Shown one piece after another: positions 1-57,063 of a stretch of DNA of 57,063 bases (position 1 is the stretch's first letter; every line of letters begins with the position of its first letter). Position numbers and translations under genes: made by a program. The notes beneath the pieces were generated by a model that saw only the letters and a list, made by a program, of their open reading frames with translations, made no database searches and was not told the DNA's origin. Source of the DNA: an uncultured virus (IMG/VR IMGVR_UViG_2061766007_002098) (Duplodnaviria > Heunggongvirae > Uroviricota > Caudoviricetes); IMG/VR virus record IMGVR_UViG_2061766007_002098; one strand, given 5' to 3'.

Positions 1-189
1 CTCTAATTAACCAGGAGAAAAGAAGCGGAGGGAATTTTATAAAAAATTCTTTTATGCGTTTCTTGCGTTTCCGCGCATATGTTGTAAAATACGCTCATTA
101 TATACCGCGCTTGCAAGTCCACTTTCTTTCAACAGGTGTTGGCAAAATGTTTGCTAATTTCTACATTGAAAAAGAAACGAGGTGAGTAC

Positions 190-330
190 ATGACTAAAGT
201 CGAACTGGAAAAATTTGTTTCCACGCTTTCGGAGCGTCTGGAAAAAGTCGAAAAGGAAATCGAAGTCCTCAAGACTCCGAAGGTTTCAAATCCTCCACAA
301 CCTCCCACGAGGTCTTTAGTCTTTCGCTAG
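190..330 (+). CDS. small coiled-coil hypothetical protein (phage A)
   Basis: ATG at 190 preceded by GAGGTG; heptad-like LEKFVSTLSERLEKVEKEIEVLK. Confidence 0.5.
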   Translation: MTKVELEKFVSTLSERLEKVEKEIEVLKTPKVSNPPQPPTRSLVFR

Positions 331-339
331 GGGGTCTCT

Positions 340-1029
340 ATGGCTGAAAAAGAAGTAAAGCCTAGAATCCCTACGCGGTCGCCAAAATACGTCCGCAAGA
401 GCGCTAAAAAACGCGCCCCTGCAAGCGGCACCTCAAAGCTCGCAAAACAGTTTATCCCGGAAGCGAAAAGCTACACCGAGAAGATAGGCTTCCTCGGAAT
501 GAAAAGCCGCGAAGATAAAAGACCGCTCTGGGAGAAGCTACAGGACGGCATCCGATGGATGCGGGAAAAGTACACGATCGTGTTCAAGCACCGCTCCGAG
601 TGCGTAGACCAGCACGAATACGAATGCCTGCTTATCACACATTCCGCAATTTCTGATTTCACGGTTTCCGCCTTTATCTTTTCCCTGTTCTCCGAGGTTG
701 AGGAACTCCCCTACATTTCGCATTATTTCAACCCGGTTAAGTACGCCGACGAACTGGTCGACCCTGAACTGAAGGAAAAGTTCAAGGAATCCGTCGAAGA
801 GCTGGAGAAGATTTTCGTACAGACCAAGAAAGACCTACGCAAGTACATTGAGAATGACGCCTATTTCCTGAACGCGCAGACGCGCTCGCACACGATATGG
901 TTCTTGGAGCATTTCTTCAAGTCCGACATCGAGGAACCAGACGCGCCGACATCCGGCAAGGTGGTGTTCGAGATTCAAGTCCCCAACCCGATCCCGCAAG
1001 AGGTACTGGATGCAATGGGGACAAAGTAG
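340..1029 (+). CDS. putative terminase small subunit (phage A)
   Basis: Overlaps the TerL start; basic N-terminus; C-terminal beta-strand KVVFEIQV as in many TerS. Mainly a positional call. Confidence 0.5.
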   Translation: MAEKEVKPRIPTRSPKYVRKSAKKRAPASGTSKLAKQFIPEAKSYTEKIGFLGMKSREDKRPLWEKLQDGIRWMREKYTIVFKHRSECVDQHEYECLLITHSAISDFTVSAFIFSLFSEVEELPYISHYFNPVKYADELVDPELKEKFKESVEELEKIFVQTKKDLRKYIENDAYFLNAQTRSHTIWFLEHFFKSDIEEPDAPTSGKVVFEIQVPNPIPQEVLDAMGTK

Positions 1030-2302
1030 TGATGATAAGCTAAAGATTTCGCCTTTCCAGCAGAAACTGATTTTCAGCGAGAATGAGTTTGTTCTCGCCT
1101 GCTGCGGACGCGCTTCGGGAAAGACATCGGGCGTCACTTGCCGACTGGCGAAGCGTAACGTGGACTACGGACGATCGGCAATGCTCATTGCGCCTACCTT
1201 CGGCCTTATCCGCGAGACGATAATGCCTGCAACGCAGGAATGGTTCGAAAAGTTCCACGTGAAATACAAGGCTAACCTTTCCGAGCATACGATAGAAACC
1301 CGATACGGAAAGATTGTTTTCCTCTCCGGCACGCGCCCGGACTCTCCGCGAGGTTACACGAACCTTGAGGACTTCTACTGCGACGAGGCTGCCTACGTTC
1401 CGAAGAAAGCCATCAAGAACGGATTGCTGGCTTGCCGTTCGAACAAGGGTCTCTCCACTACGCAATGCTACACCTCAACGGGCCTTGCTGGGTCTTACTT
1501 TAACAAGATGGCGAAGGCACCACCAGTAAAGGATCACTTGGTTCTTACAGCTTCCACCTTCGACAACCCCTTTACTACCGACCAGTACAAGCGTACCGTC
1601 TACGAGTCACTCCTGGACACTCCCGCGTTCTTGCGCCAGGAACTTTTCGGGGACCTTGACGCGGAGGAAATGAACCTTGTCTTCCCGCCTTCCAGCTTTG
1701 CGACCATTCGCAGGGTATCGGGAGGGCGTAAGCGTTGCGGCATAGACTTTGCCTACGAGGGCAACGACACGACCTGTATCTTCGTCGTGGACGATTGCGG
1801 CATAGTGGAAAAGAAGATCATCGGCAAGGACAACGGGCGTAAATGCTTCGAAGCCTTCAAGGCCCTGCACCAAAAATGGAATTTCGAGAGCCTTTCGCTC
1901 GACCACACGGGAGGCTTCGATGCAGGCTTTGTCGTGCTTATGGAGCAGGAGAAAATTCGCATACCCGTCAACAAGGTGAATTTCGGGGCGCCTTCGCCCG
2001 ATCCGAAATTCGCGAACATGAGGGCGTACATCTATTTTAACCTCCGCAGGATGATTATGGAGGACGGCTTTTATTTGGGCGACGATGAAGTGGAGGATGA
2101 AATGGTCCCCCAAACGTACTTCATGAACACGTCGGGCCAAATCCAGTTGACGCCGAAAAAGTATATTAAGAGTATAATCGGAAAGTCGCCGGACCAGGCG
2201 GACGCATTGTGCCTCGCCGCATACCGTGGCGACCCGCAACCATTACAGAACGAAAACTATGAGGACGAAGACCTTGTCCCCGCTTCCACAAGGAGTTTTT
2301 AG
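1010..2302 (+). CDS. terL: terminase large subunit (phage A)
   Basis: Walker A CGRASGKT, Walker B FYCDEAA, STFDNPF, RNase H-like GIDFA and SPDQADA motifs. Confidence 0.93.
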   Translation: MQWGQSSDDKLKISPFQQKLIFSENEFVLACCGRASGKTSGVTCRLAKRNVDYGRSAMLIAPTFGLIRETIMPATQEWFEKFHVKYKANLSEHTIETRYGKIVFLSGTRPDSPRGYTNLEDFYCDEAAYVPKKAIKNGLLACRSNKGLSTTQCYTSTGLAGSYFNKMAKAPPVKDHLVLTASTFDNPFTTDQYKRTVYESLLDTPAFLRQELFGDLDAEEMNLVFPPSSFATIRRVSGGRKRCGIDFAYEGNDTTCIFVVDDCGIVEKKIIGKDNGRKCFEAFKALHQKWNFESLSLDHTGGFDAGFVVLMEQEKIRIPVNKVNFGAPSPDPKFANMRAYIYFNLRRMIMEDGFYLGDDEVEDEMVPQTYFMNTSGQIQLTPKKYIKSIIGKSPDQADALCLAAYRGDPQPLQNENYEDEDLVPASTRSF

Positions 2303-2303
2303 A

Positions 2304-3596
2304 ATGGAAGAAATTGAAGAAGTGGTGGAAGAAAGCTTCGCCACGCAGGAAAACCCCGATGTTGCCCTTCCCTCCCCGGAAGAGGAAAGGAAGATTATCC
2401 AGGATATTGTGGACTGTGGACAAAAGTCCAACGATTTCTTCGGAGTCGAAAATGAGCGCAAGCGAGATGACGCCCGCGTCTATGCCGATGTGGAAGTATT
2501 CAACAAGACTGACATGAAGGCAATGACGAATAACAGAGGCCAGGCAAGTGTCAACCCTCTTCCGCTCTACGTGAACGCGACGAAGAACCTTTTCCTCACG
2601 AATCCTTTCGTTGCACAGGTGGAGGGTAGGAACGGCGACACGTTCCGCGAATTCCTCGACCAGCAGCTCCACGAAACCTTTGCCAATTCCGACGCCGACG
2701 CGAGCGTTTTTTCCGAAGGCTTGCAGGACGTGCTGGAAGAGGGCGGCGCCTTTACCTACCTTACGACCGAGGAAGGCCGAATCCAAATCAACCTNNNNNN
2801 NNNNCTCGTCCATTGACGGCGTGAACCTTATCCACTTTTACCGCAAGGACAAGGATGGCGTTTACTTTATCCAGGTTGTAGGAGACAAGGTGATAAAGCG
2901 CGTCTTGTTCCGCAGCCTTTCGTGTCTCCCGGTGGTTCCTATTTTCGGCCAGCGTTTCAAGGATAACGAAAAGAAGTTCTACAAGGGATTTGTCCGCGAC
3001 TCCAAGCACCTTTGCAAGATCGTGAACGGTTGTTACGTTTCTCTCTGGGAAAGAGTGAGCGTTCCGACCGTACCTTACACCTCCGTAAGCATGGAGTCCG
3101 TGGAAAACCTTACGCCGGACTATGAAAACGACCTAGCTCGCTACAAGCGTTACCGCGCATACACAAAGAAGGGCGAAACCTACGTGCAGCTCCCCAAGCC
3201 GGAACGAGTGGACCCGACAGTCGTTACGGCTGACTTGATTCCGATTATTAACGATTCCTTGAACAAGATTTCAAAGATGATCGGAATTCCCGAAGAAGGT
3301 CTCGGTTTCAACGCAGCCGCCGAAGTGCAGAAGACCGCGCAGGAAATTTTGACCCGCTCGTCGGCTCTCGTAACCAACGTGTCGCACTACTACCGACACC
3401 TCCAGCGCTCTATTCAGCACATGGCGGAAATTATCGTAGAACTCCTTTGCATTTACAACGGAAAGGAAAACGTCTACACCATCAAGCTTTTCAAGGGACC
3501 CGAAGACGCGCTCAAGCGTGAGCAACGCCGCCAGCAAATCCTAGCTTTCCAAAGCCTCGCCCCCGATGCGGTCAAGCCGTTACTCTTGGCGGAAGC
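2304..3596 (+). CDS. P22-like portal protein, partial and gapped (phage A)
   Basis: Follows TerL; LPVVPIFG, GFVRDSK and KGPEDALKREQ are P22-portal-like; similar to the portal at 31876. Confidence 0.8.
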
Positions 3597-3674
3597 NNNN
3601 NNNNNNCTCCGGCAAAAATTTGTTTATATTTGGGGTAGGGATAACAGGTTCAACAGCTCTCAAGGAGGCCTACC

Positions 3675-3908
3675 ATGAAGAAGACCATCATCAAGACGGC
3701 GATTGCGGCCGTGTTCTGCCTTTTCGTCTCGGTGTTCGCAAGCGACCAGGACGACTTCTGCCGCGGTTTCGCTGAAGGTTACAAGATCGTCAAGGGAGAC
3801 ATGGCTATCGTGCCTATATGCCCTATAGCGCCGATTACTCCTATCGGCTCGACTCCTTACCNNNNNNNNNNNNNNNNNNNNNNNNNNNNNGCTGCTAACC
3901 GCAGGTAA
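3675..3908 (+). CDS. small secreted Cys/Pro-rich protein
   Basis: AAGGAGG RBS; signal peptide MKKTIIKTAIAAVFCLFVSVFA; FCRGFAEGY...PICPIAP. Confidence 0.7.
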   Translation: MKKTIIKTAIAAVFCLFVSVFASDQDDFCRGFAEGYKIVKGDMAIVPICPIAPITPIGSTPYXXXXXXXXXXAANRR

Positions 3909-3979
3909 CGCACGAACCCCGATAATCTTATGAAAATTCCCTAGCCGGGAACGGACCGCCTACCTGCGTCCCTCGCAGG

Positions 3980-4159
3980 TTATCTCCCCTTCAAGAGCGA
4001 GTCCGTCCCGGCACTTTCTTTTTCCCTGGCCATGAAGCACCGCTCCACGGCGCCAGCTATCCTGCGCAGCGCCTCCCTCTCGAGACCCGGCTCCGATAGC
4101 CCCTTCCTGGCTAGCGCGTATATCAGCGCAACCGCTTCCCTCTGTGTCTGTCCAGGCAT
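3980..4159 (-). CDS. small hypothetical protein divergent from the repressor
   Basis: ORF MPGQTQREAV... with GAAGGGG upstream; lies opposite the repressor across the operators. Confidence 0.45.
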   Translation of the reverse strand: MPGQTQREAVALIYALARKGLSEPGLEREALRRIAGAVERCFMAREKESAGTDSLLKGR

Positions 4160-4224
4160 AGTGCGATTTCCCCTTCGTCTTTCATACCTTTTCGGTGGTA
4201 AATATAGCACAAGTTTTCACGAAA

Positions 4225-4274
4225 TTACAAGTTTTTCTTGTAAAATTATAATATTTTACAAACTTTTCTTGTAA
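4225..4274. promoter_or_regulatory. two palindromic operators TTACAA-N7-TTGTAA
   Basis: Copies at 4225-4243 and 4256-4274 in the AT-rich divergent intergenic region upstream of the HTH gene. Confidence 0.75.
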
Positions 4275-4294
4275 ATATTGCTATATTTCCTTGT

Positions 4295-4621
4295 ATGGAC
4301 GGACTAAATATCAAGGATTTTCTCGCCAGGGAGGGCGAAAGGCTCGGCATCCGCAAGCAGGAGGAACTCGCCGCGAGGCTCGGCGTCACCGACCAGACCG
4401 TATCGAACTGGGTCAAGGGCAAGACTTTCCCGACGCACCAGACCGAGTACAGGCTCCTTACGATGGGCATGACCATCGGGGAGCTTTTCGGTCCAGAGAT
4501 TTGGGAGGCCGTCAAGAGGCGGGTCGCCGCCGAACGGTCCGAGGAGGCCTTCGACAGGAAGACCGACTTCTTCATCAAGAAACTTTTCGACAAGATCGAC
4601 AAACTCGAACCGAGGGGATAA
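4295..4621 (+). CDS. XRE/cI-like HTH repressor
   Basis: KQEELAARLGVTDQTVSNWVKGKTFP is a classic HTH_3 motif. Confidence 0.9.
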   Translation: MDGLNIKDFLAREGERLGIRKQEELAARLGVTDQTVSNWVKGKTFPTHQTEYRLLTMGMTIGELFGPEIWEAVKRRVAAERSEEAFDRKTDFFIKKLFDKIDKLEPRG

Positions 4622-4622
4622 A

Positions 4623-4865
4623 ATGACATCGGAAGAATTCGAAATTTCGTATTGCAAGGGAAAGCGCGAGGCCATGACATGCTTCGCCGACTGGCTCCGC
4701 GACCACATCAAGGTCGCCCAACGCGCCATAGACGACGGCCTCGACAAGGGGAAGGTGCTGGACCGCACCCTTGAGTTCATGGCCGAGGTGGCCGACAGGA
4801 TGGACGGCAAGCTGTCAAAGGAACCCATGCTGATTTCCAAGGAAGTCGCTGAAAAGACGGAATGA
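4623..4865 (+). CDS. hypothetical protein (paralog of 5878-6135)
   Basis: Coupled to the repressor; DGLDKGKVLDRTLE motif. Confidence 0.7.
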   Translation: MTSEEFEISYCKGKREAMTCFADWLRDHIKVAQRAIDDGLDKGKVLDRTLEFMAEVADRMDGKLSKEPMLISKEVAEKTE

Positions 4866-5483
4866 AACCCGAAAACGATACAAAATGTTGAATTTTCCGG
4901 TTTTATTTGCGGATTCTGTAGGATTTTTGCAGAATCTGTGTCTAAAAATCGTGATTTTTTAGACATACGGCAACTCCGTCACGCACTATGCGCATTATGC
5001 GTGTTGACGCGCAATACGGATTTTGGACAGAAACGGCTCTCTAAGCCGTTTTTCTTCTTGGGCGGTAGGAACTACGGGTGAATGCCTAAAACGGCTTTAT
5101 AGGCTGGTTTCGTGCGGAAATTCGGCTATTCCAATGTGAAATGCTCGTTCTCGATTTCATGTAGTGGCGCCTTCGGTCGGTTTTGCGGGTTGTTTTGTGG
5201 TGAATTTGCGAATGGTTTGCAAATCTGTCACCGGAAAAAGGTATATTGGGTGGTGCGGGGTGGACTGGATGCTTGATACACTTGATACACTTTGCTGAAA
5301 AGTTGTGCTTTGTGAAGTGTCAAAAACGCAAGGGTGTATCGTGTGTGTTTATTGACGGGAATCCGGCGCAAGCCGTGTTTCTTTTCGTTTACTTTTTGTG
5401 CCTTTTGAATTTTCGTCAAAATGCGGTTTCTTTTTTTTACTTTACAAAATTGGCTGAATTGACGATAAAAAGAAAAAGACCGT

Positions 5484-5720
5484 TCAAGCGGTCTTCTGTA
5501 ATTTCTTCCTGGCTCGTTTTCGCCTTACGCACTCGGCTATCGTCCGGTGGCACTTCCGTCTGTTCTCCGGGTCCATCAGGTATCGATTCATTCTTGCGAG
5601 ACCGAGACGCCGCACCCTCTCCGCTGCCGTCTCGTTCGGCACCTCTCCCAGCTTCGGCACGAACTCAACTTCGCTAGGCTGCACCGTGACGGTGGTCGTT
5701 ATGCTGCGGGTCTTTTTCAT
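5484..5720 (-). CDS. basic hypothetical protein
   Basis: MKKTRSITTT...; last gene of the minus-strand early operon, with overlapping start/stop. Confidence 0.55.
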   Translation of the reverse strand: MKKTRSITTTVTVQPSEVEFVPKLGEVPNETAAERVRRLGLARMNRYLMDPENRRKCHRTIAECVRRKRARKKLQKTA

Positions 5721-5881
5721 CCAGTCTTCCTTGCGTTGCCAATGAGCCTTTGGTAGCACTCGTAGCAGAACCGCATGCCGCCTACCTTCATGCCGAAGGC
5801 TTCGCCCATCACCGAACCGCAACCTCCGCGGCAGCGGTACATGCCGTATGGGGTCACTTTTTCGACGTTCGTATAGTTCAT
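5717..5881 (-). CDS. small Zn-ribbon protein
   Basis: CRGGC...CYEC; ATGA overlaps with both neighbours. Confidence 0.6.
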   Translation of the reverse strand: MNYTNVEKVTPYGMYRCRGGCGSVMGEAFGMKVGGMRFCYECYQRLIGNARKTG

Positions 5882-6135
5882 CCTTTTTCCTTTTTCCCGA
5901 ACAGCTTGCCGTCCGGCGTGATCCAAAGTTCTATGTCGTGGCCGTCCGCTATGTCGAAGGCGAACTTCTCAACCACCTTCAGCCACTCCAGCGTGCGCTT
6001 GCCGAGCACCTTCGCCTTCTTCAGTCCGTCGCCGGGTGCGTCTGCCGTCGCTATCAGGTACCGCAGGGCCGCGCGGAATCCGCGCACGTAGTCAGGATTG
6101 TAGCGAGCGCCAACATCTTCTTCATCCTTCGCCAT
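5878..6135 (-). CDS. hypothetical protein (paralog of 4623-4865)
   Basis: YVRGFRAAL...DGLKKAKVLGKRTLEW. Confidence 0.65.
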   Translation of the reverse strand: MAKDEEDVGARYNPDYVRGFRAALRYLIATADAPGDGLKKAKVLGKRTLEWLKVVEKFAFDIADGHDIELWITPDGKLFGKKEKG

Positions 6136-6431
6136 AGCCTGCACCTCTCGTTCTCCTGTTCACGGTGTGCTTCGTAGTACCTTTTCTGTTTCGCCTTGCA
6201 CCTTTCCGGGTGCCGTTCCTTGTATCGCCTCGAACGCTCCAGCATTCCCTCGTGTCCCGGTCCGCCTACGCCGTCGTATGCCGACTTGTAGGCCTTGCGC
6301 TTCGTGGTCCTCTCGCGCTGGTTCCGTCTCTTTCGTTCCGCGTCGGCTACTGCCTTGGCGCATGCGATTAAGGACGCCAGCGCGTCCATGGCCGCTATCC
6401 GTTCCCTCGCCTTCGAGTAGACCCCGCTCAT
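6054..6431 (-). CDS. Lys/Arg-rich hypothetical protein
   Basis: Operon position; RRYKERHPE / KRYYEAHRE repeats typical of phage basic proteins. Confidence 0.55.
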   Translation of the reverse strand: MSGVYSKARERIAAMDALASLIACAKAVADAERKRRNQRERTTKRKAYKSAYDGVGGPGHEGMLERSRRYKERHPERCKAKQKRYYEAHREQENERCRLWRRMKKMLALATILTTCADSARPCGT

Positions 6432-6637
6432 CCAAGCTCCAGCTCCATTCCCTTCAGGCGTTCACGAGGTATGTCCTTCGCTATCTCGCGGAGCGCATGC
6501 CACGGGGCGCACCAGCCGTTCAGCGTCAGTATGAGCTGGACACGCTGCGGGCATTCGCCCGTTGTCTTGTTGCGGTACGGGTATATGCGCGCGTACATCG
6601 TCTCCGCGCGGTGCTGTCTTGCAGGGTTCACGGCCAT
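6428..6637 (-). CDS. hypothetical protein
   Basis: Operon position; GAGGGATAG RBS; a variant copy lies near 6843-6903. Confidence 0.55.
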   Translation of the reverse strand: MAVNPARQHRAETMYARIYPYRNKTTGECPQRVQLILTLNGWCAPWHALREIAKDIPRERLKGMELELG

Positions 6638-6640
6638 AGA

Positions 6641-7521
6641 CTATCCCTCCTTGGATTCTTCCTTCTCGAGGTAGTATCCGGTCGGGCGCAGCTCGTTGCG
6701 TTGCAGGGCCTCGTAGTATTCCTTCTCGGCCTTCACCTTCGCCTGGATCTCCTCCTCGGTGTATGCGGGCTCCTCGCCGCACTTTACAAGCGTCTCGTTT
6801 GTACCGCGGAGCATATTCTCGTAGCGCTGCAANNNNNNNNNNTGTACGGGTAAATGCGAGCGTACATCGTCTCCGCGCGGTGCTGTCTTGCAGGGTTCAC
6901 CATGGACTATCCCTCCTTGGGTTCTTCCTTCTCGAGGTAGTATCCGGTCGGGCGCAGCTCGTTGCGTTCCAGGGCCTCGTAGTATTCCTTCTCGGCCTTC
7001 ACCTTCGCCTGGATCTCTTCCNNNNNNNNNNCGGGGTCAGCTTGCGGTCTTCCTCCCATTCCTTGCTTTGTTCGGTGAACTTCTCGGCGCCGAGATGCTT
7101 CTTCCAGAACTTGTCGAGCGACTTTCGGTGTTCTTCCTTCTTGCCGTCGGGCAAGTCACGCCACATCGAGTCCTGCGGACGTGTTATGCTCATCCACCTG
7201 TGATCAGGTCCGCACAATGGACCATCCGTATCGAGCTCGTCGATTGCGCTTTCGTACTGGCCCGGCATGGTGTAGTATTCCGGTTCGAGCGTATTGTATT
7301 CTTTCAGTAGCTGTTCGGCGGTGATGCCGGAATCCGCGAGTTTCTTCTTCTCCTCTTCGCCCATGCCTTCCCACAGGTACTGCTGCATGCTGATGATGTT
7401 GTACAGCTTGAGCGTCGTGTCGAAACGCAGTTTCATCATCTCGTCGTCGAGACGGTCGCTGGTGAAGCCGGGGTCCTTGATCTCTATCGCCTGCTTGAGT
7501 CGCCACAGGCGGGCCTCCAGT
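6641..7521 (-). CDS. hypothetical protein(s), gapped and duplicated
   Basis: ORF pieces 6641-6832 and 7032-7521 with phage-like codon use, separated by N gaps. Confidence 0.4.
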
Positions 7522-7532
7522 TNNNNNNNNNN

Positions 7533-7909
7533 TTTTCTGTTGCCGCCTTCAGGACTTCCTCGGGCGTAGTGTAGGGCGGGTTCATCATTACGGCTTCAAA
7601 GCCTGCCGCATCCGAGTTCATCTGGACTGAACGGCTGAAGAGTTTCTTGCTCTCGTTCAGCAACTCCTTTGCCCGCTTCTCGTCGAACACCTTCTTCAGG
7701 TCGCCCAGCTTGATGTAGTGGCCGTAGAGCAGTCCGAAAAGACGGTTGCGTTCGTTGTTCGCCGTGACAAGCGAGTCGTACAGCTTCTCGCACTTCTTCG
7801 CGAGAGCCACCTCCAGCGGTGTACGCGCTACTTCGCTACCCCCCCCCATTGTTACTTTGTTTGCAATATCCTTCACGTCCTTCATCGTGATTTCCACCAG
7901 CGTCTTCAT
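7533..7909 (-). CDS. hypothetical protein, 3'-partial
   Basis: MKTLVEITMKD... ORF in the early operon. Confidence 0.55.
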
Positions 7910-8238
7910 TTTCCGCTCCTTGCTTGAGGTTCCTGATTTTGGTTTCGAGTTTGGCGTTTTCGGCGCAGAGCTGGCGTATCACCACCTTCTGCGCGTTGAC
8001 GGTCTCGTTGGCGTTGTGCAGCTCGTTCTGGAGTTGCGCGATAAAGAGGTCCTTCTCGTTTTCGGTCATTTCCCGTTCTCCTTTGTTCGTCCGCATCCTC
8101 CCGGACACGCGTAGACTTCGTAGCCCACTTCCACCATCTCGTTTACAGGCCTTTCCCTGCCGCACCTGTAGCAGCGCCCCTTATGTACCTGCTCCGCCTT
8201 TGTCTGGCGGTTCCTCCAGTCTGTCTTGACGCTAAACA

Positions 8239-8622
8239 TCAGCTACCGCTCCTTACCGGTGTCGGCTTCTTCGTGGCGGTCGGTTTCTTGGTCGCAGATG
8301 TTTTCTTATGCTCCCTTGCTTTGTTGAACGATTCCTTCATTCGTTCTACCGCGTCTTCTTCGCCCAATACGTCGGGACACTCTATCAGTTCGATTTTACC
8401 TCCGAACCTTTCCTCTTCGGTCAGATCGGTTTTTGCGTCGCCTTTGGCTTCGGCAAAAGCCTGTTCGAACATGTCGAGTCCGCCCTTCGGCGTTGACATG
8501 AATACCGGCTTCGGTTTCGGTTGCGTCGCTTCCTTGATGGCGGAGACAATCGCCTTCGTCTGCCGTTCCTCGGCGTCGTTTATCGACTGGATGATCTTTT
8601 CGAGATGGTATTCGGTGAACAT
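8239..8622 (-). CDS. hypothetical protein
   Basis: AAGGAATAGG upstream; TATKKP repeats at the C-terminus. Confidence 0.6.
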   Translation of the reverse strand: MFTEYHLEKIIQSINDAEERQTKAIVSAIKEATQPKPKPVFMSTPKGGLDMFEQAFAEAKGDAKTDLTEEERFGGKIELIECPDVLGEEDAVERMKESFNKAREHKKTSATKKPTATKKPTPVRSGS

Positions 8623-8843
8623 TGTCCTATTCCTTGATTTCTTCGCTGTAGACGTTCTTTACCGTAATGTCGAAGCAGTGCATCTTGCCTATAAGGTCCT
8701 TGCATGCTTCGGCTACGTTGTCCGCCTTACAGATGTACGATCTTGTCGCGTCATCTATTGTTATTCCGGCGCTCGTCTGCGGAGAGTAGGTGATTACGTA
8801 CATCCTCATGTCTTGTTATCGGGGTTCGCGTGCGGATGCTGCG

Positions 8844-9878
8844 CTACGCTTCCTTGCAGTTGCCGTATGCGATGAGCCAGCGTCCTATGAAGACGTGGTC
8901 CGTCATGCGCAGGTGCTTCTCGGTGAGCATGTCCCGCTGCGCCTTGACCGCGTCCGCGAAGTTCTCCGGTTCGCACAGTGAGCGGAACTTCGCGTCAAGC
9001 TCGTCCTCGGTGGCCGAGTTCGCCACGAGCTGCGCCTTCGGGGCCGACCTGTACGGCGACCAGCTCTCGCCGCAGCCCATGAACACGGCGCCGAGCTCGC
9101 AGGCCTCCTTGTACTTCAGGTCGCTCTTGCAGCGGTTCACGGTCGTGTCGGCGAGCGGCGCGATGTAGAAGTCGGGACGTATGGCGGTGAGCGCCTTGCC
9201 CCATTCCGGCGGCGTGACTGCGCCGTGTACGGTTATTCGGTTCGCCAGGTGCTCCAGCGGCTTTACTGGCGACGCGAAACAGTGGAAATCAATCTCGCCT
9301 TCCTCCACCTTGTGCCGGAGCCACGGAGACCACGGACCGGCGAAGTCCTCGTCGTGGCCTCCCGCGCCTCCGTACAGCACCACAGGCACCCTGCGAGGCA
9401 TTGCGGGTTCGCCGTTGTCCGTATTCCCGTACATGAAGTCCGCGACGCCGTTCGGCATCACGATGGCCTTCGTTGCGGGGTAGCGGTCGTGGAACTTGTC
9501 CTTCAGCGCCCTTGTAGAGAGTACCGCGCAGTCGAAACCTCGGGAAACCTCGTCCATCAGGTCGCGGCAGTTGTCGTGTACGCACCACAGCGGGTCGTCG
9601 AAGTCAACCACAACCTTGAAGCCGAAGAACTGGCGCTTCTGCGTGTAGTAGGCCACGTAGCCCTTCCAGGCGATGTCGGCGGGGCGAACGATCACGACCG
9701 ACACGAGGCGCTTCAGTTCGCCCACGTCGGTTACTGGCGACGAGCGCAGCTCCACGTGCACGTTCTCGGTCAGCGACGTCGCGTGCATGAGCGTCGGCAG
9801 CACGAACCGCTGGAACCCGCACTGCGTCCTGTCGGTGCCGTGTACTACGATTAGGTCCTTCATAGAAGATGCAGCCAT
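8844..9878 (-). CDS. GT-B glycosyltransferase (phage-type)
   Basis: VVVDFDDPLW, VLSTRALK, MPNGV, YGGAGGHDED and APLADTTVNRCKSDLKYKEACELG motifs. Confidence 0.85.
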   Translation of the reverse strand: MAASSMKDLIVVHGTDRTQCGFQRFVLPTLMHATSLTENVHVELRSSPVTDVGELKRLVSVVIVRPADIAWKGYVAYYTQKRQFFGFKVVVDFDDPLWCVHDNCRDLMDEVSRGFDCAVLSTRALKDKFHDRYPATKAIVMPNGVADFMYGNTDNGEPAMPRRVPVVLYGGAGGHDEDFAGPWSPWLRHKVEEGEIDFHCFASPVKPLEHLANRITVHGAVTPPEWGKALTAIRPDFYIAPLADTTVNRCKSDLKYKEACELGAVFMGCGESWSPYRSAPKAQLVANSATEDELDAKFRSLCEPENFADAVKAQRDMLTEKHLRMTDHVFIGRWLIAYGNCKEA

Positions 9879-10060
9879 GCTAAACCCACTCTCCCTTGCT
9901 TACCTTGTATTCCTCTACCTGCCTGTCGCGGTTGTATATGCTCTGCCCTCGCGCCCTGCGCTTCTTCTGCGCGTCTGTCAGAGTGTAGCCGCGTCCGCCG
10001 ACGTTGTCCGCCACATTCTTCACTTTCGGTATGTCGTTGCAATCTGTCATTCGCTTTCTC

Positions 10061-10459
10061 CTAGTGTATGGGCTTCCATCCTGCGACCCTGTAGTCGCCC
10101 TTGTATTCCGGGTCGTTCATCGGGTCCTCGCTGCACTGGAACTTCCAACATCTTCCGTTGAGGTCCCACCTCGCGATCTTGATGACCTCGATGTCCTCGC
10201 CGAGGTAGTTGAACTTCACCTTGACGAGCGTGTTCTTCGGGTGCAAACGGAAGTATTCTTCCGACGGTGCTCCCGTCACCGGGTCGCACTTGCGCCATCG
10301 CGTGAAGTCGTCCACTACCTTCTCGACGGTTTCCATGCGGAGCGTGTCGATGTACTTGTCGATCTCGGACTTCCTGTAGTAATCGAGGTCCAGGCGCTTG
10401 CCTTCCCTGAAATCGTCCGCAAGCTGTTCGACTTTTATACATTCCGGTTTTTCGATCAT
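10061..10459 (-). CDS. hypothetical protein
   Basis: GGAG RBS; YYRKSEIDKYI...VAGWKPI, DUF551-like end. Confidence 0.55.
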   Translation of the reverse strand: MIEKPECIKVEQLADDFREGKRLDLDYYRKSEIDKYIDTLRMETVEKVVDDFTRWRKCDPVTGAPSEEYFRLHPKNTLVKVKFNYLGEDIEVIKIARWDLNGRCWKFQCSEDPMNDPEYKGDYRVAGWKPIH

Positions 10460-10619
10460 TCTAGCTCCTTGGCTTTCCTGCGGAACAGATCGAACTGTCT
10501 CCACTTGCGCCTGAATAGTTCGCCTTCCGTTGACATGAATTCGAGCCTGTAGTATAGCGCCATGTATTTCGCCTGCTTTGACATTGCGAGAAGCAGGGTC
10601 TTCTTCGGGTTGGCAAAGT

Positions 10620-10814
10620 TCATTCCTTGTCCTTCTCTATTTTTAAGTCTCTAAACAATTGGTTCTTTTGAGCATGTGCGAATTTGTTCTGTTCTTTCCA
10701 AAAGTTGCACCACCATTTCCACGAATGCCATCTTGCAACGGCAATGCCGAGGAAAGGAATCACGATAGCCATGCCTGCCACGATGCCTCTAGCAAGGATT
10801 TCGTTTTCTGTCAT
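10620..10814 (-). CDS. small membrane protein
   Basis: Hydrophobic GIVAGMAIVIPFLGIAVA. Confidence 0.55.
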   Translation of the reverse strand: MTENEILARGIVAGMAIVIPFLGIAVARWHSWKWWCNFWKEQNKFAHAQKNQLFRDLKIEKDKE

Positions 10815-10817
10815 TGG

Positions 10818-11360
10818 TCATTCCCCGAACGGGTCTAGCCGTTCCTTCGGTAGCCACTTGCCCGTGCGGGCGCGGTGGATGTAGTTCTCCGCCTTCATAA
10901 GGTCCAGTTCTATCGGCTGGTCCGCCTTTGCGCCTAGCCTGGGCGACAGGTATTTAAGAGCGCAGACTACATCGTAGGCCCGCTCTGGAGCCATGTTGTT
11001 TTCCAGGAGCTTGACGAGCATATACTCCAGATAGTCGATGGTCTCGACCTTTCCGTCGTAGTATTCGCCGGTCGCGGTGCGGCTATTCTTCGTCTTAATC
11101 ATTCTCGCTTCTTTAGCTTCTTGAGTTTGGGGAAGGATGGCGCAATGAAACCAGCTTGAATCTTGCCTGCCGTCACGGCTTTCTGTAAGAACTGGCGGAT
11201 TCATATACGGTATGTATGCGATGACGTTCTGTTCTGCCTTAAATGCGTTTTCAAAATCGTCTCTGTCCCAGCATACGGCCTTTGTGCCTTTTGAAAAAGT
11301 CACAGGCTCGTTAGACGTAAACTCTTCAAGTTCCATTCCCTTGTAGCTAATCTTCGCCAT
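10818..11360 (-). CDS. DUF3310 (T7 gp1.7-like) domain protein
   Basis: YYDGKVETIDYL...ALKYLSPRLGAK...DLMKAENYI. Confidence 0.75.
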   Translation of the reverse strand: MAKISYKGMELEEFTSNEPVTFSKGTKAVCWDRDDFENAFKAEQNVIAYIPYMNPPVLTESRDGRQDSSWFHCAILPQTQEAKEARMIKTKNSRTATGEYYDGKVETIDYLEYMLVKLLENNMAPERAYDVVCALKYLSPRLGAKADQPIELDLMKAENYIHRARTGKWLPKERLDPFGE

Positions 11361-13024
11361 CGTCGGTTTCCTTCTCGTTCGTCTTTTCGGATTCCCAGAG
11401 TTCCTTTGCCTTCTGCATGGCCTCGTCCTTCGGGAGGCATCCGAAGTAGCCGCGTTCGTCTCCGTTGCGCACTCCGTTGTAGCCGAGTACGGATTCCACG
11501 ATCTCGTCTTCCAGGATGTCGCGCTGACGCTTTTCGCCAACCTCGTCGCCTACGTGCAGCAGGAACGATTCGTCCTTGTCGGTATGGTTGCCGTCGGCGT
11601 CGCATTCCGTGTATTCGTAGCGGCAGTTAGTGAGGGTGGCGAGCACGAAGGCAACCTGGATGTCGTCGAGCGTTGACACGAAGTCGTGTACCTTGGAACG
11701 GACGTGAGGTTCGTCCACTGCGAACACCTTGTGCTCGATGGCGTTCCTGTCGCTCCAGGAAAGTCCGTCGTCGGGTTCGCCTTCGCCTTCGGAATCTTCC
11801 GAATCTTCTTCGGGTTCGCGGTATGCGAGGCCGGACTTGCCTTCGTAAACCCAGAACATCGGCTTCACGCCCTTTTTCTTGAGTTCCTCGATTTCGTCGG
11901 CGTTGCATTCCTCGTCGGCGACCCATTCGCCCCATCCGTTGCTGGCGCTCATGTCCTCGCCTTCTGGGACGCGCTCGTAGCCGTTCGCTCTCCAGCTTTC
12001 GGCGAGCTGTTCCTCGAACTTCTTCACGTTTTCCTCGAAGCACTGCTCGTCGAGACAGTACACGTCCTTGATGTCTCCGAATAGGTCCTGCTGGCAGTCG
12101 GATTTCTTGGTGCAGCCCTCGCACACCTTCTTNNNNNNNNNNCTTGAGCTCCGCGATTTCTTCGGCGTTACATTCCTCGTCGGCGACCCATTCGCCCCAT
12201 CCGTTGCAGGCGCTCATGTCCTCGCCTTCGGGGACGCGCTCGTAGCCGTTCACCCTCCAGCTCTCGGCGAGCTGTTCCTCGAACTTCTTCACGTTATCCT
12301 CGAAGCACTGCTCGTCGAGACAGTACACGTCCTTGATGTCGCCGAAGAGGTCCTGCTGGCAGTCGGATTTCTTGGTGCAGCCCTCGCACACCTTCTTGCA
12401 GTCGAAGCAGGCCTTGTCGAGAGCCTTGCGGCTGCGTAGGATGGCCGCGCGGAGCTGTTCGGGAGTGTTCCACTTGGCCTGTTCCAGGAACCTGTCGATG
12501 TCGCCCTCGGGGCATACGGTGAGCGCCTCGGCGTGGCCTAGGTTGATCTTTCCCTGTTCCAGGTATTCGAGCGCCTTTCCGCCCAGCTTCGCGATGCGGT
12601 AGCGCGCCTCGGCCCACCTTGCGGACTTGCCGAACATGGCGCCGATTTCCATTCGTCCCTTCCCGCGGCGGAAAAGGCTCGCCACGGCCTTCGCCTCGTC
12701 TACGGGCGACATCTGCGTGCGCACGATGTTCTCGGCCACGGACACTTCCTGGTATTCCTTCTCGGTGGAGAGTTCCACCTCGATGGCGCTCACGGAGCGC
12801 TTGAGTTCCTTCAGCGCGGCGAGACGGCGGTTACCTGCGACCACCACGAACTTGCCTTCCTCGGTGCGTCGCACGGTGATGGGCTGGATGAGCCCGTGAG
12901 CCCTGATGCTAGCGACCAGGTCGCTGACGTCGCCGATTTCGGAACGGGGGTTCTTCGGGTCGAATTCCACCTCGTCCGGGCGGAGCTCCATCACCGCCAT
13001 GTAAGATACGCTTCCTTTTGCCAT
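11347..13024 (-). CDS. parB: ParB/Spo0J-family protein (gap with duplicated segment)
   Basis: NPR, SIRAHGLIQPITV, VVAGNRRLAA, ENIVRTQMSPVDEA, HTH and Cys cluster. Confidence 0.9.
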
Positions 13025-13259
13025 AGTAAGATTTTCCTTGGTTGAAAAAGTTTTCCCTTCACTATGTTATCGGAGTTCGCGTGCTGGACTTTTTTGTGTA
13101 AAGTAAATTTTTTATTGACAAAAAATGACACAAAATGTATATTGTGCAGTGAAGGGATAATATGGAAGNNNNNNNNNNCCATTGGTTGAAAATGTTTTTC
13201 CTTCACTATGTTATCGGAGTTCGCGTGCTGAACTTTTTTCGTGTAAAGTAAATTTTTTA

Positions 13260-13288
13260 TTGACAGAAAATGACACAAAATGTATATT
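13260..13288 (+). promoter_or_regulatory. sigma70-type promoter
   Basis: TTGACA-17 nt-TATATT upstream of ATG 13307; variant copy near 13115-13143. Confidence 0.65.
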
Positions 13289-13306
13289 GTGTAGTGAAGG
13301 GATAAT

Positions 13307-14125
13307 ATGGAAGCTACAGAAGAACTCTACAGGCGGTGCGAGGGAATTATCGACCTGTGCGTCGGGAAAGTCGCGAGCGCGAAACCTTACCTCGACAGGG
13401 ACGAACTCAAGTCAATCGCCAACACGGTATTCATNNNNNNNNNNGAAAGGAAAAGGATTTTATGGCGACGAATAAGAAAACCGACAATGCCGAGAAGAAG
13501 GTGCCGAAGTCGAAGGTCGTGCGCTTCGAGGTCATCGCCTTCGACAACGGGATGGAATTCCAGCTCCCCGTACCGGTGGAGATGAAGATTGGCGACCTGA
13601 ACTCGAACCTGACATTGCAGGTGGCGCAGGTGCTCGTGAAGGAAATCAACCTCCTCGGCCACAAGTGNNNNNNNNNNCCGCAACGTGCTCGTGCCTGACG
13701 GACAAGGCGGCCTATCAAAACCGGACAGCATCGACGACTTCGCGGACAACGGAAGATTCGAGGTAAGGGTGAACCAGTCCGTGATAATGCCTTCCACGAT
13801 AGAATACACGGAACGCATGGCAGACGACGGCTACTCCGAGCTGTTCGCCCATTGCGGCAAGGTTCTGTCCGCTGACGGCGCCGACGTGGTGGAGTCCGTG
13901 TGCTCCGAAAGGCTCAATACGGTGGGACGCAAGGTCAAGACGGTATCGCAGAAGGATTCCAGGTTCTCGAAGAACTGCGTCCTTAACGCCAGGAAAATGT
14001 GGCTCCGTCGCTACCGCAACATGGGGTGGACGGTGGAGCAGTGCGAGCGGACTCTACAGGAAGTCCGTCGCGCGGTGAGACAGTTCAGCCGCGGGGGCCT
14101 GCCGTGCAGGCTGGTCCGCGCATAG
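13307..14125 (+). CDS. sigma-factor-like protein (two fragments across gaps)
   Basis: N-fragment LYRRCEGII...DRDELKSIANTVF resembles sigma region 2; C-fragment 13678-14125 ends in an HTH-like YRNMGWTVEQCERTLQEV. Confidence 0.45.
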
Positions 14126-14147
14126 TAAAAAAAAGGAAAAGGATCTT

Positions 14148-14393
14148 ATGGCAACGAAGAAGAAAGCCGACAATGCCGGGAAGAAGGTGCCGAAGTCGAA
14201 GGTTGTCCGGTTCGATGTGATGGCGTTCGACAACGGGATGGAATTCCAGCTCCCCGTACCGGTGGAGATGAAGGTCGGAGACCTGAACTCGAACATCGTA
14301 TTGCAGGTGGCGCAGGTGCTAGTGAAGGAAATTAACCTCCTCGGGCACAAGTGCCTTTGGCGACGAACGCCGAAGGACATCCGCGGACGGTAG
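14148..14393 (+). CDS. hypothetical protein
   Basis: AAGGA RBS; the variant copy at 13462-13667 conserves the protein. Confidence 0.75.
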   Translation: MATKKKADNAGKKVPKSKVVRFDVMAFDNGMEFQLPVPVEMKVGDLNSNIVLQVAQVLVKEINLLGHKCLWRRTPKDIRGR

Positions 14394-14424
14394 CGGCATA
14401 AGAATTTTTTTTGACAAATTTGAG

Positions 14425-15714
14425 ATGGCACTTGTAATAAGCGAAGAGACAAAGGCCAAGATACGGGCAAGCTTGTCCGCGACGAAGGCAAGACGGCAGA
14501 CCCAAGTATGCCGTGTCTTTGAACTCAAGGTTTCCATACGCCATAACCCGAAGGAAGTATTCCAGAAGTTAGCCAAATGCTTCAAGGAAGCGAAGTGGGT
14601 AATCAACGACATGCTGTCCTTATCCAAGGACAATCCCGACAACAGCATGTTCGATTACAAGTATACCGAACACAAGAATGTAGTCCACTACGACAAGGAT
14701 AAGAACTTAGTAACTTCGACAATTACCCTGCCGTCGGTTCTTCACCGAGCAACGGTAGCCCAGAAGAAGACGGATATAGTGAACTTGGCGAAAGCAAAGT
14801 CTCACGGGCGAAAGGTAGGTATGTTAAAGTTCAAGCGTCAAGTGGACTGCATACCCATTACCACGGGTTATACGCAGATTATTGATGGGTGCAGGATAAC
14901 CATTCCTGGATTCCGTAGACTCCGTGTTCACGGGTTAAACCAATTACAGCAGTTCGAACAATTTGAGCTAGCCGATGCCAGGCTTATCCGTAAGGCATCC
15001 GGTTACTATGTGAATATTAGCATTATGCTGCCGAAATCAACCAGGAAGCCTACCAACCGAGAGGTCGGTCTTGATTTCGGAATAAAGGATTCCATAACGA
15101 CATCCAATGGTGACAAGTACAACTGCAAAGTGCAAGAATCGGAGCACCTGAAGTACCTGAGCAAGATGCTCAACAGGCACAAGACCGAGAAGGGCTCTAA
15201 GCGGCGATGGAGATGTAAGTGTCAACTGGCGAGGGAATATGAACACTTGGCCAATGTCCGCAAGGATATAGCCAACAAGATATACCACAAGCTGGTGGCC
15301 GACTACGATGTTATCTATTTTCAAGACGAACAGATTAAGAACTGGCATAAGGGATTGTTCGGCAAGTCCGTACAGTCGTCTTGCCTGGGTACTTTGAAAC
15401 AGCGACTGACTGCATTGGAAGCAAGCGGTCGTAGTTTCAAGATTTCAAAGTGGGAACCCACTACCAAGCTGTGCCCGAAGTGTGGTTGCATCAACCATCC
15501 AACGCTTGCAGACAGAATCTACAAGTGCGATTGCGGATACGCTATGGATCGCGATACCCATTCTGCTCGTGTAGTCTTGATGATTGGCTCGTCAAAAAGA
15601 GCTGAGTGCGTGGAACACGCCTCCACTGAGATAGCCGCCTCTATGCCTATCGGCATGGCCGATAGTGTACACGTGGCTTCGTTGAAGCGAAAACTAGAAG
15701 CTCCCCGCCTTTAA
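14425..15714 (+). CDS. tnpB: TnpB RNA-guided endonuclease (IS200/IS605 family)
   Basis: RuvC-I VGLDFG, RuvC-II region YFQDEQ, Zn finger CPKC...CDC, RuvC-III DRDTHSA. Confidence 0.93.
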   Translation: MALVISEETKAKIRASLSATKARRQTQVCRVFELKVSIRHNPKEVFQKLAKCFKEAKWVINDMLSLSKDNPDNSMFDYKYTEHKNVVHYDKDKNLVTSTITLPSVLHRATVAQKKTDIVNLAKAKSHGRKVGMLKFKRQVDCIPITTGYTQIIDGCRITIPGFRRLRVHGLNQLQQFEQFELADARLIRKASGYYVNISIMLPKSTRKPTNREVGLDFGIKDSITTSNGDKYNCKVQESEHLKYLSKMLNRHKTEKGSKRRWRCKCQLAREYEHLANVRKDIANKIYHKLVADYDVIYFQDEQIKNWHKGLFGKSVQSSCLGTLKQRLTALEASGRSFKISKWEPTTKLCPKCGCINHPTLADRIYKCDCGYAMDRDTHSARVVLMIGSSKRAECVEHASTEIAASMPIGMADSVHVASLKRKLEAPRL

Positions 15715-15750
15715 GGCGGTGGGTAGTTCATTCCGTAGTTGATTGCTCCA
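15676..15750 (+). ncRNA. 3' part of TnpB omegaRNA/right end plus predicted guide
   Basis: GAAGCTCCCCGCCTTTAAGGCGGTGGGTAGTTCA right-end hairpin ending TTCA at 15730; small hairpin GCTTCGTTGAAGC upstream; 5' boundary unknown. Confidence 0.7.
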
Positions 15751-15773
15751 TAGTATTTGATTGCTCCATAGTA
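15739..15773 (+). repeat. tandem 17-mer TTGATTGCTCCATAGTA x2
   Basis: Exact copies at 15739-15755 and 15757-15773. Confidence 0.9.
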
Positions 15774-15859
15774 GTCGGCGGGCGTGCCATTTCTCCGGCG
15801 CGTCCGCCGTTTCCGTTTTATTCATTGTGCGGAAACAGAACAGGCAGAGGACTTTTACC

Positions 15860-16630
15860 ATGGCAGAATGGAATTCAGCACCGGCAAGCAGCACGGCCAC
15901 GATATTCAGCGGCGACACCCCGCAGGCGAATGCCGCGCTTGTGAACGAATGGCTTGAAAAAGCCTACAAAGATGCAGTCGAAGAAGACAACTACAACTGG
16001 TATCTTCAAAATAGAGGTGTAATGCAGCCGGACGGTTCATATTTCGGAGCCGAACTCGTAAAGGCGCCTGAATTGAATTACGATCCGAATGTCCGTCAAG
16101 TAGGTCAGCCGATGCGAAATGTAGAAGCACGAGCCGATTATGACGAAAGGATGATGGACAACATCGGGGACCTTGTTTTGGGTTATGATCCACGCGAGAG
16201 TCAAGAAGGCTTCGGAGGCGAAGATGACGATTACAAGTCGGCTTTGTTCCTTGGAAGTTTTTCTCCTGGAAGGGCTGGACGTCTAGCAGGAGCCGTTTTC
16301 GGAGCGGATGTTGCCTACGATGTAGCTAAAGGTCGATATGTACCTGGTTTACTTGACATGATGTGGCTAGGTGGCATGGGTAAGAATGCCGCCAAGAAAG
16401 CAGCGAAAATGTACTACCAGGACAAGCTAACCCGTGCCGTTCGCAAGCGTTCGGCAAGGCAGGCGGCACGAAGGGCCGTTCCTCAACCGACAATCAGGAT
16501 GCAGGATGCCAGAACGGGGAAATGGAACGACATAAGCCCTTACATTGAAGTAGTTCCTTCCGAGGTCATTTCTACAGGTCCGTACAAGACGAATTTCCTT
16601 GACCGCATCAAGGAAGTCATGGAACGCTAA
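15860..16630 (+). CDS. putative virion cargo protein (LGYDP motif, C-terminal NFLDR)
   Basis: GAGG RBS and late motif upstream; similar to the 16730-17208 fragment. Confidence 0.65.
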   Translation: MAEWNSAPASSTATIFSGDTPQANAALVNEWLEKAYKDAVEEDNYNWYLQNRGVMQPDGSYFGAELVKAPELNYDPNVRQVGQPMRNVEARADYDERMMDNIGDLVLGYDPRESQEGFGGEDDDYKSALFLGSFSPGRAGRLAGAVFGADVAYDVAKGRYVPGLLDMMWLGGMGKNAAKKAAKMYYQDKLTRAVRKRSARQAARRAVPQPTIRMQDARTGKWNDISPYIEVVPSEVISTGPYKTNFLDRIKEVMER

Positions 16631-16729
16631 TCTTACAAGCTTCTTTATTCATAGTGCGACGGCATGCAAGTGCCGCCCTTTTTCCGTTTTTCCGGGAAAT
16701 GACGCCGCAGACGGGGCCGNNNNNNNNNN

Positions 16730-17208
16730 CTATTTCCGACGGCAACGAGGACGATTTCGAGCGCCTGCGCATCGAGCGCGACCTCGACCTGGAAAAGGAA
16801 CTGAAGGAACGCGAGCTCCGCCCGCACTCTCTCGAGGTCAAGGAACAGCCGTCGAAGCTGGAGGCGTTCTTCCTCGGCTACGATCCCGACGACGACGGCG
16901 AAGGCGAAGGTGTCAGCGTCGTGGACGCCGGTTACTTCGTCCCGGTCCTCGGTTCCGCCATGTACGGCAACAATATCCTCGACCAGGTGAGGCGCGGCGG
17001 AATGCCGGGCGCACTGGACGCAGCCATCGCGGTCCCGTTCTTCGGCCCGAGAATCAAGAGGGCTGGCAAGGCGTTCGTGAAGGGCTTCAAGGCCGGACGC
17101 GCACGCAGGTTCGCCGAAGGCCTGAAGGACAAGGACTACAGGACCCCTCTCGACTACGCCCGCACGCAGCTATTCGACAGGGAAGGAAAGCTGGTGGGCG
17201 AGTGGTAG
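16730..17208 (+). CDS. 5'-partial homolog or alternative allele of the 15860 gene
   Basis: FLGYDPDDDGEG; same downstream flank as the 15860 gene. Confidence 0.6.
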
Positions 17209-17334
17209 CCCGATAGATAAGCAATCGTTCTTTTATTCATAGGTGACGGCACTACTGTGCCGCCCTTTTTCCGTTTTTCCGGGAAATGACGCCGCAGACG
17301 GGGCCGCGACAAAATTCCCGTCGGGAGATATAGA

Positions 17335-17853
17335 ATGAATGCACTAGAATATGTCAGGAAGATTACACAGGACGGCTCGCGATGCCGTTTCCCTAGCGTA
17401 AAGTCCAAGGAAGTGAAGGTTATCGAGGGCTCGTCTCCGTTCCAGAAGTTCGAGACGAAACTTTACCGCACCGAGCCGGACGAGGACGCCGAAATCAAGC
17501 TGGAGAACACCCTGCTGGAACGCGTGACCGTCACGGCGCTAAATTCCACGACACCGCAGGCCTTCTACGACCACGTGTGCCTCATCCTGCCGAAGAAGGT
17601 GGGCAAGGTTACCATCGAGCGCGGCGAATACGACGAGGAGAAGTGGAAGCCGCTCCTACAGGAGCTCACCCTCGAGATTAGCAACGAGCTCGCGGCCCTC
17701 GCGTTCAAGGAACGCAACTTCAACGGCTCGCAGACCATCATCAAGATGCTACAGGCGCGCATCAAGTCGTGGCAGAAGGCGGTTGTGGCCGAGGTCGGAG
17801 CAGAGAAGGACGAGGACGACGGACACATCCAGCTCAACATCAACATAGTGTAG
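17335..17853 (+). CDS. putative terminase small subunit (phage B)
   Basis: Immediately upstream of TerL; C-terminal IQLNINIV strand. Confidence 0.6.
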   Translation: MNALEYVRKITQDGSRCRFPSVKSKEVKVIEGSSPFQKFETKLYRTEPDEDAEIKLENTLLERVTVTALNSTTPQAFYDHVCLILPKKVGKVTIERGEYDEEKWKPLLQELTLEISNELAALAFKERNFNGSQTIIKMLQARIKSWQKAVVAEVGAEKDEDDGHIQLNINIV

Positions 17854-17876
17854 CGCATGGCGGAGGCTGAATCCGC

Positions 17877-19341
17877 ATGCGGACAATCAACGTAGACATC
17901 AGGCCGGAACCATACCAGCGGTCCTTCTTCACGCAGAGGGAGCGCCTCTCGGGCATGTATTCCGGCCGTGGCGTGGGCAAGAGCTGGGTGATGCACAATA
18001 AGGCCTGCATCGCGCTTGCGAGCGGCGAGAACGTGCTATACCTCACGCCAACCAACTCCCTTCTCCGAAAGCAGATGATGCCGCGAATGCTCTCCACGCT
18101 CCGTTCGTGGGGGCTCACAGCAACCTGGAACAAGTCGGACGAGACCATTTCCGTGGACGGCTCCACCGGAATCCTTTGGGGAGCGTCCTACCGAAACTAC
18201 GACGACGTGTGCCGCGGTGCCGACGGCGTGTCCACCGTGTGCTACGACGAGCTCGCCAAGGCAGACGACCTGCCATTGCTCTTCGCCGCCGTGGNNNNNN
18301 NNNNNNNNNNNNNNNNNNNNNNNNNNNNNNNNNNNNNNNNNNNNCCGCATGGTGCTGAACAACGAGCTTGGCCGTGTCGTGACGGGCGCCACCATCGACG
18401 ACAACACCCACGTCACCGAGGCCGAGCGCGAGAACATGAAGCGCTTCCTGAAGGGCGACCTCTACCGCCAGGAAATCCAGGGGCAGATTCTCTCGGGCGA
18501 CATCGAGAGCGCAGTCTTCACCTCGGACTGCTTCGGGCGAATGTGGCAGCCGCCGAGGGGCTNNNNNNNNNNNNNNNNNNGCGCCGGACACGGCCGCGAC
18601 TACAACGTGTTCTACGTCATCGACGACGTGCACATCCTGGAGAAGGTCAAGATACAGAAGGCCGACTCCTTCGAGATGAACAACATCGCCCGCGGCCTCA
18701 TACAGAAGTACAACGTTCGCCAGGTGACCGTGGACGGCACGGGCGGCTACGGCCAGGCCATCTACGACTTCCTGAAGCTGGACCCTTCGCTACAGGTCTA
18801 CTTCACGAACTTCGGGCAGGCCGCGGAGGACCACGAGCACTTCGCCAACGCCCGAGCGGAGATGTTCTTCCGTCTCGCCGAGGCGATGAAGCTGGAATTC
18901 CGTCTCGACGACGCGGAAACCGAGGAGGAACTGCGCATAATCAGTTCGGACGTGAACGTGTCGGGCAAGTGCCTGCTGGTGAGCAAGGATGTCATCAAGA
19001 AGGTGCTCCANNNNNNNNNNTTCACGAACTTCGGTCAGGCCGCGGAGGACCACGAGCACTTCGCCAACGCCAGGGCCGAGATGTTCTTCCGTCTGGCCGA
19101 GGCGATGAAGCTGGAGTTCCGTCTCGACGACGCGGAGACCGAGGAGGAGCTGCGCATCATCAGTTCCGACGTGAACGTTTCGGGCAAGTGCCTGCTGGTG
19201 AGCAAGGATGTCATCAAGAAGGTGCTCCAGCGCTCCCCGGACAGCTCTGACGCGCTCGCACTGGCCTACTACAACAGGCGCAAGATGTCCACGCTCGACG
19301 TGGCCGTGAACAGCATGTACAAGAAGATGCGGATGTTCTAG
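17877..19341 (+). CDS. terL: terminase large subunit (phage B; gapped, partly duplicated)
   Basis: SGRGVGKS Walker A, VCYDELA Walker B, ATIDDN, VDGTGG, SPDSSDALAL. Confidence 0.92.
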
Positions 19342-19482
19342 GGAGTTTTTTTTCGCGTTGCGAAAGGAAATTTTGCTAAAAACGCGTTTTTTTGCGGTGA
19401 TTGAACTGGAAATTGCCGATTTTGGGCGAATTTTCTTTCGCGGTGCGAAAATTTTATTCATCGTGAAAAAGAGAGGTTTTAT

Positions 19483-19713
19483 ATGCCGGTAAGCGCAAGG
19501 CTACAGCAGATTTCGCCGCTGACCACATCGACGGCTGACATAGTGAACGCGTTGCAGGGGCTGTGGGGCCGTTCTGCGGACAACGGTAGCGACACGACCT
19601 GGTGCGTATTGGGCCGTGTAGTGTTCGTGCAGGGCGACACGCAGAAATGCCCCGTGAAGGTGATTGCGTGGAACAGCTGCGACGGCGGCGGTAGCTGGGG
19701 CATAGTCAAGTAG
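19483..19713 (+). CDS. small hypothetical late protein
   Basis: GAGAGG RBS; late motif at 19453. Confidence 0.6.
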   Translation: MPVSARLQQISPLTTSTADIVNALQGLWGRSADNGSDTTWCVLGRVVFVQGDTQKCPVKVIAWNSCDGGGSWGIVK

Positions 19714-19764
19714 GGGAGCCGTTTTATTCATTCCGTGGAATCAACATCTTTCACGGGATTTTTT

Positions 19765-20070
19765 ATGGCAGAACGCAGCAACTTGCTTGACAGGATGGTC
19801 GTGACCGCCGATGGCAACGAAACGAGCGGAACGAACGGACTCGGTACCGAGGGGACCCTTCTGGACAGATTCCTTGCGTGGCGAAGGGACAACGAGTCTG
19901 CCCGCAGGGCACGCCAGGCGGAGGACGCCCTTGAGGCTTTAGACGAAATCAGGAAAAGGAACAGTGCCTACCCGACGGAGAAACGGTCCAAGATGATAAG
20001 GGACCTCGAAAAGAGGTTCCGAGAGGCAGGAATACTGCGCGACGGCGAAGGGACTGAAGGGAGGCGCTAA
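19765..20070 (+). CDS. small NLLDR-tagged protein
   Basis: MAERSNLLDR... and internal TLLDR; late motif at 19723. Confidence 0.65.
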   Translation: MAERSNLLDRMVVTADGNETSGTNGLGTEGTLLDRFLAWRRDNESARRARQAEDALEALDEIRKRNSAYPTEKRSKMIRDLEKRFREAGILRDGEGTEGRR

Positions 20071-20072
20071 TC

Positions 20073-21640
20073 ATGACAGATCGGAAGAACTTTTTGGACC
20101 GCGAGAAGGAAAAACGGGACGGCGAGAGCTACCTTCCGTACTCGATAGCGCTCATACCGGGCCTTACCGCACTGGAACAGGACGCACTCGTGAAGGACAT
20201 CGCAGAGGGGCTCGTGAAAAGTCGTCGTGCAAGCGACAGTATCGGACCAAGAGAAGTAAACTCCATATTTGATGCCGTCGAAGATAGAAAGAATGCTGAT
20301 TTTCTTGAAAATTCAATACAGAGAATACCTGAACCTATAAGAGACGCTTGGTTGACATCAGTGTTGCAAGATGATGTAAATCCCTATTTCATGAATGAAG
20401 AGGGGAAAGCCTTTTATAAACCTACATCAGGCGAAGTGTTTTTAGACAAGCATCTTTTTGACAGAAGACCGAATGTTGCTATACATGAGTATGCTCACAA
20501 GACTAATCATGACCTTAATTTAAGCCACCCGTATTACAAGGGTATGGATAGGGTTGTTGTCCCGGACCGTATGATTGGGATAGGTCTTGGAAGTTTGATT
20601 AGTGATGAACTTCCGAAAGGATTTATGCCTAGTGGCAGTACGATGCCTTATAATAGAGTCGATTTTTCCACTCAAGCGGCAAGATTTTATGATGAAGATA
20701 AGGATAAGGCCCGTAAATTTGTAAAAGATTTTCTCTTCGAGACAAATTTGTCAAGACCCCTGGAAAATGATTTAATTGATAAGGGCAATGGTATAAAAAA
20801 ATCGATTGATTTTGTATCTCGTAGAGACGAATTTTTGAGCGATATAATGTCTTTAGACCCTTCGTTTGAAACTCCATATAGTGACTTTAGAGTGGGAGAT
20901 GTTACAGGAATTGCGCATAATTCTTCTTATGCCGACGAACATTCCGCATTAGCAAGGCTTCAAGAGAAGAAACTCAAAGAATTAGGAGCTGGTTATAGAG
21001 ACTTTATTTCGACAAATCCTGAATATGCGGCAATGTCTACCGAAGGTGGAGCTGAACTTGTAGACCTTATGTCTACAGAAGGCGGACAGGAATACGTCAA
21101 AGAGCATTTTCCAATTGCGTACAAAAAAATGATACGAGAGTACGAAAATGACCCTAGAAGAGAACTTCCTAGAAGGAATGTTGCCGCATGGAATTTTTAC
21201 TCTCACGAAAGTCCTAACAATGTCTACAAGTACCGTGGAGAGCCGATACCGTATAACAAGGAAGAAGTGAGACGATATACAAGAGTCCCAGACCCTTACG
21301 GAGGCTGGTACTACGGTGACGATTATCACGATGTAAGAAAGAATGCCTTGCGACAAAAGAAGAACTATGTGGAATACCGTGACCTTGATGGGAAATGGAA
21401 GCGNNNNNNNNNNTCCGAAGGAAACGTTGAGACCTTGGCAAATGTACTCGCATGAAAGCCAAGACAATGTCTACAAGTACCGCGGAGAACCTGTTCCGTA
21501 CAATAAAGACGAAGTAAGGCGTTATACACGNNNNNNNNNNCTTCTACCCGGAAGAACTTAAACACGTAGACGCTAAACTTACAACGACGAAAGATTTCGC
21601 AAAAATGCTTGGTAAGAAACTCTTGAAGGGAGCGAAGTAG
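20073..21640 (+). CDS. zincin metallopeptidase-like protein with NFLDR tag (gapped 3' end)
   Basis: AIHEYAH (HExxH); YAAMSTEGGAE...EHFPIAY; probable true end ...MLGKKLLKGAK* at 21640. Confidence 0.7.
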
Positions 21641-21843
21641 CCCCGTCCTTTATTCATAGGGCGTACAACCAAGAATTTAACACAGGAGTATAAAATGACC
21701 GAAGAACTCGCACAGCTTCTCGAAGACCTCNNNNNNNNNNNNNNNNNNNNNNNNNNNNNNNNNNNNNNNNNNNNNNNNNNNNNNNNNNNNNNNNNNNNNN
21801 NNNNNNNNNNNNNNNNNNNNNNNNNNNNGGGAAGGCTAGGCCT

Positions 21844-22104
21844 ATGGGCGACACCTTCCTTGACCGTATTGCGAAGGGTATTGGCCGCGGAGGCTTCGAC
21901 AGTGGCCGAAACGTGTCCGTGCGCGCCGCGAAGCTGGTGATGCCCGACGGCAAGTCGGTGACGAACGTGGAAATCGTCGGCAAGGGCAACACCCTCGACA
22001 GAATGAAGTCAATCTTGAAGAACGGCAGGGGCCTTGATTCAGTCAAGGACCTTTTCGAGCACCCGAACGCCCGCAGGGGCCGCAGGAAGGGTGCGGAGGA
22101 ATAA
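21844..22104 (+). CDS. small TFLDR-tagged protein
   Basis: MGDTFLDR...NTLDR; follows a TAG stop. Confidence 0.6.
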   Translation: MGDTFLDRIAKGIGRGGFDSGRNVSVRAAKLVMPDGKSVTNVEIVGKGNTLDRMKSILKNGRGLDSVKDLFEHPNARRGRRKGAEE

Positions 22105-22109
22105 GACTT

Positions 22110-22878
22110 ATGGCAAGACAGAACGAGAACTTTCTTGACCGCGTGATGCGCTACGGCGGAGCGAACAGACGCGCGCAATACATCCCGCAAGGACAGCGCG
22201 GGTTCGTGCCTACGGGACGCATCCCGCAGGGATACGGCCATCCGCGACGTGTCCAGCCGCAAATCCAGCCGCAACCGCAGCCGGTGCAGCGCCAGTACAC
22301 GCCCGAAGAAATCTACGCGTACCGCATGGAGCAGGCGAAGCGCGAATACGCGCAGCGCGCCTACGAGGCCGAGATGCAGCGACGCGCCGCATACGGAGTC
22401 CCGCAGGTTGGCGATGGAGCGGCAGCGCGTCCCTACGAGTTCCTGATGGGCGAGGCCGACCGACTCGGCGCAAGCTCCGGCGCAANNNNNNNNNNCATAC
22501 CGCATGGAGCAGGCGAAGCGCGAATACGAACAGCGCGCCTACGAGGCAGAGATGCAGCGCCGTGCCGCATACGGCGTCCCGCAGGTGGGCGAGGGTGCAG
22601 CAGCACGTCCCTACGAGTTCCTCNNNNNNNNNNAGGCCCAGCTCCGAATCCGCCTGATGTACAATGACTACACACGCGAATCCATTGAACGCGGCGCACA
22701 GCCCGCCAGCTTCGAGGAGTTCGTGCAGGCCCTCGTGGCACGTTCCAAGGCGCAGCAACAGCAGGCCGCTGAACCGCAAGCCGTGCAACAGCCGGAAGCG
22801 CAGCCCGCGGAAGTTCCGCAGGTAGCCGCGGNNNNNNNNNNNNNNNNNNNNNNNNNNNNNNNNNNCCCGACGGCATAG
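22110..22878 (+). CDS. Gln/Pro/Ala-rich NFLDR-tagged protein (gapped)
   Basis: GGAGGA RBS; MARQNENFLDR. Confidence 0.6.
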
Positions 22879-22907
22879 AATTTCCTTTGTTTCCTTGGGT
22901 TGATTGA

Positions 22908-22951
22908 AAAAACGGGAGCCGGGGCTAACCACGCCCCGGTTTCTCGTTTTT
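22908..22951 (+). terminator. intrinsic terminator overlapping the late motif
   Basis: AAAAACGGGAGCCGGGGC-loop-GCCCCGGTTTCTCGTTTTT. Confidence 0.8.
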
Positions 22952-22965
22952 ATTCATAGTGCGAT

Positions 22966-25011
22966 ATGGCAAACAAGAAACTCACTCCGCTAGAAATTTT
23001 GTACAGGGAATTCAAGAACGCGAAGACGGACGCCGCGCGCAACGACGCATGGCGCCGCTTCGAAATCAAGCGCGGCGAGATGTACCCTCCGCGCAGTGAC
23101 CGCAAGTCTGCGATGCTCCGGGACAGCGCAGCCGTGGCCGCGAAGTATCCGACAAAGGTGCTGGGCGGCGAGAATCACCGCTACTACGAACCTGGGCGAA
23201 GAATCCGAATGACCGTTGACGAGACCGCCCGCCGTTCCCCGGATGTATGGGTAGACCCCGAGAGCGGTGAACGATATGTCCGCGCATTTCACTACACGCA
23301 GCCGGAAAACATCGAGAATATCCTCAAGACTGGGCTCGCAGCAAGACTCGGACCAGACGCGAAGAATTTCCAGAACAGGGCTGGCGTATGGACCAGCATG
23401 GGTGAAGCGAATCCTATGGGTTACGATTACGTGAACGGAGCTAGTATCGACGAGAAAGGCTATTCTATGGAACCTCTCGAAATTCGCATTCCGGAAGAGG
23501 AGTGGAAGTCTATGCCCGTTGACCATACCGGAATTACTGGAAAAGATCAGGTGATGGTATTCCGTCCGTCAAAGGCGAAACCGTACGGAACCGTGGACAT
23601 CGGCGTCGAAAAGGCTCCAGTGGTAATTCCGCCAGAGTTTATATCGAGATATGAGTTCCCGAAGGATTGGGAAACGAATCTTGGAGAAAACAAGAGCTTG
23701 AGAGGATGGCTACCGAACAAGCCTAAAGTTTATGTGTCAGATCGTGGATTCTACGACAAAATACCAAAAAATATTGTAGAAGATGCAAAGAAAGAATTGG
23801 GTGAAGGTGCGTCTTATAACGAAATAAATCAATGGGTTATTGACAATAGACAAGATTTGCTAAAGAATGACGTAACATCGAAGAACTACAATTTTGTGGC
23901 GGATTTTGATCGTACCAGACTTGACGAATCAAAAAAATACTTTGACGAGCACAAACGCGTGGCCGAATTGTCTCCAGAAGCGAACAAGTCTTATTTCAAC
24001 TCTGTAGATTTCAATACACCTTATGATTTTCAATTTTCGCTAGACAAAATGCCTTCTCAACGTATAGGGTATGTACAAAAGGGCTATCCTCATAGAAGTA
24101 ATGCTTTCAGTGCCTTCTATTATGACGATGAGGCCCCAAGGACTAAAAAATTCATACGAGACAATGCAGGAGACCGTACTCCGATAAGCGAATTTGCTAG
24201 ATGGTTTGAAATAGACAAGAATGCTAAACCGATGCTTGAGAAGGCTAGTGGCTATGGCGTAGGCGTCCCTCATGACGCATTAGGTATTTATTCTGTCGAT
24301 TATTTGGATGATGCCGGTGTTAGAAAATTCGACGGAAGGCCTACTTTTGAAAACGATAACTACGCAAGAAAGAATTTTAAAGGGTATGGAGAACCTAGAT
24401 ATAGCCGTAGTCAATTAAAAGGTGAAATAAAACGTTGGAACTCTTGGCTATATAACCAGGCTTACCAAAACGATGCTGGATACAATAAGGTTGTTGAAAA
24501 CTTTTTGAACTCCGAAAACAAAGATGATGCAGAAAGAGCTATGGAGGAAGTATTAAAGTATAAAAAGAAACTTTTGACTCCTGAAAGGAAAAAGGAACGC
24601 CAAAAAGATATTTTGAAAAAGAATGAACAAAGAATTACCCCTTGGGATCAGCCTTCTCAAATTGCAAAACAGAATTCTTGGTATGACGCGTTGCATTCTA
24701 ACGAATATAGTGAAGCAATGTCTAAAGAAGTTGACAAGTATCTTGAACAGCATCCAGAACTTGATTTTGACAAAGATTACGAAAAGGCTTATAAAATTGT
24801 TCGTAAAAATATTGGCGAAAATGTGGCTCAATCAATAGCCGATAAATTTTATCCTGAAAATTTGCAAAAGGTCCGAGAACAACTTGTGGAAGATTGGAAA
24901 AAGCAGTTTACGCAAGATTCGCTCAACCGCGTCTACGGACACGAGCTTGGTCGCAAGATAGGCAAGTACCGTGCAAGCCGAGGAAAGCCCGTGAACCCAA
25001 AGCAACTCTAG
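22966..25011 (+). CDS. large protein with an ADP-ribosyltransferase-like domain
   Basis: AFHYTQPENIENILKTGL...GVWTS...LEIRIP...IPPEFI matches the H-type ART strand order; AT-rich C-terminal two-thirds. Confidence 0.7.
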   Translation: MANKKLTPLEILYREFKNAKTDAARNDAWRRFEIKRGEMYPPRSDRKSAMLRDSAAVAAKYPTKVLGGENHRYYEPGRRIRMTVDETARRSPDVWVDPESGERYVRAFHYTQPENIENILKTGLAARLGPDAKNFQNRAGVWTSMGEANPMGYDYVNGASIDEKGYSMEPLEIRIPEEEWKSMPVDHTGITGKDQVMVFRPSKAKPYGTVDIGVEKAPVVIPPEFISRYEFPKDWETNLGENKSLRGWLPNKPKVYVSDRGFYDKIPKNIVEDAKKELGEGASYNEINQWVIDNRQDLLKNDVTSKNYNFVADFDRTRLDESKKYFDEHKRVAELSPEANKSYFNSVDFNTPYDFQFSLDKMPSQRIGYVQKGYPHRSNAFSAFYYDDEAPRTKKFIRDNAGDRTPISEFARWFEIDKNAKPMLEKASGYGVGVPHDALGIYSVDYLDDAGVRKFDGRPTFENDNYARKNFKGYGEPRYSRSQLKGEIKRWNSWLYNQAYQNDAGYNKVVENFLNSENKDDAERAMEEVLKYKKKLLTPERKKERQKDILKKNEQRITPWDQPSQIAKQNSWYDALHSNEYSEAMSKEVDKYLEQHPELDFDKDYEKAYKIVRKNIGENVAQSIADKFYPENLQKVREQLVEDWKKQFTQDSLNRVYGHELGRKIGKYRASRGKPVNPKQL

Positions 25012-25033
25012 CGTTTCTCTCATCACGAACCCA

Positions 25034-25060
25034 AAGGCCCCTTTTCGGGGGCCTTCTTTT
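25034..25060 (+). terminator. intrinsic terminator overlapping the late motif
   Basis: AAGGCCCC-TTTTC-GGGGGCCTT followed by CTTTT. Confidence 0.8.
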
Positions 25061-25141
25061 ATTCATACCACGGAAGGCCGAGAACGAGCCTTTACTCACA
25101 ACTTCAACGCAGCGCGTGGCGTACACGCGAGGAGATAGGTA

Positions 25142-26561
25142 ATGCCTAACGAAGCAATGAATCCGAACATGGACATTGATTACATCCTGGCGTCCTACAA
25201 GGACGACGAGCCCGAAACGCAGACGGAACCCGGTGCATCCGAACCGGCTCCCGAAACGCAGACGGCTACGGCAGGTGACGGGGGCCACCCGGAACAGGCC
25301 GCAGGAGCTGAACCCGCAAAACAGGAACCCGCGAAAGCAGATGGGCCGCAGAATGACGCGAACGCCCCGGCGGGACAACAGGCAGCGGGCGCCGAGCCGG
25401 ACAAGAAGAACGACGGCGAAGGCGGTGTGGCTGGCCCCGAAGGCAACGCAGGCGCGGCGTCGGAACCCGCGAAGGCGAAACCCAAGGTGCCGCGCAGGAA
25501 TCCCCTCTCTCGACTCGAGAAGGCCGAGTATTCCACACGAAAGTGGAAACAGAAGTACCGCGAGATGCGCGAGAAGCGCGACGCGTTGCAGGCCGAGCTC
25601 GACAAGTACAGCAGGATAGACCCTACGCAGTTTAGCGACCCCGCAGCAAGGGAGCGCTTCATATCCTGGCAGGCACGTACCGAGCAGAAGCTCAACGGCA
25701 TGGACGAGGACCTTGAAGACATCGCTAGACAGACTTACGAACGCGAGTACGAATCCAAGGTGGAGGCATTCTACCCGGACGAGGANNNNNNNNNNACTCG
25801 ACAAGTACAGCAGGATCGACCCTACGCAGTTTCGCGACCCCGCAGACAGGGAGCGCTTCCTAGCCTGGCAGGCACGTACCGAGCAGAAGCTCAACGGCAT
25901 GGACGAGGACCTGGAAGACATCGCGAACAGACAGTACGAACGCGAGTACGAATCCAAGGTGGAGGCATTCTACCCGGACGAGGACGCGCGTCACGCATTC
26001 GACGCACTTGACGAACACTACGGAACCGTACTGGACGCCACGTGCCAACGATACGACCCGGACAACATCATCCTGGACTACTTGCAGAATTCCCCCTACG
26101 AGCCGGTGATGCGAAACATCATCTACAAGAACGGCCCGTTGCAGGAAGAACTCTTCCAGCAGTTCGGAAGCAGGCAGATCGCGAACGCCACGCGCGTCCA
26201 GATTCTGCGCCAGCTCGAAAGCCAGGTGAAGGCGTATTACGCGAGGGAACAGGGCGCACAGCCCGAACAGCAGGCGGCACCGCGCACGGCACAGAACGGC
26301 GCGGCCACGCAGCAGAGACGGTTCACGCTCCCCCCGAAGAAGGACGCCCCCGCAGCAGCTCCCGCTCCGGCACCCGCCGCGACGCAGCAGCCCGCGGCAC
26401 CTGCACAGGCCCCGACGCCAGCACCCGCACCCGCTCCGGTAACGGCACAGCCGCCCATGAGCAGCGGAGTGACAGGCTCTCTCACCCGAGGAAACGAAGG
26501 TGGCGGTACGCCCGACGAGAGCGCGGAAGCGAACGCCCTGTTCAAGAAGATGTTCGGGTAA
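25142..26561 (+). CDS. capsid scaffolding protein (duplicated segment at gap)
   Basis: Acidic/Pro-Ala-rich, coiled coil, directly upstream of the capsid gene. Confidence 0.7.
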
Positions 26562-26612
26562 TTACAAACCCACACTTCAAGTGCCGCCACCGCGCGGCCA
26601 AAGGACAACATC

Positions 26613-28019
26613 ATGGCAAATTCCACCGTTCAGAACAAGAAGGTGATTTCCCTCGCCCTCGGCGCAGTCGCCGACGGCGCTTACCTCTATGCTGGAGCCG
26701 ACCGCGCCATTGCCGCTGAAATGCAGGGCAAGGACAACGGCGACATCATCTACTACAAGACCACCAATCTCGGCCAGGCCGAAATCTCCGACGTGTCCAT
26801 GGGCGTCACTCCCAACAGTGGCCTCGCAAACCTCGACATCGCGTCCGCAACCCCGGTCAAGCACCGCCAGGTTCCGGTGAAGATCAAGGACGCCCGCGTG
26901 ATGTACAACGTGAAGGCAATCGAAAAGCAGATTACCTCCCTCGGCAAGGACCTCGCCATGGGCAAGATCGGCCAGAAGCTCGCCAAGAAGGCCGTCAAGA
27001 ACGTCATCGGCGAAGACATCCTGACCATCGGCAACATCTTCGTCGGCAGCGACTTCGCCGTCTTCCAGAAGGCCGGTGCGTTCCTCAAGTCCTTCGTGGA
27101 CGGCACCCTCTACGGCTTCATGGACTGGAACGTATGGGGCGACCTGACCGCCAAGGGCCAGCAGGCCGTGCCGTGCGCACTCGCCGAACCGCGCTTCGGC
27201 CGCAACCTCCGCGGTTCCTGGTCACTCATCGACCAGCTCCGCACCATCCCGGACATCCCGCAGTTCACCATCGGTGACGTGGCTTCCGCCAAGGTGAAGG
27301 CATCCGTCGCCACCTCCGCGACCACGGCCACCATNNNNNNNNNNCCTTATCGACCAGCTCCGTACCATCCCGGACATCCCGCAGTTCACCATCGGTGACG
27401 TGGCATCCGCCAAGGTGAAGGCATCCGTCGCCACCTCCGCGACCACGGCCACCATCAACATCACGGCAGGCTCTAGCGCCCTCGCCGTCGGCGACAAGGT
27501 CGTGCTCGCCGTTCCGGGCATCAACGCCCTCGACGTGAACGACAACGACACCGGCGTAGCCAACAGCTTCGTCGTGACCCTCGCATCCTCCGTAGCCGCC
27601 GCTGGCACGCTCGACGTGACCGTGACCTGGGACCTCGACCTCGTCGTGATTCCGGCNNNNNNNNNNAATCCTCCGTCGCCGCCGCCGGAACGCTCGACGT
27701 GACCGTGACCTGGGACCTCGACCTCGTCGTGATTCCGGCTACAGTCGCCGCCAACGCCGCCGTGACCGTCAAGGGCACCGCTGGCACCTACGGCGCGACC
27801 ATCATCCGTGCGGAAGGCGCACAGGCCTTCGGTACGATGAACCAGTGCGACTGCGAAGGCGCCAAGTACGAAAAGAGCTCCATCGACGGCCTGACCGTGC
27901 ACGCCAACTCCGGCGAGAACATCGGCGCCCTGTCCACCGACAGCCGCTACGACATGATCCTCGCCTCCAAGCTGGTCGAACCGCGCGCAGCAGCCCTCGT
28001 GCTCTACAAGATCGCCTAA
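26613..28019 (+). CDS. major capsid protein, P22 coat-like (gapped)
   Basis: Highly biased codons; GKDNGDIIYYK; beta-rich insertion; SRYDMILASKLVEP end; followed by a terminator. Confidence 0.8.
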
Positions 28020-28068
28020 CCACGGCGAAACAAGGAATTCTAGGTTGGCATAACCTATTATCCCCAAA

Positions 28069-28102
28069 AAAGGCCCCGTCACCTAACCGTGGCGGGGTCT
28101 TT
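28069..28102. terminator. terminator after the capsid gene (likely bidirectional)
   Basis: AAAGGCCCCGTCAC...GTGGCGGGGTCTTT; the variant near 28398 has a compensatory G-C to A-T pair. Confidence 0.8.
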
Positions 28103-28463
28103 GTCGTTATATTGGTCGGCAAGAATGATTCCGGCTACTTCTTCTTGGCGGGGGAGTCCTGCGTAAGGTACTCNNNNNNNNNNTCATATTGGTCGGCAAA
28201 ATTGTGTCGGTTTACTTGCTTGCGGACTTGACGTATTCTTCGAGCAGGTAGCGCAGGAAAGGGCCTGTCTTACCGGCCGTGCTTATAGGCACGCCCCTTT
28301 TCACTGCGACACGNNNNNNNNNNGGCCCTCGTGCTCTACAAGATCTCCTAACCACGGCGAAACAAGGAATTCTAGGTTGGCATAACCTATTATCCCAAAA
28401 GGCCCCACCACTTAATTGTGATGGGGTCTTTGTCGTTATATTGGTCGGCAAAAATGATTCCGG

Positions 28464-28637
28464 CTACTTCTTCTTGGCGGGGGAGTCCTGCGTAAGGTAC
28501 TCCTCGAGCAGGTAGCGGATGAACGGCCCTGTCTTACCGGCCGTGCTTATAGGCACGCCCCTTTTCACTGCGACACGCTTTGCCATGTCGAGAATCCGTC
28601 CGTCCATCGAAACGCAGAATTTGGTGTTGTCGCTCAT
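28464..28637 (-). CDS. ribbon-helix-helix-like DNA-binding protein
   Basis: MSDNTKFCVSMDGRILDMAKRVAVKRG...FIRYLLEEY; AGGAGG RBS. Confidence 0.6.
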   Translation of the reverse strand: MSDNTKFCVSMDGRILDMAKRVAVKRGVPISTAGKTGPFIRYLLEEYLTQDSPAKKK

Positions 28638-28774
28638 TGCGTACCTCCTATACGAGTCCGAACCATACGGTCTCTACCGGCTTCTCGTTGTCAGGGTTCG
28701 GGGCCCTGTTGCCTATGACCTTGAATATGGCCTTGATTGTACCGTCGATGGTGTCGNNNNNNNNNNTGTACCTC

Positions 28775-29098
28775 CTAGACGTATCCGAACCAAACGGTTT
28801 CGATTGGCTTTTCGTTGTCCGGGTTCGGGGCCTTGTTGCCTATGACCTTGAATATGGCCTTGATTGTACCGTCGATGGTGTCGGCCTTTCCGCACTCGTC
28901 GTAGGCGGTGCGGAGCTGTTCCGTCGTGGCTCCCATGATGAGGTCCTTCGCCCTCGCCAGGAAGCAGCCCCTGATGGCTGTCTTCCTGTAGGCCGGAAGG
29001 CATACGACGCCGTTGAGTTCAAGGCCCATCACGACGCCGTTGAGGTAGCCTACGACCTCGACGGCATGTTCCAGGACCTGTTCTTTCGTGAATTCCAT
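28775..29098 (-). CDS. hypothetical protein
   Basis: AAGGGGATA RBS; variant copy of the 3' end at ~28648-28756. Confidence 0.6.
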   Translation of the reverse strand: MEFTKEQVLEHAVEVVGYLNGVVMGLELNGVVCLPAYRKTAIRGCFLARAKDLIMGATTEQLRTAYDECGKADTIDGTIKAIFKVIGNKAPNPDNEKPIETVWFGYV

Positions 29099-29231
29099 GA
29101 TTTTATCCCCTTTTGACGTTCTGTATATACAATATATATTTTATATACGCCAAAGGCAAGCGGTTTTTCGGCAAAAGGCGACGGTTTTATTCATAGTGCG
29201 GATAAAACTACGGAAAAAGAGGATTTTCAGC

Positions 29232-31778
29232 ATGGCAGCTACAAACTTGCTCGACAGACTGGCAGAGGAATACGAGGGAAACCACCCGGTAGAATACCGC
29301 GCGCAACTGGCGAAGCTGGGTAAATCCATCGGTAACAGGGTCTACTCGCTAGGCGGCGGTGCGAAGGGCGTAAGCGCACGCGACATCATTCGCAAAGACA
29401 TCAAGGGCAACGATGTAGGCGTCTATCCGTTCGACGTTCTCGAAAAACAGAGGAACAACAAGCGCAAAGACGAGAGCATGCCGTGGGACTACGCCATACA
29501 GGGCAAGGACGGAGGTGTGCTTCTCGAATCGTTCAACGGCGGCACGAAGGCTGACGCGAACGAATACGTGGCTCAACTGAAGAAAAAGGGAATTGTCCCG
29601 AAGGACGCGAAACTCGTAAGCAACGTGAGTTCCAGCCGACAGACGGCGAAGCAGAAGCGCAACCTNNNNNNNNNNTCTTGCAAACGGAACTGTAAGGGAA
29701 AAGCAGAATCTCATCAACACTGGCAATATGGGCCCGCAGCTCTATCATGTAGATTCTTGGGACAAGTGGCTTTCCGCCAAGAAAGCCGCGAAGGAGGCCG
29801 GACAGAACCTCGGCCGCCTATTTGCCGAACAGAACCAGCGTGAGAAGAACGTGTACGGCAACATCTCGAAGGGATTGAAACCCTCGACTTCGCCCGTCCC
29901 CGAAGGCCGCTACAAGTACGCCCTCGGCAACCAGAACCACGTGTATTCGACAAGCCCTGATGAACCGCAGAACGACTGGATGTCGTTGAAGCCGAGTTAT
30001 GACGGTCAAACTGCATTGACTAATTCCGGCCACGAGATTCACTGGCGTAAGGACGGCACACCTATTATCGACGCCTACACTTGGANNNNNNNNNNCCGAT
30101 TCACTGGCGTAAGGACGGCACACCTATTATCGACGCCTACACTTGGACGCAGATTCCGAATATCGAGAAAATAAAGAAAACCGGCTACCTCGCCACTGAA
30201 GGTTCCGACACTAAAAAATATCATCCTGGAACTGAAGGACAGTGGACTGCCGAGGTAGACAACTACCCGATGGATAAAAACTACGACAACCATGTTGAAG
30301 TTTTCAAAAAAGGTAAGAACGGAGAAACTTTCAACGAGGAACTTTTGCACTCAAGGCTTCCGTTGAACTGGTTTCAAAAACAGCCTATCACGCATCAAGG
30401 CCCTAGAGGATGGAACGTGAAGGTCGATGTAATTCATGCAAAGCCAGGTTCTCCAGAAGTTTTCTGGGGCGAAGGGAAAAATCGCCGTTCTGCGCAGGTC
30501 GCCACACCGGCTCAATTTATCAACCACATTCCAGAAGACAAGATGCGCCCTGACTGGGCTCCTGTGTGGAAAAAGAATATGCTTCCAGGATCGCATCCGA
30601 ATAAGGAGGATTTAGGCGGAACTGAAGAATTTATATTCGGCATGACAGGCCGAGACCCTTCTGGAACTTCTGTAGAAGAGCAAAAGAAAGCAGCATCCAT
30701 GATGGCGAATAAGGATAGCTACGCTCTTCAGTACGCTCTTCGTAATGTAGACAAGTCGGACAAGACCGAGTTGCAGCGGAATGCGGATAATGCTTTCCTT
30801 GAAGATTATGTTTCACGTACAAGCGGAAACAGGACTCCGTATGACCTTGCGTGGCAAACAAAAAATGTTCCGCAGCAGGGAGAAGGTATGATTGACCGAG
30901 GAAACGACACTTCGTTAAGTCAATGGAATGGCGTTGAACTTCCGCGTACAAACGCATTTACATTTCAAACGTACCTAGATTCGAAAAAATTGTCCGATTT
31001 TCTTCCGCTAGATTCCTACGAAAGGCTTCTTAACAATTTCTACCTCAATAAGTTTGCTGGTAAATATGGACTCCCAGCTAACTCTTTGAGTATGATACGA
31101 AACCTCATTCCTAGTCCAAAGAAAGCGGAAGTCTTATACAAGGACTATCTTGATAAGATAGGAATGAAAAATTTTTCCGAAATAAAAAAGGAAAGAGATA
31201 GTTTTCCAGGTCGTTCTTTTTTTGAATCTCCTGTCACGTCTGAAACGCTAAACCGCGGTTCTAGAAGAGGATTCTACAAGGAAGAACTTAAAGACTTGAA
31301 ACAGAATCGTTCTTACGATGCTGCACGAAGAGGAACTTTTGACGATTGGAATTTTGTCTATAAAAATGTTGCAAGCAATAACAAATTCAATAAATTGCAA
31401 AATTTCAGTTTTGACGATTGGTTCGATAACTACATGCGTAACGACAATTTTTACAAAGACTATTTCCAAGAAGGCGTTATAAATCAACCTTCTGTGCAGC
31501 AGGCTATCGCTGAAGAAAAAGAACGTGTAAGGCCTTATGTAGAAAAATATCTTGAAAATATGAAAAATTTGCCGACAGACAAGCAACTTGAGAAAAAGGC
31601 TTACGAACGGACAAAGAAAAAATTTGATCATGGTCTTACGCGCGAAGAGGAACTTGAGTTTTTGAAAAGTCGTCAACCATACCAAATGAAGGCCGACTCC
31701 CTCGACAAGGTGATAGGCCACACGATAGGCCGCCGCATCGGTGCCGACCGCGCCAAACGCGGAAAGAAAATCTTCTAG
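29232..31778 (+). CDS. large NLLDR-tagged protein with an ART-like domain (gapped; paralog of 22966)
   Basis: MAATNLLDR; AYTWTQIPNIEKIKKTGY...GQWTAE...TPAQFI; C-terminal DSLDKVIGHTIGRRIG. Continuity across the 29666 gap is inferred. Confidence 0.6.
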
Positions 31779-31875
31779 CCTTTATTCATTGCCCGACATA
31801 TTATCCCTCCTGATACGAGGCCCTTTTATTCATAGGTCGTAACAGAACCTATCGGATAGAAGGGCTTTTTAAGTC

Positions 31876-33709
31876 ATGGAAGGTATTTTACAGGCCAACG
31901 GAAACAACGGCTTCGCTCCGATGCCGGAAGAAGACGAAGACATCATCAAGAAATGCAGGGACTTCCTGAAACGCGCAAGCGACAGGTGGTGTTCCGACAT
32001 CGACGACCAGGAACTCGCGCTGGAAGTCGCCGGGGGTAATTTCTGGGGCGTAGGCGAGAACAAGAAACGCTGGGCCATCCTCGACAAAGAAGGCAAAGAC
32101 CTCATCCCGACCATTCCCTACAACAACATCTCGCCGCAGGTGAACGCAATCGCGTCGCCGTTCTCGCGTTCGCCCTTCCACGTGAACCTCGTGGACCGTA
32201 CGGAAGAGAATGGCGGCAAGGTCATTCAGGAGGCCATATCCAGGATCGAGAGTTCCAACAACGCGAAGAACGTGTACCAGCGGGCCTTCACGCGTGGCGT
32301 CACTTGCGCCGCCGGTTACGTGGTCGTAGGCACAAGCCTCGCCGACGGCAAGGTGGTCCCCAGCATCGAGTTCATCGCCGACCAGAAGCAGGTGGCCATC
32401 GACCCCGACTGCATCGACCCCTCGGGCTGCGACGCGGAGGAAGGCGCCATCATCAGCTACATATCCGTCACGAAGGCAAAGCGCGAGTACGGCGAAGACA
32501 TCGTCCCGATGGACTACCCGTCGGGACAGCCGCAGATGTCGTTCGTCGGCATAAAGGCGTGGCAGGACAAGACCGACAAGGTGCAGCTCGTCCGCTACTT
32601 CCGCAAGGTAACGAAGGAATTTCCTGCGCCGGACGCACAGCCCGGAATGCCACCGAAGACGGTAAAGAGGACTTTCGTCCGCATGCACACGATTTGCGGC
32701 GAGCGCGAGGTGCGCAACCCTGTGGACCTCATGACCGACATCATCCCGATAGTCCGTTTCGCGGGCTACACGGACTACAGCTCCGAATACGGCCAGGTCT
32801 ACGTCGGCTACGTGCAGAAGATGATGCCGCAGATCGAGCAGATGAGCGTGGCGCTCACCATGCAGGCGCTCCGCATGCGCCGATGTTCGAACGTCCGCGG
32901 CGTGGTCGGCAAGTCGGCCACGGAAGGCTGCGAAGAATACTTCACGGACTTCGAGAAGGGCTCCGCGATGTGGCTCACCTGGAACGACAAGGCTGGCGCA
33001 CAGCAGCCCCAGCTCGTCAACGACAGCTTCAACACGGCGGACATTTCCGCCGCGCTCCAGGAAGGCCGCCAGACCATGCAGGAATGCTCAGGCGTGAACC
33101 TCTCCGGCCTCGACACCACGCAGCGCACGGCCTACGAGATAATGCAGCAACAGATTAACTCGGAATCCAACGTGCAGGAACTCTACCTGCATGCGGAAGC
33201 CGCCTGTCACGCGCTCGGACGCATCATGCTCGGAATCCTCAACAACGGCGAAGTTCCGCAGTTCACTCTCGAGGGCGGTCCGTCCGTCATTACCGCGAAA
33301 ATGAAAATCCGCTCCGAGATCCAGGCGATAGCCGAGATGGCGGACCCTGCCCACAAGGAACTGTGCGCCATCCGTCTGGCCGAGACAATCGACAGCGACG
33401 TGGCGAAGAACATCGCGCAGGACCTGAAGGCGAACACGGAACTGAAGCTCACGGAAGGCCAGGACATCGGCACGATGATGAATGTCGCCGAGAAGCTGAA
33501 GGCACAGCTCGACGAGGCGATGGAGAAGCTGGACCAGGTGCAGGCCGAGAACAAGGAACTCGAACGCCGCAACTACGAGCTCGAGCTGGCACAGCAGAAC
33601 ATGAAGAGCCAGCAGGACATACAGAACATCCAGTTCCAGCAGCAGATGAAGCTACGCGAGGCGGAACTCGCCGCGAAGAACGTGACCGCCGCAGCGAAGA
33701 TAGCGGCCG
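31876..33709 (+). CDS. P22-like portal protein (3' end in gap)
   Basis: IPYNNISPQVNAI, IDPDC...DAEEG, IPIVRFAG, EGGPSVIT, C-terminal coiled-coil barrel. Confidence 0.88.
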
Positions 33710-33856
33710 NNNNNNNNNNNNNNNNNNNNNNNNNNNNNNNNNNNNNNNNNNNNNNNNNNNNNNNNNNNNNNNNNNNNNNNNNNNNNNNNNNNNNNNNNNN
33801 NNNNNNNNNNNNNNNNNNNNNNNNNNNNNNNNNNNNNNNNNNNNNNNNNNNNNNNN

Positions 33857-34263
33857 TCAGGACAACGACTGGCAAGCATAACGTGTACGAGGCCGACCTT
33901 CAGCACAAGAAAAAGAACCCCGACGGGACTTTCGTCTACGTGGAAGAAACCCGCCCGATTTTCACCAGCAGGAGACGCGGCGAATGGGATATGGGGCCGG
34001 AAACGAAGACCCTTGTGCTCGAAATTCCCGAAAGCGTCTACAAGGGCATGAAACGGACCGACCTGAATCCCGACTATGCTCCCGGCGTGCAGAAGCGCGG
34101 ACTCGGTTTGCCCGAAAAGGTCTACTCGGTGGACCGTGGCGGCAGTGCAGATTTCTTCATGGAAGACCTGCCGCTTGATTACGCCGTGGGCGGCTACATC
34201 GGGAAATCGCGAAAGATGGTCCCGCTGGATTCGTTGCGGCACCTTCTCGAACTTGACAAGTAA
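33857..34263 (+). CDS. 5'-partial ART-like protein
   Basis: PIFTS...LVLEIP...EDLPLDYAV parallels the ART strands of 22966. Confidence 0.45.
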
Positions 34264-34379
34264 CAAGGCTTACGGCCCCGCCTCCCGGCCATAAAGGGTT
34301 GGCGCGACCGTGGCGGGGGCCGGATTCATTCCGGCTCCCGTTTTATTCATAGGTGGATAATTACGAGGAATACTGACCG

Positions 34380-34928
34380 ATGAAATGGCACGTATGGAAC
34401 AACGGCGGCAACAGCGACGGCCCCGGCAACTGGCGGTACGACCCTAGGTACAGGGACGCCCTTGTCCCGCAGGACAAGGCGATGAACGACGAGCACCTTG
34501 CGCAGCTCGAGACCGAGTGGTTCATGACGCACGAGCCGCCTCCGCAGATAATCGGGAACCCTGGAGCAATGAACGCATGGCGTACGGCTGCAAAACGTCA
34601 GGCGAGGGAATGGGCGGTGAAGNNNNNNNNNNNNNNNNNNNCCACCAACGGAATCCCGGCAGACACGCGGCAGCGCCGCACCCCGAGCGGGCAGACGGCG
34701 AACCTCTCGTCTAGCTGGGTGGGCGACTTCACGACGCTCGGCGACACGGGCTGCTACATAGACCTCGGCGGTAAGAAATACTTCTTCAAGAAGTCGGAAG
34801 TCGACGCCGCCACAGGCCCCGGCTCGTTCGCACGCGCTATGTCGGCGCCTTCGATAGGTTCATTCATAGCGAAGAACTGGATAGGAAAGCTGCCTTCCAG
34901 CGTGGTAAACCGCGGAAAGAAAAAGTAA
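34380..34928 (+). CDS. protein with a C-terminal KTSC-like domain
   Basis: LSSSWVG...AMSAPSIGSFIAKNWIGK. Confidence 0.55.
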   Translation: MKWHVWNNGGNSDGPGNWRYDPRYRDALVPQDKAMNDEHLAQLETEWFMTHEPPPQIIGNPGAMNAWRTAAKRQAREWAVKXXXXXXXTNGIPADTRQRRTPSGQTANLSSSWVGDFTTLGDTGCYIDLGGKKYFFKKSEVDAATGPGSFARAMSAPSIGSFIAKNWIGKLPSSVVNRGKKK

Positions 34929-34942
34929 GGGGATAGACACAC

Positions 34943-35863
34943 ATGAGAGTAAAGGAACTTCTTTTGCAGGCCCTTTCTAGGGCCAACCACATCGAGGACG
35001 GGACACCGGCGGAAGCGCGCGAGCTCGCCAAGGCGCGCAACCACTTCGCTAGCGCACTGTCGAAGTATTCGTCTTCGAACCTCATCACGGCCTTCCAGAA
35101 GATATGCGAAATCGAGTATGCCGAAAAGCAGGTCATAGGGTCGTACAACCTGAAGCGCGGCAAGGTAATGCACGATGTCAAGACCAGCGAAAATCTCCCG
35201 CCGCCTTCGAAGATGATCCCCGACAAGGACTATGCCTACGTAGAAGACATCAACATGTACTACTACTGCTACACGCGCATGGTAGAAGAGACGCCGGTCA
35301 ATGACTGGGCTCCAGGTGCAACTAGCGGTACGAGGGAACACAAACTTGAATCGCTCGGATGCTGCGACTTTGTTCCCGACAAGTTCGTTCCCGACATGGA
35401 ACGCGTCATGGCATGCCTATGCCGCCTGAAGGGACAGAACGGGCCGTTCGATCGCATGGACTTCGTGCCGCTCGTAAACTTCTATTCCGACGACCGCAAA
35501 ATGATATACAGCGTTTCTCCGGCAGGAGAAAACAAGGTCGAGCTGTTGCTTCCTCCCGGACTCGAGAACTACGACTTCAAGGCCGTGTACTACACGAAGA
35601 TGGACTTCAAGGACGACGACTACATCGAGCTCCCGCAGGCATACAAGGAACTTCTCACGCTCGCCGTGACGGTGGGGCTCCTGTCGGAAGACGCTGATTC
35701 CGACCCGAAGCAGCTCAACAACTACTCCGCGCAGCTCACTTCCATGGAAGACCTTATCGGTGCCAACAACGTGACTACGCGCAGGCTTACGCGCGAACCG
35801 GACGGGAATTGCCTTGATTCGCTCCATACTGGGGCGTTCATCCGCAGGAGGTTCGGCCGTTGA
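34943..35863 (+). CDS. head-tail adaptor (P22 gp4-like)
   Basis: MRVKELLLQALSRANHIEDG...; IELPQAYKELLTLAVTVGL; lies upstream of the gp10-like gene. Confidence 0.7.
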   Translation: MRVKELLLQALSRANHIEDGTPAEARELAKARNHFASALSKYSSSNLITAFQKICEIEYAEKQVIGSYNLKRGKVMHDVKTSENLPPPSKMIPDKDYAYVEDINMYYYCYTRMVEETPVNDWAPGATSGTREHKLESLGCCDFVPDKFVPDMERVMACLCRLKGQNGPFDRMDFVPLVNFYSDDRKMIYSVSPAGENKVELLLPPGLENYDFKAVYYTKMDFKDDDYIELPQAYKELLTLAVTVGLLSEDADSDPKQLNNYSAQLTSMEDLIGANNVTTRRLTREPDGNCLDSLHTGAFIRRRFGR

Positions 35864-37368
35864 GCTTCGTATCGAACATAGTAGGATTCACGCGCAAGAG
35901 CTCGCTGCCGAAGCTAGGCAAGAGCGACACTTACAACATGTATGTGGAGACGAAGGACTCGAACGAGTTCGGCTTCACGACCATACTACGCCCGATGCCA
36001 GGTTACGAGCAGNNNNNNNNNNNNNNNNNNNNNNNNNNNNNNNNNNNNNNNNNNNNNNNNNNNNCCGTCTATGGCGTGTGGGGAAAGAAGCTCTACCTTC
36101 TTATCGAGAAGAACGGGACTGTGGTCCCATACTTCATAGGCAACATAGCCGGAAGTGCCCAGGTTTCCTGGGCCGAGATAGTGAGCTACGACGAGAGCTC
36201 GCCGAACCTGGTGCTGTGCGACGGCGTGAACGTGTATGTCGTCAACACTGACCTGAACCCGGTACGACAGAAGCAGGACTTCGCGAAGCGCGGCCCTCTC
36301 ACGATGCCATACAAGTATTCGAGGGTAGGAACCACCGACGAGAGGATAACTCCGTCGTGGGTCGCCTACATGTACGGCTACCTCATCGTCGGGGCGAAGG
36401 GGACGGACGCGTTCTACCACTCCGTTCAATACCCGTTCGAGAGCAAGCCGGTAAACGACCCGATGGACCTTGTGGCCACCGAGGGAATGGGACANNNNNN
36501 NNNNNNNNNNNNNNNNNNNNNNNNNNNNNNNNTCGGCACGCGGTCGTTCCAGATATTCACATACCAGAACAGCACCACGATGCCGTTCTCGTCACCGGAC
36601 ACTGCCGCGCAGAACATCGGCATCAAGAACGCGCACTCCTTGCAGATGTACGGAGACGAGGTGTTCTGGCTCGGTTCGTCCACGATGGGCGACGGCATGG
36701 TCGTGTCGATGAACTCGGCGGGCTCACCGAAGCGAATCTCGACCGACGAGATCGAGGAGATGATAGCTGGCTACAATACGGGCGTTTGCAGGTCGTTCGT
36801 GATGAAGTGGCGTTCGCACCCGTTCTATGTGTTGAGCTTCCCCGAAGACGGAGTTACGCTTTGCTACGACATCCGCGAGCAGGGGTGGACGCGTCTAGGA
36901 TCCATGACGGGAGAAGGCTCCGAACAGTGCTTCCGCTATTCCAACGCGGTTCTTTCGCACGGCGGTTCGCTGCTGATGCAGGCGGACGGCGTTCTCGTGA
37001 AGGCGACGGACGAAAAGTGGACCGAACACGACGGCAGCCCTATGCTCCGCAAGCGCGTGGGCGGTATTTTGAGCAGCGACAACAGGCCGTTCAAGGTTGG
37101 CGCTATAAAGCTAATCACGAACAACGGCGACTACAAGACGGTGCTGGACCACGCCCCTGTGATACTGCTCCGGTATTCGGGCGACGGCGGCGCGACGTGG
37201 AAGAACTCCAGCACGCGGTCGCTAGGCAACGCTGGACGCTACGACTTTGACACCGTTTTCCGCAACCTCGGCAAGGTGCGCTACCTTACCGTTGAGGTAG
37301 GGACGTCAGAAAATGTGGGGTTCGCCATATACGGACTTGACGTGGCCGGAGTGACGTGCGCCAAGTAG
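35860..37368 (+). CDS. packaged-DNA stabilization/tail hub protein (P22 gp10-like)
   Basis: VFWLG, RISTDEIE, HPFYVLSFP..TLCYD, LRYSGDGGATW, LGNAGRY. Confidence 0.88.
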   Translation: MSFVSNIVGFTRKSSLPKLGKSDTYNMYVETKDSNEFGFTTILRPMPGYEQXXXXXXXXXXXXXXXXXXVYGVWGKKLYLLIEKNGTVVPYFIGNIAGSAQVSWAEIVSYDESSPNLVLCDGVNVYVVNTDLNPVRQKQDFAKRGPLTMPYKYSRVGTTDERITPSWVAYMYGYLIVGAKGTDAFYHSVQYPFESKPVNDPMDLVATEGMGXXXXXXXXXXXXXXGTRSFQIFTYQNSTTMPFSSPDTAAQNIGIKNAHSLQMYGDEVFWLGSSTMGDGMVVSMNSAGSPKRISTDEIEEMIAGYNTGVCRSFVMKWRSHPFYVLSFPEDGVTLCYDIREQGWTRLGSMTGEGSEQCFRYSNAVLSHGGSLLMQADGVLVKATDEKWTEHDGSPMLRKRVGGILSSDNRPFKVGAIKLITNNGDYKTVLDHAPVILLRYSGDGGATWKNSSTRSLGNAGRYDFDTVFRNLGKVRYLTVEVGTSENVGFAIYGLDVAGVTCAK

Positions 37369-37401
37369 TTTTATTCATAGGTAAAAAAAAGGAATTGAAA
37401 G

Positions 37402-38070
37402 ATGATCGACGCTATAGCAACTGGAGTTGGCGGGCTTCTTTCCGCCGGAATCAACGCATACGGCGCGGCGCAGGAGCGCAAGGCGGCAGACAGCCGCCGC
37501 AAGCAGGCCAGCAAGCAGATTGACGCGTGGCAGGCGGAGGCCGAACGCATCCTTGCCGAATCAGAAGGCAACAAGGTCCAGCTATCTGACCCGTCGGCGG
37601 TAAGCACATACAAGACACTCCGCGACAGCTACGACCCGTCGTCGTTCGTTTTAGAACCGGAAAAGTTCGACAAGAGCAAGTATTCCGTCGAGGACTACCT
37701 TAACCCGGCCAAGGACGCAGTCCTGTCCGACATCAGGAAACAGGTGCTGGCTTCGGCTGCGGGTGCGGCCATGGGCCACTCTTCCGGTGCGGCCACGGCA
37801 ATCGGCAACGCGGTCCTGGACAAGTCCGAACAGCTCTACAACGACGCCTACAACCGCATGAAGGAGGAACGCTCCTTCGACTACGGCGCATACACCGACT
37901 ACATCAACCAGCAGCAGAAGAGACTCGATTCCATGCAGCAGGGCTACAGGACGCAGCTCGAAACGCTCCGCGGCGACATCCAGTTCGACCAGCAGCAGGC
38001 GGACGCGACCTTGGCGAACAGGCTCTCGCTGGGCAATACCGTCGCGCAGAGCCGCGCGCAGCTCGTATAG
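37402..38070 (+). CDS. DNA ejection/transfer protein (gp7-like)
   Basis: Gly/Ala-rich N-terminus; SAAGAAMGHSSGAATAI; position after gp10. Confidence 0.7.
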   Translation: MIDAIATGVGGLLSAGINAYGAAQERKAADSRRKQASKQIDAWQAEAERILAESEGNKVQLSDPSAVSTYKTLRDSYDPSSFVLEPEKFDKSKYSVEDYLNPAKDAVLSDIRKQVLASAAGAAMGHSSGAATAIGNAVLDKSEQLYNDAYNRMKEERSFDYGAYTDYINQQQKRLDSMQQGYRTQLETLRGDIQFDQQQADATLANRLSLGNTVAQSRAQLV

Positions 38071-38082
38071 GAGAAATTGAAA

Positions 38083-38958
38083 ATGGCAACACCGATGAAT
38101 TTCCAGACACTCAATTTCGGGGACATTCCCGGCCAAAAGCGCGACGCCAACAGGCGATTCTACGACAGCCTCGGCTCGATAGGAGGCGTGGTCGCCAACA
38201 CCGGCACCAAGGTTGACGAATACCTTCAGCGCAAGCAGAAGCAGGAACAGGACAAGAAGCAGTGGGACAACATGATCGCCCAGCAGGAATACCAGAAACA
38301 GAAGGACCGTCTTGCTCGTGAATACCAGGAAACCCGCGACGCCATCAATGACGAACGATATGATGAAGAATGGCTTCAGAAGATGGAAGAAACCAACCTC
38401 GCGAATCAGCAGAGAACGGACAACCGTGCGGCTCTCGAGCAGTATCAGAAAAGCGTACGTGAGGCGTACACACCAGAATTCCTTGAAAAATACGGTCCGA
38501 CCGCAAAGGCTAATTACGCTGCCGTCATGGCTTCGAAAACTTACGAAGATGCTGTTAAGAATGGGGCGGCTCTCGGTCAGGGTATCTACCAGCAGGACAT
38601 GATGGACTTCCAGCGCGAACAGAACACCGAGGCGGGCCGACAGAAGAACATCGCGAACGTCGTCAACGACGTCGAAACGACCCTTTCTAAGGCTGGAATC
38701 AGGGGCGGTTACGTACCTAAAAAAGCGAACGACAAGAGACAGTTTGTAGTGGACAACGACGCCGTCCAGGAACAGATAGCCGTTATCGACGAACAGCTCA
38801 AGAAGCTGGACGGTCTAGAATACAACAACAAGGATAGCAACATGCTGAGAAGCAACCTCTTGAGCTATAGAGAGTCCCTCATCAGGGCCATGAACGGAAC
38901 CCCCCCCTCCGATTACGAGATCCTTGCCGCCGCCCTGAAGGCTTTGGACGCCAGGTAG
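38083..38958 (+). CDS. putative ejection protein (gp20-like)
   Basis: Gln-rich helical protein in the ejection cluster. Confidence 0.55.
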   Translation: MATPMNFQTLNFGDIPGQKRDANRRFYDSLGSIGGVVANTGTKVDEYLQRKQKQEQDKKQWDNMIAQQEYQKQKDRLAREYQETRDAINDERYDEEWLQKMEETNLANQQRTDNRAALEQYQKSVREAYTPEFLEKYGPTAKANYAAVMASKTYEDAVKNGAALGQGIYQQDMMDFQREQNTEAGRQKNIANVVNDVETTLSKAGIRGGYVPKKANDKRQFVVDNDAVQEQIAVIDEQLKKLDGLEYNNKDSNMLRSNLLSYRESLIRAMNGTPPSDYEILAAALKALDAR

Positions 38959-38980
38959 ACATCGGCATGCCGTTTCGCCG

Positions 38981-39013
38981 AAGGCCGTGGACCAGTGGTC
39001 CCTGGCCTTTTTT
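38981..39013 (+). terminator. terminator overlapping the late motif
   Basis: AAGGCC..GGACCA-G-TGGTCC..GGCCTT followed by a T run. Confidence 0.65.
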
Positions 39014-39040
39014 ATTCATAGGTGAAATTAAGAGGTAATC

Positions 39041-40717
39041 ATGGCTCAATCAAACAAGTTCCGCGAGGAGGCCAACGGCATCTCCAGAAGCCTCAATATC
39101 GGCCCTGTTGTCGAATGGCTGGCAAAGACCGGAAAGGGTGAAGAAACTATCCGTTATATCAGGCAGATGTACGATTCGCAGAATCAGCGAGACTTCAACA
39201 AGGCCAAAATGCTGTTGAAGAAGAACGTTTTCCAGCCGCTATTCGACGAGGTCGTGGTACCGAAGGGCGACGAGGCCATAGACCTGTTCCTCAAGATGAA
39301 TCCGATCATGAACTTCTACGGCGACCGGAAGCTCGGAACCTACGACGAGATGAAGAAGAACGAGCACTTCGTGAACTCGAAGTATTCCTACGACGAGGAA
39401 AAGGACGGGAAGAGCGAACGCAAGGTCCCGATTCTCCGTATCATCGAAGACAACGGCGAGCTCCGCCGTATAGCAAGGAATCTCGACGTGTCCCCGCAGG
39501 ACCTCAAGTCGCACATCATGGCCGAGTGGGAGAAGAAGAAGGCTGCTAACTTCGCCAAGTTCTCCAGTGAGGAGAAGGCGAGGCTGCTCAAGGAAAGAAA
39601 GAAAATCGTCAAGGAGTACGACGCTAACTTCTGGAGCGGCGTCCTGCGGACCGTGGCTCCCGAACTATATGCAGGCATGAGGCACGACATCGCCAACGGC
39701 GGCAGCGAGGCCGGAACCATGGCGTCATTCGACGTCCCAGTGCTCGGGAAGTTCGACATCCCGAGCCCAGCATACGCTTGGGAGCACAAGAAGGACATCG
39801 CGCTTGACGCGGCGGCTAACGTGGCCATAGCGTCGGCCCCGTACCTTGGCGGGCCGATCCGCACGGGCTTGGCCGTCACCGGAGGGGAGCTCGCTCGGCT
39901 TGCAGGAAGCTCGTACTATCCGGTCGACGCCGAAAACGTCCAGATGGCGATGCTGTCCGGGATGGCGGCTGGGACAATCCCGGCGGCAGTAGGCCGCGTC
40001 CTCGGCGGGATCTCGAAAATGGGAGGCTCGTTCAGGCGTGCCGCGATGCGCAAGCTGAGGAGCATCAGGAGAGGGGAGGAACTGCCCTCCGTAGCCGAGA
40101 AGACGAACATCGACGACGCAGTGGACAGGATTTCCGAAGCCGTCCGAAGGGTCGGTAACGTCGACAATACCGTCCGCACTGTGAACACGGACAACGCCAT
40201 CGACGAGCTGACGAAGAAACTTAACTCGTCTCCGAAGGCCGTGATGGACGGGAAGGTGTTCGAGAGGGACGAGGTGAAGGCCATGCTCATGTCCAACGAC
40301 GGGACGAACGCGGTGAAGGGCTACCTTACTGCCCCGTCCAAGGACTCCTACACGAAGTGGGTGAACATCGAGAAGTCGCTGCCTGAAGGCGACCCCGAAC
40401 GATCGAGGGCTACCGCCGCATTGAACAGCGCCAACGAGCTCTTCCCTGCCGCGGTCGAAGAAATCACCTACCTGGAACCTGTCGGCAGCGGACGCGCCGA
40501 CAAGGTTATAGACAAGGGCGTCAGCTTCATCGGCGACTTTGCGACAAAGTACGGCTCCATAGCGGAACCAGCCGCGGTCCGCAAGGGATACCACGAGGGA
40601 ATCGGCCCTTACGAATGGTCGTATCCAGGAATCGTCGAGGACTGGAAGAAGAACGGCGTCAACGCCGCGGACCCGCTCGCGGAGGCGTTCAACGAACGTT
40701 ACGGGGAGGGCAACTAG
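39041..40717 (+). CDS. putative ejection protein (gp16-like)
   Basis: Gly/Ala hydrophobic central segment; third gene of the ejection cluster. Confidence 0.55.
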   Translation: MAQSNKFREEANGISRSLNIGPVVEWLAKTGKGEETIRYIRQMYDSQNQRDFNKAKMLLKKNVFQPLFDEVVVPKGDEAIDLFLKMNPIMNFYGDRKLGTYDEMKKNEHFVNSKYSYDEEKDGKSERKVPILRIIEDNGELRRIARNLDVSPQDLKSHIMAEWEKKKAANFAKFSSEEKARLLKERKKIVKEYDANFWSGVLRTVAPELYAGMRHDIANGGSEAGTMASFDVPVLGKFDIPSPAYAWEHKKDIALDAAANVAIASAPYLGGPIRTGLAVTGGELARLAGSSYYPVDAENVQMAMLSGMAAGTIPAAVGRVLGGISKMGGSFRRAAMRKLRSIRRGEELPSVAEKTNIDDAVDRISEAVRRVGNVDNTVRTVNTDNAIDELTKKLNSSPKAVMDGKVFERDEVKAMLMSNDGTNAVKGYLTAPSKDSYTKWVNIEKSLPEGDPERSRATAALNSANELFPAAVEEITYLEPVGSGRADKVIDKGVSFIGDFATKYGSIAEPAAVRKGYHEGIGPYEWSYPGIVEDWKKNGVNAADPLAEAFNERYGEGN

Positions 40718-40720
40718 GGC

Positions 40721-43027
40721 ATGAGACAGCTTACACCTTTCGTATCCTACCTTGAAAACAATGGACTGCCGCTGGTTGGCAGGCTCCGTTTCTGCAATAT
40801 GGACGGCTCGCCAGCGCAGGTGTTCGAGTCCGACGGCGTGACCTCGCTCGGGACCGTCGTGTTCACGGATTCGTCGGGTAGACCGACTCCGCAGCCGTTC
40901 CTCGAGGACCACGACTACCTGATATTCTTCGACAAGTATGTCGGCATCAACACGATGACCGAGGACACCGAGGAGGATAGCTGGAGAGAACAGGGGAGCG
41001 CCATAGACCGCTACAACACGCTCGGCGTGGAACTCGAAGCGCAGTGCTACAGGACAATCGACAAGATGGTTGACCTTCGATACGCAAGCCCGATTTCCGA
41101 AGACGAGATGGTGATGTTGCTCGGCTACAGCTCGAAGTTCGACAAGGAGCCCATCTTCTACCGCTGGGACCCGAATTCGGACGAGACGGACAACGGCGGC
41201 TCGGTAATACAGAGGTTTGGCTCCGTTCACGGTAGATGGGTTATAACTGAATGCCCGCGCTATCTCGACGTGCGGCACTTCGGCGCGTTCCCGATGCAGG
41301 GAATCGAGGCCAACTCATCGCAGCGCTACCGCATACAGCTCGCTTCCATCTACGCACATTCTGAAGGCAAGGGGCTCTTCTTCGCCGCGAACGGCGAGGA
41401 ATCCTACTACGACATTTCCAACCTCGAACTTTACGACGTGGATTGCGACGCCAACGCAAGGGTGTTCGCGGTTGACGGCAACAACTCCACGACCATCACC
41501 GGGATCAAGTGCATCTACTGTGCCTCCGACGACGGGTGCGACGGGACAATCAGCCTCGTAGACGATACGGTCCGCACTTCGTGGGAGGGCGACTCCCGCC
41601 ACGTGCACCTTGTGCCTACGCGCAAGCTCATCATGGATAGCGTCCTGATGGCGGCGACACCTCCGTCGTTCTACGAGGTCGGCGTTGACATCGCCGTCTA
41701 CAGCTACGTTACGCTTGACAGATGCTCCATCGAGTGCAATGGCAAGATAACCGGCCCGATAAAGTTGAGGAACTGCGAGGTGAAGGCCTCTTGGTTCGTT
41801 GACGGATACGACTGGGACGACCTCGTGAGCGAGGACAACATCCTGCTAATCGACAACCTGGGCAGTGCCGACACGTATGTCAGGCTGAAGAACATGCAGG
41901 AGGAGGCCGACTACGGCGACCTCCGCGAAGAGACGCTTACGGGAGCGACGCTTCTTTCCGGTTGCGTCGTGGATAACGCCGTTCTCGACGGCTGCACCGT
42001 TAGCGGTTCCGCCGAGTTCCACAACGTGTCGGGATCTGTTACAATAACTGCAAGCGGCCAAGGCGACATGCTGTGGTTCGATAGCTTTATCGAGGTAACG
42101 AATACAGCCAATTTCTCCATAACGTCGTTGACGCTCTTGCGCGGCTCTATCAGCGGAAGCAAGATAATGACGACTACGGGGGACCTCCGTGTCGAGGATT
42201 CCGTGGTGTCTTTGCAGTTGTACGTAGGCGGTGACATAGTAGCCTACAGGAACACCATCAACTCTGATATAAATCATAACTCTACGGCGCTGACAGTGAG
42301 AGAACAGTTCATCGGAAACACGTTCAATGCCGTATTGCGCATTGACCCGTCGAACTTAGGTCCTGCTACAGTAGACGCCAGGTGGATAGGAAACTACGGC
42401 ACCGTATCTGAATCTTATGCTTCAGGACCGATTGCCATCAACCGTGCAAAAATAGACCCAGACGACGCGGAACACAACTATGTCTATCGCGACAATGGCG
42501 GCACGTTCCTTCCCGACATAACGGAGTGCAAGAGGGTTCATCTGACTGTTCACATGGTCGTAAATGCGGCAGATTCAAGAACGGAAAGTATTGTTCGTCG
42601 AGACGAAACGCTTGCCCTTATATGCCCGGTAACTGTAGGCTCCGATAACGGATACACTAACGCTGGTGTTTACAACTACGGCGGAAACTACTTCGACACG
42701 GTGAAATTCTTCAGGGTCGGCACCAGCGCGTTCCGCGTCAATGCCGACATAACTATGCTTGCACGAAAATCACCGTATTCCCAAATGGTAACACCAGTAA
42801 AGCAGGTTCTAGGCGCCGAGTTCGTGTCGGGTCACTCTTTTAGGCTTAAAACGCCTCTGAATGGGGAATGGAACGGTTCTAATAAGGCTCTTTCTTCGTT
42901 CCCGTCGATGTACTCGACGGTTATGTTGCAAGGATTTGAATCTATGGAGGCATCCCAATCGTCTCTTCCGGAAGACATTACGTTTGATGCCGAAATCCGC
43001 TACGAGGCGCTTGACAGGCACCTTTAG
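40721..43027 (+). CDS. tailspike with P22-like head-binding domain
   Basis: NNGLPLVGRLRF...TDSSGRP; DNGGSVI..GRW; YLDVRHFGA; beta-helix-like body. Confidence 0.8.
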   Translation: MRQLTPFVSYLENNGLPLVGRLRFCNMDGSPAQVFESDGVTSLGTVVFTDSSGRPTPQPFLEDHDYLIFFDKYVGINTMTEDTEEDSWREQGSAIDRYNTLGVELEAQCYRTIDKMVDLRYASPISEDEMVMLLGYSSKFDKEPIFYRWDPNSDETDNGGSVIQRFGSVHGRWVITECPRYLDVRHFGAFPMQGIEANSSQRYRIQLASIYAHSEGKGLFFAANGEESYYDISNLELYDVDCDANARVFAVDGNNSTTITGIKCIYCASDDGCDGTISLVDDTVRTSWEGDSRHVHLVPTRKLIMDSVLMAATPPSFYEVGVDIAVYSYVTLDRCSIECNGKITGPIKLRNCEVKASWFVDGYDWDDLVSEDNILLIDNLGSADTYVRLKNMQEEADYGDLREETLTGATLLSGCVVDNAVLDGCTVSGSAEFHNVSGSVTITASGQGDMLWFDSFIEVTNTANFSITSLTLLRGSISGSKIMTTTGDLRVEDSVVSLQLYVGGDIVAYRNTINSDINHNSTALTVREQFIGNTFNAVLRIDPSNLGPATVDARWIGNYGTVSESYASGPIAINRAKIDPDDAEHNYVYRDNGGTFLPDITECKRVHLTVHMVVNAADSRTESIVRRDETLALICPVTVGSDNGYTNAGVYNYGGNYFDTVKFFRVGTSAFRVNADITMLARKSPYSQMVTPVKQVLGAEFVSGHSFRLKTPLNGEWNGSNKALSSFPSMYSTVMLQGFESMEASQSSLPEDITFDAEIRYEALDRHL

Positions 43028-43141
43028 GATTGAAGCAGCCACTTTTCTACGTTGTTTACAAGGTGTCACAAAATGACACCTTTTTCCGTGTCCCTCCAAC
43101 CTTGATAAATTATAAACTAGGAGCAATATCAAGGGGATAAT

Positions 43142-43597
43142 ATGTTACAGGAAGAAAGGAACGAACTTGACGCCCTGCTTCTGAAGATGCAGCGCGCAAA
43201 CAGGCGGAACCGGAAAAGGAAAGTGATTCGGGCGGACGAGATCGTCCCTCTAGGCGCCGCCGACAACGCAAGGCTATGGGAGCTTATACGCAAGTGCTGC
43301 CGTCTTGTCACTACCTGGGGCAACATCAACAGTGCCATCCGCACCGTGGCCGCGAAGGCCAACGAGCGCTTCGAGGACGCGCTGGAGGAGTGTGTCAACT
43401 CGATGTCGATGCACGTCTACACGTATTCGTGGCGCAAGTATAGGCACTCCGAAGACTGCGCCTACTGCTTCAACACGGCCATTTTCGGGTTCAAGACGTG
43501 GATATGTTCGGAGAACGGATACCACGACGGCATAGACTTCATGAAGGGCCTCGCCGCCGAAGAATCCTACGAGGGCCACAAGGTAGCTACCGCGTAA
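43142..43597 (+). CDS. putative T4 gp55-like late sigma factor
   Basis: LWELIRKCCRL...ECVNSMSMHVYTYSWRKY...AYCFNTAIFGFKTW resembles the gp55-type region 2 pattern (W..F/Y...AY....F.AF). Confidence 0.5.
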   Translation: MLQEERNELDALLLKMQRANRRNRKRKVIRADEIVPLGAADNARLWELIRKCCRLVTTWGNINSAIRTVAAKANERFEDALEECVNSMSMHVYTYSWRKYRHSEDCAYCFNTAIFGFKTWICSENGYHDGIDFMKGLAAEESYEGHKVATA

Positions 43598-43648
43598 GCC
43601 GTCAAGCCTCATTCTTTTATTCATAGGTAAAAAAAAAGAGCCCTGCCT

Positions 43649-44176
43649 ATGAAGTACTTGTCCCCAATTCCGTGCCAGTTCGTAGACCACTGCGGCGTCC
43701 CGTATAGCAACGGTAGCGTCGAGGCGTTCGTCAACGGCACTACATCGCACGCGCAGCTTTTCAACGATTCCGAAGGGGCCTCGATAATGGAGAACCCTGT
43801 AGGTCTCGACTCGCTCGGTGCGTGGCGCGGTTTCGTGAACGGGCACGACGCCATAGACTACGTTGTAAAGGACGTGAACGGGAACGTCATTTTCACGTTC
43901 GAGAACGTGAAGGTGTTGAGCGGCGAATCCGACCCGGCTATAGCCGAGGTGCTTGCCGACATCGCGCCTGAATACGACCCTACCGCTACATACGATGAAG
44001 GCGACCTATGCACCGTCGGCAACACTCTATACAGGTGCTCTCTTGAGGGCGGCATCCTTGAACCCGAGGAGTTCAATCCCGACCACTGGACCGCAACCGA
44101 CATTGCGTCGGTCATCAACGCCATGGACGAGGAGATGATGGACGCCCTGTGGAACAGAACACCGGCAGGTAGCTAG
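43649..44176 (+). CDS. tail protein: head-binding-like domain plus CBM5/12-like motif
   Basis: DHCGVPYSNGSV...NPVGLDSLG; YDPTATYDEGDLCTVGNTLYRC. Confidence 0.7.
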   Translation: MKYLSPIPCQFVDHCGVPYSNGSVEAFVNGTTSHAQLFNDSEGASIMENPVGLDSLGAWRGFVNGHDAIDYVVKDVNGNVIFTFENVKVLSGESDPAIAEVLADIAPEYDPTATYDEGDLCTVGNTLYRCSLEGGILEPEEFNPDHWTATDIASVINAMDEEMMDALWNRTPAGS

Positions 44177-44178
44177 CG

Positions 44179-44727
44179 ATGATAGGACTTGCAGAAGACA
44201 GGTTTGTCGGCATAGAGGCCACGCAGGCGCTCATTGCCAAGGTCAAGAAGGGCGACGCGGATGAACGTGCCGCCCTCGAACAGCACAAGGCCGACAACCA
44301 CAACCCGCATCATGTCACGGCGCACCAGGTCGGCGCATACACGCAGCAGGAGACCGAGGACCGTATCAACGACGCGATTTCTGGCGAGGTGGGCGGCTGG
44401 CTGGGCAACCTTACAGTGGCAGAGGTGAACGCCCTCACGGAGCACAAGAAGGGCGACAGCGCCACGCTGCTTGACTCTGGTACTGTCATGCCGGGAAACG
44501 TGGAAGTGGAGATTGGCGACGACATCATGTGGGTGGACTCGCTGGGCGTGTGGCAACCGAAGATTTCAGACCACCTTCACCACGATGAAACCCTTGTGGG
44601 CACCGGAAGCGCGAACGACCCGCTGGGTGTGAATCCCGAGACGATAGAAGATAATGTTTTACGCATGCGGTATCGCGGCGGTGGAAGGTTGAAGTTTTGG
44701 CGCACGAACCCGCTGCCGACAACGTAA
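44179..44727 (+). CDS. tail fibre-related protein
   Basis: HKADNHNPHHVTAHQVG fibre motif; TLVGTGSANDPLGV. Confidence 0.7.
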   Translation: MIGLAEDRFVGIEATQALIAKVKKGDADERAALEQHKADNHNPHHVTAHQVGAYTQQETEDRINDAISGEVGGWLGNLTVAEVNALTEHKKGDSATLLDSGTVMPGNVEVEIGDDIMWVDSLGVWQPKISDHLHHDETLVGTGSANDPLGVNPETIEDNVLRMRYRGGGRLKFWRTNPLPTT

Positions 44728-44736
44728 GGAGATATT

Positions 44737-45661
44737 ATGGCTATAACGAATCCTGTATCAGAACTCGAAGACGAGAACGGTAACATCCTCGGCATCGCGG
44801 CCAAGGGGCTTGATACGCCCATACAGATTTCGCTGACGGGAAACGTGACTGGCAGTTCGGGCAATACCGACCTGTCCGGCAACGTATCGATTCCGGCTAC
44901 AATCGCCGCCGGAGCTGTCACCGAGAGCAAGATTGCTACGGATGCCGTGACCAATTCCAAGGTCAAGGANNNNNNNNNNCATCCTCGGCATCGCGGCCAA
45001 GGGGCTTGATACGCCCGTACAGATTTCTCTGACGGGCAACGTGACTGGCAACTCGGGTAATACCGACCTTTCCGGCAACGTGTCGATTCCGGCTACAATC
45101 GCCGACGGTGCTGTCACCGAAAGCAAGATTGCTACGGATGCCGTAACCAATTCCAAGGTCAAGGATGGCGAGCTGACCAAGGCGAAGTTCAACGCGAACG
45201 TATACAACGAGGTTGACGGCACCATCGCCGACGGAACGAACTCCAACCTCGCGACGAAGACGCAGGTCAAGGCCTACGTGGAATCGGTCATCAGATCCGA
45301 AGGACACTACAAGGGCGTGCAGAGCGTCGCTACCATCAACACTTGGACGGCGGCGAATCTGCATAACGGCGACCGCGTGATTACGAGCAGCGACCCTGCT
45401 GGCTCCGGCACGGGAACGCTCTCGCTCGGAAACTTGCCTGTCGTTGACGGACAGGAAGTCACCTTCTACGTGTCCGATGACCAGAGCGTGAAGATTTGGC
45501 AGAGCTCCGAAGGCAACTACAAGATCAAGCAGGCGAACAAGAGCGACCCGACAGCATCCGGCGAGACCATCGTAGCCATCGATTCCTTTACGCAGAATAC
45601 GAACGGCGAAGTTACCGCGACGAAGAAGACTATCCGCTCCGGCACCACGTCGCAGACAGGT
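44737..45661 (+). CDS. tail fibre protein, partial
   Basis: ISLTGNVTGS; IADGAVTESKIATDAVTNSKV repeats. Confidence 0.75.
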
Positions 45662-45672
45662 NNNNNNNNNNG

Positions 45673-46526
45673 ACATTCCTTCCTGGATGAGGAACTCATT
45701 ACGGGTGCGCAGCTCGCGGACCAGATCGGCGTCTCGGGTGCAGCCATTTCGAAGGCGACAAAGAAGGGCAGGCTCGATACTTTCCGGAATTCGAAGGGTG
45801 AGAAATGTTACCACAAGGTAGTCTCTGCGCAGCAGTTCACGCTGAAAAAGGACCGCAGCAAGATTACAACGCCGACGCGCGGCCAGAAGTCCGCAGGCTA
45901 CGACAATATCGATGCGCAGGCGATGGCACACGTGCTCGAAAACGAAAATCCGCAGGCTCCGAGACCTGTCTCTGCACCTATCCAGGGTGTTGACCTTGGT
46001 GGAGTGATGCAGGAGCGCCAGCAGCTGGANNNNNNNNNNTGGCCAGAAGTCCGCAGGCTACGACAATATCGATGCCCAGGCGATGGCGCACGTTCTTGAA
46101 AACGAAAATCCTCAGGCACCGAAGCCTGTTTCTGCACCCATCCAGGGTGTTGACCTTGGTGGAGTGATGCAGGAGCGCCAGCAGCTGGAAGTGTCGAAGG
46201 CCGAAAAGGAATTCCACCTGGCTCGTGCCGCGAAATTCAAGGCGGACGAAATGGAAGGCAGGCTTGTCGACAAGCAGAGCGTCTACCTGAAGACCTACCA
46301 GATGTTCGCGATTGTCCAGGAAAAGGTCCTGAACATGTACGTTCAACTCGCTCCGAAGATCTGCGGGCTAATTCAGGAGCAACTAGGCGAGGCGGGTGTT
46401 GAATCTGAAAAGCAGCGCGTGGCCATGAAAGATGCCGTGCACGATGTCGGCGAGATTATCCGCAAGGAATCGATTGTACTGTTGAAGGCGTTCAGCGAAA
46501 AGACTCCGGAGAACTTTTTAGACTGA
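45673..46526 (+). CDS. terminase small subunit, Nu1-like (phage C; partial)
   Basis: HTH GAQLADQIGVSGAAISKA; coiled coil ending EGRLVD; coupled to the gpA-like gene. Confidence 0.8.
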
Positions 46527-48622
46527 TGGACGGGCAACTGNNNNNNNNNNNNNNNNNNNNNNNNNNNNNNNNNNNNNNNNNNNNNNNNNNNNNNNNNNNN
46601 NNNNNNNNNNNNNNNNNNNNNNNNNNNNNNNNNNNNNNNNNNNNNNNNNNNNNNNNNNNNNNNNNNNNNNNNNNNNNNNNNNNNNNNNNNNNNNNNNNNN
46701 NNNNNNNNNNNNNNNNNNNNNNNNNNNNNNNNNNNNNNNNNNNNNNNNNNNNNNNNNNNNNNNNNNNNNNNNNNNNNNNNNNNNNNNNNNNNNNNNNNNN
46801 NNNNNNNNNNNNNNNNNNNNNNNNNNNNNNNNNNNNNNNNNNNNNNNNNNNNNNNNNNNNNNNNNNNNNNNNNNNNNNNNNNNNNNNNNNNNNNNNNNNN
46901 NNNNNNNNNNNNNNNNNNNNNNNNNNNNNNNNNNNNNNNNNNNNNNNNNNNNNNNNNNNNNNNNNNNNNNNNNNNNNNNNNNNNNNNNNNNNNNNNNNNN
47001 NNNNNNNNNNNNNNNNNNNNNNNNNNNNNNNNNNNNNNNNNNNNNNNNNNNNNNNNNNNNNNNNNNNNNNNNNNNNNNNNNNNNNNNNNNNNNNNNNNNN
47101 NNNNNNNNNNNNNNNNNNNNNNNNNNNNNNNNNTGAGCGAATGCGCCTTGCGCCGACTTTCGCGGCGATGGGCATGGACAAGTATTTCACTAACGACACG
47201 GCCGGCTGCAAGGAATACCCAGGCGGGATTTTCTTTGTCGGGTCCGGAGGCTCGGCATCGCAGCTGCGCTCGAAGCCTTTGCAGGTGGTTCTTTGCGACG
47301 AAATTTCCGGATGGGTCAAGGACTGCAACGGCGAAGGCGACCCGTGCGACCTGGTGAAACGACGCACGACGAACTTTCCGCGCAAAAAGCGCTTCTGGAA
47401 CTCGACGCCGACCGTGCGAGGCGAGTGTCGCATCACCAAGAAGTTTGAACAGGGCGACCAGCGCTACTATAATGTGCCGTGCCCGCACTGTGGCGAACTC
47501 TACGTGTGGAAATTCTCAAACATGGTGTGGGACAAGGATGCCGCCGGCAACAACTTGCCATACACTGCGCGAATGAGGTGCCCGCATTGCGGTGGTGAAA
47601 CGATGGAGTGGCGCAAGACTGAACTGCTCGCGCAGGGCCAGTGGGTACCAACCAACCCGAACGGGGCATATCCAAGTTATCACTTGAGCGCATTTTACAG
47701 TCCGCTCGGGTGGTATTCCTGGGAAGAGGCGGTGACGGACTTCCTGGAAGCGAAGGGCGACCCGCAGAAGATGAAGGTGTGGACGAACAACGTCTGCGGC
47801 GAGGCGTGGGATGAGGACAACCAGGAGAGCCATGACTATTCGGAACTGGAACTGCGTCGCGAAGACTACGGCTGTGACGTTCCGGACGGTGCGGTGATAC
47901 TGACTGCAGGCGTGGATACCCAGGACGACCGTCTTGAGGTGGAAATTGTCGGCTGGGGTCGCGGGCTCGAAAGCTGGTCCATCGACTACAGGATAATTCC
48001 GGGCGACCCGGACCTCGATATTGTCTGGGATTCGCTTGATCACATCCTGGGCAACGCATACACGAAGGCGGACGGCACGCCACTCTATGTCGCTGCCGCG
48101 CTCGTGGACTCGGGTGGCCACAAGACGTCGGCAGTCTACAAGTATTGCGCAAAAAGGGAGTGGCGGCGCATTTACGCAAGCATCGGTGCGCGTGGACCGA
48201 ACCGTCCGGTCATCAGCAGGCCAGGATCGACGAAAAAATCATCTGCAGAGAATGCGAAACTCATCACCGTAGGCACGGATACTGTCAAGGACTGGTTCTT
48301 CAACGTGCTTGGTTACAACAATCCGGGGCCGGGGTACTGCCATTTTCCGGAAAAGGATGTCTATGATGGGGAACATTTCAAGCAACTCACGGCCGAAGTG
48401 AAGAAAAAGCGCATGAGTCGCGGATTCTTGACGTCTGTCTACGAAAAAATTTACGAAAGAAACGAGCCGCTGGACTGCCGCGTGTACGCCCGAGCCGCAT
48501 TGAACCTTGTCGGCATCGACGTGGACAAGATGGCGGAAACCGGGAACAGTTACACAAGGAACCCGGCCCGCAGAATTATTCCCCAGAAGGGGAGGGTCAT
48601 TAACCAGGGAGTAAAACTATGA
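46526..48622 (+). CDS. terL: lambda gpA-family terminase large subunit (large gap)
   Basis: LCDEISG, GEGDP, STPT, GDQRYYNVPCPHCG, TAGVDTQDDRLE, DSGG, RNEPLDCRVYA. Confidence 0.93.
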   Translation: MDGQLXXXXXXXXXXXXXXXXXXXXXXXXXXXXXXXXXXXXXXXXXXXXXXXXXXXXXXXXXXXXXXXXXXXXXXXXXXXXXXXXXXXXXXXXXXXXXXXXXXXXXXXXXXXXXXXXXXXXXXXXXXXXXXXXXXXXXXXXXXXXXXXXXXXXXXXXXXXXXXXXXXXXXXXXXXXXXXXXXXXXXXXXXXXXXXXXXXXXXXERMRLAPTFAAMGMDKYFTNDTAGCKEYPGGIFFVGSGGSASQLRSKPLQVVLCDEISGWVKDCNGEGDPCDLVKRRTTNFPRKKRFWNSTPTVRGECRITKKFEQGDQRYYNVPCPHCGELYVWKFSNMVWDKDAAGNNLPYTARMRCPHCGGETMEWRKTELLAQGQWVPTNPNGAYPSYHLSAFYSPLGWYSWEEAVTDFLEAKGDPQKMKVWTNNVCGEAWDEDNQESHDYSELELRREDYGCDVPDGAVILTAGVDTQDDRLEVEIVGWGRGLESWSIDYRIIPGDPDLDIVWDSLDHILGNAYTKADGTPLYVAAALVDSGGHKTSAVYKYCAKREWRRIYASIGARGPNRPVISRPGSTKKSSAENAKLITVGTDTVKDWFFNVLGYNNPGPGYCHFPEKDVYDGEHFKQLTAEVKKKRMSRGFLTSVYEKIYERNEPLDCRVYARAALNLVGIDVDKMAETGNSYTRNPARRIIPQKGRVINQGVKL

Positions 48623-49284
48623 GCACAATAAACTGCACTCCGCAGACTTTTATGAGGGAACTCCAGAAAGAAATTGCGCGTCAGGAAAAGCAGGCGCGTT
48701 TTGCGGCCGTAGGAGCATTGAACCGCGTTGCTTTCGACTCGCAGAAGGAACTGCGCGGCACTTATTCAAAGGCTTTCCACGTCAGAAACAAGACGCTTCC
48801 GCGAAAAATCGAGGTGACGAAGGCGACAAAGGACAATCTGGTTGCCACCGTGGCCCTTAATGCTCCGAAAACTGAATTTATGGAAATCCACACGACGGGC
48901 GGAACTGCCAAGCCGACTAAGAGCCGGAGCATGGCTATTCCGGACGTTTCTATCCAGGAACCCGGAAGAACGTCGACGGGTAAGATGAAACAGTCGCTGA
49001 AGGCTTCGAACCTTCTTAAGTATGCCGATTCTCACCCGACAAAGAAGCGGGCGGGAGTTGCGCAGCCTCACGCTTTCAAGATGAAGACGGGCGGTGGCGA
49101 CGTGGTTATTGCGCGAAGGAATAAAACCGACCGCTCGAAGATGGATTTTTTGTATCGCGAAGAAAAGGAAGTCAAAATCAACAAAGCGTGGCCCTTCAAG
49201 GAAATTGTGAAGAAAATCGCGGACACACGCCTGGTAAAATACTTCGAAGAGAACTTCAAGAAGGCTCTTGCCACAGCGAAATAG
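48619..49284 (+). CDS. minor tail/neck protein (gpZ-like)
   Basis: ARFAAVGALNRVA basic N-terminus typical of this family. Confidence 0.55.
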   Translation: MSTINCTPQTFMRELQKEIARQEKQARFAAVGALNRVAFDSQKELRGTYSKAFHVRNKTLPRKIEVTKATKDNLVATVALNAPKTEFMEIHTTGGTAKPTKSRSMAIPDVSIQEPGRTSTGKMKQSLKASNLLKYADSHPTKKRAGVAQPHAFKMKTGGGDVVIARRNKTDRSKMDFLYREEKEVKINKAWPFKEIVKKIADTRLVKYFEENFKKALATAK

Positions 49285-49564
49285 CCTTAAAAAAGATGTT
49301 CCAAAACGGGTGTTTTACGCTTGTANNNNNNNNNNCTCGAATCTTCTCAAGTATGCCGATTCTCACCCGACAAAGAAGCGGGCGAGAGTCGCACAGCCTC
49401 ACGCTTTCAAGATGAAGACGGGCGGTGGCGACGTTGTTATTGCTCGCAGGAACAAAACCGACCGCTCGGATATGGATTTTTTGTATCGCGAAGAAAAGGA
49501 AGTTAAAATCAACAAAGCGTGGCCCTTCAAGGAAATCGTGAAGAAAATCGCGGANNNNNNNNNN

Positions 49565-51402
49565 TGGCGCACTCATCAACTCGTTCGATACGAATGTGGT
49601 TGGCACCGGCATCAAGGCGCGACCTGCAATCGACTACGCGCTGCTCGGACTCGACCGGGAATATGCCGAAAAGTGGCAGCGCTCGGTTCAGAAACTTTTT
49701 GCCGCCTGGGCTGACACGAAGTTTTGCGACGCTGAACGAAAGAATGATTTTTACCAGTTGCAGGATCTTGCACTCAAGACCCAACTCGTGACGGGCGACT
49801 GTTTCGCCCTGATGCAGGTCAAGTATTCCGCGCAGAATCCGTTCGGGCTCCAGGTTAAACTCATGGAAGGCGACCGCTGCCAGAACCCGCGCTTCGAGCG
49901 CGAAACGGACCGGCTTTCCGCTGGCGTTGAAACAGACTCTTTCGGTGCCCCGGTTGCATATTATTTCACGAAGACGCCTCCGTATTCCATCGACGACAAC
50001 AGTTCTTTCCGCGACACGGTGCGCGTCCCTGCGTTCGATATGTTCGGCTATCTGAACGTGGTGCACGCCTTTACGAGCGACCGCACGGACCAGCGCAGGG
50101 GAATTCCTTTGCTTGCTCCGATTATTTCGCAGATAAAGCAGCAGGAACGCTACCAGGATGCAGAACTCATGGCTGCGGTTGTGAGTTCGATGTTTACAGT
50201 GTTTATAAAGAACAGCGAAGGCGAGGCCGAGGAATTCTACGGGAACGTGGAAGACCCGCAGCGCGTGGAGCCTATCGCTCCNNNNNNNNNNTGGAATCGT
50301 GGAACTAGGGCAGGGTGAGGAAGTTTCGCAGATTGCAAACCCGACGCGCCCGAATGCGAATTATCAGCCGTTTGTTGAGGCGATTTTCAGCGAGGCCGCA
50401 GCCCGTGTGGGGCTCTCGCACGAAGTTGTCCTGCGCAAGTTTAATAGCAGTTACAANNNNNNNNNNAAACAGCGCAGCCGAACTCACTCCGGGCGGCATC
50501 GTGGAACTAGGGCAGGGTGAGGAGGTTTCGCAGATTGCAAACCCGACGCGCCCGAACGCGAACTACCAGCCGTTTGTCGAGGCAATTTTCAGCGAGGCTG
50601 CAGCCCGCGTGGGGCTCTCGCACGAAGTTGTCCTGCGCAAGTTTAACAGCAGTTACAATGCCGTGCGTGCCGCCATCCTGGAAAGTCGGAAGACTTTCAA
50701 CCGCGTAAAGTATGACTTTGCGGCCGATTTCTGCCAACCNNNNNNNNNNTGCCGTGCGTGCCGCCATCCTGGAAAGTCGAAAGACTTTCAACCGCGTAAA
50801 GTATGACTTTGCGGCCGATTTTTGCCAACCGATTTATGACAAGTGGCTCACGAATGCCATCTTGACCGGCATTGTAGAGGCTCCTCCGGGATATTTCGAA
50901 AATCCCGTATTCCGTGGGCTCTACCATTCCTGCCGCTGGGAAGGCGACACGAACTTTATGCTCGACCCGTACAAGGAAACGATGGCGCTCAAGATGCAGC
51001 TTGACGANNNNNNNNNNGATTTATGACAAGTGGCTCACGAACGCCATCTTGACCGGTATCGTAGAGGCTCCTCCGGGATATTTCGAAAATCCGGTATTCC
51101 GTGGTCTCTACCATTCCTGCCGCTGGGAAGGTGACACGAACTTCATGCTCGACCCGTACAAGGAAACGATGGCGCTCAAGATGCAGCTTGACGAACAGTT
51201 GATCAGCCGCGACGATGCCTGCAACTCGCTGAACGCTTCCGAATACGACTCCGTCGCCACGAAGGTCGCCGAAGAAATGAAACTGCGCCAGTCGCTCGGG
51301 CTGCCTGAACCTGGTGCCGTAAGCCGCAGCGAGAATACTTCGGTCCAGGAACTTGCGGACGATACCAAGAGTTCCGAGACGGGAGAAGAAAAAGAAAAGT
51401 AG
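49565..51402 (+). CDS. lambda-family portal protein (fragmented)
   Basis: VVGTGI, GVETDSFGAPVAY, DQRRGIPLLAP, SSYNAVRAAILE, LDPYKE. Confidence 0.92.
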
Positions 51403-51461
51403 TCGAAAAAAAGATGTTTCAAAATCGTTATTTAAATGTTTAAACGTGCTTATTTTGTGAT

Positions 51462-53220
51462 ATGAAAATGAAATCTGGAAAAAAGAATTTTTCGTCGCTT
51501 TTCGGGACTCGCTGGGCTATCCGCCGCGAGGCTGCCGAAACTTTCGCCAGCACTGGCGACTGGTGGGGCGAATTCAAGGATGATGGCGAGGTTGACCAGA
51601 AGAACAACGTGACCCGTCGTGAAGACGGCATTGCCGTCATTCACATCGACGGTCCGCTATCTTACCGCAGTGACGTGTGGACCGCAATTTTCGGGATGGA
51701 TACTTACGATTCCATCGCCGCTGCCGTTGACGAATGCCTTGAAGACACGGATGTTCTCGGGATTGTCCTTGACATCAACAGCCCCGGTGGCGAGGTGAAC
51801 GGCGTTGCCGACCTTGCCGACAAGATTTTCAATGCACGCGACTCGAAACCCTACGGCATCGTTGCCCGCACGGGTGGCTTGATGTGTTCTGCCGCCTACT
51901 GGATTGGTAGTTCTGCCGAAATGGTTTTCTCCGCTCCGAACGGCACGATCGGCTCTATCGGTGTGCTGTGCANNNNNNNNNNTTCTTACCGAAGCGACGT
52001 GTGGACGGCGGTTTTTGGCATGGATACTTACGATTCTATCGCTGCTGCCGTTGACGAATGCCTTGAAGACCCGGATGTTCTCGGGATTGTCCTTGACATC
52101 AACAGCCCCGGTGGCGAGGTGAACGGCGTTGCCGACCTTGCTGACAAGATTTTCAATGCACGCGACTCGAAGCCCTACGGCATCGTTGCCCGCACGGGTG
52201 GCCTGATGTGTTCTGCCGCCTANNNNNNNNNNGGACTTGAGCCCGAACAAAGCGCCGACCCCGGATACCGAGGAAGGCCTTTCGCAGATTAAGAAGGAAT
52301 TGAACGACTTGGCCGCTGTATTTATTTCGGCTGTCGCTCGGAACCGCGCAACGGATTTCGAGACGGTGCTGACNNNNNNNNNNTGACTTGAGCCCGAATA
52401 AGGCTCCGAATCCGGATACCGAGGAAGGCCTTTCGCAGATTAAAAAGGAATTGAACGACCTGGCCGCTGTTTTCATTTCGGCTGTCGCTCGGAACCGCGC
52501 AACGGATTTCGAGACGGTGCTGACGGAATACGGCCAGGGCGGCGTGTTTATTGGCCAGAAGGCCGTGGATGCCGGCCTTGCCGATGGTGTCGCCAGCATC
52601 GATGAAATTTGCGAAAACATGAAATCTTTCAAATATAAGGAGGCCACAATGGCTGAAAAGAACTCCGCTCCGAAGGCGGGAAAAGAAGAGGTGGATGTCG
52701 AGGCTCTGAAAAAGCAGGCCGTGGCAGACTACCTGAAACGCGCCGAGGACGTGAAGTCTGTCTTTGCGGGCCTCGAAGCTGACGAAAGCCTCGTGAAGGC
52801 GTTCATTGACGACGAAACCAANNNNNNNNNNCCTGAAAAAGCAGGCCGTGGCGGACTACCTGAAACGCGCCGAGGACGTGAAGTCTGTCTTTGCGGGTCT
52901 CGAAGCTGACGAAAGCCTCGTGAAGGCGTTCATTGACGACGAAACCAAGACTGTCGCCGATGCCGAGCACGAAGCGCTTGCAATGGCGAAGAAGCAAATC
53001 GGAGTCATGCAGGAAACGCACAAGGCTGCCATCGCCGCCAAGGACGCTGAAATTGCCAAGGCGAAGAGCGAAAGTGGCTTGAGTGAGGAACAGAAGAAGG
53101 CTATCCAGCAGGGAATTGAAGCCGGTGCTGCCGCGCAAAATTCCGTGCAGGGCGGTGGCATTTCTGGCGAAGCCGATGCCGAACGCAAGCGCTTGAGCGA
53201 AGCCTTCTCCAAGGGCTTCA
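51462..53220 (+). CDS. S49 prohead protease with in-frame C-terminal scaffold (fragmented)
   Basis: LDINSPGGEV, MCSAAYWIGS, GSIGV, AVDAGLADGV; internal AAGGAGG-ATG at 52649. Confidence 0.88.
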
Positions 53221-53310
53221 ANNNNNNNNNNTGCTTCGGTCGGCTTCGCCTCCTGTTGCACAGGATCCGGTTCACCAGGCCGCAGCACGGTTGTAAAGTC
53301 NNNNNNNNNN

Positions 53311-53556
53311 GTTCTTGCGGAAAGCCTTGACCATCAGCGCAAGCTGCGAACCCGCACCATACAGGGCGTCAGCCTGTTCGTCGCTGGTGATAAGGGTAAG
53401 AGAACCGTCTTCATCCATCTTGGACGCCAACGGCTGGCCGATAATCAGGTTTTTCCACGGCATCGCGCCGGACTTGGCGGACATGGAGCCGCCGAATTCG
53501 GTTGCGAAAATCGGGACAAGATTATCAGCAGGAATCTGTTCAAAAGAAATACTCAT
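53311..53556 (-). CDS. tail sheath N-terminus (Mu gpL-like), partial
   Basis: MSISFEQIPADNLVPIFATEF...LIIGQ...LYGAGSQLALM. Confidence 0.8.
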
Positions 53557-54224
53557 TCTTCGTTCCCTGCGGAATTATCCGCCGTTTCGGCTTCGGTCGG
53601 ATTCGTTTCCTGTTGCACAGGATCCGGTTCACCAGGCCGCAGCACTGTTGTAAAGTCCATCGACTGACTACCAGTTTTAACTGTATTGTTCGCTCGCATA
53701 AATTCTTTCGTAGCGGCCGTCCGGTCGATTTTCGCCGTAAACGAGACCTCGAAAGTTAGCGTTGCCGCACCCCTGGAAGCCTCGGACCGCGCAGAAAGAT
53801 TATTCGAGTACGAACGCAAGACACACCTGCTTACAAGTCCTTGATAGGGCCCGTTCCAATACGGGCAAGGCTCTATGACCGCAGCGACAGCGTGCATGGT
53901 GTCGTCGAGAAAATCATTCAAGTCGGCAATCGAACCCACGCCTTCGACATTGTTTTCGCCACTCAAAAAACAGCGGGAATAGATGTCGATGCGCAGTTCC
54001 GATTTACAGAAATAAAAACGGGGACTCGTGTTCTTGTCATCAAAGTCAATGTCAGGAACATTGACGATGATGAAGGATTCCTCTTCGGGCCAGGCCTTCA
54101 TTTCACGCGATGCGGAAACGTTAGAGCCAATTCCGGAAAGTTCCGCAGCCTTCAGGGAATCAACGACCGCGTGGCGAAAGTCCTTGATACAATTCAAAGT
54201 CCTCACCGCGACGCTCACTTGCAT
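53553..54224 (-). CDS. tail completion/terminator protein
   Basis: Lies between the head-tail joining and sheath genes; FRHAVVDSL...LNDFLDD. Confidence 0.6.
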   Translation of the reverse strand: MQVSVAVRTLNCIKDFRHAVVDSLKAAELSGIGSNVSASREMKAWPEEESFIIVNVPDIDFDDKNTSPRFYFCKSELRIDIYSRCFLSGENNVEGVGSIADLNDFLDDTMHAVAAVIEPCPYWNGPYQGLVSRCVLRSYSNNLSARSEASRGAATLTFEVSFTAKIDRTAATKEFMRANNTVKTGSQSMDFTTVLRPGEPDPVQQETNPTEAETADNSAGNEE

Positions 54225-54426
54225 TCCTCCAGCTTGTAGACCACAGTCCCGTCTTTTTCAAACACAAAATCAATAGCAGAAAGTTTCATCTCACGATGAA
54301 AAGGTGTAGAACCCAGCGTGAACACGTCGCCCTTGCGCGGCTTCGAATCCGGAAGGTCCGAAGAGCGCACGAACAGGCGCGGCTCGTGGGCAATCACCGA
54401 AACTTCACCAACGCTTTCTTCGGACA
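54215..54426 (-). CDS. head-tail joining protein, C-terminal fragment
   Basis: Overlaps in sequence with 56015-56197; PRKGDVFTLG. Confidence 0.65.
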
Positions 54427-54436
54427 NNNNNNNNNN

Positions 54437-54791
54437 GGGCACTCTCACGCTCGAATGGAAGACTGCTGGCCGCGACGGTAACGGCAAGATTGAAGTCGGT
54501 GACTTTACTGCCGGTGACTCTGGTCTCACGATGGGCGAACCGTCCGTCGACACCTACGGCGAAGACGTTGGTGACGAACGCGTTGCCATTGTCGATTCTG
54601 ACAGCGGCACCTCCGCTCTCCAGGAACCCGTCGGCGTCGCTCTCGAAGACATCGAGGCTGGCAAGTTTGGCACCATCGCCTTCTGTGGCGAATTCGACCA
54701 GGCTGCGCTCAATTTCTCCAGCGGTGACACGCTCAACACTTTCAAGGTCAAACTCCGTAAGATTGGCATCTTCGCCAAGGCTTGCGTTTAA
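54437..54791 (+). CDS. head decoration protein, C-terminal fragment
   Basis: PVGVALED...GEFDQAAL...LRKIGIF; lies upstream of the capsid gene. Confidence 0.7.
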
Positions 54792-54803
54792 GGAGGTCTA
54801 ACA

Positions 54804-56005
54804 ATGGCAACTATCGATATTACCGATGCCAAGGAACTCACCCTCGCGGTGAACAACAACCTGGAACCCAGCCGTTTCCTTGCCTCCTTCTTCAAGACGC
54901 TCACTCACAACACCAAGGATGTGATGATCGACTTCGTGGAAGGCTCCCAGAAACTTGCTCCGTATATCCGCGACGGCCAGGAATCCACCATCACGAACCG
55001 TGACGGCTACGCCACCCGCAGCGTGCACTGCTACGACATCTCGCTCAAGCGTCGCACCACCGCGTTCGACTGCCTGAAGCGCCTCCCTGGCGAGGCTCCG
55101 GTCGTGGCTTCCGCGAAGTCTCCGGAAGAACGCGCTGCCGAACTCGCTGGCCGTGACATGGCTGAACTCCAGGGCCGCATCCGCCGCTCCGAAGAAAAGC
55201 TCATTTCCGACGCTATGTTTACCGGCAAGGTTTCCATCAAGGATGCTGCTGGCAAGGAAATTGACTCTGTCGACCTTGGCCTTGCTGCCTCCCACAAGTT
55301 GTCGAAGGCCTGGACTACCGCGAACTACAAGGGCATTACCTCTGATATCGAAGAGGCCGCCACGAAGGTCGCCGAAGATTCCGGCCTCACTGCAACCGAC
55401 GTGATTCTCGGTTCCACCGCTGCCGACACTGCTTTCAAGAACGACTTCTTCATGAAGCAGCTCGACACCAAGAACCTCGCTGGCATTGCTGCCACCGTGA
55501 ACCTCCGTGTGAATCGTGGTGCCCGCCTTGTCGGTGTGGTCGGTGGTCTGCGCATCTGGCGCTACGACGAAATCTACAAGGATGCCTCNNNNNNNNNNGC
55601 GCTGCCGACACTGCTTTCAAGAACGATTTCTTCATGAAGCAGCTCGACACCAAGAACCTCGCTGGCATTGCCGCCACCGTGAACCTCCGTGTGAATCGTG
55701 GTGCCCGCCTTGTCGGTGTTGTCGGTGGTCTGCGCATCTGGCGCTACGACGAAATCTACAAGGATGCCTCCAACACCACGCAGAAGATTATCCCGGCTTC
55801 CGGCGTTGTCGTGCTTGCCGACCAGTTGCAGGCTACCCTGCACTACGGCGTTGCTGGCGACATCAAGAACGGCTTCTTTGAAGGTCAGTTCGCTGCCGAT
55901 ACCTGGTACGAGGATGATCCTCCTGTTCAGTGGCTGCGCGTGCGTTCCGCACCGCTCCCGATTATCGAACAGATTGCTGGCGTCGCCACCATCACCGTGT
56001 CGTAA
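54804..56005 (+). CDS. lambda gpE-family major capsid protein
   Basis: KLAPYI, RLPGE, IRRSEE, EDDPPVQWLRVRSAPLP. Confidence 0.9.
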
Positions 56006-56014
56006 GGAATTCCG

Positions 56015-56197
56015 ATGTCTTTCAAGGACGACCTGATGAACGACCTCGACGAAACGTTCTTCAATCCGGACGATTTCGGCGAGGAAGTAACCCTGACTCG
56101 CGGGCGCGATAGCGTCGTGATGAGGGGTCTGTTCGATACACCGGGTCTGTCCGAAGAAAGCGTTGGTGAAGTTTCGGTGATTGCCCACGAGCCGCGC
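56015..56197 (+). CDS. head-tail joining protein, N-terminal fragment
   Basis: MSFKDDLMNDLDETFFNPDDFGE. Confidence 0.75.
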
Positions 56198-56207
56198 NNN
56201 NNNNNNN

Positions 56208-56784
56208 TGCTGCCTTGATGCCAGCAACTTCGGTTGCGAGAGTCGTGCTGCCCGTGGTGTAGTCCACTTCGTAACCGTTAATCACGATCTTGCAAGCCTC
56301 GCTTGCGACCGGAGTTCCGGTAAACACGATGGCGAGTTTTGCCTTCGTGGCACTGGTGCAAACGCCGTGGCTTGCAACGACATCACCCTTCTTGATATCG
56401 GAAGCGGCCATCAGGTTTTCGGTTTCGACCTTCCCGCCAACGACGAGAGCGTCAAATTTGGTTTCCTGTTTATCGTACATTGTGTACCCCTTAGTTTATG
56501 TTCAATTCTTCTTGAAGCCCTTGGAGAAGGCTTCGCTCAAGCGCTTGCGTTCGGCATCGGCNNNNNNNNNNCTCGTAACCGTTAATCACGATCTTGCAAG
56601 CCTTGCTTGCGACCGGAGTCCCGGTAAACACGACGGCAAGTTTCGCCTTCGTGGCACTGGTGCAAACGCCGTAGCTTGCAACGACATCACCCTTCTTGAT
56701 ATCGGCGGCGGCAAGCAGGTTTTCGGTTTCGACCTTCCCGCCAACGACGAGATGGTCAAATGTGGTTTCCTGTTTTTCGTACAT
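56208..56784 (-). CDS. head decoration protein N-terminus (two variant copies)
   Basis: MYDKQETKFDALV / MYEKQETTFDHLV...IKKGDVV, each following the scaffold stop. Confidence 0.6.
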
Positions 56785-57063
56785 TTTGTACCCCTTAGTT
56801 CATGTTAATTTCTGTTGAAGCCCTTGGAGAAGGCTTCGCTCAAGCGCTTGCGTTCGGCATCGGCNNNNNNNNNNNNNNNNNNNNNNNNNNNNNNNNNNNN
56901 NNNNNNNNNNNNNNNNNNNNNNNNNGCTCAAGCCACTTTCGCTCTTCGCCTGGGCAATTTCCGCATCCTTGGCGGCGATGGCAGCCTTGTGCGTTTCCTG
57001 CATGGCTCCGATCTGCTTCTTCGCCATTGCAAGCGCTTCGTGCTCGGCATCGGCGACAGTCTT

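Follow-up and report, generated by a model that had tools for sequence, protein, structure and literature searches.

The window, i.e. the whole stretch of 57,063 nucleotides that was analysed, derives from an uncultured, temperate P22-like podophage of the cattle rumen, the host of which is probably Fibrobacter. The temperate lifestyle is reflected in an integrase match (phrog_1) in the relative G001. Its sequence was assembled from pieces of several strains, which overlap and are linked by runs of N (12 duplicated piece pairs between 13 and 37 kb), and the ORF ends in it are therefore unreliable. No relatives of the coat or portal were found among 50,697 GenBank phage records, and wider viral scans did not find a more distant clade. 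A literature search, covering mainly freely accessible journals, found no paper on the tag motif or on this phage group. The head block contains the following features:

15816..15825, + strand: TTTTATTCAT, late-promoter-like motif at the opening of the head block, putative promoter (further copies at 17231, 19452, 19722, 22948, 25057, 29185, 31824 and 34341)
15860..16630, + strand: semi-conserved pre-terminase gene, with an NFLDR end at 16592-16606 in the window allele
17335..19341, + strand: putative small terminase (by position) and large terminase (phrog_2), untagged core genes
19765..20070, + strand: tagged 101-aa gene with two tags (19780-19794 and 19855-19869) and its own copy of TTTTATTCAT
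20073..21640, + strand: tagged metallopeptidase-like gene (HExxH and distal Glu; tag 20088-20102, HEYAH 20484-20498); the ORF extends to 21640 and is interrupted by N gaps
21695..21730, + strand: conserved acidic helical core gene of 56-63 aa, start only (rest in N gap)
21844..22104, + strand: 86-aa gene, tagged at 21853-21867, with NTLDR at 21988-22002 as a second copy
22110..22878, + strand: tagged Q/P/R-rich gene, pieces across N gaps (tag 22128-22142; 227-238 aa in relatives)
22966..25011, + strand: gene of 681 aa, ART-like domain, tag degenerate (TPLEIL at 22984-23001)
25142..26561, + strand: putative scaffolding protein (by position and anatomy), candidate tag receptor, untagged
26613..28019, + strand: P22/Sf6/CUS-3-type coat, overlapping pieces, untagged
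29232..31778, + strand: gene of about 850 aa, split into three pieces and tagged at 29244-29258; its ART-like domain is diverged
31876..33709, + strand: P22-like portal (PF16510, E 5e-28), untagged, end in N gap
33857..34263, + strand: ART-fold gene right behind the portal, start in a 147-N gap

The motif TTTTATTCAT occurs 12 times in the window, always on the plus strand (expected: 0.08), and may serve as the late promoter. A second allele of the pre-terminase gene follows an N gap at 16730-17208. The segment 19715-20069, skipped by contigs from 4/4 runs (4 studies), represents a precisely removable cassette. The ORFs at 29232, 29728 and 30081 belong to one gene, with an 861-aa homolog in a relative (L012:5483-8065), and the 86-aa gene has homologs in L014 and G002. 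For the core genes, the coat model is poor (pLDDT 50), its 10 best Foldseek rows being CUS-3, Sf6 and P22 capsids. The scaffold gave no family match in Pfam, PHROGs or NCBIfam. The acidic gene at 21695 is a candidate adaptor by position only.

The tag and its distribution

The earlier note had described a pentapeptide, [NT]-[FL]-L-D-R, at the termini of otherwise unrelated proteins in this block, and the named motifs were indeed found at their positions. In the six frames of the window, [NT][FL]LDR occurs seven times, all on the plus strand and between 16592 and 29258, against a chance expectation of 0.28 (triplet-block shuffles; maximum 2 in 100). In the 77 called proteins, 6 copies were observed and 0.05 expected by protein shuffling. 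Five of the seven window copies lie within seven residues of a start (19780, 20088, 21853, 22128 and 29244), the remaining ones being internal (19855) or C-terminal (16592). Six tagged ORFs had been proposed, and the five N-terminal copies stand. The C-terminal NFLDR of the pre-terminase gene does not hold as a general feature: it is allele-specific, the alleles of G001, G002 and L014 ending differently, and the homolog in L017 carries an N-terminal tag. Two tagged genes had probably been missed, namely the gene at 22966, whose ART relatives bear TPLD or NPLD at the place of TPLEIL, and the gene at 33857-34263, whose relatives have a tagged start that falls in the 147-N gap of the window. The invariant part of the motif is also shorter than LDR. 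The L-D core was confirmed, but the arginine is not fixed and the residue after D is K, R, E, N or D. F-L-D-R is the form in the near clade, whereas distant clades have I-L-D-K or M-L-D-E.

Genes in related contigs were called by a codon model, and tags were counted over 13 of these contigs with the wide pattern [NT]-[FLIMV]-L-D, which was chosen after the relatives had been seen. The tag is present in 43 of the 86 accessory head-block genes, compared to 0/111 core virion genes and 2/275 others. Counted by family, this amounts to 21/42 accessory versus 2/190 others (p 3e-16). The strict pattern of the earlier note, set in advance, gave 13/86 accessory against 0/386 (p 1e-10). Shuffled N-termini yielded a mean of 0.22 and a maximum of 3 matches versus the 43 tagged genes. 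The suggested enrichment at protein termini over the rest of the proteome is strong at accessory head-block N-termini and zero in core genes, and conservation in homologs, the second property to be expected of a genuine signal according to the same note, was observed down to approximately 25-30% identity. A loosened pattern also matches the small terminase (TerS), the scaffold and the acidic gene. The other 43 of the 86 accessory head-block genes are without the tag. Nor is it present on the three putative ejection proteins. These have to be packaged and are untagged, so the tag would mark a second, optional class of cargo.

In the sequence logo, L reaches 0.99 and T/N 0.94 at the cap position (D is fixed by the search pattern itself), while five Leu codons are used. 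The mixed synonymous codons indicate that the tag is kept as protein, and a DNA or RNA element instead of a peptide was rejected on the same grounds. At a mean identity of 25-32%, the peptidase alignment (A3) shows no variation at D, and the ART alignment (A10) none at L. The leader before the tag measures 1 to 12 residues, and the L-D is retained between phages whose coats are 44-57% identical. The tag is N-terminal on swappable cassettes and lies outside the fold of the payload: when gene slots are tabulated across strains, the cargo set differs and the tag is kept. The slot behind the portal holds a tagged gene in G001, G002, G006, L013, L007 and L012, and is untagged or empty in G003, G004, G005, L014 and L017. 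Each phage has 4-10 tagged genes with a summed cargo of 850-2,700 residues (7 contigs counted). N-free L014 carries five tagged genes and G002 also five, which demonstrates that several tags co-occur in one molecule.

Payload domains and the MuF connection

No name over cut-off was obtained for the window's tagged proteins in Pfam, PHROGs or NCBIfam, and the payloads were approached by alignment and modelling. The HExxH peptidase-like payload that had been noticed on a tagged gene is present. In alignment A3 the residues H138, E139, H142 and E324 are invariant, corresponding to a HExxH helix and a distal conserved Glu. A Pfam peptidase family over cut-off was not found in the window's tagged proteins or in 69 accessory proteins, and a PDB sequence search using the peptidase profile gave no match.

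The ART-like payload proposed for tagged genes was recovered as well, as an ART fold modelled in the post-portal family (pLDDT 84, with a short helix at residues 7-10 behind a disordered start). Among the matches listed for this model nearly all are ART-fold, the best at Z 7.5 (rmsd 4.1, 106 aligned) and each below Z 8. KptA, scabin and DarT are found among the top structural rows, and weak KptA/DarT profile matches to the family were also obtained. The model predicts an ART core fold for the post-portal family, a fold that does not by itself indicate the substrate. In the subfamily of the gene at 29232 a Trp stands where the family has His, and the L012 homolog matches the A10 profile at E 3e-5. 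One tagged gene encodes a Dam methylase (PF02086, E 6e-13). Atlas hits, which count as leads only, are a DarT/PARP cluster (0.92), Phage_min_cap2 (14% at 0.87) and Peptidase_M90 (0.86). In the polyvalent-protein study (PMC5512222), zincin-like MPTase, ART and adenine methylase are hub domains of injected polyvalent proteins, and the tagged payload types (ART fold, HExxH+E, Dam methylase) fit these. The Cys content of tagged proteins is 0.2%, versus 1.76% in other genes and 0% in the putative ejection proteins. A hydrophobic membrane segment occurs in none of 51 tagged proteins.

The peptidase relatives connect the tag to MuF proteins. The tag is present in 24/26 close relatives and 0/18 distant ones, and 4/18 distant relatives are MuF fusions over the PF04233 cut-off (4/44 hits in all; E 1e-14 to 1e-4). 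These fusions carry, as their C-terminal domain, a homolog of the window peptidase (hhalign 98%, 220 columns). PF04233 was found in 0/5 virus records (its control matched in 5/14 genomes), and MuF (PF04233/PF06152) in neither the window's tagged proteins nor the 69 accessory proteins. On the peptidase, the tag appears to occupy the place of the MuF domain. The muf genes adjoin the portal on its downstream side (PMC5576092), which is the slot holding a tagged gene in the six contigs named above.

Proposed role of the tag

The preferred reading, with a probability of roughly 0.7, is that the tag is a short helix docking on a part of the procapsid, probably scaffold or portal, and addresses cargo to the head. 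It would consist of a basic, proline-containing leader, an N/T that caps the helix and two amphipathic helical turns (hydrophobic-L-D-x-hydrophobic-hydrophobic). A changing accessory set would be addressed in this way to the assembling P22-type procapsid, where one conserved site on a head component would bind the tag during assembly. The authors' estimate for this receptor is scaffold ~45%, portal 20%, coat 15% and a small conserved acidic or 80-aa protein 20%. P22 ejection proteins depend on scaffold for incorporation, gp7 and gp20 via N-terminal parts in the model put forward in PMC8402733. Mimicry of the scaffold by the tag (N-terminal scaffold helix in L023, L005 and L017) was not supported: among the 4,867 core columns scored, the highest listed for the scaffold reaches 0.6, versus a tag minimum of 9.8. 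The best mean score of any core protein column is 4.4, in the pre-terminase gene, and none reaches the lowest tag score. Consequently, the partner cannot be read from a resemblance of the tag to scaffold or coat.

After docking, the cargo would be trapped unclipped as the scaffold exits. The S78/S49 proteases (PF04586 and PF01343) were found in 0/5 records while their controls matched; the control for PF03420 matched nowhere. PHROGs found no prohead protease among 85 G001 proteins (it also missed the coat). A shared downstream cut motif was not detected either: across 22 families, no gapped pair of residues shows enrichment between +6 and +40 (P 0.59), and information is low beyond +6. With neither prohead protease nor cut site found, the tag resembles the T4 capsid-targeting sequence (CTS) in addressing but looks uncleaved. 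The T4 comparison made in the earlier note is retained for the addressing logic and not for removal by a protease. Its proposal that a short tag loads interchangeable effectors is partly supported: besides the enrichment, the MuF-type payload, the Cys depletion and the tagged Dam favour it indirectly. The cargo would then enter the cell behind the ejection proteins, and its ART, peptidase and methylase domains may serve there in host takeover or counter-defence. The tag's job would be that of the MuF domain or the polyvalent-protein fusion in other phages. The fuller claim, at slightly worse than even odds, is that in a lineage of P22-type podophages the head-loading module has shrunk to one uncleaved helix of about 8 residues that replaces MuF, with any gene acquiring the tag becoming virion cargo and each phage injecting its own set of 4-10 effectors alongside the ejection proteins, from a protease-free head.

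It is unlikely that the tag instead recruits late enzymes to a partner inside the infected cell (packaging motor, outer portal face, phage chaperone or host protein), where they would, for instance, modify progeny DNA or be kept inactive, and that these are not injected. A shared binding motif fits enrichment and conservation equally well, and the Dam methylase and the DNA/RNA-acting ART-like folds could work before packaging. A late-made Dam methylase or DNA-directed ART could even act on progeny DNA unpackaged, which counts against the packaging reading. However, other phages have this peptidase fused to MuF, the Cys depletion matches putative ejection proteins and not cytoplasmic early proteins, and 22 tagged families with unlike payloads fit one motor-side job poorly.

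N/T-x-x-D is a common helix cap. The motif could be a generic N-terminal cap, a stability element or a degron of low-complexity late proteins, which is judged very improbable. The short helix at residues 7-10 of the ART model agrees with such a role, as does the loose hydrophobic-L-[DE] in the first 18 aa of 27/276 other genes. Yet the near-fixed L-D is far narrower than an ordinary cap, and the defined motif stays at 0/111 core late genes, 2/275 others and a shuffled mean of 0.22 versus 43. Equally faint is the prospect that the tag anchors proteins on the capsid exterior as decoration. The P22-type coat fold has a surface insertion domain and a coat-binding helix would yield the same gene pattern, but NAD-, zinc- or SAM-dependent payloads need cytoplasmic substrates, and the 69 accessory proteins contain no adhesin or glycanase family, bar one weak glycosyl hydrolase match below cut-off. 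Finally, a relic of cassette exchange (recombination into the 5' end of an old gene, with no selection on the peptide) is least credible: cassettes are gained and lost precisely and 3 cross-family pairs among 54 5' ends share DNA (e.g. a run of 19-20 bases that is identical between genes of the post-portal slot whose payloads differ), but all other cross-family pairs share no detectable DNA and the mixed codons, variable leaders and persistent L-D remain, so that exchange probably explains the spread of some tags and not their persistence.

If head addressing is correct, a tag on more than 20 unrelated families would offer a general, portable loading code for P22-like capsids, where the choice of internal proteins is known only gene by gene. 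Proven common capsid-address peptides are those of T4 and P1, and each of these phages has a prohead protease. With the tag, counter-defence genes could also be recognised from sequence alone in an unstudied group of phages of fibre-degrading rumen bacteria, and engineered capsids might be provided with a short loading signal.

Comparison with known systems

The idea of such a tag is not new in kind. P22 ejection proteins (gp7, gp16 and gp20; PMC8402733, PMC12005531) share the head type and the scaffold-dependent recruitment of internal proteins. In P22, however, each ejection protein has its own site, and no common tag is described in the consulted parts of this literature.

The T4 CTS of IPI-III (PMC9026906, PMC3012670 and PMC9958956, each in part) is likewise an N-terminal peptide of about 10 residues, found on proteins that are otherwise divergent and vary between strains. 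An ADP-ribosyltransferase (Alt), comparable to the tagged ART payloads, is packaged by T4 as well. The T4 CTS is a propeptide cut by gp21 after L/I-x-E, whereas no shared downstream motif was found here. The head is P22-type (P22-like portal and P22/Sf6/CUS-3 coat) and not a gp20-gp23 module, the tagged proteins are up to 860 aa long, with their genes scattered among the head genes, and their loading is putative. P1 DarB (PMC9024508) is similar in that 9-30 N-terminal residues act as a signal by which an anti-restriction protein reaches the head. DarB is one cargo with a stepwise Dar helper pathway, in a myophage with a prohead protease.

Polyvalent proteins share the zincin-like MPTase, ART and adenine methylase domains (PMC5512222, in part), and one of the tagged ART domains aligns with phrog_13543 (1879 positions) at 1346-1457. 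Here, no large fusion unites the domains, each of which resides on a small tagged gene of its own. The MuF toxins (SPP1 gp7 family; PMC5576092, in part) have in common with the tagged genes a temperate phage, a portal-adjacent location and interchangeable metallopeptidase and ART payloads. In the tagged genes the MuF domain is absent, a short peptide replaces the portal-binding domain, no immunity gene is apparent, and each phage has 4-10 such genes compared to typically one.

Distribution of the N-terminal motif

Six-frame translation of the window gives seven copies of the pentapeptide [NT][FL]LDR, on the + strand throughout and between 16592 and 29258. Five of these copies lie at most 7 residues from a start codon, one is internal to the 19765 gene, and one is C-terminal in 15860. 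Triplet-block shuffles of the window gave 0.28 expected copies (maximum 2 in 100 shuffles), while shuffling of the 77 called proteins gave 0.05 expected versus 6 observed. The earlier note's claim that several ORFs carry the motif near their starts is borne out by the five N-terminal copies. The C-terminal NFLDR that it reported for 15860 is indeed present, but is confined to that allele; a second allele of the same gene follows in the window.

The window is a strain mix with many N runs: sequence downstream of a gap frequently repeats what stands before it, at 79-100% identity (12 such pairs in 13-37 kb). ORFs 29232, 29728 and 30081 form a single gene (the homolog at locus L012 has 861 aa), and gene 20073 runs on to 21640. 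Tags do co-occur in one genome, since the N-free relatives L014 and G002 each contain five tagged genes, of the same families as the window. The regions 340-3678 and 45923-57063 come from other phages joined into this scaffold and contain no tag. On the left, a further large terminase (1010-2302, phrog_2) is accompanied by portal-like fragments; the right end, judged by eye, seems to carry terminase, portal, protease and capsid genes of lambda type along with contractile-tail pieces.

Among relatives, genes were called by a codon model on 13 contigs or loci (G001-G006, L007, L012-L014, L016, L017, L020). G007, loci repeating the same contigs and three fragments below 3 kb (L015, L019, L021) were left out of the tag counts, and identical proteins were entered once. 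The tag was scored as [NT][FLIMV]LD starting at most 12 residues from the start, a pattern widened after the relatives had been inspected. It was found in 43 of 86 accessory (optional) head-block genes, leaving half untagged, in 0/111 core head, tail and ejection genes, the putative ejection proteins included, and in 2/275 other genes. By family, this amounts to 21/42 accessory versus 2/190 remaining (p 3e-16); shuffled N-termini gave a mean of 0.22 tags. The pattern fixed beforehand, [NT][FL]LDR, is likewise enriched at termini relative to the rest of the proteome, as the earlier note had proposed comparing (13/86 versus 0/386, p 1e-10; by family 4/42 versus 0/190, p 1e-3). Specificity was lost when the tag pattern was loosened. 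Seven contigs counted carry 4-10 tagged genes each, in phages with a coat identity of only 44-57%. The motif is particular to the optional late genes that lie between head genes. It is a protein-level one: five Leu codons and both Asp codons occur in it, near late-gene usage, so the constraint acts on the peptide.

Anatomy of the tag and its payloads

In a family-weighted logo (45 sites, 22 families; the D is required by the search pattern), a basic, proline-rich leader of 1-12 residues precedes T (0.56) or N (0.38), then I/L/M/F, L (0.99) and D, followed by K/R/E and two mostly hydrophobic positions. The model of the post-portal protein places the tag in a short helix (residues 7-10) between a disordered start and the fold. 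The position preceding L-D also tolerates P or A, and TPLEIL of 22966 is therefore likely a degenerate tag. The tag looks uncleaved, as neither an S78 or S49 protease in five virus records nor a common motif in the residues after the tag was found. In the search for an S77 protease the control gave no signal, and these phages may possess a diverged prohead protease.

In the HExxH payload family, H, E, H and a distal E are invariant. A full profile search yielded 44 representatives; the tag core is present in 24 of 26 close ones (among which are members of the query itself, whose profile spans the tag) and in 0 of 18 distant ones. Four of these 18 are MuF proteins above the PF04233 cut-off with a C-terminal peptidase, and in hhalign the tagged peptidase scored 98% against one of them (220 columns) and 97% against another (104 columns). 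Elsewhere, such payloads are carried on a head-associated domain. PF04233 was found in none of the five virus records, two of them rated complete.

The model of the ART-fold family (pLDDT 84) has listed structural matches almost throughout among ART-fold proteins, the best listed at Z 7.5 (rmsd 4.1, 106 aligned). Related domains occur in 22966 and 29232; in 29232, Trp replaces the His of the family. A second tagged family, which reads as ART-like from its motifs, matches a late part of the long phrog_13543. Both long ART-like genes (22966-25011 and 30096-31778) end in a common tail of ~33 residues (G-H-x-[IL]-G-R-[RK]-I-G, basic end; 48% identical in the L012 homologs), possibly a second signal or a DNA-binding tail. 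Relative G004 has a tagged Dam methylase; profile searches gave no named family for most other tagged families. Cysteine makes up 0.2% of tagged proteins (other genes 1.76%, core 1.13%, putative ejection proteins 0%), membrane-like segments are absent from all 51, and the GC of tagged genes lies below that of core genes in 7/7 contigs.

The phage group and its variable slots

The portal matches PF16510 (E 5e-28), the 10 best Foldseek rows for the low-confidence coat model are CUS-3, Sf6 and P22 capsids, and the complete relative G001 has a head-closure gene and an integrase. Only position and anatomy point to the putative scaffold, the putative small terminase and the three putative ejection genes. 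A Fibrobacter MAG contig contains one close relative (coat 94% identical to the L001 query coat), a distant relative carries a Fib_succ_major gene, and another is binned with Bacteroidales. Sequencing runs in which the stretch occurs come mostly from bovine gut metagenomes, and the best of them may be the source sample. No relative turned up in 50,697 GenBank phage records. G001 also has a diversity-generating retroelement (Avd and reverse transcriptase) among its tail-fibre genes (L030:14620-16445), and in G004 (L041, 19963-24842) ~15 small opposite-strand genes are inserted between nozzle-like and putative ejection genes.

The motif TTTTATTCAT (12 copies, + strand, 0.08 expected) precedes most late units and is presumably the late promoter. 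Just upstream of the late block, a 221-aa gene (window 13179-14125, L001:1369-2034) with a sigma-factor-like N-terminal match (phrog_351, E 2e-8) is a candidate activator for this motif. An IS200/IS605 TnpB-like gene (by eye, 14425-15714) lies immediately upstream of the first late motif and is missing from this place in L001 and L014. The pre-terminase alleles (15860-17208) diverge over half their length; in their family, a paired hydrophobic segment of the type D-x(4)-[IV]-P-x-x-G may resemble pre-toxin TG domains.

What fills the slots separating core genes differs from relative to relative. In 4/4 runs from 4 studies, contigs lack 19715-20069, which spans the entire 19765 gene and its promoter motif. 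Only 3 cross-family pairs among 54 compared 5' ends have common DNA; one case is the post-portal slot, where genes of two distinct ART families start with the same 19-20 bases, so recombination inside the tag swaps payloads at times. A conserved acidic helical gene of 56-63 aa (window 21695-21730, L014:7319-7489) occurs in 7 contigs, and in each of them the following gene carries a tag or a tag-like motif. In the middle clade, the portal is flanked by an untagged family (L005:12022-12666, 14692-15333; L017:1962-2672, 13513-14172; L016:4587-5282) whose members begin with a different conserved sequence, K-A-L-Y-E-A-A-L-R-R-K-G, and occupy slots which elsewhere contain tagged genes.

Proposed loading and known systems

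The favoured reading, at a probability of about 0.7, is that the tag helix would dock on one procapsid site, the cargo would remain inside the head once the scaffold exits, and it would then be ejected. That the methylase and ARTs instead act on progeny DNA within the producing cell is improbable. For head loading through the tag, the likeliest partner would be the scaffold, only by analogy with P22, whose ejection proteins depend for incorporation on scaffold and not portal (excerpts of PMC8402733, PMC12005531). Mimicry of the scaffold by the tag was not supported, as the core proteins contain no tag-like conserved site (best score 4.4 versus a tag minimum of 9.8).

The searched literature, supplements aside, gave no description of the motif or the phage group. 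Excerpts of the sources describe a 10-residue capsid targeting sequence (CTS) of T4 that packages foreign proteins and that gp21 cleaves off (PMC9026906, PMC3012670, PMC9958956), an N-terminal packaging signal in P1 DarB (PMC9024508), muf genes adjoining the portal gene, with gp7 binding portal and peptidases and ARTs among MuF toxins (PMC5576092), and polyvalent proteins with MPTase, ART and adenine methylase as hubs (PMC5512222). The tag may work like a capsid targeting sequence. However, it belongs neither to the T4 system, because the head type differs and no cut site was found, nor to the MuF toxins, because no MuF domain was found in the five virus records.
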